Positions 1 to 64,000 of a stretch of DNA of 64,000 nucleotides are shown in pieces. The stretch lies in sequence record PQ471516.1, one strand, 5' to 3'. The notes beneath the pieces are model-generated. The model ran no database searches and was not told the origin of the DNA. It saw only the letters and a program-made list of their open reading frames with translations. The position numbers were made by a program, and so were the translations under genes. Position 1 is the first letter of the stretch. Every line of letters begins with the position of its first letter.

Positions 1-216
1 GAAGTCATCTTTATCAAGTGCAAACAAAGAAAAGTGCCATGTTGGGTTGTCATACTTAAGAAGCTTGTTCTCATAAGGTATAACGAACTCCGACAAGTCC
101 AAATCTTCATACACTTGGTCAACACTAGTGTTTTGTTTAGGAAGTGATTGCAAATTACTTACTTGTGCTTTATAATTGTTCTTAAGGTTTGATGCCATAC
201 CTTTAATGTCTGCCAT
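1..216 (-). CDS. Partial ORF running off the window start; probable baseplate/tail hub protein
   Basis: Hand-translated from ATG at 216: MADIKGMASNLKNNYKAQ...ENKLLKYDNPTWHFSLFALDKDDF, open to position 1; GGAG RBS at 223-226 (minus); co-oriented with baseplate genes. Confidence 0.55.
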   Translation of the reverse strand, partial: MADIKGMASNLKNNYKAQVSNLQSLPKQNTSVDQVYEDLDLSEFVIPYENKLLKYDNPTWHFSLFALDKDDF

Positions 217-227
217 AATTTACTCCG

Positions 228-542
228 TTAACCTACGTTACGTGTACCATTTAAGAATGTTTGTACACGCTGACTTGATGGGATGCGAATTGATACTCCA
301 CTTTTGAAGTTGTAGATTGGGTCAGAACCCAAAATGTTGGGATTCAAAAGGGCAAAAACATAGTACAGGCGTTCGTTACCATACATTTCATATGCTAAAC
401 GCCAAGGTTGAAATTCATACTTAGGGGGAATTTCATAGATATCATCGGTATCTGCTGGAACAATATCTCGTGGTAGATTGTACCCTAGATACCAGGTTTG
501 TTTCACCTTAGCATAAGGTGAATATTGACTATATGTTGACAT
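228..542 (-). CDS. Baseplate wedge protein, gp53-like (LysM-like)
   Basis: Y.I...Y...PW.LAYE.YG..RLYYVFALLNP pattern typical of gp53/tail-X; size and context. Confidence 0.65.
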   Translation of the reverse strand: MSTYSQYSPYAKVKQTWYLGYNLPRDIVPADTDDIYEIPPKYEFQPWRLAYEMYGNERLYYVFALLNPNILGSDPIYNFKSGVSIRIPSSQRVQTFLNGTRNVG

Positions 543-1273
543 TAAATAAATCCTCCATTGCGTAATAGTTCACCACGTTTAAATGAATTCAAGTTGAATT
601 TCTTCGTCATGAAATCAGACGTGGGTTGTTCTTCCAACTGAATAACAACTGAAATCTTTTGAGGAACCCATACTTCATCTTGTGGATTCATATAGCCAGT
701 ACTTCTAAGTTGGTTGAAGAACTCACGACTATCTTTGTCAGCTAAGTTGAAAGTACTGTTACTACTATCTAGTGGTACTTGAATATACGATACATCGTTT
801 GGGTATGTAAAGTTATAAGATTTCATAATTACAGGAATATCATTATATGTATAACGACCATAACCACTTAAAAGTAAAATTGGTGGTGGAGCACCAGGTA
901 TTGCCAGTTCAGGGTTGTTGGCGGCAGCAGCCTGACGACCAAAATCCATCAACGATACTGAACGGATGAAGTGCATACATGCTAGTGTATAAAGTGCTTC
1001 AGCCGCAGTATTTGCATAGAATTCACCTTGGATAGTGAAGACTGTGTTTGTTGTGTTTTTGTAGTTGTTATAGTTACTGTTTGTGTGTATAGGCGACTGT
1101 GTTTCATATTGCACAGATCTTTGTTCGGAAATTGTAGGTGTTACAGTCCAGACAAGACCATTAGTTGGACGCAGAAACGACAGTAATGTAGGTTCGGCAC
1201 TATTGCCAAAATCACCATATACGTAATTAGCACCTGCGGTTTTAGGTCTTAATCGAATTCTACGATCAATCAT
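542..1273 (-). CDS. Baseplate/tail-tube initiator-like protein (gp48/gp54 class)
   Basis: Tube-fold-like pattern (FTIQGEF...PPILLLSGYG...IPVIMKSYNFTYP); late promoter TATAAATA at 1306-1313 (minus). Confidence 0.5.
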   Translation of the reverse strand: MIDRRIRLRPKTAGANYVYGDFGNSAEPTLLSFLRPTNGLVWTVTPTISEQRSVQYETQSPIHTNSNYNNYKNTTNTVFTIQGEFYANTAAEALYTLACMHFIRSVSLMDFGRQAAAANNPELAIPGAPPPILLLSGYGRYTYNDIPVIMKSYNFTYPNDVSYIQVPLDSSNSTFNLADKDSREFFNQLRSTGYMNPQDEVWVPQKISVVIQLEEQPTSDFMTKKFNLNSFKRGELLRNGGFI

Positions 1274-1305
1274 TTTGATTCTCCATTATAAGGGAACATT
1301 TGATG

Positions 1306-1313
1306 TATTTATA
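1306..1313 (-). promoter_or_regulatory. T4-type late promoter TATAAATA
   Basis: tatttata on + strand about 35 nt upstream of the baseplate gene start. Confidence 0.7.
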
Positions 1314-1315
1314 CG

Positions 1316-1344
1316 TGGAACAAAGTTGATTTTGGTGCTATAAT
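1316..1344 (+). promoter_or_regulatory. Pre-replicative promoter TGGAACA-N16-TATAAT with TG extended -10
   Basis: Member of the 14-copy class described in findings; upstream of gp55-47-46. Confidence 0.7.
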
Positions 1345-1399
1345 AACATTGATGGTACAAGGATTGTACCAATTGGTTTCAAAACATGGAGAGTTAATA

Positions 1400-2239
1400 A
1401 TGTCAATTAAACCCAAGCGTAAAAAGTATCTCAACAATGCTGATTTGCTTAGAGAAATTCAGAAAAGTAAAATGTCATATTGCTGGTTGTTAGACAAAAG
1501 CTACAGTATGTACGATTACATTGTTTTTGATGAATCTGAAATTACAGCAGAAATGTTGGATAAAGCTAAAGCTGCTCGTATCAAACGTCTTAACAATGAG
1601 ATGCTTGATGCAGTACGTGAAAAAGAGGGTATGAGTGCTAAGAAAGCGAAGGAATACGCAGAAGCAAACAATTTAGTACTCACTGATGTAGCCATTGATG
1701 AAGTTGTTATTCGTGTCATCACTGATGAACATATCCAACCGGATACACGAGTGAATTTTGAACCTTTTAAACATTACATTGTTGATGAAGAAGGTATCCT
1801 GTATGAAGTTGCTCGCTCTCACTGGAAAGGTGATTTAGAAGAAGGTGAGTTCTGCTTGACACATGGCAAAATCACAAATGAACTAGGTAAGATGTTCATC
1901 AAACTAGCAGAAGAAATCTCTCATAAATCAAACTATCGTAACTATACGTATCTTGATGAAATGATGGGTGATGCTAGAATACAATTAGTTAAAAACGCAC
2001 TACTCTTTAAAGAGAGTATTCTTTATAAGAAAGATAAACCAGCAGTACAGTTGAATCCTTTCTCATATTATACTTCGTTTGTCAACAACAGTTTCAGGTC
2101 AATCCTGAACAGTGAGAAGAATGTACGTAACATCCGTGATGATCTTCTTGAGATGCATGGTTTTACACCTTCCCATACACGACAAATTGAAATTGAAATG
2201 AATATGATTGAAAGGAAGAACGAAGATGGCTCTATTTGA
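1400..2239 (+). CDS. 55: Late-transcription sigma factor gp55-like, with internal insertion
   Basis: YLNNADLLREI, SNYRNYTYLDEMMGDA and NPFSYYTSFVNNSFRSILNSEK match gp55 blocks; start moved to ATG 1400 behind GGAG. Confidence 0.85.
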   Translation: MSIKPKRKKYLNNADLLREIQKSKMSYCWLLDKSYSMYDYIVFDESEITAEMLDKAKAARIKRLNNEMLDAVREKEGMSAKKAKEYAEANNLVLTDVAIDEVVIRVITDEHIQPDTRVNFEPFKHYIVDEEGILYEVARSHWKGDLEEGEFCLTHGKITNELGKMFIKLAEEISHKSNYRNYTYLDEMMGDARIQLVKNALLFKESILYKKDKPAVQLNPFSYYTSFVNNSFRSILNSEKNVRNIRDDLLEMHGFTPSHTRQIEIEMNMIERKNEDGSI

Positions 2240-3257
2240 TAAACTGATTACATTTACTGACATTCATCTAGGATTGAAGAATAACAGTAAGCAACACAAT
2301 GAAGATTGTTTAAACTTTATCCGCTTCATGATAAAGATTGCCAAAGAAAAGGGCATTACTAAATGTGCCTTTCTTGGTGATTACTTCCATAACAGAAGTA
2401 ACATTAACATTCAAACATTGAACTATGGTTTAGAAATTCTACAATTACTAAATGACAACTTCGAAAAAACATATTTCTTAGTTGGGAACCACGATATGTA
2501 TCATAAAAACAAACGTGACATTACGAGCATCAATATGGCACAGGTTTATGAGAACATCGAGTTCATTAATGAGATTACTACAATCGATGATTGTACTTTC
2601 ATTCCATTTATGATTGAAGATGAATACAAACTACTACCACAACTTAAAAGTAAGTATGTTTTCGGACACCTTGAGTTGCCTGGATACATGCTTAACAAGA
2701 TGGTTGAAATGCCAGATCATGGCAAAGAGACAGAAGGTTCATTTAGTGGGTGTGAATATGTTTTTAGTGGACACTTTCATAAGCGTCAATCTAAAATCAC
2801 CCCTAAAGGTACTCGCGTAATTTATACTGGTAACTGTTTTCCGCATAATTTCTCTGACACTTGGGATGATGCTAGAGGTGTGATGATTTTAGAACACGGA
2901 ATGGAACCAATTTTCCAAACGTGGTCTGAAGCACCTAAGTATAGAACATTTACTCTTTCAGAATTACTAACCGACCCTAGTTTCTATCTTCAAGATAATA
3001 CTATTTCAAAGATTCAGGTTGATATCCAAATCACTACTGATGAGATTAGTTTTATCCGTGATACTTTTACTAAACTGTATAACATTCGTGAGTTTAACGT
3101 TGTTACCAGTAAGCAAAGTATTAAGGAATTACTTGAAGAAGGTGAAAGTTTTGAAAGTACTGAATCAGTTGATGATATTGTTATGCAACAAATCATGGAA
3201 ATTGATTCACCTATGTTCGATAAAAATCTCCTAATTCAAATTTATAGATCATTATAA
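2226..3257 (+). CDS. 47: Recombination nuclease gp47 (Mre11/SbcD-like)
   Basis: Metallophosphoesterase motifs FTDIHLG, LGDYFH, VGNHD, GHLE, SGHFH. Confidence 0.93.
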   Translation: MALFDKLITFTDIHLGLKNNSKQHNEDCLNFIRFMIKIAKEKGITKCAFLGDYFHNRSNINIQTLNYGLEILQLLNDNFEKTYFLVGNHDMYHKNKRDITSINMAQVYENIEFINEITTIDDCTFIPFMIEDEYKLLPQLKSKYVFGHLELPGYMLNKMVEMPDHGKETEGSFSGCEYVFSGHFHKRQSKITPKGTRVIYTGNCFPHNFSDTWDDARGVMILEHGMEPIFQTWSEAPKYRTFTLSELLTDPSFYLQDNTISKIQVDIQITTDEISFIRDTFTKLYNIREFNVVTSKQSIKELLEEGESFESTESVDDIVMQQIMEIDSPMFDKNLLIQIYRSL

Positions 3258-3266
3258 GGAAATTCT

Positions 3267-5414
3267 GTGCTAAACATTACAAGTATATCGATGAGAAACT
3301 TCTTCTCCTTTGGGAATGCACCACAAGTAATTGAAATGAATGGTGCTGATATCTCCCTAGTGCTAGGACAAAACAACGATGCAGTTATTGAAGGTGGCGA
3401 CAGTTCTGGTCGCCGTAATGGTGTAGGTAAAAGTGCCATTATACAAGGTTTAGTATATGGTTTGTTTGGCAAAAGTATTGGTAATGATATTAAAATTCCA
3501 AACTTAGTTAATAAAACTAATGCTAAGAACTGTGAAGTAATCGTTGAGTTCGAAAAGGATGGGGTAAATTATAGAGTTGAACGTGGTAGAAGTCCTACTT
3601 ACTTTAACTTTATTACTGTAGGAACTGATAATACAGTTACAGACGAATCAAGGGGTGAAAAGAAAGATACTCAAGAAGATCTAAATGAGATTTTGGGTAT
3701 TTCTCAACTCCTGTTCGAACATATTGTAGTACTAAATGCTAACGTAGAACCATTTTTGGCATTAGGTGCTCAACGTCAACGTGATATGATCGAAGAACTC
3801 CTTGGGATTACACAATTGACTGAAAAAGCTGAACTACTTAAGGATATGAACAAAGAATCCAAGCGTTTAGCAGAACAAGAGAAGTTTAAGAACGAAACAG
3901 TTGCTGCTAGTAATGAACGTATACAGAAAAGTATCGAATCATTGCAGGAACAAGCAAATAACTTCGAAATAGAGAAGTCAAAACGTGTTGAAAGTCTGGA
4001 AAGTGAGATTAGTTTGTATAGTACTGTTAACTTTGAGGATTTGTACAAAGCTGCTGCTCTTAATGAAGAAGCAATTGCTCATAACCTTAATATTGACAAT
4101 CTATCCATCCGAGTACAAGATCTGGCTTCTAAATTCGAGACATATAATGCCGATTTAGAGCGTAACAAAAGTATTCTTGCTCAAAATATCGATAATCTAA
4201 AGAACATTGATATTAATGCGGAGTTAAAGAGTCATGAAGAACTGGAAATGTGGAAACAATTAGATACTATTCTAAAAGAGAACAATAACCAGAAGCGTTT
4301 CAAAGAACAGAAGTTAAATTCATTGAAAGCTAACCTTCAAACTTATAAAACTTCGTTTAGTGCAGAAGATAACAAACGTATTGAGTTGGAAAAGAGTAAA
4401 TGTCCAACGTGTTTGACTACACTTGAACATAATGAACACACAATGTCATTGAAAGCTAAAATTCAAGAGACTATTGATTCATTACATCTGAAAATTGATG
4501 AATGTACTCGTGAAATTGAACAAGTAGAAGGTGAAATTGGTGATATTGAGATCTTTGATATGCCACCTAAGCCTATTACTCATTACAATACGTTGACTGA
4601 AGCACAAATGCATGAACATAAGCTTCAAGAGTTGCAGAAAAAGTATGATGAGGTTCCAATTAATATCTATCAAGAAGAGTTGATGAACTCATATGATACT
4701 TTGAACTCATTAATTCGTAAAGAAGTATCCGAGACATTGACTCAATCAGAAGTAAGAGAGATTGAATTGGCTTATAACTCATTAAAACAACAACTGGAAC
4801 GTGAACTAGCAACGACTAATACTTTTATTAGTCAAATTAACACGCTTACTCAAGATTCACTTGTTGCAATCGATTATTCCGATTATAATAACTTAGATAA
4901 GTTGGCTAATCACCAAGATTTCTTAGTTAAGCTGCTTCTCAATAAAGATTCATATGTTCGTAAACGTATCATTGAACAAAATATCTCATATCTGAACAAC
5001 CGTCTTCAGTACTACATCGAAATGTGTGGTTCAGAGCATAGCGTTGTGTTCCTTAACGATCTAAGCGTTGAGATTGAGAAAAGTGGTCAGTACTTTGACT
5101 ATAAACAATTAAGTCGTGGGGAAAGAACAAGGGTTAACATTGCGTTATCTTGTGCATTCCGTGATACTTATGAGTCTCTATATCAAAGTATTAACATTCT
5201 GATTATCGATGAAATGATTGACCAAGGTCTTGATTCAAGTGGTGTTCTTCGTGTGTGGTCTATCTTCCAAGATATGTCTGCTGTACGTGGTAAAAACGTA
5301 TATGCAATTTCACACCGAGAAGAGTTGCTTTCGAAGACTGAAAAAATCCTTAAGGTAGTAAAAGAATACGGTTTCAGTACTGTTGAATATACTACTCTGG
5401 ATGATGTATTCTAA
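3267..5414 (+). CDS. 46: Recombination ATPase gp46 (Rad50/SbcC-like)
   Basis: Walker A NGVGKS, long coiled coil with CPTC zinc hook, signature LSRGE, Walker B LIIDE, H-loop ISH; GTG start. Confidence 0.95.
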   Translation: MLNITSISMRNFFSFGNAPQVIEMNGADISLVLGQNNDAVIEGGDSSGRRNGVGKSAIIQGLVYGLFGKSIGNDIKIPNLVNKTNAKNCEVIVEFEKDGVNYRVERGRSPTYFNFITVGTDNTVTDESRGEKKDTQEDLNEILGISQLLFEHIVVLNANVEPFLALGAQRQRDMIEELLGITQLTEKAELLKDMNKESKRLAEQEKFKNETVAASNERIQKSIESLQEQANNFEIEKSKRVESLESEISLYSTVNFEDLYKAAALNEEAIAHNLNIDNLSIRVQDLASKFETYNADLERNKSILAQNIDNLKNIDINAELKSHEELEMWKQLDTILKENNNQKRFKEQKLNSLKANLQTYKTSFSAEDNKRIELEKSKCPTCLTTLEHNEHTMSLKAKIQETIDSLHLKIDECTREIEQVEGEIGDIEIFDMPPKPITHYNTLTEAQMHEHKLQELQKKYDEVPINIYQEELMNSYDTLNSLIRKEVSETLTQSEVREIELAYNSLKQQLERELATTNTFISQINTLTQDSLVAIDYSDYNNLDKLANHQDFLVKLLLNKDSYVRKRIIEQNISYLNNRLQYYIEMCGSEHSVVFLNDLSVEIEKSGQYFDYKQLSRGERTRVNIALSCAFRDTYESLYQSINILIIDEMIDQGLDSSGVLRVWSIFQDMSAVRGKNVYAISHREELLSKTEKILKVVKEYGFSTVEYTTLDDVF

Positions 5415-5420
5415 TAACAC

Positions 5421-5446
5421 AAAAGGGAGCCTTAGCTCCCTTTTTT
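5421..5446. terminator. Bidirectional intrinsic terminator
   Basis: aaaa-gggagc-ctta-gctccc-tttttt between convergent genes. Confidence 0.85.
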
Positions 5447-5923
5447 CACATGCAACATATTTAATTTACCTTCCTTGATAAGCTTCCTAGCTTGCTTTAC
5501 ACGAACAGCATTGTTAGCACCAGGGATGATATCATACTCTTCCAGAATAGCGTTCTGTTGGGCTGCTGGGAGCCTTTTAAACTTACCTACATCAACTGCT
5601 AAAGCAGTGTGGTGTATAATCTGTTCCTCTTCAGGGATGCTATTATTTTTCTCTAAATAGTCTGCAAGATTACGCAGTACTTCGTATAGGGGTTTATCAG
5701 TTAAGTGCTTCATGTAGCGATTAAAGCTATTCTGAACCTTTCCTTCCCATGCGTTCACTTCATTCTGGAGTACTTCACGACAGTGTTGATTCTCGAAGTG
5801 ATAGTGATCCAGTACTGGTTTAGTGATAGTTTCTTTGATGATAGGATCTATACCTTTTTGTTTTTTAAGTAATTCATTTCGATAGTTTGCAGCGTCTTTA
5901 CTATCTTTCAATCTTCGTTTCAT
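5432..5923 (-). CDS. 49: Endonuclease VII (gp49)-like Holliday junction resolvase lacking Zn-binding cysteines
   Basis: PVLDHYH...REVL..EVNAWEGK and L.NLADYL align with T4 gp49 HLDHDH...RGLLC..CNAAEG...LENLLTYL. Confidence 0.75.
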   Translation of the reverse strand: MKRRLKDSKDAANYRNELLKKQKGIDPIIKETITKPVLDHYHFENQHCREVLQNEVNAWEGKVQNSFNRYMKHLTDKPLYEVLRNLADYLEKNNSIPEEEQIIHHTALAVDVGKFKRLPAAQQNAILEEYDIIPGANNAVRVKQARKLIKEGKLNMLHVKKGS

Positions 5924-6017
5924 AAATCCCCTCTTAACTAATTCCTATTGAAATATTTATGCGTTAGTTTTTCAGTGCAGGAACTAAGTACTTTTTCATA
6001 AAAAAATCACATAATAC

Positions 6018-6046
6018 TGAGACACTTTTAAAAAATGTGCTATAAT
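6018..6046 (+). promoter_or_regulatory. Promoter TGAGACA-N16-TATAAT driving an ORF-free region
   Basis: Exact match to the window-wide promoter class; TG extended -10. Confidence 0.75.
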
Positions 6047-6500
6047 GTTTATTGTAGTAATGACAATCCTGTTGAATGCAGAAATGCATATAAATTAGAA
6101 CCTGATCCTATCGAAAATGTAGATGGCAGATGAGCAGTTCAACAGTGCGATGAGCAAAAGAAACCCGTCAGATGTGGGCATAGTTTGAACCCCTCACGGC
6201 AATGCGGCTCAATAAAGAACTCCGATAAGATACAGAGAGTTCCTCGATAGACATATAAGGTAAATTCCTTACCAGATTATCTAAGGGAGTTTTTGATTTA
6301 TTTCAAAAACAGCTTGAAGTTTGATTGTATAGACTTTCAAGTGAGTGTCAGGATGTTTAAGACTGACGACCGTTGCATATGACTGCGATAGAGAGAAACA
6401 GAGCAACCCGCTTTCGTTCTTAATTAATTAAGAAATTCGCAATACAATAATTCCGATGCCATCAGCGTCAAGATTAAGAGACTTCATTGTCTCTTTTTTA
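6047..6500 (+). ncRNA. Candidate structured non-coding RNA of about 450 nt, family unknown
   Basis: Bounded by promoter and terminator, no ORF of 60 aa or more inside, dense nested helices (see findings). Confidence 0.6.
6476..6500 (+). terminator. Intrinsic terminator closing the candidate ncRNA
   Basis: aagagac-ttcatt-gtctctt followed by T tract. Confidence 0.75.
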
Positions 6501-6701
6501 TTATCTTCATTCCCCTGCGGGGGGATGAAATATCCTCAACAAATCCCGTCAAGTATTAAATCATTTAAAGTTCTTTATAATTATATTAAAATGAATATGA
6601 GTTACGTCAGTAACGAATATTCTTCATCTAACGAATGAAATGAGTTAGATGAGTTCAATATAATCTTTCTAGTATAATTCAAATCATCATAAATTAGATA
6701 C

Positions 6702-6726
6702 AAAAAAACCAGCAATAGATGCTGGC
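6702..6726 (-). terminator. Intrinsic terminator of the minus-strand baseplate hub genes
   Basis: ccagca/tgctgg stem with A7 on the + strand side. Confidence 0.75.
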
Positions 6727-6737
6727 TTAGTAGTGAG

Positions 6738-6950
6738 TTACTGCTTCCCGTTGAGTTTTTTAATTTTCTTATTAAATGACTTAACTAATAAATTCCTGTC
6801 AATTACTGGCATATTAAGGAGTGTTCCGTAGTCAATATTTTCCATATTCACAGCACACTCCATAAGTGCTTCTTTGATCTCTTTTTTATTCAGTTCTATT
6901 TCCTTCAAAAATTCTTGGATTTCTTCTGGAGTTGACTGGAGAAGCGTCAT
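6738..6950 (-). CDS. Small baseplate hub assembly protein (gp51-like)
   Basis: 70 aa, overlaps gp26-like gene by 4 nt; LLNMP..DR.LL pattern; context. Confidence 0.5.
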   Translation of the reverse strand: MTLLQSTPEEIQEFLKEIELNKKEIKEALMECAVNMENIDYGTLLNMPVIDRNLLVKSFNKKIKKLNGKQ

Positions 6951-7783
6951 GCGAAAAAATGACTAGGGTCATACTTGAGTCCTTCAATTTCCCATTGATG
7001 AGAACACTCACTGCATTCAACTTCCATAGTATGAGAAATACCTACTTCAAGTACTTCATCCATTTTTTCTTTGATTACTTTAATAACTGCTTTGGATTGT
7101 TGTCCTAACCATTCTACAATGAATTCCTTTTCAGTTACTTCATCCCCGTCAGGAGTAATAATTTTGTTAATGACTCCAGCGATCATATCGAAGTTCAATT
7201 GTGCCATCTTTTCAAATATCTCACCAAATAGTTTAATTTTCTCTTCTTCTTCAATACCAGCACCTTCTAAGTACTTACTTTTCTGCTGTTCTGCGAACAT
7301 ACGTTCAGCAAAGTCAGAGTATTCCTTCCAAGTCAAAGGACGAAACTCCAAAGTAAGTCCGTTATCTAGGTTGACAGTTGGTACTTCTTCGAATACACTA
7401 GCAGTCTCAAGTAGGAAACTTAAGTCACGTTCAAAACGTCCTTCTTTGTGACATTCAGGGCATTCAACGTTGACATCATAAGTAGTTTCTTTAGATGCTA
7501 CTTTAATTGCGATAAGAAGTTGCTCAATGTCGTTGACATACAATCCATCTGCATCTATAATGTTTGGTACGCAGTTCTCGATAACACGAGATACAGACTC
7601 ACCACTCAAAAGCATGTCAGGGGTGTTAAGTGTCATCTCATCACGAGCACTACGAGCACAAATACCACATTTTACGCTTTTACTACCGAGAACACCTTCA
7701 CTATAAGGGATCACGGCATTACTGATTAGTTTAGTACTAAGTTCTTCAATTTTAGTGTATTTTGCTAATGGGTTCATAGCCAT
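6947..7783 (-). CDS. 26: Baseplate hub assembly protein gp26-like
   Basis: LYVNDIEQLLIAIKVAS...V.CP.C, L..GLTLEFRPLT, C-terminal C.EC; late promoter at 7822-7828 (minus). Confidence 0.75.
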   Translation of the reverse strand: MAMNPLAKYTKIEELSTKLISNAVIPYSEGVLGSKSVKCGICARSARDEMTLNTPDMLLSGESVSRVIENCVPNIIDADGLYVNDIEQLLIAIKVASKETTYDVNVECPECHKEGRFERDLSFLLETASVFEEVPTVNLDNGLTLEFRPLTWKEYSDFAERMFAEQQKSKYLEGAGIEEEEKIKLFGEIFEKMAQLNFDMIAGVINKIITPDGDEVTEKEFIVEWLGQQSKAVIKVIKEKMDEVLEVGISHTMEVECSECSHQWEIEGLKYDPSHFFA

Positions 7784-7858
7784 TTTAGTTTCTCCATGTA
7801 ATTCAAAAAATGTGTTTATAGTATTTATCCTGGTAAATTATCCAAAATGAGGTAAATT

Positions 7859-8395
7859 ATGTTAAAAGATTTTTATAAAAAACATTCCGAGCGTGTAAAA
7901 GCATTCTTTGGAATCTCATTCCTGTGCTTAGTGTTCGCAGCAGGGTTCTTTAGCTATGATTCATATAAAACAGATGAACCACCAGCAAACACTGCTCTTG
8001 AGAAGCTTAAAAGCAAACTACATGAACGTGAGTTGAGTGCTGGTACTCATATGCTACGTGGTAAAGCATACCGCTTCGATTACAGTACTGATAACTTTGA
8101 TAAGAAAGTTTGGGTAATCCTGAACGTGAAGTTCAAAGAAGACAAAGTGTACTTAGGAGACACTTACTCTATTGTACTGTCATATATCGGTACTGATGCA
8201 GATGGTCTTGACTATTATTACAAAGGTCATCATTACGTCAAGGGTATCCCTGAATTACAAAAAGAAGGATATTACCTAGATTATCTGGTTATTCATGACC
8301 CAGCACGTAAGGCAGTGTCAGTTAATACTACCCCAAGTGGGAACCAAACTGGTGTACCAAACACATTTATAGGAACACTAGACCCAGTTTTCTAA
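7859..8395 (+). CDS. Hypothetical protein with N-terminal membrane anchor
   Basis: Hydrophobic stretch aa 15-32; GAGG RBS; followed by terminator. Confidence 0.7.
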   Translation: MLKDFYKKHSERVKAFFGISFLCLVFAAGFFSYDSYKTDEPPANTALEKLKSKLHERELSAGTHMLRGKAYRFDYSTDNFDKKVWVILNVKFKEDKVYLGDTYSIVLSYIGTDADGLDYYYKGHHYVKGIPELQKEGYYLDYLVIHDPARKAVSVNTTPSGNQTGVPNTFIGTLDPVF

Positions 8396-8416
8396 AATAA
8401 TATAACTAAATCCACT

Positions 8417-8452
8417 AAGCCCAAGGGTATATTCTACTCTTGGGCTTTTTTT
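8417..8452 (+). terminator. Intrinsic terminator
   Basis: aagcccaag/cttgggctt stem followed by T tract. Confidence 0.75.
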
Positions 8453-8506
8453 ATTCAAAAAATGTCATAAATATCTTTATACTACAATTTATTAAAAGGG
8501 ATTGTT

Positions 8507-10738
8507 ATGGCTATCAATACGAGTGATTACCTTCTTCAGCAGTTGGTCAATCAGAATAAAGATAATAACGATAGTTTAACTGCAATAAGAGAACTATTGG
8601 CTGACAACTTAAAACAGAATTCTAAGAAAAAGACAGGCTCCAGTAGTCCAGGTTCCCCAAGACCAGGTGGTTCCGGTGGACGTGGTGGTTCAGGAAGTGG
8701 TTCCGGTAACAAAAACACTTTCGGAAAAATGTTTAAATCACTATCATCTGAAGTTTCTAACGTAAGTAAAACAATGATGAACAGCAGTGCGAACGTAAGC
8801 ACTGTAGTGAACTCATTAGGTATGAGTGCATCATCAGCAGCGGGAGCATTAACAATGATTCCTGGCCCGATTGGTGTAGCTGCAACTGCATTTAAAATGG
8901 TAGCCGACGTAGGGATGGCAGTATACAACGTCCTGAACGCACAATTAGAAGTCTACACTAAAATTAACAGTGCAGGTGTTGCATTGGCTGAAGGTTATGG
9001 TTCAGTACTGAAAGGTGCTGGTGCGTCAATGATGAGTGTTGACAACTTTGCTGCGGCATTACAAACACACAGTGCTGTTGTTGCACAGTTGGATGGGGTT
9101 TATGGGGATGGTGTATCATCATTTGGTAAATTATTGGGAAGTGTTCAATTGGCACAAAACCAATTAGGCTTATATGGTGTATCACAACAAACTCTAACTG
9201 ATTTAACTGCACGTAATATTAAATTCCAAAAACAATACGGTGGGGCTGAAATGATTCGTAATATGAATCAGGCTCAAAGTAGTGAACAGTTTATTACTAC
9301 ATTAACTAAATTCAGTAAAAGTATAGGTGAATCAGTAGATTCATTATTGAATAAAACAAAGAACTTGGATAAATCTATTGATACTCGTTCTATGATCATT
9401 GCACTTAAAAACTATTCTCATTTACCAAAAGAAACTGCTGCTCTTACATCAAAAGCTTTTAACGAAGCTGCATCTTCAATGGGTGATATGGGCAGTGATT
9501 ATTTGCGTTTGATTTCTCATAGACTATCAATTGGTGGTATTCCTGATGACCTATTTTCTCCAGTACTGAATGAGGTTGCGGATCTTGGTGAGTATATGGT
9601 TAAGTCTGGGATTACAGATGCTAATGTAATTCGCCAGAAACAAATCGAGTACGTTCGTGCTAACCGTGAAACAATTGAACAAGATATTCTTTATCAACGT
9701 AGTATCGGTAATGAACAAGCTGCCCTATTTGAAAGTCAATTACTAGACCTAGAAGCAGCAGCGAATGACCCTAAAAATAGCCCAGCAGATAAACTAACAC
9801 AATTCACAAACCGCTTTAATATGTGGATTAGTAAAACATTCTCTGAACCATTTAATAAACTCTATGCTGATACACAGAATTCAGTAGTTGATTACCTTTC
9901 TGGTATTGCAGATAGAACTGATGGTGCATGGGAATTCCTATGGGAATTTGCTAAGGATGGTTTCGGATTAATCCCAATTGCTAAAGATGCAATAGAATAT
10001 GTTGATGGCCTAGGTGCAGAATTCTCAACTTGGTTGGATAATTTGGGTTCCGATTTAATGGGTGGCTCATATGATAAGATTTCTAATGCGTTTAACTCTT
10101 TCATTGATAACCTAGTTGATTTGCCTGGTAAACTTTGGGATTCAGTTTCTGGTTGGTTTGGTGGCGGTGAAAAAGAAAAACCTAAAACACAAGAACCATC
10201 TGTGGATGTTACCAATAAGTCCCAGTATATAACCACCGAACAGACAACACTAAATAAGATTACAGATTCAGTTATGGGGTTGTTTGATTCGATATATACA
10301 CCATTCAAACAGTGGAATGACGCAAGAACATGGACACCACCTAAGCCAACAGATAAAGAAGCAATGTGGCGTATGGGTGATCTAATCTCTAGTAATAATG
10401 GTAAAAAACCAATATCTACTCCACGTATTGAGAAAACCGAAAACGTGGTTCCAGATGTAGTACTGGAAAGAAAAATGTTTGATAAATCAGCTTGGAAGCC
10501 CGGTGAAGCACCTTATCAAGCCGAAAAGCCAATTGATTTTGAGTCATTTGTCAATGATCGCAAAGACCTAAATATAACAAACAGGGCAGACGTACCGCAA
10601 CTACAAGCTATGGATGAACAGTCAGAGATTTTGAAACGCTTGGCTGATGCATCAGAAGCATCACTGTCAGCCATTCAACAAACAAATAACTTCTTGAGAA
10701 CTATCTCTGAAAACACTCAAGGTGAAAGAAACAGTTAA
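8507..10738 (+). CDS. Tape-measure-like / gp29-like tail protein
   Basis: 743 aa helical Ala/Gly/Ser-rich protein with GS-rich N-terminal linker and W/F..L heptads; late promoter ATAAATA 8467-8473. Confidence 0.5.
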   Translation: MAINTSDYLLQQLVNQNKDNNDSLTAIRELLADNLKQNSKKKTGSSSPGSPRPGGSGGRGGSGSGSGNKNTFGKMFKSLSSEVSNVSKTMMNSSANVSTVVNSLGMSASSAAGALTMIPGPIGVAATAFKMVADVGMAVYNVLNAQLEVYTKINSAGVALAEGYGSVLKGAGASMMSVDNFAAALQTHSAVVAQLDGVYGDGVSSFGKLLGSVQLAQNQLGLYGVSQQTLTDLTARNIKFQKQYGGAEMIRNMNQAQSSEQFITTLTKFSKSIGESVDSLLNKTKNLDKSIDTRSMIIALKNYSHLPKETAALTSKAFNEAASSMGDMGSDYLRLISHRLSIGGIPDDLFSPVLNEVADLGEYMVKSGITDANVIRQKQIEYVRANRETIEQDILYQRSIGNEQAALFESQLLDLEAAANDPKNSPADKLTQFTNRFNMWISKTFSEPFNKLYADTQNSVVDYLSGIADRTDGAWEFLWEFAKDGFGLIPIAKDAIEYVDGLGAEFSTWLDNLGSDLMGGSYDKISNAFNSFIDNLVDLPGKLWDSVSGWFGGGEKEKPKTQEPSVDVTNKSQYITTEQTTLNKITDSVMGLFDSIYTPFKQWNDARTWTPPKPTDKEAMWRMGDLISSNNGKKPISTPRIEKTENVVPDVVLERKMFDKSAWKPGEAPYQAEKPIDFESFVNDRKDLNITNRADVPQLQAMDEQSEILKRLADASEASLSAIQQTNNFLRTISENTQGERNS

Positions 10739-10748
10739 GGACATAATA

Positions 10749-12485
10749 ATGAGTTGGAAACGACATATGACAGTTGGGAGATCGAAACTTTCGAAAACCC
10801 CAAATCAGTCCAGTAATAGCAATAAAACTACAGGTTCAAAGTCAAATTTCGCTTCGTACCTACCAATAGTTTATAATGGTCTGGCTAACCGTACTGATCG
10901 TTATAGTCAGTACGACCAAATGGACCAAGATCCTGAAATTAGAACTGCTCTAAACATTATAGCAGACTTCTGTACACAAAGTACTGAGGATTTTGGTCTA
11001 CCTTACAAAATTAAATATAAAGACGATATCGGTGATACCGAAGTCACTACCATTGAAGACCGTCTTGATGCTTGGACAGAACAAAACGACTTCAAAACCA
11101 GAATGTATGAAATTGTTCGTGGCCTTTTAAAATACGGCGACCAATTCTTTATTCGTGACCCTGAAACATATGACTGGTACTGGGTAAGCCCACAAAACGT
11201 TGAACAAGTATTTGTCAACGAGGCAACAGGCAAAACCCCAGTTATCTATTATATTCGTGACGTATCATTGAATCTAAAAGATAAAGTCTTTAGTAACCTT
11301 CAAGTTGGTTTTGACAAAACAGCATATCCTGGTGGCATCCCATCTACTCTAGGTGGCGGCGGTGCAGTAGCAGCAGGTGGTGCTTCCGGCTTCACTAACC
11401 AAGGAAATACCTCCGACCCATTCAGTACTAACGGTCGTATGGATGTTATCCCAGTTGGTGCAGAACACGTCATTCACCTAACACTAAATACAGGACAAGA
11501 TGGCGTTTGGCCTTTTGGTTCTAGTATACTCGAAGATGTCTTTAAAGTATATAAACAAAAAGAGCTACTCGAAGATAGTATCATTATCTATCGTGTTCAG
11601 CGTGCTCCAGAACGTCGCGTATTTAAAATTGACTGCGGTGATATGCAAACACACCAAGCTATGGCTTATGTAGAACGCTTCAAAAATGAAATACACCAAC
11701 GCCGTATACCTTCTAATAAAGGTGGCAGTACTTCACTAATGGATGCAGCATATAACCCACTAAGTATTCTAGAAGATTACTTTTTCCCACAAACTTCAGA
11801 AGGTCGTGGTTCAGATGTTCAAACCCTACCTGGTGGTGATAACTTAGGTCAGATTGATGACTTACGTTACTTTAATAATAAATTAGTTCGTGGCCTACAA
11901 ATCCCAGCATCATACCTTCCACAAGGTCCAGATGATGGCGGTGTTTCAATGTTTGGTGACGGTGCAACACAAGCAATGGCAAGTGAACTTCGTTTTAATA
12001 ACCAATGTATGCGTTATCAACGTTTAGTACAAAAAGTATTTGATAGTGAATTTAAACGTTTTATGGTTAAAAATGGATACAACATTAGTACTTCTTCTTT
12101 TGAAGTAATTATGAATCCACCAATGAACCTAGCATCTTACCGTAAAGCAGAACTAGATGCAAAACTAATTAACACTTACATGCCATTGAATGATCTACCT
12201 TATATGTCTAAACAGACTATTCTTAAGAAAATGGGCTTCTCCCAAGCTGATATTGTTGAAAACGAACAATTGTGGCTACAAGAAAACCCTCAAGATGGTA
12301 GTAATCAACCGACTTCAGAAGACGATGCAGCAGGTTTACAATCAGTTGGTATCGACGCTCCAAATGACCCAGGAATGGATTTAGGGTTGGATGACGAAGG
12401 AAACTTGGAAAGTGCTGATGCAGAATACCAAGAACAACAAGGAAGTGCCTCTTTTGACCCGAATAATTTAGGCGATTCTTTTTAA
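10749..12485 (+). CDS. 20: Portal protein gp20
   Basis: LEDSIIIYRVQRAPERRVFKIDCG, EDYFFP..EGRGSDVQTLPGGDNLGQIDDLRYF are gp20 hallmarks; start moved to ATG 10749. Confidence 0.95.
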   Translation: MSWKRHMTVGRSKLSKTPNQSSNSNKTTGSKSNFASYLPIVYNGLANRTDRYSQYDQMDQDPEIRTALNIIADFCTQSTEDFGLPYKIKYKDDIGDTEVTTIEDRLDAWTEQNDFKTRMYEIVRGLLKYGDQFFIRDPETYDWYWVSPQNVEQVFVNEATGKTPVIYYIRDVSLNLKDKVFSNLQVGFDKTAYPGGIPSTLGGGGAVAAGGASGFTNQGNTSDPFSTNGRMDVIPVGAEHVIHLTLNTGQDGVWPFGSSILEDVFKVYKQKELLEDSIIIYRVQRAPERRVFKIDCGDMQTHQAMAYVERFKNEIHQRRIPSNKGGSTSLMDAAYNPLSILEDYFFPQTSEGRGSDVQTLPGGDNLGQIDDLRYFNNKLVRGLQIPASYLPQGPDDGGVSMFGDGATQAMASELRFNNQCMRYQRLVQKVFDSEFKRFMVKNGYNISTSSFEVIMNPPMNLASYRKAELDAKLINTYMPLNDLPYMSKQTILKKMGFSQADIVENEQLWLQENPQDGSNQPTSEDDAAGLQSVGIDAPNDPGMDLGLDDEGNLESADAEYQEQQGSASFDPNNLGDSF

Positions 12486-12559
12486 TAATAAATAACAATG
12501 TATAAAAATGAGGGTGATTAATTCATCCTCATTATAATGCATTATTCAAAGGAGACGAA

Positions 12560-12787
12560 ATGTTAAAGGACATCTTTGAATCTAGCAGTGATTCTATGTA
12601 CGACCCTGAAGATGATCAGAACGTTTATAAAATTACTGATTCTCGTAAACCAAAATTAACATTACAAGTACTGAACAATTTAAGAAAGTACCGTGAGTTT
12701 AAGGCACATGAAGAACAACGACGCAAAGCAGTTGTTGCAGTTGTTTATGCCCCAGCACCCGCTGGAGATGGTTCTGGATTAATGTAA
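12560..12787 (+). CDS. Small prohead core protein (gp67/68 position)
   Basis: Between portal and protease; GGAG RBS; IFE-S protease-type site. Confidence 0.55.
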   Translation: MLKDIFESSSDSMYDPEDDQNVYKITDSRKPKLTLQVLNNLRKYREFKAHEEQRRKAVVAVVYAPAPAGDGSGLM

Positions 12788-12887
12788 ACAAAAATCGCAC
12801 TTTTTAAAGCGTTTAAAAATGGCGAAATTTTTCAGTACTAAATAATATCATACTTTATACGAATATAATATATCTATGGAGGATATA

Positions 12888-13733
12888 ATGGCGAATTTAA
12901 AACTACTACAAGAAGCAATTGAAGCTTTCGCAAACGGCGAGCAAGATGTTGCAGATAAAAAAATGCGTAAGTACTTTGTTGAGCAAGCTCAAGAAATTAA
13001 CAAAGAACTAGAAGAAAGCATGGAAGACGAAGAAGAAATTGAAGTCAAGGATGAAGAAAAACTTGATGAAGATTTTGATGTACAACCTGATGCTGGCCTA
13101 AACTCTGAAATCGAATTCGCTCTCGGTGAAGAAGATGAAAGTGCTGAAGCTGAAGTCGAAGAATTTGGTTCTGAAGACGATGGCGAAGTTGAAGTTGGTG
13201 CTGAAGAAGAAGTTGAAGGTGAAGAAGGTGGTGTTCCTTCCGAAGATCAATGGGAATCCATTCAAGATGCTTTCCGTGGCCTACAAGACATGTTTGATGA
13301 AATCGGTGGCGATGTAGACGTTGACCTAGACTCTGAAGAAGAAGTTGAAGGAGATGTTGAAGAATTCGGTGCTGATGGTGAAGAAGCAGAAGACGAATTT
13401 AGTGATGTTCAATTCGGTGAAGAAAAAGTTGGTGAATCTTTCAAACTAAAACCAGTAGCTGGTGTTGATAAGAAAGAAAAAGCTGGTGCTAACACCAAGT
13501 CCCCAGTGGCTGGTCAAGCAAAATCTCCAGTAGCTGGCGTAGAACCAGTTAAATTCGCTAAAGCAACCGAAAAACAGGTTGATTACGATTTTGAGAACGA
13601 AGATGCAATGTCCCATAAAGACGAAGATCTAGGTAAAAATGCTCGTGGTGAAATGAAAGACGTTAAAGCACCTAAAGTTGCCGCTGCTGCGAAAAGTCGC
13701 TCAGTACTACCAAAATCTCAACCAAAAATCTAA
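12888..13733 (+). CDS. Highly acidic prohead core protein
   Basis: Glu/Asp-rich, several (L/V)xE-S/A sites, late promoter ctaaataatatc 12838-12849, GGAGG RBS. Confidence 0.65.
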   Translation: MANLKLLQEAIEAFANGEQDVADKKMRKYFVEQAQEINKELEESMEDEEEIEVKDEEKLDEDFDVQPDAGLNSEIEFALGEEDESAEAEVEEFGSEDDGEVEVGAEEEVEGEEGGVPSEDQWESIQDAFRGLQDMFDEIGGDVDVDLDSEEEVEGDVEEFGADGEEAEDEFSDVQFGEEKVGESFKLKPVAGVDKKEKAGANTKSPVAGQAKSPVAGVEPVKFAKATEKQVDYDFENEDAMSHKDEDLGKNARGEMKDVKAPKVAAAAKSRSVLPKSQPKI

Positions 13734-13764
13734 CAATAAATAACAGAAAGAAGGAGATCATTAT

Positions 13765-14385
13765 ATGAGTATGATTCGTGAATGGTCTTCATTCAATGAT
13801 TCTAATATTGTTCTGGAACATCGTGATAACGGATTTGGCGGTCGTGATTGCTACCTACGTGGTATTGCAATTCAGGCCGACCAAAGAAACTTGAACGAGA
13901 GAATTTACCCTTTATCTGAAATTACGAAGGCCGTAAATAATATGGGTCAACGTTTAGCTAAAGGGGAAAGCATTCTAGTAGAATGTGACCATCCAGAAAC
14001 ATTAACCATTAACCTAGACCGTGTAGCTGCAATGATTACAAAAGTCTGGATGGAAGGTGCTAATGGTATGGCAGAAATCAAATTGCTTGATACTGCTCAT
14101 GGTCAAAATATTCGTAAAATGCTAGAGGCTGGCGTAAAACTTGGTGTCAGTTCACGCGGTTCCGGTAACGTAGATTATAATGGAATAGTTTCTGATTTTG
14201 AAATTATCACTATCGATATTGTTGCTCAACCTAGTGCTCCAGAGGCATACCCAACTGCGGTATTTGAATCTCTAATGAGCAAGTACGGATCACCTTGTAA
14301 TAGTCCTAAAAAAATCAATGAATCTAAAACAGTAAATAATGTAGATTCTGAAATTTACGATTTTTTCAAGAAATTAAAAGGTTAA
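13765..14385 (+). CDS. 21: Prohead protease gp21
   Basis: N.N.RIYP, E.DHP, LGVSSRGSG, TIDIVAQPSAP.AYP. Confidence 0.93.
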   Translation: MSMIREWSSFNDSNIVLEHRDNGFGGRDCYLRGIAIQADQRNLNERIYPLSEITKAVNNMGQRLAKGESILVECDHPETLTINLDRVAAMITKVWMEGANGMAEIKLLDTAHGQNIRKMLEAGVKLGVSSRGSGNVDYNGIVSDFEIITIDIVAQPSAPEAYPTAVFESLMSKYGSPCNSPKKINESKTVNNVDSEIYDFFKKLKG

Positions 14386-14396
14386 CATTTTAAAAA

Positions 14397-14429
14397 TATA
14401 AATATCTGTATGTTGAAGTACAGATATTT
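14397..14429 (+). promoter_or_regulatory. Late promoter TATAAATA overlapped by an 11-bp inverted repeat
   Basis: tataaata 14397-14404; aaatatctgta 14400-14410 / tacagatattt 14419-14429. Confidence 0.65.
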
Positions 14430-14452
14430 CAGTACTTAAAGGAGAGAACAGG

Positions 14453-15568
14453 ATGTCTAAATTAGAAAAGCTTCTAAAAGAATCATCACTTTCTGATGAG
14501 GCAAAACAGCTAATTCAGGAAGCATGGAATGAAGAAAAAAATACACTTGCCGCAGAAATGCGTGAAGAAATGAAAGGTCGATACAAACAAGATTTGTCCG
14601 AGCTAACCGAAGGTCTAAATACTATGGTTACTCAAGTTATCGCTGAAGAAATGGGTGCAGTATATGATGAGAAAAAACGTCTTGTAGAAGACCGTGTAAC
14701 TCTTCGTAAAACCCTAGGTAATTTCTCTCAGTTCGCAAACTCTGTATTGGCTGAAGAAGTCAAACAACTACGTAAAGAACGTAAACATCTAAGAGAAAGT
14801 ATGGGCAAATTTGTTAATTTCTCAAACGGTATCTTAGCTGAAGAACTAAAAGAATTCCACGTGGAAAAACGTCAACTAGTAGAAACTCGCGTAAAACTAC
14901 TTGCTGAAGGTTCCCGTCAAATTGCTGAAGCACGTAACAACTTCATCAAACGTACCTCTGAAAGTGCTGCTAAATACATTGCAGAAACAACTCAGAAGAA
15001 CCTATACGCTTTGAAACAAGATCTTGTTGAAGCAAAACAAAATATGTTTGGTCGTAAAATTTTCGAAGCATTTGCTCAAGAATTCCATATCAAACAATTT
15101 AACGAGAATTCACTTCTACGTTCCCTAACTGAATCAGTTAAGTCTAAAGAAGACGAAATTGCTCAAGTTAAATCTGAACTAAATGAATCTGTTGCTGCTG
15201 TTAAAGCTGCGAAAACCAAACTCCGTATTATGGAAGATACTCAAACCCGTAATGCAATTATGTCCGAGTTGGTGAAGCCACTAAATACTCAGCAAAAACA
15301 AATTATGGAATCCCTTCTAGCTACTTCTCCTACAGAAAAGCTTAAAGACGATTTCAGCAAGTACCATAAGTCAGTACTTAACGGTACTAAAGTAAATGAA
15401 TCTGCTACCTCTCGTCAAGCAGTTCAGTCTTCAGCTAAGAAAACTCTTGCCGAAGGTAAAGTAATCACTGGCAACCGTCAGGCTATTGTTGAAAGCGAAG
15501 AAATGACCGCTGACGATATGGCATTCCTAAAAGAACTCGATGTTCTTTCTGGTATCAATAAAAAATAA
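14453..15568 (+). CDS. 22: Prohead scaffold protein gp22
   Basis: Coiled coil between protease and capsid; GRKIFEAF motif; many LxE-S sites. Confidence 0.85.
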   Translation: MSKLEKLLKESSLSDEAKQLIQEAWNEEKNTLAAEMREEMKGRYKQDLSELTEGLNTMVTQVIAEEMGAVYDEKKRLVEDRVTLRKTLGNFSQFANSVLAEEVKQLRKERKHLRESMGKFVNFSNGILAEELKEFHVEKRQLVETRVKLLAEGSRQIAEARNNFIKRTSESAAKYIAETTQKNLYALKQDLVEAKQNMFGRKIFEAFAQEFHIKQFNENSLLRSLTESVKSKEDEIAQVKSELNESVAAVKAAKTKLRIMEDTQTRNAIMSELVKPLNTQQKQIMESLLATSPTEKLKDDFSKYHKSVLNGTKVNESATSRQAVQSSAKKTLAEGKVITGNRQAIVESEEMTADDMAFLKELDVLSGINKK

Positions 15569-15606
15569 ACATTTTAAAGCATTTTAATAATCAATCTTTT
15601 CAGTTC

Positions 15607-15619
15607 TATAAATAATATC
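15607..15619 (+). promoter_or_regulatory. Strong late promoter TATAAATAATATC
   Basis: Directly upstream of major capsid gene; same extension at 12838, 28096 and 28159. Confidence 0.75.
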
Positions 15620-15659
15620 ATACTGAAAAACGAATATAACATCTTTAAGGAGATATACA

Positions 15660-16835
15660 ATGTCACAACTACTAAATGAATCCAAATGGGTAGCAGTTAA
15701 AGAGAAACTAGTTGAAGGTCTACAAGGTACTCGTAAGTCCGTAATGGAAACCGTACTTGATAACCATCGTAAACTAATGCTTAACGAATCTGCTACTTCT
15801 GGTGCAACCACCGCTGGTAACATCGCTACTCTAAACAAAGTGATTCTACCAATTATGCGTCGTGTAATGCCTACCGTAATCGCTAACGAAATCATCGGTG
15901 TTCAGCCAATGACTGGCCCAGTTGGTCAGATCCACACCCTACGTGTTCAATATGCTGACAACGCTCCTGGTGTTATCGCTGGTGAAGAAATGCTTTCTCC
16001 ATACAAAATCGCTAAAGCGTATTCTGGTGAACTAAACGCTGACAACAGCAACCCACAAGCTGCTCCTACTAGCCAACTAGAAGGTACTATGGGTCGTCGC
16101 GTTAACATCCGTATCCTACGTGAAACTGTTGAAGCGAAATCTCGTCGTCTATCTGCACGTTGGACTGTTGAATCTGCACAAGATGCTCAATCCCAACATG
16201 GTATCGATGTTGAAGCTGAACTAATGGCTGCTATCGCTCAAGAAGTTACCGTTGAAATCGACCAAGAGCTACTAAGCCGTCTACGTGCACTACCTGGTGC
16301 TGCTGCTGTAACTTATGACCAATCTAAAGTTACTGGTGTTGCTACCTTCGTTGGTGACGAACACGCCGCTCTAGCTACCCTAATCAACCGTCAAGCGAAC
16401 GAAGTTGCTCGTCGTACCAAACGTGGTGCTGCGAACTGGGCTGTTGTTTCTCCAACCGCTCTAACCATTCTACAGTCTGCAACTACTTCTAGTTTTGCAC
16501 GTACTACTGAAGGTACTTTCGAAGCTCCAACTAACGTTAAATTTGTTGGTACTCTAAACAGCACCATGCGTATTTTTGTAGACACGTATGCCAGTGATGT
16601 CGAAGATATTCTAATTGGTTATAAAGGTAATGCTGAAACTGATGCTGGTGTATTCTACTGCCCATACATCCCACTAATGGCATCTGGTACTGTAATGGAC
16701 CCTAACACTGGAGAACTCGTTACGACCTTCTTGACACGTTATGGCTACGTTCAACTCACTGACTCAACCAGTTCTTTGGGAAATGCTGCGGATTACTATT
16801 CTAAGATCGCAATTAAAAACGTTACTTTCATGTAA
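15660..16835 (+). CDS. 23: Major capsid protein gp23
   Basis: RRVMP.VIANEIIGVQPMTGP.G.I, AKSRRLSARWT.E.AQD, FYCPYIPL; extreme codon bias. Confidence 0.96.
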   Translation: MSQLLNESKWVAVKEKLVEGLQGTRKSVMETVLDNHRKLMLNESATSGATTAGNIATLNKVILPIMRRVMPTVIANEIIGVQPMTGPVGQIHTLRVQYADNAPGVIAGEEMLSPYKIAKAYSGELNADNSNPQAAPTSQLEGTMGRRVNIRILRETVEAKSRRLSARWTVESAQDAQSQHGIDVEAELMAAIAQEVTVEIDQELLSRLRALPGAAAVTYDQSKVTGVATFVGDEHAALATLINRQANEVARRTKRGAANWAVVSPTALTILQSATTSSFARTTEGTFEAPTNVKFVGTLNSTMRIFVDTYASDVEDILIGYKGNAETDAGVFYCPYIPLMASGTVMDPNTGELVTTFLTRYGYVQLTDSTSSLGNAADYYSKIAIKNVTFM

Positions 16836-16880
16836 TAAAAAGAAAATTTATAGAATTTTATATTAAAATTGAAAATTTAT

Positions 16881-16920
16881 AAGGGACTCGCTTGACGAGT
16901 CCCTTTTTTTGTTTTATAAT
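16881..16920 (+). terminator. Capsid-gene terminator that also contains a sigma70 promoter (TTGACG-N17-TATAAT) for the endonuclease
   Basis: aagggactcg/cgagtccctt plus T tract; TTGACG 16892-16897, TATAAT 16915-16920. Confidence 0.8.
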
Positions 16921-16943
16921 ACGCGTATATTATAAATGAAGAG

Positions 16944-18170
16944 ATGAAAATGATTACATATCAAGAATTGAATGAAAAATGGATGAGAACACATCCAAAT
17001 CAAAAAGAACCTATATTTTATTTGAATGGTATTGAAAAAGAAATTAATGATAATAATTTAAATTATATCTTCATAGGTTTTAATATAAATTGTGTATCTG
17101 AATTTAATGGTGCAAAAACTAAATTAATTTTAAAATGTCCAAATCCAAAACATAAACAGTTTGAAAACTGCACCTATAATAATTTCACAAAACTTAATGA
17201 TGGTCGTCGATGTCCAGAATGTAGTAAAGAAATGGTTGCATCTTTACATCGAAATGATACAGAAACATTTAAAATTAATTCTTCTCATGTTCATAATAAT
17301 TTTTATGATTATAGTAAAACAACATATGGTAACAATGCACATGAAAAAGTAATAGTTACGTGTCCTATTCATGGTGATTTTAAAATTCGTCCAGCTAAAC
17401 ATTATAATGGTGCTCAAGGATGTTCTAAATGTGCAGAAGAAAAGCAATTATTAGATTCTAATGATGTAATTGAACGTATTAATATTATACATGATAATCA
17501 TTTTGAATTCACAAATTTTGAATATAAAGGTATTCATAAAAAATCTAAGATAATATGCAGCAGAACTGGACGAGAATATAAAACTACTCCTAATACATTA
17601 TTGCAAGGATATGGATGTAGATTTTGTCATCAACGTTCTGAACATACATTTGAATCATTTATTGATATGGCGAATGTGAAACATAATAATAAGTACTATT
17701 ATCATTTAGCAGAATTGCAATATGACGGGTTGAAAAAATATGTAGATGTATTGTGTTCAGAACATGGAATTTTCACAGTACTACCAACTAACCACATTCA
17801 TGGTAAAGCTACTGGATGTCCGAAATGTGCTGAATATGGGTATAATAGCAGTAAAGCTGGACATTTTTACATTCAAAAACTATCAAATAACAAAAATGAA
17901 ATAGTTGCGTATAAGTATGGAATTACTAAACGATTATCTGACCGTATCATTGAGCAACAGAATACTTCAATGTATAAGCATGAATATATATACCATGAAT
18001 ATTTTGAAGATGGTGAAATTCCACCTAAACTTGAAAGAATTGTTGAAGAAAATATCATTTGTTCATACTTATCAAAAGATGAGCTTGGTAATGGGTATAC
18101 TGAAACATATGAGCCTAAATATCATGAGAAAGTTTTAAATTTAATAAAAACTTTTTTAGATAAAAACTAA
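16944..18170 (+). mobile_element. Free-standing homing endonuclease gene: CPxHG zinc-ribbon repeats plus C-terminal GIY-YIG-like domain
   Basis: Repeats H.N.YDYS...V..CP.HG.F...P..H..G..GC..C; C-terminal HFYIQK...YKYGIT.R...RI; visibly more AT-rich with different codon use. Confidence 0.75.
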
Positions 18171-18224
18171 AAGGAGTTGACAAGGATGTTAACTGTATAC
18201 TTATTTCGCAAAGAAGAGTACTTA

Positions 18225-18536
18225 ATGAGTCAGTACTCAAATATTGAGATTAATGTTCCATACGGCACGTATGTTGCTTATGATGAAGAAAGTGAAACAT
18301 TGCATTACTATGATGACAAATTAGATTATAGTACTGAAAAGTTTATTGAAGATGTACTAACCTGTAGTACTGAAGAAATGGTTTATGAAATCTATCTCCA
18401 GAAGTACAGAGAGCGTATGTCCAAGGTACATGCAGACGCACCAGTACTGAACATTAACCAGACTCCATCTGAATTCCAACCCACAAACCCATTCCAGCGT
18501 TTAATAGATGCTGGGGTAAATTTCCGAATTAGTTAG
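18225..18536 (+). CDS. Hypothetical protein
   Basis: ORF track 18177-18536; ATG 18225 is the more likely start. Confidence 0.6.
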   Translation: MSQYSNIEINVPYGTYVAYDEESETLHYYDDKLDYSTEKFIEDVLTCSTEEMVYEIYLQKYRERMSKVHADAPVLNINQTPSEFQPTNPFQRLIDAGVNFRIS

Positions 18537-18559
18537 ATGATAAATATCTTCATAATAAA

Positions 18560-18883
18560 ATGGAGATATTTTCTATGTCACAAATATGTTATGTAATAAC
18601 TAATGCTGCTTGGCCTGAGTATGTAAAGATTGGATTTACATCTAAATCAGAAATGACAGAAAGATTACGAACATACCAAACTGCAACCCCATTCCGTGAT
18701 TTTGAAGTGTATCATGAGGTTAAGTTCCCTGATGCTAGGGTTGCAGAGAAAGAGATTCATAAAAGACTAAAGCAGATGAATGCTACACGTCAGCCTAATA
18801 CTGAGTGGTTCAAGATGCCTAAGAAGCTGGCAGCTAATATAGTTGACTCTGTACTTGACGATATGGAGAACGATTTACTTTAG
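18560..18883 (+). CDS. Stand-alone T5orf172/GIY-YIG-family protein
   Basis: CYVI.N....YVKIGFT....ERL..YQT..P..F.V....AEKEIH..L......EWF; late-type gataaata 18538-18545. Confidence 0.8.
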   Translation: MEIFSMSQICYVITNAAWPEYVKIGFTSKSEMTERLRTYQTATPFRDFEVYHEVKFPDARVAEKEIHKRLKQMNATRQPNTEWFKMPKKLAANIVDSVLDDMENDLL

Positions 18884-18923
18884 TAATAAATATAGTATAT
18901 ATTAATCATAAAGGGATTTATAC

Positions 18924-20642
18924 ATGAGCATAAGTTTTAATAACCCATTAGATACTATGACCAGTACTGGTGGTAACGGGTCATTGGAACTAATAGTGCT
19001 TGGTGGTACACCAACTAACCCAAGACCTATCCGTTTCAATTCATCATCAGTCATCATTCCAGTACAGACTTTACCAGCGGGTGAAGCGGGTGCATTAGTA
19101 TTTGACCGAACTGAAGCAGTACTGAAATATCATAACGGTACTAGCTGGATTGCAGTATATGACACTGATACAATTCTTGAACCAATTCGTTTATCTTTAG
19201 ATGAAGTAAACAGAAAATTAAATTTAAAAGTAGAAACTGTTTCTTATAGTAGTGGTTCTGTACCAACTGCAAGTATCAGTGGTACGAACCTGAATATCGT
19301 ATTCCCACTTCCTTCATCTTCTGGTGGTTCTGGTCCAACTGGTCTATACACTTCAATGAAGCCTGGAGCAATTACACAATATTCCTTGACTTCTGGACAA
19401 TCTGTTAGTAGTATACGTGAACAGATGTCAGGTGTTAGTGGAGGACAAAATGGTAGAAACGGTTCACAGAGTTCACCTTGGAAAACTTCTGATGGTTGGT
19501 GTTTTGCTGACGGAATGTGGTGGACATGGGCTGGTGATAGTGGTACAGTAACTAAACAAGTACCGAACCTTAACCAGAACGCTTACTTGAAGGGCATTAC
19601 TACAAGTGGTGTAACCAAAACCGACTCCGTTATTGGTGGTGGTGCAACAATTGGTAGTACTGCATTATCAGTAGCACAGATACCAGCATTACAATTTAGT
19701 TTCAGTGGAACAACTGGTGGTGGTGGTCGTCACAGCCATAGTCAAGCACTAAAAGGTATGGATAGAAGTGGTCTAAACGCCTTGACATCCAGTAACGATA
19801 ATGGTATACCTACAGTCATTAGTAACATTAACGAAGCTCCTGACCACGTTCACAGCTTCAGTGGCGTAACAAACTGGCAAGGTGGTGGTCAAGGTCACTC
19901 ACATGGAATTTCCAACGTTGACACAAACCACTTTAATGTGGCATACTTATACAACATTGCAGAATCCAACGTTGCATTAAGTGAAACAGTAGCTAACTCT
20001 CGTTATGTACTGAAAACTGGTGATACAATGTCTGGTGCGTTGTCTATTGCGAACAGTGCAACTATTCGTTCTGATGACACCTCATTAGTACTGTACTTCC
20101 GTAACAAAGCCGGAACAACAGAGCGTGCTGCAATTTATCATAGTTCATCTAACAACACATTACGACTAAGAAGTAACGGCGGTACTGAAGTTTCCATCAA
20201 TAGTAGTGGTTTATTAACAACGCCGTCATTGATAGTATCAAACAACAGTGCAACGGTGGGTGGTAAAAACATAGTCCGTAGTATTAATGGTACAGCGGCT
20301 GATGGAAACGGAAACGTTACTATTTCTACAACAAATACATCTGCGTCTCTTGCACAAAATGGATGGTATAAAGATGAAAATACTGGTATGATTACCCAGT
20401 GGGGATACATAAGTTTAGGTGATGATACTTATATAACCGTAAACTTACCAATACCATTCCCTAATGCATGTTTGAACTTACAAGTTACTGGTAGAGTTTC
20501 ACAAGCTCCAGGAAACCGAACTGCATTTTCTGGACATGGAAATATTTTAAGTAGAACCCAAATTGCAGTAGGTGCTTCTAACCCTGGAAGTGATCAAGAC
20601 CACCACGGTTTGGGTGTGTACTGGTCTGCGACTGGTTACTAA
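18924..20642 (+). CDS. Tail fibre / short fibre protein
   Basis: G/S/T-rich, HxH metal-binding motifs (RHSHS, DHVHS, GHSHG), YVLKTGDTMSG repeat, C-terminal NGWYKD..TG.I.QWG domain. Confidence 0.8.
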   Translation: MSISFNNPLDTMTSTGGNGSLELIVLGGTPTNPRPIRFNSSSVIIPVQTLPAGEAGALVFDRTEAVLKYHNGTSWIAVYDTDTILEPIRLSLDEVNRKLNLKVETVSYSSGSVPTASISGTNLNIVFPLPSSSGGSGPTGLYTSMKPGAITQYSLTSGQSVSSIREQMSGVSGGQNGRNGSQSSPWKTSDGWCFADGMWWTWAGDSGTVTKQVPNLNQNAYLKGITTSGVTKTDSVIGGGATIGSTALSVAQIPALQFSFSGTTGGGGRHSHSQALKGMDRSGLNALTSSNDNGIPTVISNINEAPDHVHSFSGVTNWQGGGQGHSHGISNVDTNHFNVAYLYNIAESNVALSETVANSRYVLKTGDTMSGALSIANSATIRSDDTSLVLYFRNKAGTTERAAIYHSSSNNTLRLRSNGGTEVSINSSGLLTTPSLIVSNNSATVGGKNIVRSINGTAADGNGNVTISTTNTSASLAQNGWYKDENTGMITQWGYISLGDDTYITVNLPIPFPNACLNLQVTGRVSQAPGNRTAFSGHGNILSRTQIAVGASNPGSDQDHHGLGVYWSATGY

Positions 20643-20654
20643 GTTTAAAAACTT

Positions 20655-20683
20655 TGGAACAAACCAAAAAGCAGTGATACAAT
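20655..20683 (+). promoter_or_regulatory. Promoter TGGAACA-N16-TACAAT
   Basis: Class member upstream of dsbA-like gene and gp43. Confidence 0.65.
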
Positions 20684-20684
20684 A

Positions 20685-20720
20685 AAGACAACCTCATAAT
20701 AACGGGTTGTCTTATTTTTT
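20685..20720 (+). terminator. Intrinsic terminator after the tail fibre gene
   Basis: aagacaacc/ggttgtctt stem plus T tract. Confidence 0.65.
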
Positions 20721-20747
20721 CTAAAAACAAAATGGAGATATACACAA

Positions 20748-21047
20748 ATGGCTAAAGCAAATAAAGAAGTTAAAGTTGAAATCCGTGACCTAAACGACGA
20801 ACAACGTAAACGTCTAGGTGATGCACTGTCTAACGCAGTAGTCCAACTTACTTACATTGATGATCTACGTGCATCATTCACTGATTTCATCAAATCAACT
20901 TCTGATGAACTAGGCATTGACGCAGCAGATATCAAACAAGCTGCACAACGTATCTATAAAGGCGATTACTTCGATAAGCAAAACAAGCTAGACAATATTG
21001 AAACTATTCTAAGTGTAACCAACAACCTACCACAAGCTGACGATTAA
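20748..21047 (+). CDS. dsbA: dsDNA-binding protein, T4 DsbA-like
   Basis: Size and pattern IK...DELGID...IK.....YK resemble T4 DsbA. Confidence 0.6.
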   Translation: MAKANKEVKVEIRDLNDEQRKRLGDALSNAVVQLTYIDDLRASFTDFIKSTSDELGIDAADIKQAAQRIYKGDYFDKQNKLDNIETILSVTNNLPQADD

Positions 21048-21070
21048 TAAGTACTACAAACTATTCTTTT

Positions 21071-21098
21071 AGCCTCCAATGACGGAGGCTTTATTTTT
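21071..21098 (+). terminator. Intrinsic terminator/attenuator before gp43
   Basis: agcctcc-aatgac-ggaggct then T-rich tract. Confidence 0.65.
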
Positions 21099-21128
21099 AA
21101 CTTAATACAATGTAAAGGAATACGAACG

Positions 21129-24100
21129 ATGTATATCGATGCTTATATGGAACGTAAACGTACTGGTGATATCTTACACGTAGCAGAGCGTAAGAAAGGC
21201 AAACGCATTCTGCGTGAAGTTGACCCAGTATATGAGTATTTTGTAGAGTCGCCACTAGGTACTCATAAAACCGTCTATGGTACAATGGCACAACATCTTG
21301 AGTTCAGTTCTCAATCGCAGATGAACAAGAGTGTTGAGCAGCATAAACTTGAAGGTCTACGTATCTTTGAGAGTGATTGTAACATTACGTTTAAAACCTT
21401 GGCTAAAGAGTACATGGGTAAAGAATCACCAGAACTTAATATTATGTTCTTCGATATCGAGACGGATTTTCATAAGAAGTTTGGTTATGCACCTCCGTCT
21501 GACCCATTCAACCGTGTAACTGCTATTTCTTTGTATCAATCATGGACTGGTAAGGATTATGTACTGACTCTACCACCTGCTGATATGGAATTAGTTGAAG
21601 CACAAGATATTGTAACTCGTTTGAACCAAGAAACTGATGATCCAAACAGCATTGTAATTCTCTATACTGACGAGAAAGATATGTTCATGGAATTCTTCAG
21701 TCTAATGGATGATGCCGATGTAATCTCTGGCTGGAACAGTGAGTTCTTTGATATTCCATACATGATTAACCGTACTCGTAAAATCTTCAATGAAGCGATG
21801 ACGGCTCGTTGGTGCTTGTGGAATAAGAAACCATCACAGCGTGAAGCAGATAACTTTGGAAAAACTGTAATCACATATGATTTGGTTGGTCGTGTTCACC
21901 TTGACTACCTTGCACTGTACAAGAAACACGCAGGACAAGTTGAGCAGTCTTACAAGCTAGATGATATTGCTGAAAAAGTAACTAAAGAGAAGAAAGTAGC
22001 ATATGAAGGTTCATTGGATAAATTATACCGTGAAGACTACATTACTTTCTTACGTTATTCTAAGCAGGATAGTATCTTACTTAAAAAGATTGATGCTAAA
22101 CAGGACTATATCAACCTGCATAACCGACTGGCACATAAAGAGTGCGTACTGATTAGTACTACAATGGGTTCTGTAGCACTGATTGATACTGCTATTATCA
22201 ACCTAGCACACAGTCGTGGTGAAGTAGTTTTCAACAAAGCACCTAAAGAAGACTTTGAAGTAGATCCAGAAATGGAGTACTATGAAGATGAAGAAGGTGA
22301 AGAAGGTGATGAAAAGATTAGTGCAAAAGCTGCTGGTGCATGGGTACAAGATCCAGTACTGGGTATTGTGGATTGGTTAGGATGTACTGACTTTAACTCC
22401 CTATATCCAACCGTATTGCGTACACTAGGCATGAGTACTGAATGTATTATAGGTCAGTTGCGTCAGGATTACACTGAAGCGTATTTGGCTGCTAAGGTAC
22501 AAGAGCAGAAAGCAAAATCTAAATCTAAATCTTTTGAACCAGACTGGACGGCAGCATGGCATGGTCTATTTGCAGCAGTTGAGTTTACAATGGTGCATGA
22601 GAAATCCGAAGAAAACATTATTGTTGATTTGGAAGATGGTAGTTCGTTCAACGCAACTGGTAAAGAACTATATGACATTATCTTTGCAGAAGACAGTACT
22701 ATTGTACTAAGTGCAAACGGAACACTATTTGATAAGACAAAGTATGGTGTAATTCCAGAAATTCTAACTCAATGGTATTCTGAACGTAAAGCACAACAGA
22801 AAATGGTAATCGATTATAAGCATATGTATACTGATGGTTGGGAACTTCCACAACCTGCGACAGTTGAAGAACTTCTAAAGAACTTCACTCCAGGAACTAT
22901 GCATCGTACTAACCTACATGAAGATGATCCAATTTACCTATTACGTCTTGCAATTGTTGCAGAAGAATGGGATAATGTTGCGAAGCTTATTGTAGAGAAT
23001 GGAATTGAATTGAAAGATGGTCGTATCTTCTGTTCTAAAGGGGATAAATCATACTTCAAACAACAAAGTGCATTCTGGAAACAGAACCAACAGATTCGTA
23101 AGATTCTTCTAAACAGTCTGTACGGTGCACTACTGAACAAAGGCTCACGTTTCTTTGATAAGCGTTTAGGTCAGTCTGTAACATTGACTGGTCGTTCCAT
23201 GACTAAACACATGGCAAGCCGCATCAATGAAATCACAACTGGTGTTTACAATCACCAAGGTGGTGTGGTAATATATGGTGATACTGACTCCGTATATTTC
23301 AGTGTAGCTCATTACTTCAAAGAACAAAACATTCCATTCGACTTGACTAAAGAAGAAGTCGTTGATATGTACGTTAAAATTGGTGATGAAGTTGGTGAAT
23401 CATTCCCTGAGTTCATGGACGAGAAATTTAACACTGGTATTGAGAAAGGACGCATTGTTGGTGCAGACCTTGAGATGGTCGGTTCCCGTGGTCTATTCTT
23501 GAAGAAAAAGCGTTATGCTATTCTTAAGTACTGGGAAGATGGTTTCCGTAAAGACATTGATGGACAGCCTGGTGAGATTAAGGCGATGGGTCTTGAAATT
23601 AAACGTTCAGACACACCAAAATACATCCAGAACTTCCTACAGGAGACGCTAATTGCGTTGCTGGTGGGTGAGGATGAAGTCCAGCTAAAACAGCGTGTAC
23701 GTGACTTTAAGAGCGTATTTAAAGACATGCCAGTACACCTTAAGGGTTCACCGAGAACCGTTAAGAACTACACTAACCTAGAAGCGGAATATGCAACTAC
23801 TGGTAAGTGTAAAGTTGGACACGTACTAGCGGGTATCCAATGGAACCGTCTACGTGATGCATTCGAAGACAAGTCTGTACCGGAAGTAACTGATGGTACG
23901 AAAGTTATCGTATGTAACTTGAAAGATAACCCAATGGGTATTAAAGCAGTTGGTTATCCAATCGATTGTGCTGAGTATCTTCCAGAATGGTTCTTAGAAC
24001 TACCATTCGATGAAGAGAAAATGGAAGAAATCGTTCTAACTAAAAAGTTAGATAACATTTTTGGTATTCTTGATATGGATATTGGTATTCACGAGAAGAG

Positions 24101-24137
24101 TACTGCTGCATTGAACAACGGATTTTTCACATGGTAA
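21129..24137 (+). CDS. 43: Family B DNA polymerase gp43
   Basis: ExoI FFDIETD, ExoII GWNSEFFDIPY, motif A DFNSLYP, motif B KILLNSLYG, motif C YGDTDS. Confidence 0.97.
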   Translation: MYIDAYMERKRTGDILHVAERKKGKRILREVDPVYEYFVESPLGTHKTVYGTMAQHLEFSSQSQMNKSVEQHKLEGLRIFESDCNITFKTLAKEYMGKESPELNIMFFDIETDFHKKFGYAPPSDPFNRVTAISLYQSWTGKDYVLTLPPADMELVEAQDIVTRLNQETDDPNSIVILYTDEKDMFMEFFSLMDDADVISGWNSEFFDIPYMINRTRKIFNEAMTARWCLWNKKPSQREADNFGKTVITYDLVGRVHLDYLALYKKHAGQVEQSYKLDDIAEKVTKEKKVAYEGSLDKLYREDYITFLRYSKQDSILLKKIDAKQDYINLHNRLAHKECVLISTTMGSVALIDTAIINLAHSRGEVVFNKAPKEDFEVDPEMEYYEDEEGEEGDEKISAKAAGAWVQDPVLGIVDWLGCTDFNSLYPTVLRTLGMSTECIIGQLRQDYTEAYLAAKVQEQKAKSKSKSFEPDWTAAWHGLFAAVEFTMVHEKSEENIIVDLEDGSSFNATGKELYDIIFAEDSTIVLSANGTLFDKTKYGVIPEILTQWYSERKAQQKMVIDYKHMYTDGWELPQPATVEELLKNFTPGTMHRTNLHEDDPIYLLRLAIVAEEWDNVAKLIVENGIELKDGRIFCSKGDKSYFKQQSAFWKQNQQIRKILLNSLYGALLNKGSRFFDKRLGQSVTLTGRSMTKHMASRINEITTGVYNHQGGVVIYGDTDSVYFSVAHYFKEQNIPFDLTKEEVVDMYVKIGDEVGESFPEFMDEKFNTGIEKGRIVGADLEMVGSRGLFLKKKRYAILKYWEDGFRKDIDGQPGEIKAMGLEIKRSDTPKYIQNFLQETLIALLVGEDEVQLKQRVRDFKSVFKDMPVHLKGSPRTVKNYTNLEAEYATTGKCKVGHVLAGIQWNRLRDAFEDKSVPEVTDGTKVIVCNLKDNPMGIKAVGYPIDCAEYLPEWFLELPFDEEKMEEIVLTKKLDNIFGILDMDIGIHEKSTAALNNGFFTW

Positions 24138-24149
24138 GGAGTTGTACAG

Positions 24150-24293
24150 ATGGTAAATCACGATATTGAAATGATCTTAGATGAAGTAAACGATACATTC
24201 TTCAATGTAACTTTAGAGTTCACAGAAGAGGGTTTAGAAGACGCTTGGGCTGCTTATGTTGAATATGCAGCAACATATGGGGACAACCAATGA
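24150..24293 (+). CDS. Small acidic protein (47 aa, below ORF-track cutoff)
   Basis: AAGGAG RBS, MVNHDIEMILDEVNDTFF...YGDNQ, ATGA overlap with next gene. Confidence 0.6.
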   Translation: MVNHDIEMILDEVNDTFFNVTLEFTEEGLEDAWAAYVEYAATYGDNQ

Positions 24294-24595
24294 AAAACAT
24301 TTACACACGTATTGGTGAAGTACTGGATAACATTTCAGTTGATTCAGTACTGGCATACAACAATGACGAAGAAGAAGTTCTAAAAGGTGCGGGTTTTACC
24401 CGTACTGGTTCAGTTACAATCGATGATGAAATCGTTGATGTGTACAAACGTATTGAAAAACGTAATATTGTCGTTATTGATGATAAAGGCTGGACATTAA
24501 AAGACCTAGAAAACTTCCGAATTGAGCATCATATTGGTTTAGGTTCCGGTAATGATAACTTTGCTTATCTTGAAAAATGGAACACTAAATTCTAA
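24290..24595 (+). CDS. Hypothetical protein
   Basis: ORF track; translational coupling. Confidence 0.65.
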   Translation: MKNIYTRIGEVLDNISVDSVLAYNNDEEEVLKGAGFTRTGSVTIDDEIVDVYKRIEKRNIVVIDDKGWTLKDLENFRIEHHIGLGSGNDNFAYLEKWNTKF

Positions 24596-24602
24596 AAAAA
24601 AA

Positions 24603-24641
24603 TGAGACAAGCACCAACAACCTGATATAATGGTGCTTGTC
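24603..24641 (+). promoter_or_regulatory. Promoter TGAGACA-N16-TATAAT enclosed in an 11-bp inverted repeat
   Basis: gacaagcacca 24606-24616 / tggtgcttgtc 24631-24641. Confidence 0.7.
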
Positions 24642-24693
24642 GTTATCTGACACAGAAACAAATCTTTCAAAAACAAATAATGGAGAATATATA

Positions 24694-25425
24694 ATGGATC
24701 TACGCAATGTACTACGTGACCTCGTTAACACTACTAGCGGCATCGACTTTACCTGTATCGCAATGAGTAGTGAAGACCGTGGTGATGGACAGCGTGTTTA
24801 CATGGAATCATACACTGAAGACCGTACATTAGTTATGCGTGCATACACTAAAGAGAATGCTCCTGAAGTTCAAGGTCGTTTTGGTCTTGGTAACTTAGGT
24901 CTTCTACAAGGTCTAATGTCTCTAAAAACTTACAGTACTGAAAGCACCACTATCACACCTAATGTTAAAGACGGCGTTATCAAAAGTCTTGCATTTAAGT
25001 CTGATGATGCAAACACTACCTTTATGGTACAAGCTGAAAAACTAATCCCAGCCCAGCCACGTTTCCATGAACAACCATATGACGTACAGGTTACACCTAG
25101 TGCAGCAAAGGTTCAGGAACTAAAAAGCTTCTCTGGTGTGTTTAAATCTTTTAGTTCACTAGTTACTCCTTACACTGAAGGTGACACACTTTACTTCCAC
25201 GTTGGTGAGAAAAACAAAAGCAACCACGTTGGTGCACTAGCGTTCTCTAAAACTGATGGTGAGCTTGGTCTAGGGTTTGGTTATAGCATTGACCGTGTTC
25301 TACAAGCACTAGCCCGTGTTGCTAACTCCGAATCTGTATCTCTTGGTATTACCAAAACTGGTATGCTAAACGTACAAATTGACACTGGTATCGCAGTGTA
25401 CAAATTCTACGTAAATGGTTGCTAA
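24694..25425 (+). CDS. 45: Sliding clamp gp45-like
   Basis: About 243 aa two-domain beta/alpha pattern; FGLGNLGLLQGLMSL resembles gp45 VAIYDLNGFLGILSL; strong codon bias near gp43. Confidence 0.6.
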   Translation: MDLRNVLRDLVNTTSGIDFTCIAMSSEDRGDGQRVYMESYTEDRTLVMRAYTKENAPEVQGRFGLGNLGLLQGLMSLKTYSTESTTITPNVKDGVIKSLAFKSDDANTTFMVQAEKLIPAQPRFHEQPYDVQVTPSAAKVQELKSFSGVFKSFSSLVTPYTEGDTLYFHVGEKNKSNHVGALAFSKTDGELGLGFGYSIDRVLQALARVANSESVSLGITKTGMLNVQIDTGIAVYKFYVNGC

Positions 25426-25435
25426 TATAAATAAC

Positions 25436-25465
25436 GGGGAACATGGAGTTCCCCATAATTTTTTT
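25436..25465 (+). terminator. Intrinsic terminator; late promoter TATAAATA at 25426-25433 just upstream
   Basis: ggggaac-atgga-gttcccc then T tract. Confidence 0.7.
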
Positions 25466-25489
25466 GAATAATAAGTAAAGGAAGACAAA

Positions 25490-25696
25490 ATGCCACTATA
25501 TACATATCGTTGTGAAAAAGAAGAATGCAAACATAGCATGGAAAAAATTGTGAAAATTGCCAATCGTGATACACCACATGATTGTCCAAAATGTAGTGGT
25601 GAACAAACAATGAAACTTGAAGTCTTTACACCAGGCGATAAAGGTGCTAACTTATATTTCCGTGGTAAATGGTTTGCAAACACTGGAGGTTACTGA
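25490..25696 (+). CDS. FmdB-family zinc-ribbon protein
   Basis: MPLYTYRC...C.H..E..........CPKC. Confidence 0.85.
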   Translation: MPLYTYRCEKEECKHSMEKIVKIANRDTPHDCPKCSGEQTMKLEVFTPGDKGANLYFRGKWFANTGGY

Positions 25697-25697
25697 T

Positions 25698-25997
25698 ATG
25701 AAAATTAAAATGCAGAATGATTATGTACTGGTTCGTCAGATTGAAGCACAGAACAAAAGTAATGGCGGTATTATCCTCGGTAACGTTGAACCACCTTGTG
25801 TTGGTATGGTAATCTCCGTTGGGCCAGGTAAAGTACTACCAAATGGTCAAATTGCAGAACACAACATTAACGTTGGCGACATGATTGTTTTTGGTCGTTC
25901 ATCTCTAAATACTCCGATCACCGAAGATTTAGGTGGTGGTGAAGATACGTATTACGTAATGAAAATTGAAGAGATTTTTGGTAAGAAACATGGCTAA
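25698..25997 (+). CDS. groES: Co-chaperonin GroES
   Basis: DYVLVR......GGIIL....G.V.SVGPG..L.NG.....INVGD..VF; start ATG 25698 after GGAGG. Confidence 0.9.
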   Translation: MKIKMQNDYVLVRQIEAQNKSNGGIILGNVEPPCVGMVISVGPGKVLPNGQIAEHNINVGDMIVFGRSSLNTPITEDLGGGEDTYYVMKIEEIFGKKHG

Positions 25998-26715
25998 AAA
26001 AAGATACTTGCCTTTCTGTCTAGTCCCTGCTCATTGGGGACTTTCAGGGAAAGCAAAAGAGATTGCAAAAGCATACTATTACAACGATGATTATGAAGCA
26101 GATATTATAGTTGCAGAACTTACATATCTTACTCCATATGAAGTTGAAAAGGCTCAATTGGATATCAAGAAGAAGTATGGAGTTATCTCCGATGCACTTG
26201 AGTATCTAATTGCAATTGCTGATTTAGATTTAAAATACTCAAAGATTACTCGTGATGAATATAATGTAAAGATACTTGATGCAAAATTAAGTACTGAAGC
26301 AATCACTAAACAAGAGTATGATCTTGAGATTATCGAACTAATGCCAGATAGTGATGATAAGTTATTAAAAACTATTGAGTACGCATATAGTTATGGTGAA
26401 ATTACTCAACAAGAGTATTCTAAGGAAATCTTTACTTTACGTAAAGAACCTTGGATTGATTTGGACGTAATTCTGAATGATTCAAATGAAGTAGAATTTA
26501 TATTTGATTATAATGAATACTTCGTTAAGAAACTAAAAGATGAAGGTCATCCAGGAAATGATGAAGAAGAACTAATTGATAACTTTATTCGTGACTTGGG
26601 TCGCAAATTAGCAACTGACGAGTTTAGTGATAACTATGACGTAAAGCTAGTAGCCGAGAACGAGGGGATCGAGAACCTACCTGGTTTACCTGACGGCTTT
26701 AAAAGATACAAATAA
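25990..26715 (+). CDS. Hypothetical protein with SHOCT-like IT..EY repeats
   Basis: KITRDEY, AITKQEY, EITQQEY. Confidence 0.65.
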   Translation: MAKKRYLPFCLVPAHWGLSGKAKEIAKAYYYNDDYEADIIVAELTYLTPYEVEKAQLDIKKKYGVISDALEYLIAIADLDLKYSKITRDEYNVKILDAKLSTEAITKQEYDLEIIELMPDSDDKLLKTIEYAYSYGEITQQEYSKEIFTLRKEPWIDLDVILNDSNEVEFIFDYNEYFVKKLKDEGHPGNDEEELIDNFIRDLGRKLATDEFSDNYDVKLVAENEGIENLPGLPDGFKRYK

Positions 26716-26745
26716 AAAAAAAGGAGAGCAAAAATGCTCTCCTTT
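26713..26745. terminator. Bidirectional terminator
   Basis: A8-ggagagca-aaaa-tgctctcc-tttt between convergent genes. Confidence 0.8.
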
Positions 26746-26761
26746 TCTTGTATATAAATTA

Positions 26762-27439
26762 TTAAACCATAGGTGGGATAAATTTGAATAGTTTGATACC
26801 GAAATCGCCAGCAGCATCAGCAGCTTTGGAATTCAGAACAACTTCAGTTACGCCATCTTTAGCTAGTAGTGGAACCATAGTTAGATCGTCAATTAGTAGA
26901 CGGCCTTCTTCGATATCAGTACTTGGAACGCCTTGGAAAGATTGAATATCTTTATCAAACACGTTAGCACGTTCAACTAGGAAAGTAACTACGGAAGCAC
27001 TAGGAATTGAAACAGCACCAACATTCATCACACCATCAGCAGCGTTGGTAAAATCAGTAACTGCTAGGTCTGCACCGATTTGGGAAGTAGCGATGATTAC
27101 AGCACGTTGTTGAACAACATCAACGATACGTTTAACGTTGGTTTGTGCAGCATAAGAAGCATTATAATCAGCTTCTAGGGTTGCAACTTCAAATGGAGTA
27201 CCATCGATACGGATGATACCTTTTTCGTTTAGGTAAACAACGATATCTTCAGCGATATCAGAGTTTAGGAAACGTTGTAGCCCAGCGAAAGAAGCAACTG
27301 CACCAGTAACTAGTACGTTAACATCACCTAGTTTACTAACAGCGATAGATGCTAGGGCGTTTTTACCACAGAAGTAACCTAGAACGCTTTCATAGGAAAA
27401 ACCATTGATACGTTCAAAAGTAGTATTAGTATTAGACAT
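26762..27439 (-). CDS. Abundant virion structural protein (paralogue A)
   Basis: Very strong codon bias; shares QRAV..TS and TF..ER..VFDK with neighbour. Confidence 0.65.
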   Translation of the reverse strand: MSNTNTTFERINGFSYESVLGYFCGKNALASIAVSKLGDVNVLVTGAVASFAGLQRFLNSDIAEDIVVYLNEKGIIRIDGTPFEVATLEADYNASYAAQTNVKRIVDVVQQRAVIIATSQIGADLAVTDFTNAADGVMNVGAVSIPSASVVTFLVERANVFDKDIQSFQGVPSTDIEEGRLLIDDLTMVPLLAKDGVTEVVLNSKAADAAGDFGIKLFKFIPPMV

Positions 27440-27454
27440 AGTAATGTTCTCCTA

Positions 27455-28054
27455 TTATAGTTGTACTGGAAGTGCAGCACGTACTTTAATAGCAACAGCA
27501 GTAGAAGCAGCCGCATCACCAACACCATCAGTACCAACTGCTTGGTAAGTTTTGGTACGGAAGAATTTAGCTTGAGCAATAGACTTAGCTAGTTCTACGG
27601 TTGGATCAACTGGAACAGAGTAAGCAGCACCAGGACGAACTTCTTGCTTGTCAAATACGTCTTGACGTTCACAAATGAAGGTTAGAGCAACAGAGTTAGC
27701 ACCACCAGTAACATCAGCACCACTAGTACCGAATGCGATTACGTTACCACCAACGGTTTTGAAATCACTAGGAATAACAACTTCAGTATCTAGAGCTAGA
27801 ACAGAAGTGGTAACTAGAACAGCACGTTGTTGTAGTAGTTGGGTGATCATGAATTGGTTGTATTGGGCATTACTGATTGCAGTTTGTAGTGCTTCGTCTT
27901 GAACATCAGAACCATCGGAAGTAACTTTAGTAGTACCAACTTCAACGTCAGTTGGAAGATTTACAACGATAGTTACGAAACCGTTGTTACCACCCCAGTA
28001 CTCACGACCAGTAGCAGACATACCATAGTTACGGTTAAAAGAATTAAGACTCAT
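27455..28054 (-). CDS. Abundant virion structural protein (paralogue B)
   Basis: As above; two tandem late promoters upstream. Confidence 0.65.
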   Translation of the reverse strand: MSLNSFNRNYGMSATGREYWGGNNGFVTIVVNLPTDVEVGTTKVTSDGSDVQDEALQTAISNAQYNQFMITQLLQQRAVLVTTSVLALDTEVVIPSDFKTVGGNVIAFGTSGADVTGGANSVALTFICERQDVFDKQEVRPGAAYSVPVDPTVELAKSIAQAKFFRTKTYQAVGTDGVGDAAASTAVAIKVRAALPVQL

Positions 28055-28095
28055 AAAAATCTCCTTGTCAAATTTTGTGCAGGATTCTCCTGCTT

Positions 28096-28172
28096 GATAT
28101 TATTTATCAAAAATTATCCAGTGGCATTTAAAAATAACTGAATTACCCTTGACTCTATGATATTATTTATCA
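28096..28172 (-). promoter_or_regulatory. Two identical late promoters TGATAAATAATATC
   Basis: gatattatttatca at 28096-28109 and 28159-28172. Confidence 0.75.
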
Positions 28173-28176
28173 TTTC

Positions 28177-28205
28177 TGGGACAGCAGCTAAAGATGTGCT
28201 ACAAT
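28177..28205 (+). promoter_or_regulatory. Promoter TGGGACA-N16-TACAAT
   Basis: Class member, divergent from the late pair. Confidence 0.65.
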
Positions 28206-28239
28206 TATTAACGAAATACAAAGAAAACGGAGATTTCAT

Positions 28240-28470
28240 ATGCATTACACATTCAAACAAATGAAAAGGGGGTCGTATTTTGGGCATGTTGACGACAACC
28301 ATAACATTGTATATAAAAAAACTGGAACATATACATTCGAGGATGCTAGAACTGGTGAAGAGTTTAATATCAAACACACATGGCCTAAATTATACGACAA
28401 TGATTATGGTATGTTCTGTCTAGCTGAAGTAGAGATTACCATTAAACATAAATGGCGACCTGAATGGTAA
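28240..28470 (+). CDS. Hypothetical protein
   Basis: GGAG RBS, follows promoter. Confidence 0.6.
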   Translation: MHYTFKQMKRGSYFGHVDDNHNIVYKKTGTYTFEDARTGEEFNIKHTWPKLYDNDYGMFCLAEVEITIKHKWRPEW

Positions 28471-33834
<5,364 letters not shown>

Positions 33835-33922
33835 GATTGTATGATTGCATAAGTCATGGAAGATAATCTAACAAAGAAGCTCAATAACTTTTTGACAAAG
33901 AAACTATAAAGGAATATATAAT

Positions 33923-34990
33923 ATGCAAACTCTAGCTGAAATTCGTGCAAAACTAAAAGCGGAACAAGAAAAAGCAGAAGCTCAAAAGAATGGTACTTTT
34001 ACAGGTGAACGTAAAGCCGATTCTTTCCTAGCTTTCTGGAACGTTCCTTATAACGAACCACTAAACCTACGTTTTCTTCCAGATGCAGATGAAAGCAACC
34101 CTTTCTTCTGGCGTGAACGTGATATGATTAACCTGACTTTCCAAGGTGTAGTAGGTCTTCACACTGATAAAGTTACCGTACAAGTACCTTGTAACGAAAT
34201 GTGGGTTCCTAAATCATGTCCAGTACTGAAAGAAGTTCGTCAATGGTTCCAAAGTGCGAATGAATCTGGTGATGAAGAACTGAAAGCTATGGCTGGTCGT
34301 TACTGGAAAAAGAAAACCTATCTAATGCAATGTTTCATCGCTCCTGATAGTGTTGCAGTAAAAGATGACATGGCTCCAGAAAACCCAATTCGTCGTATTC
34401 TAGCTAACAAAGATATTTTCGATAAAGTAAAATCTATTCTACTGAATCCTGGTATCAAAGAACTACCAACTCACTACACTCATGGTCGTGACTTCGGTAT
34501 CGTTAAGACTAAGAACGGCGGCGGTTACAACAGCTACGATATGTCTCAATTCTCCATGTCCGAGCGTGAACTAAACGCTGACGAAATGGCAGCTATTGAA
34601 AAATATGGTCTATACAATCTAAATGATTTTATGCCTAAACAACCAACTCCAGAAGAACTAACAGCAATCGCTGAAATGTTCGAAGCTTCTGTAAATGGTG
34701 AAGCATATGATCCAGCACGTTGGGCTTTCGCATACCGTCCAGCAGGTGTTCAAAAACCTGTAACTGGTGGTTCTGCTCCAGCAGCACAACCTGCTCCACA
34801 AACTCCAGCAACACCACAACCTGCTCCACAGGCAGCGGTACAGGAATCTTCTCCTGTTACTCCAACTGCTCCTGTTACCCCAGCAGCACAACCTGCTCCA
34901 ACTGCTCCAGCATCAACTGGTACTGAAGCACCAAAAGAACAACTATCTGCATCTGCTCTAGTTGCTCGTTTGAAGCAACAAAGCAAGTAA
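33923..34990 (+). CDS. 32: Single-stranded DNA-binding protein gp32
   Basis: LRFLPD.....PF, CPV, YWKK..Y, GRDF.I.K...GG.NSYD.S.F; Pro/Ala/Gln/Thr linker. Confidence 0.9.
   Translation: MQTLAEIRAKLKAEQEKAEAQKNGTFTGERKADSFLAFWNVPYNEPLNLRFLPDADESNPFFWRERDMINLTFQGVVGLHTDKVTVQVPCNEMWVPKSCPVLKEVRQWFQSANESGDEELKAMAGRYWKKKTYLMQCFIAPDSVAVKDDMAPENPIRRILANKDIFDKVKSILLNPGIKELPTHYTHGRDFGIVKTKNGGGYNSYDMSQFSMSERELNADEMAAIEKYGLYNLNDFMPKQPTPEELTAIAEMFEASVNGEAYDPARWAFAYRPAGVQKPVTGGSAPAAQPAPQTPATPQPAPQAAVQESSPVTPTAPVTPAAQPAPTAPASTGTEAPKEQLSASALVARLKQQSK
34778..34912 (+). repeat. Coding direct repeats (cagcacaacctgctcca) building the gp32 PAAQPAP linker
   Basis: Three near-identical QPAP-encoding units. Confidence 0.7.
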
Positions 34991-35015
34991 TAATTTAGAT
35001 ACAAAAAAAGATATA

Positions 35016-35042
35016 GGGGCAACGGAGTTGCCCCATTTTATT
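35016..35042 (+). terminator. Intrinsic terminator
   Basis: ggggcaac-gga-gttgcccc then atttta. Confidence 0.7.
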
Positions 35043-35065
35043 TCATAAAATTCAAGGAGTGAATT

Positions 35066-36178
35066 ATGAAAATGACAAGTGGTTTTGCAAACATTCTAAA
35101 AAATAGTACTGGCAGCGTTAAGAAAAATACTGGTGTTAGCGTAGGTTTTCATGATCCTGATACTTGGATTAGTACTGGTAACTTTGCTTTGAACTACCGT
35201 ATTAGTGGTTACTTTGACCGTGGTATTCCACTTGGTAAAGTAACAATGTTTGCTGGTGAATCCGGTTCTGGTAAATCCTTTATCGTGTCTGGTAACATTG
35301 CACGTGAAGCACAACAGCAAGGAATCTTTGTTGTGATGATTGACTCCGAGAACGCATTGGATTCGGATTGGTTGCAAGCTCTAGGTGTGGATACATCTGA
35401 AGAGAAACTACTTAAAGTTAACATGGGTATGATTGGTGATGTAGCTAAATTTACTTATGAGTTCATCGAAGGTTATCGTAAAGAATACGAAAACACCCCG
35501 AAAGAAGAACGTCAGAAAGTACTATTCATCATTGACTCAATTGGTATGCTTAATACTGAAGTTGCTAATGACCAGATGAAAGCTGGTAACTTAAAAGGTG
35601 ACATGGGTCATAAACCTAAGCAACTTAAAGCGTACATTACTAACTGTGTAAACTCCATTGGTTCTTTGAACATTGGTATGGTTTGTGTAAACCACAGTTA
35701 TGAATCTCAAGACATGTTCAACCCTGATCCTAAAGTATCTGGTGGTAGCGGTCTGATTTATGCATCATCTATGGTGATTGCAATGGGTAAACTAAAACTT
35801 AAAGAAGATGAAGATGGTAATAAAACATCTGATGTAAGTGGTATCCGTTCAAAATGTAAAGTGATGAAAACTCGTTACAACAAACCATTTGAAGATGTAG
35901 AGATTAAAATTCCTTGGGATAAAGGTATGGACCCACGCAGTGGCCTACTTGATATGTTCGAGAAATATGAACTAATCACTAAATCTGGTAACCGTCTAAT
36001 GTATGTTGACATTGACACTGGTGAACAAATTCTGAAATATCGTAAAGAATGGATGCGTAATGAAGATTCTTGCTTAGACTTAGTAATGAATCAATTCAAA
36101 CGTCACCCAATGATTGAAGATGTTAAAGAAGAAGAGAAAGGTGATGAATCATTTGGTACTGACATTAGTGAGGAATAA
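35066..36178 (+). CDS. uvsX: RecA-like recombinase UvsX
   Basis: ISTGNFALN..ISG, Walker A GESGSGKS, IDSENALD, IIDSIG, GGSGLIYASS. Confidence 0.95.
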   Translation: MKMTSGFANILKNSTGSVKKNTGVSVGFHDPDTWISTGNFALNYRISGYFDRGIPLGKVTMFAGESGSGKSFIVSGNIAREAQQQGIFVVMIDSENALDSDWLQALGVDTSEEKLLKVNMGMIGDVAKFTYEFIEGYRKEYENTPKEERQKVLFIIDSIGMLNTEVANDQMKAGNLKGDMGHKPKQLKAYITNCVNSIGSLNIGMVCVNHSYESQDMFNPDPKVSGGSGLIYASSMVIAMGKLKLKEDEDGNKTSDVSGIRSKCKVMKTRYNKPFEDVEIKIPWDKGMDPRSGLLDMFEKYELITKSGNRLMYVDIDTGEQILKYRKEWMRNEDSCLDLVMNQFKRHPMIEDVKEEEKGDESFGTDISEE

Positions 36179-36639
36179 TGAAACCTTGGCATTGGATTAT
36201 CAAAGATGACAAATCTAAACTTCTTGAAATGATTGAATTTTTCGATAAAGAAATCGAAGAAGCACGTAAAGAAGTTAAAAAGATAGGTATCATTGAAAAG
36301 ATTGCTCAAGAGATTCCAGGCTGGCATGAGACACGTCTTAGCCAGCTTCAAGAACTCGAAGCAGTACTTGAGATGTTAGAAATAGAAATGCGTCAGCTTC
36401 AAGGTGAGAAGTTCCAGTACTACCTAGAAGCGTACCGTCGTGCGTTATCATCGTCTGACTGTAAAAAGTATGTAGAAGGTGATAAAGAGGTATGTGAATT
36501 ATATGAACTTATTAATGAAGTATCATATATTCGAAATACATTTACAAGCATTGTTAAATCCTTAGAGATGAAAGCTTTTCAGTTAAACAATATTGTAAGA
36601 CTACGTGCTGCTGGTATTGAAGATGCTCGTTTAGAATAA
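36178..36639 (+). CDS. uvsY: Recombination mediator UvsY
   Basis: 153 aa helical, YVEGD, K.FQLNNIV.LR.AG; follows uvsX. Confidence 0.8.
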   Translation: MKPWHWIIKDDKSKLLEMIEFFDKEIEEARKEVKKIGIIEKIAQEIPGWHETRLSQLQELEAVLEMLEIEMRQLQGEKFQYYLEAYRRALSSSDCKKYVEGDKEVCELYELINEVSYIRNTFTSIVKSLEMKAFQLNNIVRLRAAGIEDARLE

Positions 36640-36648
36640 ACTAATAAT

Positions 36649-36675
36649 AAGGACGCACTTCGCGTCCTTTTTCTA
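36649..36675 (+). terminator. Intrinsic terminator
   Basis: aaggacgc-actt-cgcgtcctt-tttt. Confidence 0.75.
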
Positions 36676-36686
36676 TGTAGGTACAT

Positions 36687-37505
36687 ATGTCAAATAAATT
36701 AGATTTCGTTAAAAAGATTTCAGTACTTGATACTGAAACCACTGGTGTTGAAAGTGATGATGATATTATTGAATTTAGTATTTCATTTCCATGTAAAGTA
36801 ACAGAAGATATTGATGGAATTGATAACTACACTTTACGTTATAAACCATTAAAAGATATTCCACCTGAAGCATCGGCAGTGCACTTTATCAGTACTGAAG
36901 ACGTAGCAAACTGCCTGAACTACAGCGATGATTTGGAGAATATTGATGCTCTAATGGGTTGTCGTGATTATTTCGTTGGTCATAATGTTCAGTTTGACCG
37001 TCGAATGATGGTAGATAACGAATATAAATATCGTAACTCTGTATCACAGTATCTATTGGATGAAGAACGTTGGATTTGTACTCTGCGTTTTGCCAAGAAG
37101 ATGTTTGCAGAAGATGTTGAATTCAAGAACTTGACACTGAGTTATTTGTGGTATAAATTTGGATGTTACCGTGAAGTGCATCGTCATGTAAATGCTCACG
37201 CAGCAAAAGATGATGTGTTTATGTGTTATCAAGTACTAATGAAGTTGATTGATATTGCCATTGAGCGTGGACACATTGACGAGTCCGGTGATATTGGAGC
37301 ACAAATCGTAGACTTCTGTAACAAACCTATGCTTTATTCTTGTATGCCATTTGGTAAACACAAAGGTATGAAGATGAGTGAAGTACCACTTAACTACATT
37401 GAGTGGATGATTACGAATAGTGATATTCTAGATACAAGTAATCCAAACTGTGATAAAGATTTAGTATATACATTTGAGTACGAGTATAGTAGTCGTACTA
37501 ACTAA
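36687..37505 (+). CDS. DEDDh 3'-5' exonuclease (ExoX/DnaQ-like)
   Basis: VLDTETTG, GHNVQFD, AHAAKDD, C-terminal MPFGKHKG...Y..W. Confidence 0.9.
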   Translation: MSNKLDFVKKISVLDTETTGVESDDDIIEFSISFPCKVTEDIDGIDNYTLRYKPLKDIPPEASAVHFISTEDVANCLNYSDDLENIDALMGCRDYFVGHNVQFDRRMMVDNEYKYRNSVSQYLLDEERWICTLRFAKKMFAEDVEFKNLTLSYLWYKFGCYREVHRHVNAHAAKDDVFMCYQVLMKLIDIAIERGHIDESGDIGAQIVDFCNKPMLYSCMPFGKHKGMKMSEVPLNYIEWMITNSDILDTSNPNCDKDLVYTFEYEYSSRTN

Positions 37506-37522
37506 GAAAAAGGTATTCATGG

Positions 37523-39007
37523 ATGAAAACTTGTAAACTAACCTTACTGGACGAGGTTAACTGTAAATTTGAGGGTCTTGAACCCTCTATTCGTCAAAAG
37601 ATGATTCGTGCAACTGAATATGTTTTACCATATGCAAAGTTCACACCAGCAGGCCGTATTGGTCGTTGGGATGGTAAAGTTCAGTTCATGAACCTTGGTG
37701 GTTCAACTTATTATCATATGTTGGATAAGTTGCTTCCTATTCTTGATGAAGCGAAAATTGATATTGAATTAGAAGATCACCGAGTAAACTATGGTTTCGA
37801 TTTCGAACCTATTGATGAGAATATCTTTGCTGATGTAGTCTTTGGTGTAGGTCACCACATGGAAGGTAAATCAATTAAACTCCGTGAGCACCAGGTAGAA
37901 GCTGTAAACGCGTGTCTGGCTAATCAACATGGCTTACTATTGGCAGCAACAGGTGCAGGTAAAACACTCATCACCGCAGCATTATCCAAGAAGGTAGAGC
38001 AGTATGGTCGATCTGTTATCATCGTTCCTAGTACTGATTTGGTTCAACAAACGTATGATGACTATGTGATGTGTGGTTTAGACACTGGTATGTTCTATGG
38101 TGCACAGAAAGACTTTGGTCATCAGCATACAATCACCACATGGCAATCCTTCAACTCTTTGTGGAAGAAAACAAAGAAAGGTGAAATTGAACTAACTGAA
38201 CAAGACGTTCATGACTTTATTGACGGTGTTGTTTGTGTTATAGTGGATGAGTGTCAAGGTGCTGGTGGTGATGCACTTGTTCAAGTACTATCTAAAGTAA
38301 TGAACAACGTCCCGCTACGTTGGGGATTGACTGGTACTATTCCTAAAGACAAAGTGGTAGCGGCAAAGATTCGTTGTAACATTGGTGACGTGATATTCAA
38401 AATCACCGCTAAAGAATTACAAGATAAACAAATTCTAAGTACATGTAACGTGAACTGTATTAAACTTAAAAGTAATATGAAATTTGCATCATATGCTGAA
38501 GAGTTGAAGTACTTGGTTACTGACCGTGACCGAATGGCTTACATAGCGTCATTGATTGGTGCGTTGTCTGAATCGGGAAATACATTAGTACTGGTGGACC
38601 GTCTGGAAGCAGGAGAACTTCTATGTGAGTATCTTGGTATTCCTAAGTCCGAATTTGTTCGTGGTGAAACTAAGAAGAAAGACCGTGAATCATCTTATGG
38701 TGAGATTCGTTGGGCTGATAACAAAATCTTGATTGCAACCTACGGTGTTGCGAGTACTGGTATCAGTATTTCACGCTTATACAATGTTGTTCTTCTTGAG
38801 CCAGGTAAAAGCTTTGTACGTACCATTCAGTCCATTGGTCGTGGATTGCGTCGTGCAGAAGACAAAGACCACGTTGAAATCTATGATATCAGTGGTTCAA
38901 ACAAATACAGTGCAAAACACTTACGTGAGCGTATTGCATTCTATAAAGAAGCACAGTATCCACACAGTATCATTGATGTAAAAGATTGGGAAAACACAGC
39001 GGGATAA
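37523..39007 (+). CDS. uvsW: SF2 helicase UvsW
   Basis: LREHQ, ATGAGKT, VDEC, GLTGT, QSIGRGLR. Confidence 0.93.
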   Translation: MKTCKLTLLDEVNCKFEGLEPSIRQKMIRATEYVLPYAKFTPAGRIGRWDGKVQFMNLGGSTYYHMLDKLLPILDEAKIDIELEDHRVNYGFDFEPIDENIFADVVFGVGHHMEGKSIKLREHQVEAVNACLANQHGLLLAATGAGKTLITAALSKKVEQYGRSVIIVPSTDLVQQTYDDYVMCGLDTGMFYGAQKDFGHQHTITTWQSFNSLWKKTKKGEIELTEQDVHDFIDGVVCVIVDECQGAGGDALVQVLSKVMNNVPLRWGLTGTIPKDKVVAAKIRCNIGDVIFKITAKELQDKQILSTCNVNCIKLKSNMKFASYAEELKYLVTDRDRMAYIASLIGALSESGNTLVLVDRLEAGELLCEYLGIPKSEFVRGETKKKDRESSYGEIRWADNKILIATYGVASTGISISRLYNVVLLEPGKSFVRTIQSIGRGLRRAEDKDHVEIYDISGSNKYSAKHLRERIAFYKEAQYPHSIIDVKDWENTAG

Positions 39008-39028
39008 CCCCGCTGTTCGTGATATAAT
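39000..39028 (+). promoter_or_regulatory. Promoter CGGGATA-N16-TATAAT for the uncharacterised operon
   Basis: Class member; -35 lies within hairpin acagcggg/cccgctgt. Confidence 0.6.
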
Positions 39029-39031
39029 GGG

Positions 39032-39520
39032 TTGTATGTGAATACAACGACGAAAATAATACAAGGAAGTATAATAAAAATGGAACTAAGATCTAGTATT
39101 GCATTTATCTGTGACCAAGAAACATTGGATATTATTGATGTGTTTTTGAATGATGATGGTATTATGGATGACATGGTATCTTCACTTGATTACATTGCCG
39201 AATTAGAAACTGATGATACTAATGTATGGCGTTGTAATATTGATAGTGATTCATGGATTAATATCTATGAACTTCAAACACGCATTGATGATAAGAAAAT
39301 AGATAAAAAACTAACATATGATATTATCTATGCAAGTACTGATTCTAAAACATTCATTGATGTGGTTAGTCTAAGTGGTAATTTTGATTCATATCTGGAC
39401 ACTGACGTTGATAAGATTCAAGAACTATGTGAAACCTACGGTCTTGAGTTCTATGGAACTAATGATGAAGATGATGATATTGATGACGAAGATTACAACA
39501 ACGAAGAATCATATTACTAA
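39032..39520 (+). CDS. Acidic hypothetical protein
   Basis: ORF track; ATG 39080 is an alternative start; D/E tail. Confidence 0.65.
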   Translation: MYVNTTTKIIQGSIIKMELRSSIAFICDQETLDIIDVFLNDDGIMDDMVSSLDYIAELETDDTNVWRCNIDSDSWINIYELQTRIDDKKIDKKLTYDIIYASTDSKTFIDVVSLSGNFDSYLDTDVDKIQELCETYGLEFYGTNDEDDDIDDEDYNNEESYY

Positions 39521-39532
39521 AGGTGAAAAACA

Positions 39533-40030
39533 ATGAATGTATTAACCCCTGAAAACATCACATTTGACATGGACTTGGTTACTGAACACATCCCTGAAGA
39601 GATGTATTGTGTTCTTGACTTAAGCCCAACTGGTGAATCCGATTTCTACTTCAGACATATTCTAAACACTGTATCCTTTAACAGTATTAGTGCTGACCTT
39701 CAAATTGGCGAAAAGATCATTCAAGTCCCACTTGGATGGCAAATTATGCTTGGTGATGAAGAGACTGGTATGGTTGAGATGTGCACTATCGAAAACATCT
39801 TGAATATGAAAGAACCAAAAGCTTTTGTTTACAATCCAATCCGTTCAATGTATCCTAAGTTTGAACCAGTAAAAGTACTGCGAGTATTCGCATTAACTAC
39901 TAAGTGGCAAATCCCAATGCTACCGAAGAAAAACTTATTGTGTGTTCCATTGGCAAATGGTGACAATCCACCATGTGTGTACTTTGCCGATGAGAATGAG
40001 AAAATCCAAGATCTGTACTTAGGAGTATAA
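39533..40030 (+). CDS. Hypothetical beta-rich protein
   Basis: AAGGTG RBS; native codon use. Confidence 0.7.
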   Translation: MNVLTPENITFDMDLVTEHIPEEMYCVLDLSPTGESDFYFRHILNTVSFNSISADLQIGEKIIQVPLGWQIMLGDEETGMVEMCTIENILNMKEPKAFVYNPIRSMYPKFEPVKVLRVFALTTKWQIPMLPKKNLLCVPLANGDNPPCVYFADENEKIQDLYLGV

Positions 40031-40032
40031 TA

Positions 40033-40878
40033 GTGTTTGATTTCAGTAATGTTAAAAATAAATCAGTTGAAGAAGAAAGTAAACCAACACAACATTCTTT
40101 TGGTATTACTGATATTCTTCAACAGATTGACCGAGCCAACTACAACTATTACAATGAAATGACTGAGAAAGAGCGTAAAGACTTTACGCCTTATACTGTT
40201 CTACGCTGGGTAAGTTCCTTAGATGATTCTCTACAGGTAACTTATCCAAGTTCTAAAGTGGAAAGTGTATTTGGTAAATGGAAAAATGGTGGCAAAGAAG
40301 CACTATCTGAACTCGTTGAAGAGATGAAGAAATCTGGTATCAATGTATCATCAGTTACAAAGTACTGTCATGGTGATTACGATTGGCGTATCAAATTCGC
40401 AGTTCAAGGTCAAGGTGATGCTGCAACTCTAATCAGCAACATGACTGAATTTAACATTACTGGATCACAAATCATTTCCTTAGTGGACAGTGATGTGGTA
40501 AAATACCAACTAATCATGCTGAATGATATGGTGAACGATGGGTTTTGGGATATGAAAGACCACCCTGAGCTTGTATACCAATTGATGTGTTCAGTGCATG
40601 ATATGCTTGGTGGTAAAGAACTACAAAGAAACTGGTTGAACTTCTCTAAGAGTTTCAAACATTCTAATAACGAATTGTTTGCTTTACTAAAGAGTACTCA
40701 ACCAGATAGCATTTCAGCACAAATGAATGAAGACGAATACAAGATTGTTCTCATGCAGTATGATAAGAAATCTTTTGAGGTATTACTAAACAGTATGGGA
40801 TACCAAGACAAAGATGCTAAATCCATGATGAAACTATTCAAAGAAGAATGTAAAAAATATGGCAAAGAAATCAAGTAG
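40033..40878 (+). CDS. Hypothetical protein, possibly clamp-loader small subunit (gp62-like)
   Basis: Y......ERK.F.PY..LRW helical pattern; identity is a weak inference; GTG start after AGGAG. Confidence 0.35.
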   Translation: MFDFSNVKNKSVEEESKPTQHSFGITDILQQIDRANYNYYNEMTEKERKDFTPYTVLRWVSSLDDSLQVTYPSSKVESVFGKWKNGGKEALSELVEEMKKSGINVSSVTKYCHGDYDWRIKFAVQGQGDAATLISNMTEFNITGSQIISLVDSDVVKYQLIMLNDMVNDGFWDMKDHPELVYQLMCSVHDMLGGKELQRNWLNFSKSFKHSNNELFALLKSTQPDSISAQMNEDEYKIVLMQYDKKSFEVLLNSMGYQDKDAKSMMKLFKEECKKYGKEIK

Positions 40879-41569
40879 TCCGGTTTTTCAATGCAAATTT
40901 TGTGATCGTGAATTCAAACGTGAAGATACCGTAAACACTCATAAATGTGTTAAGCGTGATCGTTACGACGACAGAGAGAGCCGCCCGATGAGGGAGGCTT
41001 TTCGTCTTTATATGCAATTCATGGAAATCAATAAGTTTCCTTTCAAGAAAGGAGTAGAACCTTTTATTGGTTTTATTAAGTCAAAGTACTTTAATGATTT
41101 CTATGACTTCGCAACATACTATTTAAATAATCGTGATATTTTACGTATTGACGAATTCACCGAACATTTAATGCGTACTGGTACTCCAATTACAATGTGG
41201 AGTACATACAAAGAGAAAGACAGTTGGGTACTGAGTTGCATCCGTTCAGAACTACCAAGAGATGGTGTAGTTCGAAGCATCAACGCATTAGTTGAGTGGG
41301 GAGAAACAGTACACAAAGAATGGAATACTTTCTTCCAGAACGTGAGTTCAGCCCGTGCAATCTCGTGGATTGAGAGTGGTAAGATCTCACCTTGGATTCT
41401 ATGGTTATCACCAAGAGAAAGTGTTAACAATTTCATGTCAAACTTCTCACATTCAGAATTAGAATATATACTTAAATACATTGACTATAGTTACTTTGAG
41501 ATTAAAACAATCAAGTACCGTAGTGATTGTGATAATATACGAGCTATGCTCAAGGAAGCAGGATTATGA
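40859..41569 (+). CDS. Protein with N-terminal C2H2/C2HC-type zinc finger
   Basis: FQCKFCDREFKREDTVNTHKC. Confidence 0.7.
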   Translation: MAKKSSSPVFQCKFCDREFKREDTVNTHKCVKRDRYDDRESRPMREAFRLYMQFMEINKFPFKKGVEPFIGFIKSKYFNDFYDFATYYLNNRDILRIDEFTEHLMRTGTPITMWSTYKEKDSWVLSCIRSELPRDGVVRSINALVEWGETVHKEWNTFFQNVSSARAISWIESGKISPWILWLSPRESVNNFMSNFSHSELEYILKYIDYSYFEIKTIKYRSDCDNIRAMLKEAGL

Positions 41570-41895
41570 ATAATAAAAGTATATACAATAAAGTACCTGA
41601 AGGGTATGTACCAACCCCAAAGGTTGACAAGAGTAGAGAGATTAGTTTGTTAAGGCAGGGTTCGATTACTGAGATTACACTTGATGGGTCAACCTTTCAA
41701 GTATCTGATCCAGTACGAATTGAAAAGATAATTAAACTTGTTGAAAGACACGATGAGCGATTGTATAATATGAATCAGGAATTATTACAATACAAGCGTG
41801 CGTGTGCACAGTTGGAACAGAAAGTCAACAAACTTTCCGTAACTGTGAATAAATTACAGGAGCAGATTAAGAATGCAGGACTCGACAGGTTCTAA
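41566..41895 (+). CDS. Small coiled-coil protein
   Basis: Heptads in the C-terminal half; coupled at both ends. Confidence 0.65.
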   Translation: MNNKSIYNKVPEGYVPTPKVDKSREISLLRQGSITEITLDGSTFQVSDPVRIEKIIKLVERHDERLYNMNQELLQYKRACAQLEQKVNKLSVTVNKLQEQIKNAGLDRF

Positions 41896-42511
41896 TCATT
41901 ACAGAAAAGCAAGAACTGATATTGACATTGACTTCAAAGATAGTAAGTCAGTGATTGCCATGTTACCTTGCATTAGAAGTACTGAAAAAATTACCGAAGA
42001 TGGATTGATTGCACACAATAGTGGTGTTCATTTTGATAACATCCCAGTTGACCCAATCTCCGGTCTAGCAAGCATTCAATACAAAGAAGCCGAAAGATTG
42101 GGATACCAAAAGGTTGATATCCTGTCACAATCGGCTTATATGTACGTGCGTGACAGAAAACATCTAAAGGAACTTATGAATCGTGAACCAGACTGGAGTC
42201 ACTTATTAGTACCGGAAATTGTTGACAATCTATCACAAATTAAAAAACACATAACGTTACTTAACGTTTGGAAACCGCAAACTATCGACCAACTAGCTAT
42301 GTTTATCGCTATGATTCGACCAGGTAAACGCGAATGCCAAAGTATGAACACATGGTCTGAAGTTGAGGCGGTTATTTGGGATTACAGCACTATCGGTACA
42401 GATCAGAGTGGAAACAAGCTACGCTACTTCAAAAAGCCACATGCTTATGCATATAGCTTAATGATTGTCGTGCAACTTAATGCACTGGTTGAACATCTTA
42501 CTTCTTCTTAA
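41873..42511 (+). CDS. Minimal DnaE-like (family C polymerase) catalytic core
   Basis: TDIDIDF, HNSGV, KVDILS, AMIRPG, FKKPHAYAY match DnaE PDFDVDF, HAGGV, KFDFLG, ALFRPG, FNKSHSAAY. Confidence 0.85.
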   Translation: MQDSTGSNHYRKARTDIDIDFKDSKSVIAMLPCIRSTEKITEDGLIAHNSGVHFDNIPVDPISGLASIQYKEAERLGYQKVDILSQSAYMYVRDRKHLKELMNREPDWSHLLVPEIVDNLSQIKKHITLLNVWKPQTIDQLAMFIAMIRPGKRECQSMNTWSEVEAVIWDYSTIGTDQSGNKLRYFKKPHAYAYSLMIVVQLNALVEHLTSS

Positions 42512-42851
42512 GTGCCACGTTGCGACGCTTAATACGCTTCTGTGGCAAATCACTTAAAGACACAGATGGGCCACATACGAAATTCACCGCTGGGGTATCG
42601 AATCTCTGTGTGTAAGGCTCAAATTTTTCCATTTCTTCTTGGAAAAATAAACATACTGGAATGTTTCTGTTGCTTTGCCACCACCAGTCATGTGCTATGC
42701 TAAGTAATTCGTCTTGCATTGGCTCATTCATGTCATCAAAGGAGTAAAGAGTAGTATACTGTTTACTTTTAATTTTGATAATACCAATGTAAGTTTTGCC
42801 ATCACACTGCACAACAGTAATGAATGGTGGAATAGTATTATATTGATTCAT
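42498..42851 (-). CDS. Hypothetical protein
   Basis: ORF track 42498-42911; ATG 42851 is the more likely start. Confidence 0.65.
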   Translation of the reverse strand: MNQYNTIPPFITVVQCDGKTYIGIIKIKSKQYTTLYSFDDMNEPMQDELLSIAHDWWWQSNRNIPVCLFFQEEMEKFEPYTQRFDTPAVNFVCGPSVSLSDLPQKRIKRRNVALKKK

Positions 42852-42909
42852 ATGAGTTCCATAAATATTAGTATAAATGTTATACCTATTATTTATGGAA
42901 GGAAAAATC

Positions 42910-43887
42910 ATGGCTCATCACGGTGTCTTTATGTACCCTTATAACCAGGAAGTCTCGTTGGGCAATTTTAATATGCCATATAGCAACGAGAAGCTTACTA
43001 TATATCGAGGTGCAAATAATACTTTATCTTTTACAGTACATAATGCTGATGGAAAATATACTCTTTTAAAAGATAATGAATATCTTACTTTTATGATATT
43101 CGATGCACGTAATAATACTAAACTAATTGATATAGTACTTGAAAAAGTTAAACCAAGTTGGCTATCAGAAAGTGGTCAAGCACGTCAAACACTTGGTAAT
43201 AGTAAGAAAGTTTACTATGGATGTATAGTTCCAGCAGGTGTTATCCAAGATACAAGTCCTGGTTCTAAGTATCGCTGGAGTATTACAAAAGTTACAATGG
43301 ATGGTTCTCTGATTGAACCTACGCAGTACTTGTATACTGGTCACAACTATGAAGCATGTGGTGATTTGATTATATCTGATCAAGCTGCTCCAGTATTTGT
43401 ACCAAGTGTTGAAGTGTCAAGAGATAAGAATCCAGCATGGACTTCTATTATGCGTTTGTATCATGAACCGATTGCATCAGGTATGATTGGTGAATTTGAT
43501 ATTCTTGCTTCGTCCCCTCTCCCTGCACAGATGCAGTACGGATTGGTAGATGGCTTAAGTACTCTCGCTATGTATTTTGATAACTTCATTGGACGTATCC
43601 AATTACAAGGGTGTTTATGTAACAACGTACCTACTGATAATGAAAACTATAAATGGTTTATCATTAAATTGGATGGTAAAGATTATATAGAAAATGGTAT
43701 TGATGCTAATGGTTTTGCTAAACCACTAGACGACATACAAGCTTTTAACTTTAAAGGTAACTATATGTGGTTGCGTTTGGTTGTATGTATACATCCAAAG
43801 GTTGAACCTATCCCTTATGACTATGCAGCAGTTAGAAAGATCTACGATCCTCTCTTAACTGTTCCAAAAATTTTGATTCGCAGATGA
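42910..43887 (+). CDS. Probable virion structural protein
   Basis: Late-type cataaata/tataaat at 42860-42878; beta-rich; BppU-like IYRG.NN.L.F.V.N start. Confidence 0.55.
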   Translation: MAHHGVFMYPYNQEVSLGNFNMPYSNEKLTIYRGANNTLSFTVHNADGKYTLLKDNEYLTFMIFDARNNTKLIDIVLEKVKPSWLSESGQARQTLGNSKKVYYGCIVPAGVIQDTSPGSKYRWSITKVTMDGSLIEPTQYLYTGHNYEACGDLIISDQAAPVFVPSVEVSRDKNPAWTSIMRLYHEPIASGMIGEFDILASSPLPAQMQYGLVDGLSTLAMYFDNFIGRIQLQGCLCNNVPTDNENYKWFIIKLDGKDYIENGIDANGFAKPLDDIQAFNFKGNYMWLRLVVCIHPKVEPIPYDYAAVRKIYDPLLTVPKILIRR

Positions 43888-43913
43888 GACAACACTGATG
43901 TTCGTGATATAAT
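43885..43913 (+). promoter_or_regulatory. Promoter TGAGACA-N16-TATAAT
   Basis: Class member upstream of primase. Confidence 0.7.
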
Positions 43914-43918
43914 CGTTT

Positions 43919-44992
43919 GTGAATAAGAATGAGGAATATATCATGAACGCAGTACAAAACATAATGGCACAAATCATGAATGACCCAGTGCCAGGTATTG
44001 GTATGTGGACACATCACAATTGTCCAGTGTGTGTGTTCCGTGGTCATTCCCGTCCCGACACAAAGGGTCGTGGTAATCATATGTTCAACGCTGATGGTTC
44101 AGTGTCGTACAACTGCTTCAACTGTAGTTTAAAAACTGGATGGCAACCAGGAAAATATATGAGCAAAGATATGGAGTCTTTGCTCATTTCTTTTGGAGCA
44201 CAGGATAAAGAAATAGAATTAGCCAAATTCTATATTAAAGAAATGGTTGAAAGTGGTGAGTTTGGTGAAATCGAAACCACAGCAACTAAGTTGTACCAAA
44301 GGGTAACTGTACGTGAACTCCCCCCAACTGCTAAGAAATTGACAGAGTGGGTCACCGAAGATAATATCCCAAATGAGTTTTATAGTGTCCTAAACCATAT
44401 CAACGAACGCAATCCATATTTGTTAGATTTGGATTTGTATTGGTGTCCTTCAAAGGAACATAAGATGTATGATCGTTTTATCATCCCTTATGTTATGAAT
44501 GGTAAAATTGTCGGCTACACAGCTAGACATAAGTTGAAAGACCCAGGAGCTACATATCGTTTTATCAATCAGGTTAGTACTAATATTTTATATAACTATG
44601 ATTTATTACAAGATGACAGAATAAAGACAATTCTGGTTTGTGAAGGTCCATTAGATGCAGCATTAATGGGTGGAGTATCAGCAAACAACTTTAAGTTATC
44701 ATCAGTACAGATTGATGTACTCAAAGCTGCACAGGCTAAGGGTAAGAAGATAGTAGTAGTTCCAGACCGTGATAAGGATGGATTGGTAACAATCGAGCAA
44801 GCCCTTGAGAATGAGTTTTCAGTATCATTTCCAGATTTTGGAACAGTAAGGGAAGGTAGCAATATCCGTCATATTAAAGATTTCGAAGAAGCGTGTGCTC
44901 GTTTTGGTAGATTATTTTGTTTACAACTGATACATGAAAGTACAGTTGACGAACCTTTCTATATTAAAGCACAAACGGATAAGTGGATGTAA
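43919..44992 (+). CDS. 61: DNA primase gp61
   Basis: Zinc finger CPVC...YNCFNC, FIIPY..NG.IVGY.AR, TOPRIM VCEGPLDA and PDRDKDG. Confidence 0.9.
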   Translation: MNKNEEYIMNAVQNIMAQIMNDPVPGIGMWTHHNCPVCVFRGHSRPDTKGRGNHMFNADGSVSYNCFNCSLKTGWQPGKYMSKDMESLLISFGAQDKEIELAKFYIKEMVESGEFGEIETTATKLYQRVTVRELPPTAKKLTEWVTEDNIPNEFYSVLNHINERNPYLLDLDLYWCPSKEHKMYDRFIIPYVMNGKIVGYTARHKLKDPGATYRFINQVSTNILYNYDLLQDDRIKTILVCEGPLDAALMGGVSANNFKLSSVQIDVLKAAQAKGKKIVVVPDRDKDGLVTIEQALENEFSVSFPDFGTVREGSNIRHIKDFEEACARFGRLFCLQLIHESTVDEPFYIKAQTDKWM

Positions 44993-45013
44993 AATGTAAA
45001 TGAGGGAACATAA

Positions 45014-46531
45014 ATGAACCAAAACACAGTGGACGTGAAACAATATGGGATTAACGCACAACAGTACCTATTGTCGCAAGTTTTCAGCAATCCAGATTTG
45101 TATGTTCGTTGTAAGAACATTCTAAAGCCAGAATACTTTGATAATACATTCCGTGAAAGTATTAAGTTTGTTCACGATTATAGTACAAAGTATAGTGCAT
45201 CACCTACACTAAAAGATATTGAAGTGAAAGGTGGTTATCAGTATGATGTATATGAAGTAACTGAACTTCACAAACAATCAGTACTGGATACATGCAGTGA
45301 ATTTTGTCGTCACAAAGCACTTGCATTAGCAGTTGAAAAAGGTATGGAATTAGTACACCAGAAAAAATATGGTGGTATTGAAGAACTAATTCGTGAAGCA
45401 ATGTTGGTATCAGTACAGAACGAGTTAGGTCTGGATGTATTTGAAAATCCAGAAGATACCATTCGTTCATTGAGTACTATGCAAGGTTCCTTTAAGAGTG
45501 GTTGGGAAACTCTTGATTATAAATTATTTGGTGGTTTTGGTCGCCGTGAACTTGAAATTTTCGCTGCTGCTTCCGGTGGTGGTAAGTCAGTTGTTCTTCA
45601 AAACCTAGCAGTGAACTTTGCTAAATCTGGTTTGAATGGTGCATACATTTCACTAGAACTAGCAGAAGAGTTGGTTGCAGTACGTATCTATGGTATGATG
45701 ACTGAATCTAAACTAAGTAACGTAAAACAAGATGCAACTAACATTGGTTTGCAAGTACAGGTTGAAGGTAAAAACAGCGGTGTACTACGTATCAAGCGTT
45801 TACCTGAATCTGTTTCAACTACTGATGATATCGAAAGCTATCTTCGTGAACTACAAATTAAGCTTGAGATTAAGCTTGACTATGTTTGCGTGGACTACCT
45901 TGACTTGTTAACATCAAATCGTTTGGGTTCAAATGACCAATCGAATGCATTCGTAAAAGATAAGTTTGTATCTGAAGAACTGCGTGCACTTGCAACTAAA
46001 CTTGACCTAACAGTATTCACTGCATCACAGTTTAACCGTGGCGGTATTAGTGAAGATAAGAAAAGTCAAAGTCAGATTGCTGGTGGTATTTCTAAGATCT
46101 ATACCGCAGATAACGTAATTTACATTGAAGCACGTAAAGAACTAGGTGAGATGTGGTTTGACTTCCAGAAAACACGTAACAGTAGTGCAGTGGGTTCTCG
46201 TTTGCGTATGTCTTATGACATGGACTCACTACGAGTACTAGATCATGCAACTACCGTACAGCAAATGGAAATGGAAGGAAGTGGCTTTAAACACAGCGGT
46301 AACTGCCGTGTTGGTGGTGGGATGGTATCACCCCCTAATGCTATGCAAACATTGCGTCATCAGCTTTCTAATGCATCTAGTACTACATCAGAAACTATTC
46401 CTGCAACCACAACACTAAATAGTGTTAGTGAGCAAGTTTCCACCAATGAGCCGGAAACAGTGAAACCACAAGAACACGCAGGTAATGACCGTGTTAATGC
46501 TATGAAGCAATGGTTGAATCAAAGGAAATAA
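45014..46531 (+). CDS. 41: Replicative helicase gp41 (DnaB-like) with disordered C-terminal tail
   Basis: Walker A AASGGGKS, YISLEL, VCVDYLDL, TASQFNR, KTR. Confidence 0.92.
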   Translation: MNQNTVDVKQYGINAQQYLLSQVFSNPDLYVRCKNILKPEYFDNTFRESIKFVHDYSTKYSASPTLKDIEVKGGYQYDVYEVTELHKQSVLDTCSEFCRHKALALAVEKGMELVHQKKYGGIEELIREAMLVSVQNELGLDVFENPEDTIRSLSTMQGSFKSGWETLDYKLFGGFGRRELEIFAAASGGGKSVVLQNLAVNFAKSGLNGAYISLELAEELVAVRIYGMMTESKLSNVKQDATNIGLQVQVEGKNSGVLRIKRLPESVSTTDDIESYLRELQIKLEIKLDYVCVDYLDLLTSNRLGSNDQSNAFVKDKFVSEELRALATKLDLTVFTASQFNRGGISEDKKSQSQIAGGISKIYTADNVIYIEARKELGEMWFDFQKTRNSSAVGSRLRMSYDMDSLRVLDHATTVQQMEMEGSGFKHSGNCRVGGGMVSPPNAMQTLRHQLSNASSTTSETIPATTTLNSVSEQVSTNEPETVKPQEHAGNDRVNAMKQWLNQRK

Positions 46532-46806
46532 TGATGGCGAATGAATCCAGTAAAAATAATCTACTTGATAGTATAGTAAACTATACACCAGAGAAGAATA
46601 CATTACAGAGTTTTGGCAATCGTGCAGATCATGCCATTAACTCTGTCATTCATTTATTGGAAAGTATAGAAAATGAGTTCAACAATGCAGATGCCGAAGA
46701 TCTCAAGAAGCGTTTGTTTCTTAGTATTAAGAATCGTGATTACAAGAAGTTTCAAAAGGGTTTAGAAAACATTGCTCTTGATGAAAAACGTAATAAAGGT
46801 AATTGA
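46531..46806 (+). CDS. Small hypothetical (likely head) protein
   Basis: ANE-S near N terminus; start 46531 or 46534. Confidence 0.6.
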   Translation: MMANESSKNNLLDSIVNYTPEKNTLQSFGNRADHAINSVIHLLESIENEFNNADAEDLKKRLFLSIKNRDYKKFQKGLENIALDEKRNKGN

Positions 46807-46807
46807 T

Positions 46808-46972
46808 ATGAAAAAGAAAATTAAAGAGAACGCTTCTGCTGGAGCTACATCTGCTGGTGCTGTTGCATCAGTCAGTACTGGACTTAATTATCCATTACTT
46901 CGCAGAATGCCACCAACCAACTTCTTTGGATATAAAGAATACAAAGTCAAAAATCAGAAAGGTGATGAATGA
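46808..46972 (+). CDS. Small hypothetical (likely head) protein
   Basis: IKE-NASAGATSAGAVASV pattern after a protease-type site. Confidence 0.55.
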   Translation: MKKKIKENASAGATSAGAVASVSTGLNYPLLRRMPPTNFFGYKEYKVKNQKGDE

Positions 46973-47361
46973 AACCATACACGTTCTACACAATTAATAC
47001 AGTTGTAGATATTGGTGATGGTAGCACTCCAACAATCATTGATTCTAAGTTCACTGGAGCTATGAATCTATCAAGGTTGTTGGAGTGTGTTATGGAGTAT
47101 GATTATCCTATGATGGTAAGTGTAGTAAAGACTGAAGTGAATCTGTGTGATGAAAACAATTCTTCTTTCTATAACTTACCTTCTACATGGGGAAAATGTA
47201 TAGTCAGTACTTTTAAATTTGCTATCCCAATGGATGTAGAATTACGTATTAATGGAATACCATTAGTACTTCCAACTGTAGTTAATAATAATCGAATTAC
47301 AAAATTCGCAATTACAGGTAAAGAATCAAATATAAGCATCAGCAAACAGACCTTTTCTTAA
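46969..47361 (+). CDS. Hypothetical protein
   Basis: Coupled ORF. Confidence 0.6.
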   Translation: MKPYTFYTINTVVDIGDGSTPTIIDSKFTGAMNLSRLLECVMEYDYPMMVSVVKTEVNLCDENNSSFYNLPSTWGKCIVSTFKFAIPMDVELRINGIPLVLPTVVNNNRITKFAITGKESNISISKQTFS

Positions 47362-47417
47362 TTGTGATAAATATCATAAAGCAAGACAAAGGTCTTTTTA
47401 TTTTATTTGGAGAAAAC

Positions 47418-48353
47418 ATGAACATTGACCAAACAGCAAGCGAACTTCAGAAATTCGCTGATGCACATAATCTAAATATGGATGTTTCCGTAGTATTGGA
47501 TAACATGGATGCTGGTGACTTCATTACACTAAACGCAGCTATTGATAATTCAGATAATCGTGAAATCTTCCAATTGCTTCAGAAATACAAAGCACAAATG
47601 AGTGAAAGCTACAAGCTATTCAGTACTCGTAACATTTCTCGTCATATCAATGAAAGCAGCGAAACCGTAGCTAAAGTTGAAAACATGACAGCTAAAGAAT
47701 TAAATGAAGCATATGCTAAACAATATACTTATGCCGATACTACTAAACTTAGCCTACAAGAACTAAAAACTATTGTATATGAAGATATTACTCAAATGCA
47801 ATCTAATCAACTTGCTAAGATGAATGTATCCCAACAACAGCAACAAGTTAACCCACAAACCCAAGCTAAACTTAAACAAGCAGAACTTCAACGTAATGCT
47901 AATAATATGAAAGTAAGTGTTCCTGGGAATCAAAGCGGTACTGATGCTATTGAGCCAGTTGTTGGTGTAGACCCAGGCCAGAACCCACAGCAATCATTAG
48001 TTATTACTAAGAGTTCTTCTAAACCTAATGAACTAAACGTTTTCCCAATTGATGACGTAAATCCAGTAGATTCACAGAATCAAGGTACTATTCGTGAAGA
48101 TATTTCTCCACAAGAACAGAATAGTGAAATCATGGGTGATGAAGGTATGGAACCTGCTGGTGATCCAGATTGCCGTTCTCCACTTAGTGATGTACAGCCT
48201 GGTATGGGTGAGTTAATCCAATCTATTTCTCATATTGAAAAAGAAGATGATCTTTATGGTGATGATAGTGTAATGGGTAACAAGGCACAAAAAGAAAATG
48301 AAGACCTGGTAGATCAAATTATTGATTTCTGTAATCGTATGCGAGGCCGTTGA
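47418..48353 (+). CDS. Late Q/N/P-rich protein, probable internal head protein
   Basis: Late promoter gataaata 47366-47373, GGAG RBS, MSE-S and INE-S sites. Confidence 0.6.
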   Translation: MNIDQTASELQKFADAHNLNMDVSVVLDNMDAGDFITLNAAIDNSDNREIFQLLQKYKAQMSESYKLFSTRNISRHINESSETVAKVENMTAKELNEAYAKQYTYADTTKLSLQELKTIVYEDITQMQSNQLAKMNVSQQQQQVNPQTQAKLKQAELQRNANNMKVSVPGNQSGTDAIEPVVGVDPGQNPQQSLVITKSSSKPNELNVFPIDDVNPVDSQNQGTIREDISPQEQNSEIMGDEGMEPAGDPDCRSPLSDVQPGMGELIQSISHIEKEDDLYGDDSVMGNKAQKENEDLVDQIIDFCNRMRGR

Positions 48354-48571
48354 TGAGAACCGTTCAAAATGTACATGGTCACAACACTATGGTATCCAAT
48401 GAAGAGTACTCCGTATATTTGAAAATAAAAGCAAGTGGTTCCGTTCAGACCGAACGTCTTAATGAATACTATCAGGAAATGGCTGATAAAATGGTATCTC
48501 GTGGAGTTCTAAATAAAGAAGAGAAAGATGACGGTACTGAAGTGTATACAACAGTTAGGAGTACTAAATGA
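48350..48571 (+). CDS. Small hypothetical protein
   Basis: Coupled ORF. Confidence 0.6.
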   Translation: MMRTVQNVHGHNTMVSNEEYSVYLKIKASGSVQTERLNEYYQEMADKMVSRGVLNKEEKDDGTEVYTTVRSTK

Positions 48572-49242
48572 ATTACGAACATGATCCCAAAACAGTTAAT
48601 ATGATGGCTGACTTGTTGAGTGGTCTTAATGATATTGAAAGTGGTGAAGAAGTTACCATTAATGGTGTACCTCATCGTCCTGGTGGTGATGTTGGTGCAA
48701 TGCATGATATACTGTCTTCATTGAACGAAGCTGGTATGGCGTATGGAGAACCACTACCATCAGTACAACAACCAGTACAACAGATGACTAGTTACAATTC
48801 ACCATACCAAACCACCCCACAACAAGCACCAGTGGTACAACGACAAGTAAAACCAAAAACTAATTGGAGTTTAGTTGAAGAAGTAGTTACTGGAACTAAA
48901 TCCACAAAAGTATATAGTGTAAAATGTAATTACAGTTCACAGGTAATTATGAACAACATTATGATGTACGAAGCTGCATTAACATTAGTAAACTTACTAA
49001 ATGAAGGACGTATGTTGACTGATGCTAAAGTTCTTGGTATTATAAGTTCCGGCTTACAGTTCACTGCTGTCATGACTGAAGCGTTAAAAGCTGCACAGAA
49101 ACGACACAAGGTACTGAATGAATCTCGATATGATGACGCAAAAGAACTTGACATTATCATTGCTGAGAAGAAAGCAGAGGCATACAAACTCAAGGAACGA
49201 GTACTAAACTTTCTAAAGTCAGAAGGTTATATAAGTAAATAA
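48568..49242 (+). CDS. Hypothetical (likely virion) protein
   Basis: LNE-A/G/S sites; PQ-rich linker. Confidence 0.6.
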   Translation: MNYEHDPKTVNMMADLLSGLNDIESGEEVTINGVPHRPGGDVGAMHDILSSLNEAGMAYGEPLPSVQQPVQQMTSYNSPYQTTPQQAPVVQRQVKPKTNWSLVEEVVTGTKSTKVYSVKCNYSSQVIMNNIMMYEAALTLVNLLNEGRMLTDAKVLGIISSGLQFTAVMTEALKAAQKRHKVLNESRYDDAKELDIIIAEKKAEAYKLKERVLNFLKSEGYISK

Positions 49243-49271
49243 ATTTAGTGATATTTTATAAGGAAATACAA

Positions 49272-49904
49272 ATGTCTAAATACAAGAAACTAATGGAATC
49301 CGCTTCTCGTGCAGAAGCAATGAAATTCATTCAATTGAATGAATCCAACATCGAAAAAGCTGAAATCGTTCTTTCCGTTAAAGGTGAGATTGTTGACAAG
49401 CTACAACGTCAGTCCGAAGTAATCAACAACATGGGTGTTGACGTACTAGGCCCACTACTTGACCGTATCAAAGCGGAACAAGGTCTTGACGCAGCACAAA
49501 ATTTCAGTGATAATGTTCGTCACCTATTACAACACGCTGTACAAACTCTAATGGATGTTAAAGACAAAATCAGTACTGAAACTCTAAAACTAACTGGTGA
49601 CATTACTGATGCCCCAGCAGTTTCCGATATCGGTAGTGAAGATGTTGATATTGACATTGCAGCAGACACCCCAACTTTCGACATGGACGCTGATGCGGAT
49701 TTTGAAGAAGATATTATTTCTGAACCAATCCCAACTGAGCGTGAAATGAAAGAATCTTTTAAACCAACTAAAATTGGTGTAACAATGGAAAGTGTTAAGG
49801 GTACTGTAGGTACTAAATATTTCAGCAGCAAGAAAGAAATGACAAAATGGCTAACCGAAAACGAGAAGAAAGTTAAACGTGTTTTGGGATACACCAAAAA
49901 ATAA
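49272..49904 (+). CDS. Acidic probable prohead core/internal protein
   Basis: LME-S, LNE-S, MKE-S, TME-S; strong codon bias. Confidence 0.6.
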   Translation: MSKYKKLMESASRAEAMKFIQLNESNIEKAEIVLSVKGEIVDKLQRQSEVINNMGVDVLGPLLDRIKAEQGLDAAQNFSDNVRHLLQHAVQTLMDVKDKISTETLKLTGDITDAPAVSDIGSEDVDIDIAADTPTFDMDADADFEEDIISEPIPTEREMKESFKPTKIGVTMESVKGTVGTKYFSSKKEMTKWLTENEKKVKRVLGYTKK

Positions 49905-49916
49905 GGATATAATGGA

Positions 49917-50249
49917 ATGAGATTCAGTGATTTAACTGAAGAAGCTCCAGGAAAAGACATACGCAATATGATTACTACTATTGCGTTGTCTTTAGTATCT
50001 TCTGGTAGAGAAGAAGTTAACGTTCAGTCTTTAGTTTCTGAAATTAAAAAGAGAACCAACATTGACGTTCCTTACAACGTTTTGATGGATATCTTAAACT
50101 CTCTACCATTTGTTCAGGATGCCAATTCTGATGTTGTTACCTTCGCAGGTAATGACTCACAGACTTCTGGTGATATGGAACAAAATTCCGATGAACAAGT
50201 TGAAGACTGGGCTACTAAAGCTGCTGTGTCAGCTAACAAGCAAAAATAA
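49917..50249 (+). CDS. Hypothetical protein
   Basis: ORF track; promoter TGGGATA-N16-TATAAT at 49885-49913. Confidence 0.6.
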   Translation: MRFSDLTEEAPGKDIRNMITTIALSLVSSGREEVNVQSLVSEIKKRTNIDVPYNVLMDILNSLPFVQDANSDVVTFAGNDSQTSGDMEQNSDEQVEDWATKAAVSANKQK

Positions 50250-50292
50250 TTTAGACAAACGAAAATACGATGCTATAATTAGGAGTACATGG

Positions 50293-51012
50293 ATGTACAT
50301 ACCACCAATTGTTAGCAGATATACATATTTGGATTACAAGCGAATTGAAGGCGGCCCAGAAGGTCGCCTTTATTCAACTCCAACTGGGAATCTGCCGTCA
50401 GTAACAACAATCTTGAGTGCGACCTCCGATAACGAGGGTCTTAAAAAATGGCGAGAGTTTGTTGGAGAAGAGAAAGCTAATGAAATAACATTAGAAGCAT
50501 GTACTGTTGGAACATTCATGCATGAAAACTTAGAATTCCGTTTAGACGGTAAACCAGACCACCAAGGTGGAATGCCGATACGTGTGCTGGCTCGCCGAAT
50601 GGCAGATAAGATTCAGGAAGAAGCATGGCCTAAAATCAATGAAGTGTGGGGACAAGAAGTACCACTATTTTATGAAGGTTTGTGGGCTGGGACAACAGAC
50701 TTAGTGGGGGTACATGACGGTATACCAACTATCATGGACTATAAGAATTCCCGTAAAATGAAAACATGGGAACATATTGAAAATTATCGAATGCAGATTG
50801 CAGCTTATGCTCTTTCTCATAACCAAATGTTCGGAACTAATATCGAACGTGGTGTGATTTTCATCTGTGTAAGGAACGATCCTGCTAACCTTAAATATCA
50901 AGAGTTCGTTATTGAAGGACAAGACTTCAAAGACGCGGTTGATATGTGGATTGGTAGAGTTGAACAATATTATATTTTACGTGGAGAGATTGAATCAAAT
51001 GGAACAGCATAA
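50293..51012 (+). CDS. PD-(D/E)xK exonuclease
   Basis: LPSVTTILS, GT.MH..LE, E, GTTDLVG, IMDYKNS, Q..AY; promoter TTAGACA-N16-TATAAT 50251-50279 and AGGAG RBS. Confidence 0.85.
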   Translation: MYIPPIVSRYTYLDYKRIEGGPEGRLYSTPTGNLPSVTTILSATSDNEGLKKWREFVGEEKANEITLEACTVGTFMHENLEFRLDGKPDHQGGMPIRVLARRMADKIQEEAWPKINEVWGQEVPLFYEGLWAGTTDLVGVHDGIPTIMDYKNSRKMKTWEHIENYRMQIAAYALSHNQMFGTNIERGVIFICVRNDPANLKYQEFVIEGQDFKDAVDMWIGRVEQYYILRGEIESNGTA

Positions 51013-51556
51013 AGAAATGAAACAAGACCTATATACAATTCGTGCACTAGAAAGCAAAGGCTACAAACTTGATGACGTAGTGAACCTAACTGATGAGCAA
51101 ATCGATGGTTTACAACTATCTCAAAAACTAATCACTAATATCAAATCCTATAAACAACGTGGTGCAAAACCCGTTGAAGCAATTAAAGTTCAGATTGCTG
51201 ATGATATTAGCATTGATGAAGAATCCCGTAACGTTGCACCAGAAGTCATTGAAACTTACGTAGAAAATACACCAGAACATATCGAAGTTGCTAAAGAAGT
51301 AGAACGTGTAGCTGAAGAACTAGCACCTACTGTTGAAGAAGAAGACGTAGTTGTAGTTGAACACGTTGAAGCGGCGAAAGAAGATTTAGATATCATCACC
51401 GCAGCACTTCAAGAAAAAGAACTTAAAACTGTAGCAAACTACATCAAACATCTCAAATCTTCCGTACCAGAAGCAATTCTTGCATCTGTTGAGAGTTCTG
51501 TTGTATCTCGTCTAATCAACGAGCGTATTGCTGAAGTTAAAGAAAACGCTAAATAA
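50999..51556 (+). CDS. Acidic hypothetical protein with N-terminal HhH-like segment
   Basis: GGAG RBS; strong codon bias. Confidence 0.6.
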   Translation: MEQHKEMKQDLYTIRALESKGYKLDDVVNLTDEQIDGLQLSQKLITNIKSYKQRGAKPVEAIKVQIADDISIDEESRNVAPEVIETYVENTPEHIEVAKEVERVAEELAPTVEEEDVVVVEHVEAAKEDLDIITAALQEKELKTVANYIKHLKSSVPEAILASVESSVVSRLINERIAEVKENAK

Positions 51557-51584
51557 TCCTATAATACTATAGGAGTGAGTTATT

Positions 51585-52166
51585 ATGGCACAACAACAAG
51601 TCGCGTTACAGCAAGTACGCACAGGAAAGCAACGTGATTTACCAGATGCCTTAGAAAAAGGACAAATAGGATTCAGTACTGATGTAGGTCGTGTATTCAT
51701 TGGTTTACCGTCTACATCAGACCCAGCAAGTTTAGTTGCGGGGCGTACTTGGGTTACTAATCCAAATTCTGGTAAAGAAAACGTAGAAATTATTACAGAA
51801 TTTTCACCGTGGCAAACAGTATCAGGGATTGTAAACAGACCATTCGCAGTAGAATTACTTCAGGGTCAACAATCTATTGATGTATTCATTGATAGTCAGA
51901 GTCGTGTATTCTTAGACTACATTGCATATAATACCAATGGCACAGTGTTAGAATCAGGTACAGTACAAATGGTCGCAATTGGTACTAATACCTTGATTTC
52001 ACAATTTAACAACACGAGCCGAAGTGATGCAGTACTTTCAATACTATTTTCTAATCCAGTTTATAATACATCAACTGGAAGTATGCAATTTAGTATAGAG
52101 AATACTGATTACGTTAACTCCGGTTATAACATAGAATTTGTATATCGTGGGTGGGACAAACCTTAA
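51585..52166 (+). CDS. Structural protein with Mtd/hyaluronidase-like N-terminal motif
   Basis: QVRTG....LP..L..GQIGF.TD.GRVFIG. Confidence 0.6.
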   Translation: MAQQQVALQQVRTGKQRDLPDALEKGQIGFSTDVGRVFIGLPSTSDPASLVAGRTWVTNPNSGKENVEIITEFSPWQTVSGIVNRPFAVELLQGQQSIDVFIDSQSRVFLDYIAYNTNGTVLESGTVQMVAIGTNTLISQFNNTSRSDAVLSILFSNPVYNTSTGSMQFSIENTDYVNSGYNIEFVYRGWDKP

Positions 52167-52233
52167 AGGCGTCCCGCCTTTTTCTTCCACTAAATTTAAC
52201 GAAATTAAAAAAAACATAAGAAAAGGATGACAC

Positions 52234-54552
52234 ATGATCAACGTAACCAAGCGTAATGGAACAAAAGAACCATTAGATTTGGATAAAATCCATCAGATTT
52301 TATTTTTTGCCGCTGAAGGTCTTAGCGGTATTTCTGTATCAGAAATTGAAATTCGTGCACAGCTTCAATTCTACGAAGGAATCGAAACTAAAGAAATCCA
52401 TGACATTTTGATTAAATCAGCTTCTGAGCTAATTACTGAGGAAACTCCAAACTACCAATATGTTGCTGGTCGCCTGTTGAACTATAGCATCCGTAAGCAA
52501 GTGTATGGTGATTACGAGCCAATCAAATATTCAGCACATGTTCAGGAAATGGTTGACATTGAAATCTATGATGCTGAGATTCTAGAAAAGTATACTCTTC
52601 AAGAAATTGAAGAACTTGGTAAGTACATCAAACATAAGCGTGATGATAAATTCACTTATGTTGCAATGCGTCAATGGGAAGGGAAATACCTTTACAAAAA
52701 CCGTGTAACCAAGAAAATCTACGAAACTCCACAGATGGCATATATGACTATTGCGGCAATCATCTTTATGGAGTATGATCGTTCAATTCGTATGTCTTAT
52801 GTTAAGAAGTTCTATGATGCAGTAAGTAACTTTGACCTAAGCCTACCAACTCCAATCATGGCAGGACTACGCACAAATACGCGTCAGTTTAGCTCATGTG
52901 TAGTACTGAACGTTGGTGATAGCCTAGACAGCATTGGTTCATCTAACCATGCCATTCTTCGTTATATCTCCCGTAAAGCAGGTCTAGGTGTCAACATGGG
53001 TCGTATCCGTGCTCTTGACTCTGAGATCCGTGGTGGTGACGCAGTGCATACTGGTTTGATTCCATTCATTGCTGGTGTTGCTAAAACAGTTAAAAGCTGT
53101 TCACAAGGTGGCGTTCGTGGTGGTGCAGCAACTGTACACTTCCCGTTATGGCATCTTGAATTTGATAGCCTAATTGTACTGAAGAACAACAAAGGTACTG
53201 AGTTCAACCGTGTGCGTCAATTGGACTATTGTTTCCAAGTGAACAAAACACTATATCAACGTTTAGTTGATGGCAAGAACATCACCTTCTTTAGTCCTAA
53301 TGAAGTTCCAGGGCTATACGAAGCCTTCTGTTCTAACCAAAAAGAATTCGAACGTCTATACAAAAAATACGAAGCTGATCCGTCAATTCGTAAAATTAGT
53401 AAACCAGCAGTTGAAGTGTTCTCTACGCTAATGACTGAACGTTCTGAAACTGGCCGCATTTATATTCAAAACATCGATCATGCAAACACTCACTCAACTT
53501 TCGATGAGAGTATTGCACCAATCGAACAATCAAACCTTTGCCAAGAAATCGCATTGCCATCTGTGCCATTCGATGACATTAACACTGGTGACGGCCTGAT
53601 TAGCCTATGTACACTAAGTGCAATTAACTGGGGTAACTTTGATAAACCTGAAGATATGGAAACTGCATGTGATCTATCCATCCGTGCTCTTGACTCCTTG
53701 TTGGATTACCAAGACTATCCAGTAGTACATGCTGACCGTGCTACCAATCTATATCGCCCACTAGGTGTAGGTATAATTAACTTTGCATACTTCCTAGCTA
53801 AACGTGGATTGAAGTACAATGAGCAAGCACTTGAAACTGTAAACACTTGGGCTGAAGCATGGTCTTACTACTTGCTTAAATCCTCTGTGCAGTTAGCAAA
53901 AGAAAAAGGTCGTTGTGAAGGGTTTGAGAACCTAAAATATGCTAAAGGTATTCTACCAATAGATACATATAAATCAGATATTGATGAACTAGTCAGTACT
54001 GAACTAAAACAAGATTGGGAATCTCTACGTGCTGATATCAAAACCTACGGTATTCGTAACGCTACAACTATGGCACTAATGCCAGCAGAAACCAGTGCAC
54101 AGATTAGTAACAGTACTAACGGTATTGAGAAACCTCGTTCACTAGTATCTACTAAACTATCTAAAGATGGTATTTTGCGTCAAGTAGTTCCTGAGATTCA
54201 TAAGTTGAAAAACAAATATGATTTACTATGGGATCAAAAAGATAACATTGGTTATCTACAAATTTGTGGCGTACTACAAAAATACATTGACCAAAGTATT
54301 AGTGTGAATACCAGCTACAACCCAGCACATAGCCCTGATGGTAAAATCTCTATGACTACACTTCTAACCGAACTCATGTATGCATACAAAGTTGGTTTGA
54401 AAAACTTGTATTATCACAATACAAATGATGGTTCTGATGAAATTGATGTTGATAAAGCACTAAAAGATGCATCAACTAAAGAGAACAACGGCCTAGTACT
54501 CCCTGACCTATCGGGTGAAGACCTAGATGAGTGTGATAGCTGTAAGATCTAA
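52234..54552 (+). CDS. nrdA: Ribonucleotide reductase class Ia alpha subunit
   Basis: ATP cone VTKRNG, SLPTPIMAG, SSCV, QSNLCQEI, MPAETSA, C-terminal CDSCKI. Confidence 0.97.
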   Translation: MINVTKRNGTKEPLDLDKIHQILFFAAEGLSGISVSEIEIRAQLQFYEGIETKEIHDILIKSASELITEETPNYQYVAGRLLNYSIRKQVYGDYEPIKYSAHVQEMVDIEIYDAEILEKYTLQEIEELGKYIKHKRDDKFTYVAMRQWEGKYLYKNRVTKKIYETPQMAYMTIAAIIFMEYDRSIRMSYVKKFYDAVSNFDLSLPTPIMAGLRTNTRQFSSCVVLNVGDSLDSIGSSNHAILRYISRKAGLGVNMGRIRALDSEIRGGDAVHTGLIPFIAGVAKTVKSCSQGGVRGGAATVHFPLWHLEFDSLIVLKNNKGTEFNRVRQLDYCFQVNKTLYQRLVDGKNITFFSPNEVPGLYEAFCSNQKEFERLYKKYEADPSIRKISKPAVEVFSTLMTERSETGRIYIQNIDHANTHSTFDESIAPIEQSNLCQEIALPSVPFDDINTGDGLISLCTLSAINWGNFDKPEDMETACDLSIRALDSLLDYQDYPVVHADRATNLYRPLGVGIINFAYFLAKRGLKYNEQALETVNTWAEAWSYYLLKSSVQLAKEKGRCEGFENLKYAKGILPIDTYKSDIDELVSTELKQDWESLRADIKTYGIRNATTMALMPAETSAQISNSTNGIEKPRSLVSTKLSKDGILRQVVPEIHKLKNKYDLLWDQKDNIGYLQICGVLQKYIDQSISVNTSYNPAHSPDGKISMTTLLTELMYAYKVGLKNLYYHNTNDGSDEIDVDKALKDASTKENNGLVLPDLSGEDLDECDSCKI

Positions 54553-54646
54553 TAATTATAATTAATCCCACTTCGGTGAGATTTTTATCATAGAGATGAT
54601 ATAATAAATTTTGTAATAAATGATTAAACATACATAAGGAAATGTA

Positions 54647-55771
54647 ATGTCCGTATTTAAAATTAACGAAAAATCGCATCTAGAAAAAAATATGTTCTTT
54701 GATGAAAGTGTTGACATTCAACGCTTTGAGAGTGTAAAGTACTCTGCACTTGAAAAACTCACTGAGCAACAGAAAAGCTTTTTCTGGACTCCAGGTGAAG
54801 TAGACGTTTCGAAAGATAAGATTGACTTTGCATCTCTTTCTGTAGCTGAGAAGCATATCTTTACATCTAACCTAAAACGTCAAATCCTGCTAGATTCAGT
54901 ACAAGGACGTGGCCCGAATCTAATGCTACTTCCATATGCATCACTACCTGAACTAGAAAACTTTATTGAGACTTGGGCTTTCTTTGAAGGTGCAATTCAC
55001 AGTAAATCATATACACATATTATTCGTAACATCTATCCTAATCCTTCAGAAGTATTTGATACTATGTTGGACATTCCAGAGATTACTTCATGTGCTGCTG
55101 ATGTATCTAAGTACTATGATTCTCTAGATGAACTAGGAACTCTATACAAAATGTTAGGTGAAGGTACACATACTATCAATGGTAAAGAAGTTATTGTTGA
55201 TATGTACGAACTTAAAAAGCGTATGTGGTTGTGCCTGAACAGTATCAACATCCTTGAAGGTGTACGATTCTATGCGAGCTTTGCATGTTCATGGGCGTTT
55301 GCTGAAAATAAACTAATGGAAGGTAATGCTAAAATCATCCGTCTAATCTGTCGTGATGAGAACCTTCACTTAGCAGCAACACAAATGATCTTGCGTTTAC
55401 TCAAGAAAGAAGATCCAGATTTCGCTAAACTTGCAGAAGAATGTGCAGATGAAGTTCAAGACATGTTCATGCAAGCAATCAAACAAGAAGAAGAGTGGGC
55501 TGACTTCCTATTCAAAGATGGTTCCATTATCGGTTTGAATGCTGAAATCCTTAAGCAGTATGTACGTTATATCGGTGCTAAACGTATGAATGCATTAGGT
55601 ATTAAACCTCCATTCACTGTATCTAAACATAACCCTATCCCTTGGACTGAACACTGGGTTAGTGGTGGTTCTGTACAGGTAGCTCCACAAGAAACTGAAA
55701 TCAGTTCTTACATCATCGGTGGTATTGTAAATGATGTAACTGAGGGTGCATTTGCACCATTCAAACTATAA
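54647..55771 (+). CDS. nrdB: Ribonucleotide reductase class Ia beta subunit
   Basis: LDSVQGR, EGAIHSKSY, ILEGVRFY.SF, RDENLH, APQETEI.SY; promoter TGAGATT-N16-TATAAT 54577-54605. Confidence 0.97.
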   Translation: MSVFKINEKSHLEKNMFFDESVDIQRFESVKYSALEKLTEQQKSFFWTPGEVDVSKDKIDFASLSVAEKHIFTSNLKRQILLDSVQGRGPNLMLLPYASLPELENFIETWAFFEGAIHSKSYTHIIRNIYPNPSEVFDTMLDIPEITSCAADVSKYYDSLDELGTLYKMLGEGTHTINGKEVIVDMYELKKRMWLCLNSINILEGVRFYASFACSWAFAENKLMEGNAKIIRLICRDENLHLAATQMILRLLKKEDPDFAKLAEECADEVQDMFMQAIKQEEEWADFLFKDGSIIGLNAEILKQYVRYIGAKRMNALGIKPPFTVSKHNPIPWTEHWVSGGSVQVAPQETEISSYIIGGIVNDVTEGAFAPFKL

Positions 55772-55779
55772 GATTAAAC

Positions 55780-55803
55780 GAGGGATTCACATGAATCCCT
55801 TTA
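55780..55803 (+). terminator. Intrinsic terminator
   Basis: agggattca-ca-tgaatccct-ttt. Confidence 0.65.
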
Positions 55804-55818
55804 CTATGGATTAAGAAT

Positions 55819-56004
55819 ATGAAAGATATTTTCACGATAGATCCTGGCGTTGTCTATGACTTCTATCTCGTTGGTGGACTTAAGGTTTCTGGTCCAGTTA
55901 TCCAAGCTGCCCCAAATGGTCTAGTACTGATTGACGGCACACACATTGTCCAAGAGCACATCATTATGTTTAAACCGCAATATGATGAAAATTCTGGACA
56001 ATAA
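55819..56004 (+). CDS. Small hypothetical protein (Sm/Hfq-like size)
   Basis: 61 aa, V...L..G.K.SG.V......L.L beta pattern; family is a guess. Confidence 0.5.
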   Translation: MKDIFTIDPGVVYDFYLVGGLKVSGPVIQAAPNGLVLIDGTHIVQEHIIMFKPQYDENSGQ

Positions 56005-56033
56005 CAAGCACTGTGATATAATTATTTTTGTAA

Positions 56034-56285
<252 letters not shown>

Positions 56286-56291
56286 GAGGAT

Positions 56292-57421
<1,130 letters not shown>

Positions 57422-57422
57422 T

Positions 57423-57455
57423 AAAAAAAGGGAGCAACATAAGTTTGCTCCCTTT
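57423..57455. terminator. Bidirectional terminator
   Basis: A7-gggagcaa...ttgctccc-ttt between convergent genes. Confidence 0.8.
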
Positions 57456-57460
57456 ATAGT

Positions 57461-58132
<672 letters not shown>

Positions 58133-58139
58133 TTATTAA

Positions 58140-58811
<672 letters not shown>

Positions 58812-58813
58812 TT

Positions 58814-58864
<51 letters not shown>

Positions 58865-58952
58865 TTGTTAATCTCCAATCTTATTGTTATTTTTATAAAG
58901 TATTTACCTAAATTTATTAAATTTTGATAGTTAATAGGAGGCGAAGTATTAT

Positions 58953-60271
<1,319 letters not shown>

Positions 60272-60293
60272 CACATAATCAGTTGAGGGAACA

Positions 60294-61634
60294 ATGACTA
60301 AACTTAAGCTTACGGATAAGCAACAATCAATTTTTGATCACTTTATAGATCGTGTACACAACTTCCCAGGAAAAACCGAAGCAGTACTAGCTGCTCCAGC
60401 GGGAACAGGTAAAACGTTCACGACTGCGGAGATTGTTAAGGCTTTATGTAAGAATTACAATATCGCTGTAACATCTCCAACACATAAAGCCAACTCTGTA
60501 ATTAGAGAAATGCTAATTAACAATGCTGGCCTAACCAAAGAAGATGCACAGGTCAGTACTATTCACTCTTTTCTAGGATTGAAACTAGTCTATGAAAAGA
60601 ACCGTCAAGTACTGAAACATGACCCACAAAGTAAAGTAAGTAATACTAACGTTGATATTCTAATTGTTGACGAATGTAGTATGATTTCTGAAGAACTATT
60701 TCAGCATATCAAAGATCAGTTGTGGCGTGTTCGTAGGGCTGTTTTGTTCATTGGGGATAGATGCCAGTTGCCACCAGTTGAAGCTGAGGGTACGCTAGGA
60801 GAAACAAAACTATCACCATCCTTTGATGTTAGTACACAATACGAATTGACAGAAGTTCTTCGTCAAGCATTGGATAACCCGATTCTTGCAATTGCTACTT
60901 CTATTCGTGAATGCATCGGAACTTCTAAGAACCCGTTTGATATTATGCATCAAACCTACGGTCTTAGTACTATCACTCCAATTGAAGATGAAGACTTATT
61001 TCTTGAAGTCTATCGTGAATTCATTATGGAGAACAAAGGTTCTGCGAAGAAAATCTTTGAGTTCGTGAATGATAACAAGATCTTGGCTTACACTAACTAC
61101 CGAGTAAACCTTGCTAACATCTTCATTCGCAGCCAACTATTTGAAGTACCAGAAGAATTCACCAAAGGTGAACCGATTGTATTTGAGAGTATTACAGAGA
61201 ACAGTCCATACGTTGTCCAGCAGATCATTCAATGTCCTGAAGTGAAGCCTGAGAGTTTTATGGGTATTGAATGCTGGCAATTCAGACTACCTAATGGTAG
61301 TTACATTTTGGGTGTTGGACCAGAGACACGTATTGCAATGGAAGCAAAACTTGATGAGTTAGTGAAAAACATCGAGAAGAAAGAAAAAAATCCATTGACG
61401 CAGAAACCATACATGTGGCAAGATTACTATGTAATTAAAAACAAATTACATATTATCAACTATCCATATGCAACAACTGTTCATAAGTCTCAAGGAAGTA
61501 CGTTTGATAACATTTGGTTTGACCCTGACTTCATTGAACGTATTGGAAATAATGACACTAAGTGTCGTATCCTTTACACTGCAATGACCAGACCACGTTA
61601 CAACGTTATGCTAAGACAAAACGCTAGATTCTAA
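60294..61634 (+). CDS. dda: Dda/RecD-like SF1B helicase
   Basis: APAGTGKT, PTHKA, TIHSFL, VDECSM, GD..QLPPV, YATTVHKSQGSTF. Confidence 0.92.
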   Translation: MTKLKLTDKQQSIFDHFIDRVHNFPGKTEAVLAAPAGTGKTFTTAEIVKALCKNYNIAVTSPTHKANSVIREMLINNAGLTKEDAQVSTIHSFLGLKLVYEKNRQVLKHDPQSKVSNTNVDILIVDECSMISEELFQHIKDQLWRVRRAVLFIGDRCQLPPVEAEGTLGETKLSPSFDVSTQYELTEVLRQALDNPILAIATSIRECIGTSKNPFDIMHQTYGLSTITPIEDEDLFLEVYREFIMENKGSAKKIFEFVNDNKILAYTNYRVNLANIFIRSQLFEVPEEFTKGEPIVFESITENSPYVVQQIIQCPEVKPESFMGIECWQFRLPNGSYILGVGPETRIAMEAKLDELVKNIEKKEKNPLTQKPYMWQDYYVIKNKLHIINYPYATTVHKSQGSTFDNIWFDPDFIERIGNNDTKCRILYTAMTRPRYNVMLRQNARF

Positions 61635-61715
61635 TCACACAATTTATATACACAAATAAATTTGATTTTTAATAATAAATAATCAAAAGTGTTTTGTATT
61701 ATGGAGAAATATACA

Positions 61716-62282
61716 ATGAACAATTTACTACACATGTTCCAGATTGACGTAGCAGGTACGAACCTAGACAACATCCCTTACTACAAGTATGAGGACTATG
61801 ATTCATCTTCCCCTACTACTGCACCAACTGACCAACAAACTATTGATAAGTCCGTTGCACTACTACGTTACTTACAAGTAACACGTTTGCTATCTACTTA
61901 TTCTGTGCCAGTTTACTACACAATTGAGTTTGCAACCCCAGGAACTGCAAAGACAATTCCTACTGGTGCAACACTTAAAGTTGGTTACATTAGCTATGAG
62001 CCATTCCTAAGCACTCTAAGTGAAGAAGAATTAGACGCTCTAAGCACCGAAGATCTTAAAACTGCAAAAGCAGCAGAGATCATCAAAGACCTAATCAACA
62101 ATTCACTAAAAGGTGACGGTACTAATTCAATTGAGAATGAAGAAATCACTGTACAGAAAACTGTTCAACGTGTTAATAACGCATTGGATCGTACCAATGT
62201 TGACTTCGTTGAACTACAGAACGTGTATCTAAACGTTCCTTCTGTTACTGATGCAAGTACTGTAGCTTACATCAAACTATAA
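61716..62282 (+). CDS. Hypothetical late (probably structural) protein
   Basis: Late-type ataaata 61675-61682; GGAG RBS; strong codon bias. Confidence 0.6.
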   Translation: MNNLLHMFQIDVAGTNLDNIPYYKYEDYDSSSPTTAPTDQQTIDKSVALLRYLQVTRLLSTYSVPVYYTIEFATPGTAKTIPTGATLKVGYISYEPFLSTLSEEELDALSTEDLKTAKAAEIIKDLINNSLKGDGTNSIENEEITVQKTVQRVNNALDRTNVDFVELQNVYLNVPSVTDASTVAYIKL

Positions 62283-62305
62283 TTTTTTTACATGGAGTTC
62301 TTGAC

Positions 62306-62500
62306 ATGACTGACAAAACCTTTTATGATCGTATTATTGAAGACAAGGGTGTGTTTGATAAAGTAATCTATGATTTAGAACTAATGATCAAAGATTCCCC
62401 TAACCCACGAATGCGTACACAGGCTGAGTTTGCAAAAACTTACTTGGTTCAAGTTCAAGCAATTTGTGAAGCGATTAAAAAACATAACGATGGTGCTTGA
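62306..62500 (+). CDS. Small hypothetical protein
   Basis: GGAG RBS. Confidence 0.6.
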   Translation: MTDKTFYDRIIEDKGVFDKVIYDLELMIKDSPNPRMRTQAEFAKTYLVQVQAICEAIKKHNDGA

Positions 62501-62525
62501 CATTACCACCATCAAAATATATAAT
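62489..62525 (+). promoter_or_regulatory. Consensus sigma70 promoter TTGACA-N17-TATAAT, with the -35 inside an inverted repeat
   Basis: TTGACA 62497-62502, TATAAT 62520-62525; gatggtg 62489-62495 / caccatc 62507-62513. Confidence 0.8.
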
Positions 62526-62569
62526 TATTACCGTAACGAACATTATAAAACATTGGAGCTTTTTATTAC

Positions 62570-63629
<1,060 letters not shown>

Positions 63630-63642
63630 AAAATAATTTACT

Positions 63643-64000
<358 letters not shown>

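Follow-up and report, generated by a model that had tools for sequence, protein, structure and literature searches.

A gene for an autonomously folding non-coding RNA of approximately 500 nt, matching no described RNA family, appears to be encoded at positions 6047-6553 (+ strand) of the analysed window, a 64,000 nt stretch of sequence record PQ471516.1 derived from the Escherichia jumbo phage Turkey5 (Asteriusvirus). The conserved + strand fold of this element is established by comparative sequence data. No expression data are available for any member of the family, and the size and abundance of the transcript and the position of its ends are inferred. The RNA gene, taken jointly with the mode of action proposed below, is considered only somewhat more likely than not. 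The element occupies an ORF-free gap (5924-6737, on the basis of an ORF scan), which is bordered by the Endo VII gene (5432-5923, - strand) and a 70-aa ORF (6738-6950, - strand). It represents copy A of four paralogs, and its extent is supported by paralog alignment, nhmmer matches with E-values of 1e-70 to 1e-146, and covariation. The GC content of the element is 0.365-0.42, compared to 0.275-0.285 for the flanking intergenic DNA. Two small hypothetical CDS are annotated across the locus in the Turkey5 record, and part of the element is labelled as a repeat_region in the UE-S1 record. Member lengths vary by 1-2 nt within the conserved blocks of the family, with the indels among members disrupting every reading frame, and no terminal repeats could be found around the element.

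Folding of the single sequence is only mildly unusual (z = -2.4 for the + strand and -3.25 for the - strand) and is therefore indecisive, so that the matter is decided by the comparative data. Across thirty aligned homologs, 87.3 % of the 2819 pair cells in a 97-pair model with three pseudoknots are paired, versus 39-47 % in slid controls, and 66 pairs show compensatory (both-side) changes, versus 23-33 in the same controls. The covariation score of 0.399 was reached by none of 500 shuffles and compares to values of at most 0.136 in the controls. Most of the helices were recovered independently by RNAalifold. Among 63 unique members, helices P3, P4, P5, P11 and P13 are 100 % paired, followed by the PK2 pseudoknot (99.5 %) and P12 (99.4 %). 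G-U pairs are far more common than A-C mismatches in well-aligned helices (64:1 in P9b, 23:1 in P12 and 29:0 in P13), indicating that the RNA is read from the + strand and that a single transcript of the + strand is under constraint. For PK1 and PK2, covariation does not distinguish pairing within one molecule from pairing between molecules.

The + strand RNA comprises approximately sixteen conserved helices and three pseudoknots, arranged around nearly invariant junction strands. The 5'-terminal hairpin attgt/acaat (6051-6067), discerned in the sequence itself, is lineage-specific and not found in all members, with copy C incorporating a different 5' hairpin and a U7 run at this location. The adjacent 5' pseudoknot region (6069-6148) includes P1, a variable hairpin (6077-6089), P2 and P3. 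Covariation is observed in 7/8 pairs of P1 (CUGUUGAA, 6069-6076, with UUCAACAG, 6138-6145), and both-side changes likewise in 7/8 pairs of the P2 hairpin (6102-6129), which carries the conserved loop GAAAAUGUA. The 3' strand of P1 is enclosed by P3 (GCA, 6134-6136, with UGC, 6146-6148), of which six helix variants occur. Three helices, P4 (6151-6155/6207-6211; four covarying pairs), P5 (6165-6168/6196-6199) and P5b (6176-6178/6190-6192), are found in the P4/P5 region (6151-6211), together with the conserved strands AAGAAACCCG and ACGGCAAUGCGGC. The P6 hairpin GAACUC/GAGUUC (6217-6242) shows compensatory changes in 6/6 pairs, with 99.4 % of its cells paired. Invariant alignment columns characterise the region that follows (6243-6289), which consists of the nearly invariant junction GAUAGACAUAUAAGG, P7 (6256-6260/6267-6271; 95 % paired) and the invariant AAGGGAG (6283-6289). 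A pairing between CCU (6101-6103) and GGG (6285-6287) was rejected, with only one-sided changes observed and a clash with the covarying P2a.

The foot pairs of the P8 hairpin (6290-6310) have undergone 14-15 both-side changes (RNAalifold, columns 326-329/399-402), and most other copies carry an inserted extra domain of 60-90 nt at this site. The loop of the P9/P9b hairpin (6313-6341) contributes AUUGUAU (6324-6330) to PK2, where it pairs with AUACAAU (6442-6448); 6/7 of these pairs covary, giving eleven sequence variants. P10 (GUCAG/CUGAC, 6347-6367) is 98 % paired and covaries in 5/5 pairs. The 3' core (6372-6441) incorporates an H-type pseudoknot, in which P11 (GUUGC, 6372-6376, with GCAAC, 6403-6407) crosses P13 (6391-6395/6411-6415), as well as P12 (UGCGA, 6384-6388, with UCGCA, 6437-6441; sixteen variants) and the variable hairpin P14 (6417-6434), a lineage-specific palindrome. 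Further downstream, a weak hairpin GAUGC/GCGUC (P15; 3-5 bp depending on the member) occurs with the conserved motif CGUCAAG (6455-6472), which recurs at 6547-6553, with both occurrences changing in parallel. A fixed pairing partner for the tail or the CGUCAAG motifs could not be upheld, given that P15 has just 3-5 bp and that the second and third motifs vary in parallel and not in a complementary manner. The closing helix GAC/GUC proposed by RNAalifold is invariant and thus offers no covariation by which to judge it.

A promoter (6018-6046, + strand) precedes the element, and is made up of a -35-like TGAGAC (6018-6023), a 14-nt spacer and the extended -10 TGCTATAAT (6038-6046), from which transcription is inferred as likely to start near 6053. 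Each copy has a strong promoter of the host type. Nearly all family members, also those located on bacterial islands, are preceded by TGAAAC, TGAGAC or TGGGAC, which is followed by a spacer and TGnTATAAT. The criterion for a sigma-70 promoter, namely TGnTATAAT and a -35-like hexamer at a suitable distance, conserved in homologs, is thereby met. An automatic promoter scan scored the extended -10 in 55/63 members, although for 13-15 island-clade members it chose TGGTATAAT, which lies within the RNA. Two of the latter have a TATACT promoter upstream, with the extended -10 present in L137 and absent in L119. Genome-wide, sites of this promoter class number approximately fifty on the + strand and two on the - strand.

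An intrinsic terminator (6476-6500, + strand; hairpin 6476-6495), with a 7-bp stem AAGAGAC/GTCTCTT, a 6-nt loop and U6, is located within the conserved unit and satisfies the criterion of a GC-containing hairpin that precedes a U run and whose stem covaries among homologs. It appears as an optional insert, found at the same place in at least 16/59 members (about a third), with differing stem sequences (GAGAC.., GUACAC.., AGUACC.. and GAUCC..), and is absent from copies C and D of Turkey5. Conservation extends approximately 55 nt beyond it, to 6553. The 3' module (6506-6553, + strand) consists of the 10-bp hairpin P16 (UUCAUUCCCC, 6506-6515, with GGGGGAUGAA, 6520-6529; loop UGCG), which varies mostly via G-U intermediates, and the conserved tail AUAUCCUCAACAAAUCCCGUCAAG. 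The module is kept in all paralogs and island copies, and in copies A and B it is located 3' of the canonical terminator. The conserved hairpin and tail are not accounted for by a simple discrete RNA with its 3' end at 6500, which counts against the explanation preferred here. No terminator was found within 200 nt 3' of the tail in any member; the RNA is therefore possibly the 5' part of a longer mRNA in copies lacking the internal terminator. Another 10-bp hairpin, with loop GAAUGAAAUGA (6623-6653, + strand), is located downstream of the tail. Using a strict pattern, hairpins with the loop GAA(C/U)G...(A/G)UGA were observed 35-100 nt past the tail in 18/51 phage and island copies, and the hairpin at 6623-6653 may conceivably form a further 3' part of read-through transcripts.

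The initial annotation, made from sequence alone, described a stretch of approximately 450 nt without an ORF, richer in GC than other intergenic DNA and equipped with a promoter and terminator. These features are present as described, but its placement of the end at the terminator (6500) failed, as the conserved unit continues to 6553. Nine of the ten helices it proposed were right. Covariation backs those at 6069-6076/6138-6145, 6151-6155/6207-6211, 6217-6222/6237-6242, 6256-6271, 6289-6310 (helix base), 6313-6341 and 6347-6367, while the hairpin at 6051-6067, tgca-GAAA-tgca and the palindrome at 6417-6434 are real hairpins, but lineage-specific. The helix at 6372-6389 was wrong and is replaced by P11 and P12. 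The supposed GCAA loop belongs to the conserved junction ACGGCAAUGCGGC and is not a tetraloop, and GNRA loops did not hold up as a conserved feature.

The Turkey5 genome encodes four paralogs (A-D), approximately 70 % identical to one another and identically oriented, at record positions of approximately 54, 109, 192 and 305 kb. No further paralog occurs within the 64-kb window, the other copies being located elsewhere in the genome. Most of 72 related phage records contain between four and five copies apiece, and syntenic paralog groups (clades) are common to several jumbo-phage genera. The RNA family is thus multi-copy and ancient, and has been kept across a clade of giant enterobacterial phages. 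Genes downstream of copies B, C and D are co-oriented, with no terminator in between, but the neighbours of these three copies are mutually unrelated, while convergent genes are located 3' of copy A and of four island copies. Islands of E. coli, Serratia, Enterobacter and further Enterobacterales also harbour intact copies, which retain their own promoter and adjoin a gene for an integrase or recombinase. Together with the integrase genes, repressor genes border the island RNA, at a site usually occupied by defence cargo. No jumbo-phage relatives of the island neighbour genes could be found by tblastn against phages, and no recognisable replication genes occur beside the island copies. A shared protein partner was rejected on these grounds, with the flanking genes of the paralogs being unrelated and the island neighbours lacking jumbo-phage relatives. 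The family has moved more than once between jumbo phages and small integrative islands of the Enterobacterales, and this exchange between lytic phages and integrative elements suggests a portable function.

Comparison against Rfam 15 (4227 models) gave no match at gathering thresholds in the whole 64-kb window, and even at E<=10 none was obtained inside 6047-6580, with only noise for an E. coli island copy. No tRNA or tmRNA genes were predicted in the window by ARAGORN. Neither the phage copy nor the island copy matched Intron_gpI, Intron_gpII or related models at E<=10, and the criterion of insertion inside a host gene is not met, the four copies lying between genes; the element is thus not an intron. 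RNase P and small self-cleaving ribozyme models likewise gave no match. The conserved sequence strings yielded nothing in a full-text literature search, and no description of the family was found in the literature searched on jumbo phages, 121Q, RaK2 and ncRNA. A 2023 catalogue of viral candidate structured RNAs, with motifs averaging 67 nt, does not mention these phages in its text, the supplementary tables being excluded from this search (PMC10690425). The family is therefore new with respect to Rfam 15 and the literature searched. The undescribed, independently transcribed and tertiary-folded jumbo-phage RNA postulated in the initial annotation is thus supported by covariation with three pseudoknots, conserved promoters and the excess of G-U over A-C. 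Its failure to find a known RNA counterpart also held, with no Rfam 15 family, tRNA or tmRNA matched, and the homolog search and Rfam comparison by which it proposed to be checked gave compensatory changes among thirty aligned homologs and no match, respectively. It had not seen that the RNA extends beyond jumbo phages to the Enterobacterales islands, nor that the element forms a multi-copy family, with four paralogs here and four to five in most relatives. None of the functions it listed (scaffold, sponge, ribozyme or origin primer) is settled.

The closest resemblance in kind is to ROOL and GOLLD, large 'ornate' RNAs associated with bacteria and phages, for which multimers have been observed by cryo-EM (bioRxiv 10.1101/2024.12.08.627333). 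Like these, the Turkey5 RNA is several hundred nt in length, has many helices and pseudoknots and no known function, and occurs on phages or prophage-like elements without a linked protein gene, a criterion that is met as a likeness and not as membership. Its loop-strand pairings are equally compatible with intermolecular or intramolecular contact. However, neither Rfam model was matched in sequence or structure, and while ROOL and GOLLD are known from Firmicutes and from rumen and lake samples, the Turkey5-type RNA comes from Enterobacterales and the jumbo phages infecting them, with four to five diverged paralogs per genome and no tRNA genes nearby in the 64-kb window. Four ORF-free loci of 236-619 nt (the 'lncRNAs' ncRNA001-004), all on the + strand, were detected by RNA-seq in the distantly related jumbo phage PA5oct, two of which are highly expressed through the whole infection (Environ Microbiol 2020, PMC7318152). 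These provide a precedent, but not expression evidence for the Turkey5 family. No homology to ncRNA002 or ncRNA004 was found with nhmmer, and although some motifs look alike by eye, kinship was rejected after a covariance model of 6149-6289 matched none of the four.

The RNA is likely to act in trans, alone or with a host factor, although the mechanism is inferred. Trans action is favoured because the flanking genes of the copies are unrelated; the points that set it above cis action are the unrelated neighbours of B, C and D, the convergent genes faced by A and the island copies, and the absence of jumbo-phage relatives among the island neighbours. Host RNA polymerase would make the RNA early and abundantly, and the RNA would act as a compact particle, with the conserved junctions as the surface at which it binds or acts on a partner encoded elsewhere, most probably a conserved component of the host. 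The RNA may instead bind itself, forming a homo-oligomer through the loop-strand pairings, but no oligomerisation data exist. The trans-acting RNA would be of use to mobile elements, either when taking over the host or in conflict between phage and host or between phage and island. In the roughly one third of copies with the internal terminator, two forms are predicted, namely a short form and a long form that results from read-through and includes the 3' hairpin and tail. As a whole, the RNA gene and trans-acting particle are considered only somewhat more likely than not; a role as a trans-acting binder or decoy is argued by exclusion, with no partner identified, and the dispersed copies, in one orientation around the genome, would also fit replication origins.

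This origin reading, where each copy marks an origin and the 3' part of a structured transcript primes replication via an RNA-DNA hybrid, is nevertheless considered unlikely. ColE1 RNA II is approximately 550 nt long, and is defined by a persistent R-loop, RNase H processing and the start of DNA synthesis, and the T4 oriF and oriG transcripts prime leading-strand synthesis via a persistent RNA-DNA hybrid. The Turkey5 RNA resembles these in being promoter-driven, non-coding, of similar length and with a G-run near its 3' end, and the several dispersed copies recall the multiple origins of T4. In support are the four to five copies, which are identically oriented and individually equipped with a promoter, the conservation past the terminator of the tail and of a 3' hairpin containing a G6 run, the AT-rich DNA 3' of the element, and the possibility that a jumbo-phage origin could be copied by an island living as a parasite of the phage. 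However, there is no homology to either system. A folded RNA particle is suggested by the three pseudoknots and the invariant junctions, and the fold is far more elaborate than those described for T4 origins, whose transcripts are not known to need one of this kind. The island copies lack recognisable replication genes, and cumulative GC skew, albeit a weak test, has no inflection at the copies and tracks gene orientation only. A further unlikely alternative is a cis-acting leader, be it an antitermination RNA, attenuator or riboswitch, controlling read-through of the internal terminator. The HK022 put RNA, a processive antitermination RNA, is located directly downstream of an early promoter and causes a terminator to be read through, and the present RNA likewise directly follows a strong promoter and precedes a terminator. 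In about a third of members this terminator is inside the conserved unit with conserved sequence beyond it, copies B, C and D precede co-oriented genes without an intervening terminator, and some copies have a hairpin and U7 between the promoter and P1. Against this, copy A and the four island copies precede convergent genes, and there is therefore nothing co-oriented to regulate at these loci. The genes downstream of B, C and D are unrelated, no Rfam cis-regulatory family was matched, and at approximately 500 nt the RNA far exceeds known antitermination RNAs or riboswitches, being approximately seven times larger than put.

A ribozyme, with a catalytic core formed by the invariant junction strands and performing cleavage, ligation or another reaction, overlaps with the preferred explanation as a mode of trans action, but is improbable as such and its catalysis would be inferred. 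Its size, pseudoknots and nearly invariant unpaired strands (GAUAGACAUAUAAGG, AAGGGAG, CGACCG, AAGAAACCCG and ACGGCAAUGCGGC) resemble the conservation of large ribozymes. However, models of group I/II introns, RNase P and small self-cleaving ribozymes are unmatched, the element is not inserted in a gene, and no candidate substrate or cleavage site is identifiable from sequence. Least probable is the absence of an RNA gene altogether, with the locus consisting of short ORFs that escaped annotation or of a repeated DNA element, be it a site of recombination or binding or the remnant of a mobile element. The repetition of the element in the genome, the two hypothetical CDS in the Turkey5 record and the repeat_region in UE-S1 are compatible with this reading. 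It is contradicted by compensatory changes that maintain helices and long-range pseudoknots, the toleration of G-U but not A-C, the disruption of every reading frame by indels, the lack of terminal repeats and the synteny of the paralogs across genera.

A bolder reading of the trans-acting RNA, which is possible but no more than that, is of a self-sufficient molecular weapon, a compact and possibly self-assembling RNA particle that giant phages and chromosomal islands exchange. On the phage side, four to five genes would supply the RNA in bulk, in order to neutralise a conserved machine or defence of the host, or to re-programme it, while on the island side a mimic would protect the cell from such phages, or allow the island to exploit them. 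If true, a defined role in the conflict between phage, host and island would be assigned to a large structured RNA for the first time. The present analysis also corrects current annotations, in which the locus is either left blank or covered by spurious small ORFs. Large structured RNAs with conserved tertiary pairings are rare, and nearly all of those that have been explained (the ribosome, RNase P, introns, tmRNA and riboswitch-like giants) revealed basic biology. The present family is carried by E. coli phages amenable to growth on laboratory strains, offers abundant natural sequence variation for structure work, and has four to five paralogs per genome which can be read as natural mutagenesis. 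It provides a tractable entry to the function of orphan 'ornate' RNAs, and to the share of RNA, relative to protein, in the biology of jumbo phages.

The window is identical in sequence to Escherichia phage Turkey5 (PQ471516.1; 351 kb), its positions being those of the record minus 186,000. Turkey5 belongs to the 121Q/PBECO4-like (Asteriusvirus) jumbo phages within the RaK2-like group. The RNA gene (6047-6553, plus strand) lies within an ORF-free gap of 814 bp (5924-6737), bordered by the minus-strand Endo VII gene (5432-5923) and a minus-strand 70-aa ORF (6738-6950) which precedes a baseplate-hub-like gene. A plus-strand promoter, recognised by sequence and comprising TGAGAC (6018-6023), a 14-nt spacer and the extended -10 element TGCTATAAT (6038-6046), and a plus-strand terminator with a 7-bp hairpin and U run (6476-6500) were both found where the initial annotation, which proposed a novel structured non-coding RNA at 6047-6500, had placed them. 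Its claims that the stretch is GC-richer than other intergenic DNA and free of ORFs also held, with a GC content of 0.365-0.42 within the element vs 0.275-0.285 in the intergenic sequence around it, and overlapping ORFs of 41 aa at most. Two small hypothetical CDSs over the locus in the Turkey5 GenBank record (5964-6089, minus strand; 6525-6638, plus strand) are likely to be spurious; other phage records have no CDS or different ones here, and that of UE-S1 has a repeat_region feature over part of the locus. Single-sequence folding is only modestly better than that of shuffled sequences (z = -2.4 on the plus and -3.25 on the minus strand). The single sequence therefore proves nothing, and the decisive evidence is comparative.

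BLAST comparison of the 454-nt query against phage genomes matched 72 phage records, at identities from 100 % down to about 66 %, with the hosts Escherichia, Salmonella, Klebsiella, Erwinia, Serratia, Yersinia, Cronobacter, Pectobacterium and 'Xanthomonas'. Most of the listed records have four to five matching places, and those of the RaK2/K64-1 group at most two. While no further copy was found inside the 64-kb window, the remainder of the Turkey5 genome incorporates three (record 54030-54510, which is copy C, 108802-109350 and 304989-305449; together copies B, C and D, with the window locus as copy A), all on the same strand with about 70 % identity and each in its own ORF-free gap. In the paralog alignment, near-identical blocks alternate with hairpins whose arms differ complementarily. 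Homology extends to 6553, about 55 nt past the terminator, which copies C and D lack altogether, and the proposed end of the element at 6500 thus failed. Exact-pattern scans of IMG/VR (two), GTDB genomes and metagenomes, filtered with nhmmer and supplemented with six GenBank orthologs, yielded sixty-three distinct full-length members. RaK2-type phages encode a reduced, divergent version (606-1133 of L108, the Klebsiella phage RaK2 locus), in which the 5' and 3' parts are recognisable and the P5-P7 region is remodelled (covariance model E = 8e-4).

Stacked, covarying column pairs were first sought blind and then formally counted on a MAFFT alignment of 30 sequences (A1); both steps support a model of 97 pairs in sixteen helices. 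Standard pairs occupy 87.3 % of 2819 cells, vs 39-47 % in slid controls with the 3' partners moved by 1-3 columns, while both-side changes occur in 66 pairs (23-33 in controls), 398 cells are compensated (50-88) and the covariation score is 0.399 (≤0.136); none of 500 column shuffles reached the observed values. The compensatory changes, whose absence would have counted against the initial annotation, are thus present. Across all 63 members, P3, P4, P5, P11 and P13 are 100 % paired, PK2 99.5 % (11 sequence variants), P12 99.4 % (16 variants) and P10 98.3 %. RNAalifold, which was blind to the model, recovered P2-P9, P12-P14 and P16, with 45/71 pairs compensated. Three crossing pairings are included, all on the plus strand: the 3-bp hairpin P3 (6134-6136/6146-6148) supplies its loop to P1 (6069-6076/6138-6145), PK2 joins the P9 loop (6324-6330) to 6442-6448, and the loop of P13 (6391-6395/6411-6415) takes part in P11 (6372-6376/6403-6407), which creates a classical H-type pseudoknot. 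The helices are linked by almost invariant strands (GAAAAUGUA, AAGAAACCCG, ACGGCAAUGCGGC, AUAAAG, GAUAGACAUAUAAGG, AAGGGAG, CGACCG and CAACCCGCUU). Nine of the ten helices originally proposed held; that at 6372-6389 was rejected, each arm having another partner elsewhere in the RNA. The proposed GAAA loop held only in part, being confined to the lineage of this copy, and the 'GCAA loop' failed, this being a junction strand.

In the well-aligned helices, G-U vastly outnumbers A-C (P9b, 64:1; P12, 23:1; P13, 29:0; P10, 9:0), and the constraint therefore bears on the plus strand in single-stranded form, as a rightward transcript. No conserved reading frame was found among the aligned members, in which conserved blocks vary in length by one or two nucleotides and hairpin insertions are of arbitrary length.

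Nearly all members share an upstream architecture of a -35-like TGAAAC, TGAGAC or TGGGAC, a spacer and TGnTATAAT, and two island copies checked by eye (loci L119 and L137) retain TGAAAT/TGAAAC and a TATACT -10. The pattern T(G/T)RRA(N)-N12-16-TGnTAYAAT occurs about 50 times on the plus strand of the whole Turkey5 genome and twice on the minus strand, and thus represents a real class of host-polymerase promoters; early, strong transcription of the RNA may be inferred from this class, but is not shown. Copy C and the CBB_a-type copies have a hairpin and U7 directly between the promoter and P1 (about 3960-4010 of the copy C locus L004; record about 53960-54010), possibly a 5'-terminal stabilising hairpin or an attenuator. 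A canonical terminator lies between the CGUCA(A/G) motif and the P16 hairpin in at least 16/59 members, with stems that differ by lineage; the remaining members lack this internal terminator, and none was found within 200 nt past the tail in any member. The 3' module (plus strand), a hairpin at 6506-6529 with a 10-bp stem and UGCG loop and a tail to 6553 ending in CCCGUCAAG, is kept both with and without the preceding terminator. Its retention beyond the terminator is what a simple 'discrete 450-nt RNA' chiefly leaves unexplained, and suggests short and read-through forms, or regulated termination. The CGUCA(A/G) motif occurs three times in the RNA (6166-6172, 6466-6472 and 6547-6553), and its second and third copies shift in parallel among lineages rather than complementarily (CGUCAA vs CGUCAG; UUGUCAG twice in one UViG; CUUCAAG twice in RaK2). 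Hairpins with the loop GAA(C/U)G..(A/G)UGA recur 35-100 nt past the tail in phage and island copies, that of copy A (6623-6653, plus strand) having 10 bp (ttcatctaac/gttagatgag) and the loop GAATGAAATGA; a smaller hairpin, gttac-gtca-gtaac, lies ahead of it at 6601-6614.

No match to any Rfam 15 family, tRNA or tmRNA was obtained, and no description was found in the full-text literature searched, conserved strings included. ROOL and GOLLD are the nearest RNAs of a similar kind, but a test of membership in either family was negative. Four 'lncRNAs' defined by RNA-seq in the distant relative PA5oct (PMC7318152) provide a precedent for abundant ORF-free transcripts in the same phage group, but are not detectably homologous. 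Fragments of the family might be among the short candidate viral RNA motifs catalogued in 2023 (PMC10690425), although the text of that catalogue does not mention these phages. The family thus shows no detectable relation to any RNA family yet described. The comparative evidence robustly establishes it as a real, undescribed family of multi-pseudoknot RNAs of roughly 500 nt, which occurs in several copies in RaK2-like jumbo phages and is also present in enterobacterial islands. The initial claim of an undescribed jumbo-phage RNA thus held, with a range wider than jumbo phages.

An intact copy is present in 2/5,426 complete E. coli genomes. That of E. coli LR-29-1 (NZ_AP027515.1) belongs to a 10.8-kb island inserted between ffs and ybaA (7849-18645 of locus L116), which encodes, from one end, an IS3-split integrase, hypothetical genes and the RNA gene, followed by iteron-like repeats, PDC-M45 and a resolvase. 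The repeats (TATCGATCGTT) lie at about 12990-13060, while PDC-M45 is a PADLOC candidate defence system (DuOB, DUF488 and mSLOG-DUF4326). This RNA gene has its own TGTGATATAAT promoter, the 3' module and, by eye, a terminator-like hairpin and U run in the usual position, below the threshold of the terminator scan. Chromosomes or MAGs of Buttiauxella, Silvania, Enterobacter chinensis, Serratia and other Enterobacterales likewise contain full-length copies, which adjoin a tyrosine integrase or large serine recombinase and are matched by a covariance model of 6149-6289 (E 1e-16 to 1e-23). Four chromosomal loci (L119, L128, L140 and L122) share a module of recombinase, RNA gene and convergent cI/LexA-like repressor gene, with a Ner-like gene and a 286-aa membrane protein after the repressor in three of the four 8-kb loci (not L122) and a DUF1311-like protein additionally in L119 and L128. 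This module may constitute a small inducible element or satellite. In the maximum-likelihood tree, phage paralogs group in clades common to several genera; the duplications are therefore old, and their products have been kept. The bacterial copies branch at two or three separate points at least, that of the E. coli island having as its sister one paralog of Serratia phage BF and Yersinia phage Yen9-04, and a large Enterobacteriaceae clade being nested among copies of XaC1 and a 349-kb metagenomic phage. Jumbo phages and islands have therefore exchanged the RNA more than once, with the full fold kept.

The genes beside copies B, C and D are unrelated to each other, convergent genes lie opposite copy A and the island copies, and no jumbo-phage relatives of the island neighbour genes were found. 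These observations speak against obligate regulation in cis and against a dedicated protein partner encoded alongside, and a cis-acting antitermination or attenuation leader is accordingly unlikely. An origin-primer RNA could draw on the dispersed copies, the 3' module kept past the terminator and the G-run, but no recognisable replication genes accompany the island copies, and GC skew, which merely tracks gene orientation in the Turkey5 genome, is uninformative as an origin test; this explanation is likewise improbable. A ribozyme would overlap with a trans-acting reading and is also doubtful. That a DNA repeat or small ORFs account for the locus is the least credible proposal, and is to be set beside the plus-strand constraint and the missing reading frame.

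For the family, the evidence shows a complex single-stranded fold under conservation, conserved host-type promoters, several paralogs that have been retained, and horizontal exchange, while function is inferred. The lack of any shared gene nearby favours a trans-acting RNA particle, which would work with a conserved host component or alone. The PK1 and PK2 loop-strand pairings differ among paralogs and, by analogy with ROOL and GOLLD assemblies, could be intermolecular as readily as intramolecular. On balance, a trans-acting folded RNA, which may serve as a binder, decoy, scaffold or self-assembling particle, is narrowly preferred.

What the first reader, a model, noticed from the sequence alone, without database searches (positions are those of the whole stretch)
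41873..42511. A 212-aa minimal family C (DnaE) polymerase with intact catalytic aspartates
Known: DnaE is over 1000 aa with catalytic D401, D403 and D555 (E. coli). Seen: DIDID and KVD keep all three, with HNSGV, AMIRPG and FKKPHAYAY in correct order, but PHP, most of the thumb and fingers, the clamp-binding, OB and C-terminal domains are gone. The phage already has a full gp43 and a full TOPRIM primase. Inference: not a replicase but a repurposed Pol-beta-fold nucleotidyltransferase (primer synthesis or extension, protein priming, end tailing, DNA/RNA modification or anti-defence nucleotide synthesis). Such fragments may have been noted in jumbo-phage surveys, but I know of no demonstrated function.
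Basis: partly seen in the sequence, partly recalled or inferred. Interest (0 to 1): 0.75.

Follow-up and report, generated by a model that had tools for sequence, protein, structure and literature searches.

The report
Half of a split mini-DnaE polymerase
This 212-aa jumbo-phage gene is a real, strongly conserved relative of the bacterial replicative polymerase DnaE, but it is only the C-terminal half of a two-gene "minimal Pol III alpha" that was already described computationally in 2021 and whose activity has never been tested.

Summary
The ORF (41873-42511, +, 212 aa) and all quoted motifs are there. The window is Escherichia phage Turkey5, a 121Q/RaK2-like jumbo phage, where the gene is already annotated "DNA polymerase III alpha subunit". 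DnaE homology is real: a family profile reaches only Pol III alpha chains in the PDB, and a confident AlphaFold model matches only Pol III alpha. The acidic and basic motifs are about 98-100% conserved in 216 homologues, and dN/dS is 0.02-0.07.

The protein is not a complete enzyme. It starts at the D-x-D-x-D strand and lacks the Gly-Ser phosphate-binding half of the Pol-beta palm. A separate 172-aa gene supplies that half. It lies 30 kb downstream, outside the window, and scores above Pfam PF07733's threshold with a 100% conserved G-R-G-S-S motif.

The two genes co-occur (96 vs 97 phage records) and sit in separate conserved replication neighbourhoods. Rare metagenomic proteins fuse them end to end, and a model of one fusion matches only DnaE/PolC (E = 5e-8). 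No PHP, clamp-binding or OB piece exists in the genome.

Iyer et al. 2021 (PMC7824862) described exactly this split minimal Pol III alpha. So the finding is real and already known, the stand-alone reading is wrong, and the function is still untested.

The parts
41873..42511 (+). C-terminal unit of the split minimal Pol III alpha (212 aa; GenBank XMR01866.1). It carries the metal-binding aspartates and a shortened fingers/template-binding region.
   Evidence: ORF; PHROG 11778 full length, E=2e-102; annotation; family profile reaches only DnaE in the PDB; AF2 pLDDT 92.8 and Foldseek top 11 hits all Pol III alpha.
41918..41932 (+). Codons for D16-I-D18-I-D20, the beta strand carrying the two catalytic aspartates (aligned with E. 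coli D401 and D403) plus a third conserved Asp (D405).
   Evidence: Alignment to 2hnh_A; 98-99% conserved in 216 homologues; strand E17-21 in the model.
42110..42118 (+). Codons for K80-V-D82, the strand carrying the third catalytic aspartate.
   Evidence: Aligned with the K-M-D of M. tuberculosis DnaE1; K80 215/216 and D82 216/216; strand E81-85.
42317..42328 (+). Codons for R149-P150-G151-K152, the fingers 'RPG' motif.
   Evidence: Aligned with the R-P-G of E. coli and M. tuberculosis Pol III alpha; R149 215/216 and P150 216/216.
42428..42454 (+). Codons for F186-K-K-P-H190-A-Y-A-Y194, a fingers motif aligned with E. coli F756..Y764.
   Evidence: alignment; K187 94%, K188 88%, H190 98%, Y194 94%.
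42498..42911 (-). Small convergent gene (137 aa, PHROG 11637, unknown function) overlapping the 3' end of the C-unit. It is a conserved neighbour, not shown to be a functional partner.
   Evidence: Homologues hold the same position in PA5oct, Atu_ph07 and next to the natural fusion gene.
43919..46531 (+). Primase (43919-44992) and DnaB-type helicase (45014-46531), the conserved downstream replication neighbours of the C-unit.
   Evidence: PHROG 47 and PHROG 19, Pfam DnaB_C; same order in PA5oct and Atu_ph07.
21129..24137 (+). Family B (gp43-like) DNA polymerase, 1002 aa: the phage's complete replicative polymerase, listed as context.
   Evidence: Pfam DNA_pol_B_exo1 E=2.6e-22 and DNA_pol_B E=1.1e-21; annotation.

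Best explanation
The ORF encodes the C-terminal subunit of a two-subunit, minimal family C (DnaE-type) polymerase core found in 121Q/RaK2/PA5oct/Atu_ph07-like jumbo phages.

Shown: it keeps the metal-binding strand (D16, D18), the third aspartate (D82) and the fingers motifs (R149-P-G, K187/K188-x-H190). It lacks everything N-terminal to the D-x-D strand. A separate 172-aa gene (XMR01905.1, Turkey5 record 258884-259402) lies 30.4 kb downstream and about 8.9 kb beyond the window end. It encodes exactly the missing segment, equivalent to E. coli alpha residues ~318-394 with the G-R-G-S phosphate-binding loop.

Inferred: the two proteins assemble non-covalently into one Pol-beta-type palm plus short fingers, roughly E. 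coli alpha 318-~770. A beta-hairpin replaces the thumb, and there is no PHP, clamp-binding or OB domain. The assembly would catalyse two-metal nucleotidyl transfer on a DNA template.

More weakly inferred: it acts as an auxiliary, low-processivity DNA polymerase (gap filling, repair or primer extension) beside the T4-type replisome, because each half is embedded in a conserved replication-gene neighbourhood.
For: Homology to DnaE:
- The C-unit profile hits only two PDB sequences, both DnaE, in four collinear stretches.
- The N+C profile hits 9 PDB sequences, all Pol III alpha, at E=2.6e-8 to 2.2e-6.
- For the C-unit model (pLDDT 92.8), the top 11 Foldseek PDB hits are all Pol III alpha.

Missing half and partner:
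- Homologues start at M-P-D-I-D-I-D.
- The partner gene matches PF07733 at 35.6 bits against a cutoff of 23.9, profile positions 16-95, and matches PHROG 11127 at full length.
- G-R-G-S-S is 100% conserved in 113 N-units.
- A local hmmsearch of all Turkey5 segments finds exactly two pieces, covering profile positions 3-164 and 159-357.

Partnership:
- The C-unit is in 96 phage records and the N-unit in 97, with matching genus counts. Both are present in every divergent lineage listed.
- Natural fusions P0179/P0270/P0271/P0264 carry PHROG 11127 then PHROG 11778 end to end, with one PF07733 hit crossing the junction.
- In alignment A4 the N-units end about 10 residues before the C-units begin.
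- The fusion model has pLDDT 89.9 and pTM 0.86. It matches 16 PDB chains at E<=1.2e-4, all DnaE or PolC, with the next hit at E=3.8. In the viral library every named hit at E<=0.001 is phage DnaE/Pol III alpha.

Selection: dN/dS is 0.02-0.07.

Context: C-unit, small reverse gene, virion protein, primase, helicase; and N-unit, small ORF, co-chaperonin, clamp loader. Both orders are conserved in Turkey5, PA5oct and Atu_ph07.

Literature: the same conclusion is in PMC7824862, section 3.4.1.
Against: - There is no direct evidence that the two Turkey5 proteins bind each other. The joint model is of a metagenomic fusion protein, not of the Turkey5 pair.
- Fusions are rare (4 seen among 563 representatives) and come from short contigs.
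- Pfam does not recognise the C-unit. Its own PDB profile E-values are marginal (0.026 and 0.067). TM-scores are only about 0.4-0.56.
- With no thumb or clamp-binding element, it is unclear how primer-template DNA is held.
- Substrate (dNTP or NTP, templated or not) and biological role are untested anywhere in the literature I could search.
Confidence: 0.8

Rival explanations
1. One reading: the 212-aa protein is a self-sufficient, repurposed Pol-beta-fold nucleotidyltransferase (primer synthesis, tailing, protein priming, modification or signalling-nucleotide synthesis) that works without other DnaE parts.
For: Catalytic aspartates and basic motifs are near-invariant. Purifying selection is strong. 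The model folds confidently on its own.
Against: The polypeptide begins at the D-x-D strand, and some homologues have only two residues before it. The Gly-Ser phosphate-binding loop and its helices, which are part of every Pol-beta-type palm including DnaE (aligned at E. coli G363-S364), are therefore absent. That segment is a separate, co-occurring gene and is fused to the C-unit in some phages. Both genes lie among replication genes, not defence or modification genes.
Confidence: 0.05
2. The two halves are joined after translation by a split intein, as in cyanobacterial DnaE, giving one covalent polypeptide.
For: Two distant genes encode consecutive parts of a DnaE-like protein. This resembles the cyanobacterial split dnaE arrangement (established knowledge, not tested here).
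Against: There is no room for intein halves. N-units end at the conserved E-F-L-K, aligned with the fusion's continuous sequence. C-units start 0-15 residues before the D-x-D strand. No Pfam intein or Hint domain was reported for either protein.
Confidence: 0.02
3. The two-subunit core is catalytically active but is not a templated DNA polymerase. It could be, for example, a template-independent or RNA-synthesising nucleotidyltransferase that has kept the DnaE scaffold.
For: The thumb, clamp-binding, OB and PHP domains that serve processive DNA replication are all missing. The phage already has a complete family B replicase with clamp and clamp loader.
Against: The fingers motifs that align with DnaE's R-P-G and K-x-H motifs are conserved as strongly as the aspartates. 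All structural neighbours are templated DNA polymerases. The genes sit beside primase/helicase and clamp loader.
Confidence: 0.1
4. The protein is a non-catalytic remnant, a pseudoenzyme or structural protein kept for another reason such as virion association.
For: Its neighbours on both sides are annotated as virion structural proteins. GAP32 annotators called it a membrane protein.
Against: The putative active-site residues are 98-100% conserved down to 27% identity, which is not expected of a pseudoenzyme. In PA5oct the neighbouring gene carries the virion mass-spectrometry note and the C-unit homologue does not. No record annotates it as structural from evidence.
Confidence: 0.03

Closest known systems
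Split minimal DNA polymerase III alpha of group 2.2 jumbo phages (Iyer, Anantharaman, Krishnan, Burroughs, Aravind 2021, Viruses 13:63; PMC7824862)
   Same: This is that system. It consists of two distantly encoded proteins, an N-terminal NTP-binding unit and a C-terminal Mg2+/template-binding unit. It sits in 121Q/RaK2/Atu_ph07-type phages beside a family B polymerase, with no other Pol III domains. All of this was re-derived here independently.
   Different: Nothing essential differs. Added here: natural fusion proteins as direct evidence of partnership; residue-level mapping to E. coli alpha; conservation counts; dN/dS; the two conserved neighbourhoods; and a whole-genome check that only two pieces exist.
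Bacterial DnaE / Pol III alpha (E. coli, T. aquaticus, M. tuberculosis; PDB 2hnh, 2hpi, 3e0d, 4iqj, 5lew, 7pu7)
   Same: Pol-beta-type palm with a G-R-G-S loop, a D-x-D strand and a third Asp; fingers R-P-G and K-x-H motifs in the same order. It is the only structural neighbour class in the PDB.
   Different: About 384 aa in two chains against about 1160 aa in one. There is no PHP, no helical thumb (a beta-hairpin of ~55 aa takes its place), and no beta-clamp-binding, OB or tau-binding region. Sequence identity is only 11-19%.
PolC of Firmicutes (PDB 3f2b, 3f2c)
   Same: Same family C catalytic core; matched by the fusion model at E=6e-5 to 1e-4.
   Different: PolC has an inserted proofreading exonuclease and a different domain order. 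It matches more weakly than DnaE.
Other split or shortened phage DnaE proteins (e.g. Pseudomonas phage PA5, 466 aa + 569 aa; Mycobacterium phage Fowlmouth DnaE-like, 463 aa)
   Same: Phage-encoded family C polymerases divided into more than one gene product.
   Different: Those pieces are much larger and were not examined here. Whether they are split at the same point is unknown.
Cyanobacterial split-intein DnaE (established knowledge, not fetched)
   Same: Two distant genes encode consecutive parts of DnaE.
   Different: There are no intein halves here. The split point lies inside the palm, just before the D-x-D strand, and the products are expected to stay separate.

Membership tests
Family C DNA polymerase catalytic core (DnaE/PolC) | Two catalytic aspartates on one beta strand (E. 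coli D401, D403) plus a third aspartate on a later strand (E. coli D555) | tested here: met
   D16/D18 align with D401/D403. K80-x-D82 aligns with the K-M-D of M. tuberculosis DnaE1. Conservation is 99-100% in 216 homologues. Mapping of D82 to E. coli D555 rests on collinearity, not on a printed E. coli alignment.
Family C DNA polymerase catalytic core (DnaE/PolC) | Gly-Ser phosphate-binding loop and helices N-terminal to the D-x-D strand, in the same polypeptide | tested here: not met
   Absent from the 212-aa ORF; homologues can start two residues before the D-x-D. It is present in the separate 172-aa gene XMR01905.1, where G-R-G-S aligns with E. coli G361-S364 and is 100% conserved.
Family C DNA polymerase catalytic core (DnaE/PolC) | Pfam PF07733 (DNA_pol3_alpha) above the gathering score | tested here: not met
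   The ORF has no Pfam hit at E<=0.1. The feature is met by the partner N-unit (35.6 bits against 23.9) and by the natural fusions (59.6 bits).
Family C DNA polymerase catalytic core (DnaE/PolC) | Fold similarity to solved Pol III alpha / PolC structures | tested here: met
   C-unit model: top 11 PDB hits are all Pol III alpha, seven at probability 0.99-1.00. Fusion model: 16 hits at E<=1.2e-4, all DnaE or PolC, then a gap to E=3.8.
Family C DNA polymerase catalytic core (DnaE/PolC) | PHP domain, beta-clamp-binding motif, OB fold and C-terminal tau-binding domain of full-length DnaE | tested here: not met
   The ORF ends about 20 residues after the motif aligned with E. coli 756-767. Only two DnaE-like pieces occur in Turkey5 bases 1-347000. 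No PHP annotation exists in the record. PMC7824862 states the same.
Family C DNA polymerase catalytic core (DnaE/PolC) | Templated DNA polymerase activity | not testable with these tools
   No experimental report was found.
Split minimal Pol III alpha of group 2.2 jumbo phages (PMC7824862) | [quoted passage not shown] | tested here: met
   N-unit covers profile positions 3-164 and C-unit covers 159-357; PHROG 11127 and PHROG 11778.
Split minimal Pol III alpha of group 2.2 jumbo phages (PMC7824862) | The two genes are distantly located | tested here: met
   30.4 kb apart in Turkey5 and 14-182 kb apart in seven other lineages.
Split minimal Pol III alpha of group 2.2 jumbo phages (PMC7824862) | Host genome is a group 2.2 jumbo phage with a classic family B polymerase and a T4-type replisome | tested here: met
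   Turkey5 is 351 kb and 121Q-like. Family B polymerase, clamp, RFC-like loader, primase, DnaB and gp32-like SSB are present.
Stand-alone Pol-beta superfamily nucleotidyltransferases (CCA-adding, cGAS/MNT-type) | Gly-Ser loop and acidic strand in one small polypeptide forming a complete active site | tested here: not met
   The Gly-Ser half is missing from the ORF. No structural match to such enzymes appears above noise.

The most novel reading that the evidence does not exclude
The two-chain mini Pol III alpha is a working second DNA polymerase that cooperates with the family B replicase at a T4-type fork, for example by extending primers or filling gaps on one strand. That would make these phages a natural mixed B+C-family replisome, and would make the enzyme the smallest known family C polymerase core, possibly resembling the ancestral form as Iyer et al. 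suggest. My evidence does not exclude this. It also cannot distinguish it from a repair-only or non-DNA role.
Probability: 0.3. Interest if true: 0.65.

Novelty: already known. Interest (0 to 1): 0.3.

Why it matters
For this scan, the point is that the finding is genuine but not new. GenBank already calls both genes "DNA polymerase III alpha subunit", a 2017 genome paper noticed the truncated N-unit, and a 2021 survey described the split minimal enzyme. More broadly, a ~384-aa, two-chain family C polymerase core remains uncharacterised. It lacks PHP, thumb and clamp-binding parts, it is conserved in hundreds of jumbo-phage lineages, and it is under strong purifying selection. It would define the minimum needed for DnaE-type catalysis.

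Tried and rejected
- Single-sequence searches of the ORF against Pfam and the PDB gave nothing meaningful. Only profiles and structure showed the DnaE link.
- tblastn of the fusion proteins' N-terminal parts against the window found nothing. The partner lies outside the window and was found by reading the annotation of the whole Turkey5 record.
- The search for homologous proteins with the N-part of P0179 returned only three fusion clusters.
- Alignments A2 and A3 are mis-threaded. MAFFT stretched the N-unit tails over C-unit columns, helped by a chance resemblance between the N-unit tail and the C-unit K-x-D region. I did not use them. I tested subsets locally and used A4.
- The annotation 'sliding-clamp-loader small subunit' for window 40033-40878 could not be confirmed by Pfam or PDB sequence search.
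- The PA5oct omics paper and the 2026 jumbo-phage review hold no statement about this protein.
- I rejected the split-intein, pseudoenzyme and stand-alone nucleotidyltransferase readings (see rivals).
None of those letters went into a call or counts as evidence. Every motif comparison in this report comes from tool output.

Full report
1. The observation.
The window is Escherichia phage Turkey5 (PQ471516.1), matched at 100% identity over the tested stretch. Window base 1 is record base 186001. Turkey5 is a 351-kb 121Q/RaK2-like jumbo phage. The ORF at 41873-42511 (+) exists and is 212 aa long. GenBank already names it 'DNA polymerase III alpha subunit' (XMR01866.1). It matches PHROG 11778 ('DNA polymerase') over its full length at E=2e-102. 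Pfam and a single-sequence PDB search find nothing.

2. Is the DnaE likeness real?
Yes, and four independent lines agree.
- Family size. There are 371 clusters at 90% identity, and 563 representatives at 50% identity score E<=0.001. Nearly all are 190-220 aa.
- Profile search. A 32-sequence profile reaches only two PDB sequences, both M. tuberculosis DnaE1. E-values are marginal (0.026 and 0.067), but four collinear stretches cover the D-x-D-x-D, K-x-D, R-P-G and K-x-H-A motifs.
- Structure. The AlphaFold2 model is confident (pLDDT 92.8). Its top 11 Foldseek PDB matches are all Pol III alpha, seven of them at probability 0.99-1.00, and noise follows.
- Conservation. In 216 full-length homologues reaching 27% identity: D16 99%, D18 99%, D20 98%, K80 215/216, D82 216/216, R149 215/216, P150 216/216, H190 98%. 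Pairwise dN/dS against 121Q, A4 and RaK2 is 0.02-0.07, with synonymous sites near saturation.

Several homologues begin M-P-D-I-D-I-D, so nothing precedes the metal-binding strand. A Pol-beta-type palm also needs the Gly-Ser phosphate-binding loop and its helices upstream of that strand. Two longer representatives showed where that part is.
- P0179 (375 aa) and P0264 (336 aa) carry a G-R/S-G-S segment directly upstream of the D-x-D-x-D block.
- P0179 matches PHROG 11127 at residues 8-180, then PHROG 11778 at 190-374.
- One Pfam PF07733 hit (59.6 bits) runs across that junction.

4. The partner gene.
Reading the annotation of the whole Turkey5 record showed a second 'DNA polymerase III alpha subunit' CDS. 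This is XMR01905.1, at record 258884-259402 (+), 172 aa.
- It lies 30.4 kb downstream of our gene and about 8.9 kb beyond the window end.
- It matches PF07733 above the gathering score (35.6 against 23.9 bits, profile positions 16-95).
- It matches PHROG 11127 over its full length (E=1e-82) and contains G-L-G-R-G-S-S.
- Its family has 289 clusters of about 172 aa, nearly all with PF07733. G-R-G-S-S is 100% conserved in 113 members.
- A local hmmsearch with the N+C profile against all 1929 stop-to-stop segments of Turkey5 bases 1-347000 returns exactly two hits. The N-unit covers profile positions 3-164 and the C-unit covers 159-357. Nothing else scores even at E<=10.

5. Do the halves belong together?
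- Co-occurrence. The C-unit is in 96 phage records and the N-unit in 97, with matching genus counts (Escherichia 34/34, Pseudomonas 11/11, Salmonella 8/8, Erwinia 8/8, Xanthomonas 4/4, Yersinia 4/4). Both are present in every divergent lineage listed: PA5oct, Atu_ph07, SCTP-2, XacN1 and CM1. They are always separate genes, 14-182 kb apart.
- Junction. In alignment A4, stand-alone N-units end at E-F-L-K exactly where the fusions continue. Stand-alone C-units begin about 10 residues later.
- Combined profile. The A4 profile reaches 9 PDB sequences, all Pol III alpha, at E=2.6e-8 to 2.2e-6. The printed alignment to E. coli alpha (2hnh_A, residues 318-421) puts G-R-G-S on G361-S364 and D16/D18/D20 on D401/D403/D405. 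Further stretches put R-P-G on the E. coli R-P-G near residue 640 and K188/H190/Y194 on K758/H760/Y764.
- Fusion model. The model of the natural fusion P0179 is a single confident body (pLDDT 89.9, pTM 0.86). It matches 16 PDB chains at E<=1.2e-4, all DnaE or PolC, with the best at 5e-8 and the next hit at E=3.8. In the viral structure library every named hit at E<=0.001 is a phage DnaE/Pol III alpha.
- Thumb. Between the D-x-D strand and the K-x-D strand the models show a short helix, a beta-hairpin and another helix, about 55 residues in all. DnaE has its helical thumb there.

6. Context.
The C-unit is followed by a small convergent gene, a virion protein, the primase and a DnaB-type helicase. 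This order is conserved in PA5oct and Atu_ph07. The fusion gene of contig L008 sits in this same kind of neighbourhood.

The N-unit is followed by a small ORF, a GroES/gp31-like co-chaperonin and the RFC-like clamp-loader ATPase. This order holds in Turkey5, in Atu_ph07 (where gp312 is annotated as the clamp loader) and, by gene numbering, in CBB. In PA5oct the gene at that position is unannotated (PMC5259590).

The split is therefore old, and each half is anchored in its own replication module. In PA5oct the neighbouring gene carries a virion mass-spectrometry note and the C-unit homologue does not. The phage's main replicase is a complete family B polymerase at window 21129-24137.

7. Literature.
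- Buttimer et al. 2017 noted a 172-aa 'truncated' Pol III alpha in phage CBB.
- Attai et al. 2018 listed it for Atu_ph07.
- Iyer et al. [quoted passage not shown] They proposed cooperation with the family B enzyme or a role in repair.
- I found no experimental work on it.

8. Mechanism and confidence.
Shown:
- The ORF is the C-terminal, metal-binding and fingers half of a family C polymerase core.
- The complementary Gly-Ser half is a separate gene.
- The two co-occur and are fused in some phages.
- No other DnaE domains are present.

Inferred:
- The two products form a non-covalent heterodimer with one complete Pol-beta-type active site (confidence about 0.8).
- That heterodimer is a templated DNA polymerase (about 0.6).
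- It acts as an auxiliary enzyme at or near the T4-type replisome (about 0.3-0.4).

Rejected or unlikely: the stand-alone repurposed nucleotidyltransferase, split-intein ligation, and a pseudoenzyme.

9. Verdict.
The finding is real and the gene is under strong selection, but it is already described and annotated. Its 'self-contained minimal polymerase' reading is not, and its own refutation clause is partly met.

All comparisons cited here come from tool output.

Noticed in passing
window 30674-32315 (+): The terminase large subunit is annotated in the Turkey5 record as two adjacent CDSs rather than one (one discontinuity). I did not examine whether this is a real split, a recoding event or an annotation or sequencing matter.
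   Followed up: no
window 36687-37505 (+); L006:17739-18425 (+): The phage has two DnaQ-like 3'-5' exonuclease genes. The one in the window has RNase_T plus a QSregVF_b domain. The other, about 7 kb downstream of the N-unit gene, is Rv2179c-like. Either could supply proofreading to a PHP-less mini Pol III alpha, but nothing links them so far.
   Followed up: partly
L006:9884-12446 (Turkey5 record 258884-261446); L014; L015: The order N-unit, small ORF, GroES/gp31-like co-chaperonin, then RFC-like clamp-loader ATPase is conserved in Turkey5, PA5oct, Atu_ph07 and CBB, at 33-50% protein identity.
   Followed up: partly
window 42498-42911 (-): A small convergent gene (137 aa, PHROG 11637, unknown function) overlaps the 3' end of the C-unit gene by 14 bases. 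It keeps this position in PA5oct, Atu_ph07 and next to the natural fusion gene in L008. Its function is unknown.
   Followed up: partly
L012 (GAP32 record 213274-213924): The GAP32 orthologue of the C-unit is annotated 'putative membrane protein' from a transmembrane prediction. Many other records call it hypothetical. This is probably the hydrophobic C-terminal helix being misread.
   Followed up: no
L007:32035-47731 (Turkey5 record 330035-345731, minus strand): A run of about 13 paralogous genes is annotated as RCC1 / HERC1 / Kelch-like repeat proteins, a large tandem paralogue family.
   Followed up: no
L006:9884-10140 (first ~85 aa of the N-unit); P0179 residues 1-85: The N-terminal third of the N-unit lies outside PF07733. 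It is predicted as a small beta/alpha module with lower confidence (pLDDT 68-84) and has no identified counterpart.
   Followed up: no
BFVD hits A0A1J0MHX4 and A0A1J0MHX0: Pseudomonas phage PA5 carries two 'DNA polymerase III alpha subunit' proteins of 466 and 569 aa, which suggests other, differently split phage DnaE enzymes.
   Followed up: no
window 40033-40878 (+): This gene is annotated 'sliding-clamp-loader small subunit' in Turkey5. It matches only PHROG 11758 (unknown function) and nothing in Pfam or the PDB by sequence, so the annotation is unverified.
   Followed up: partly
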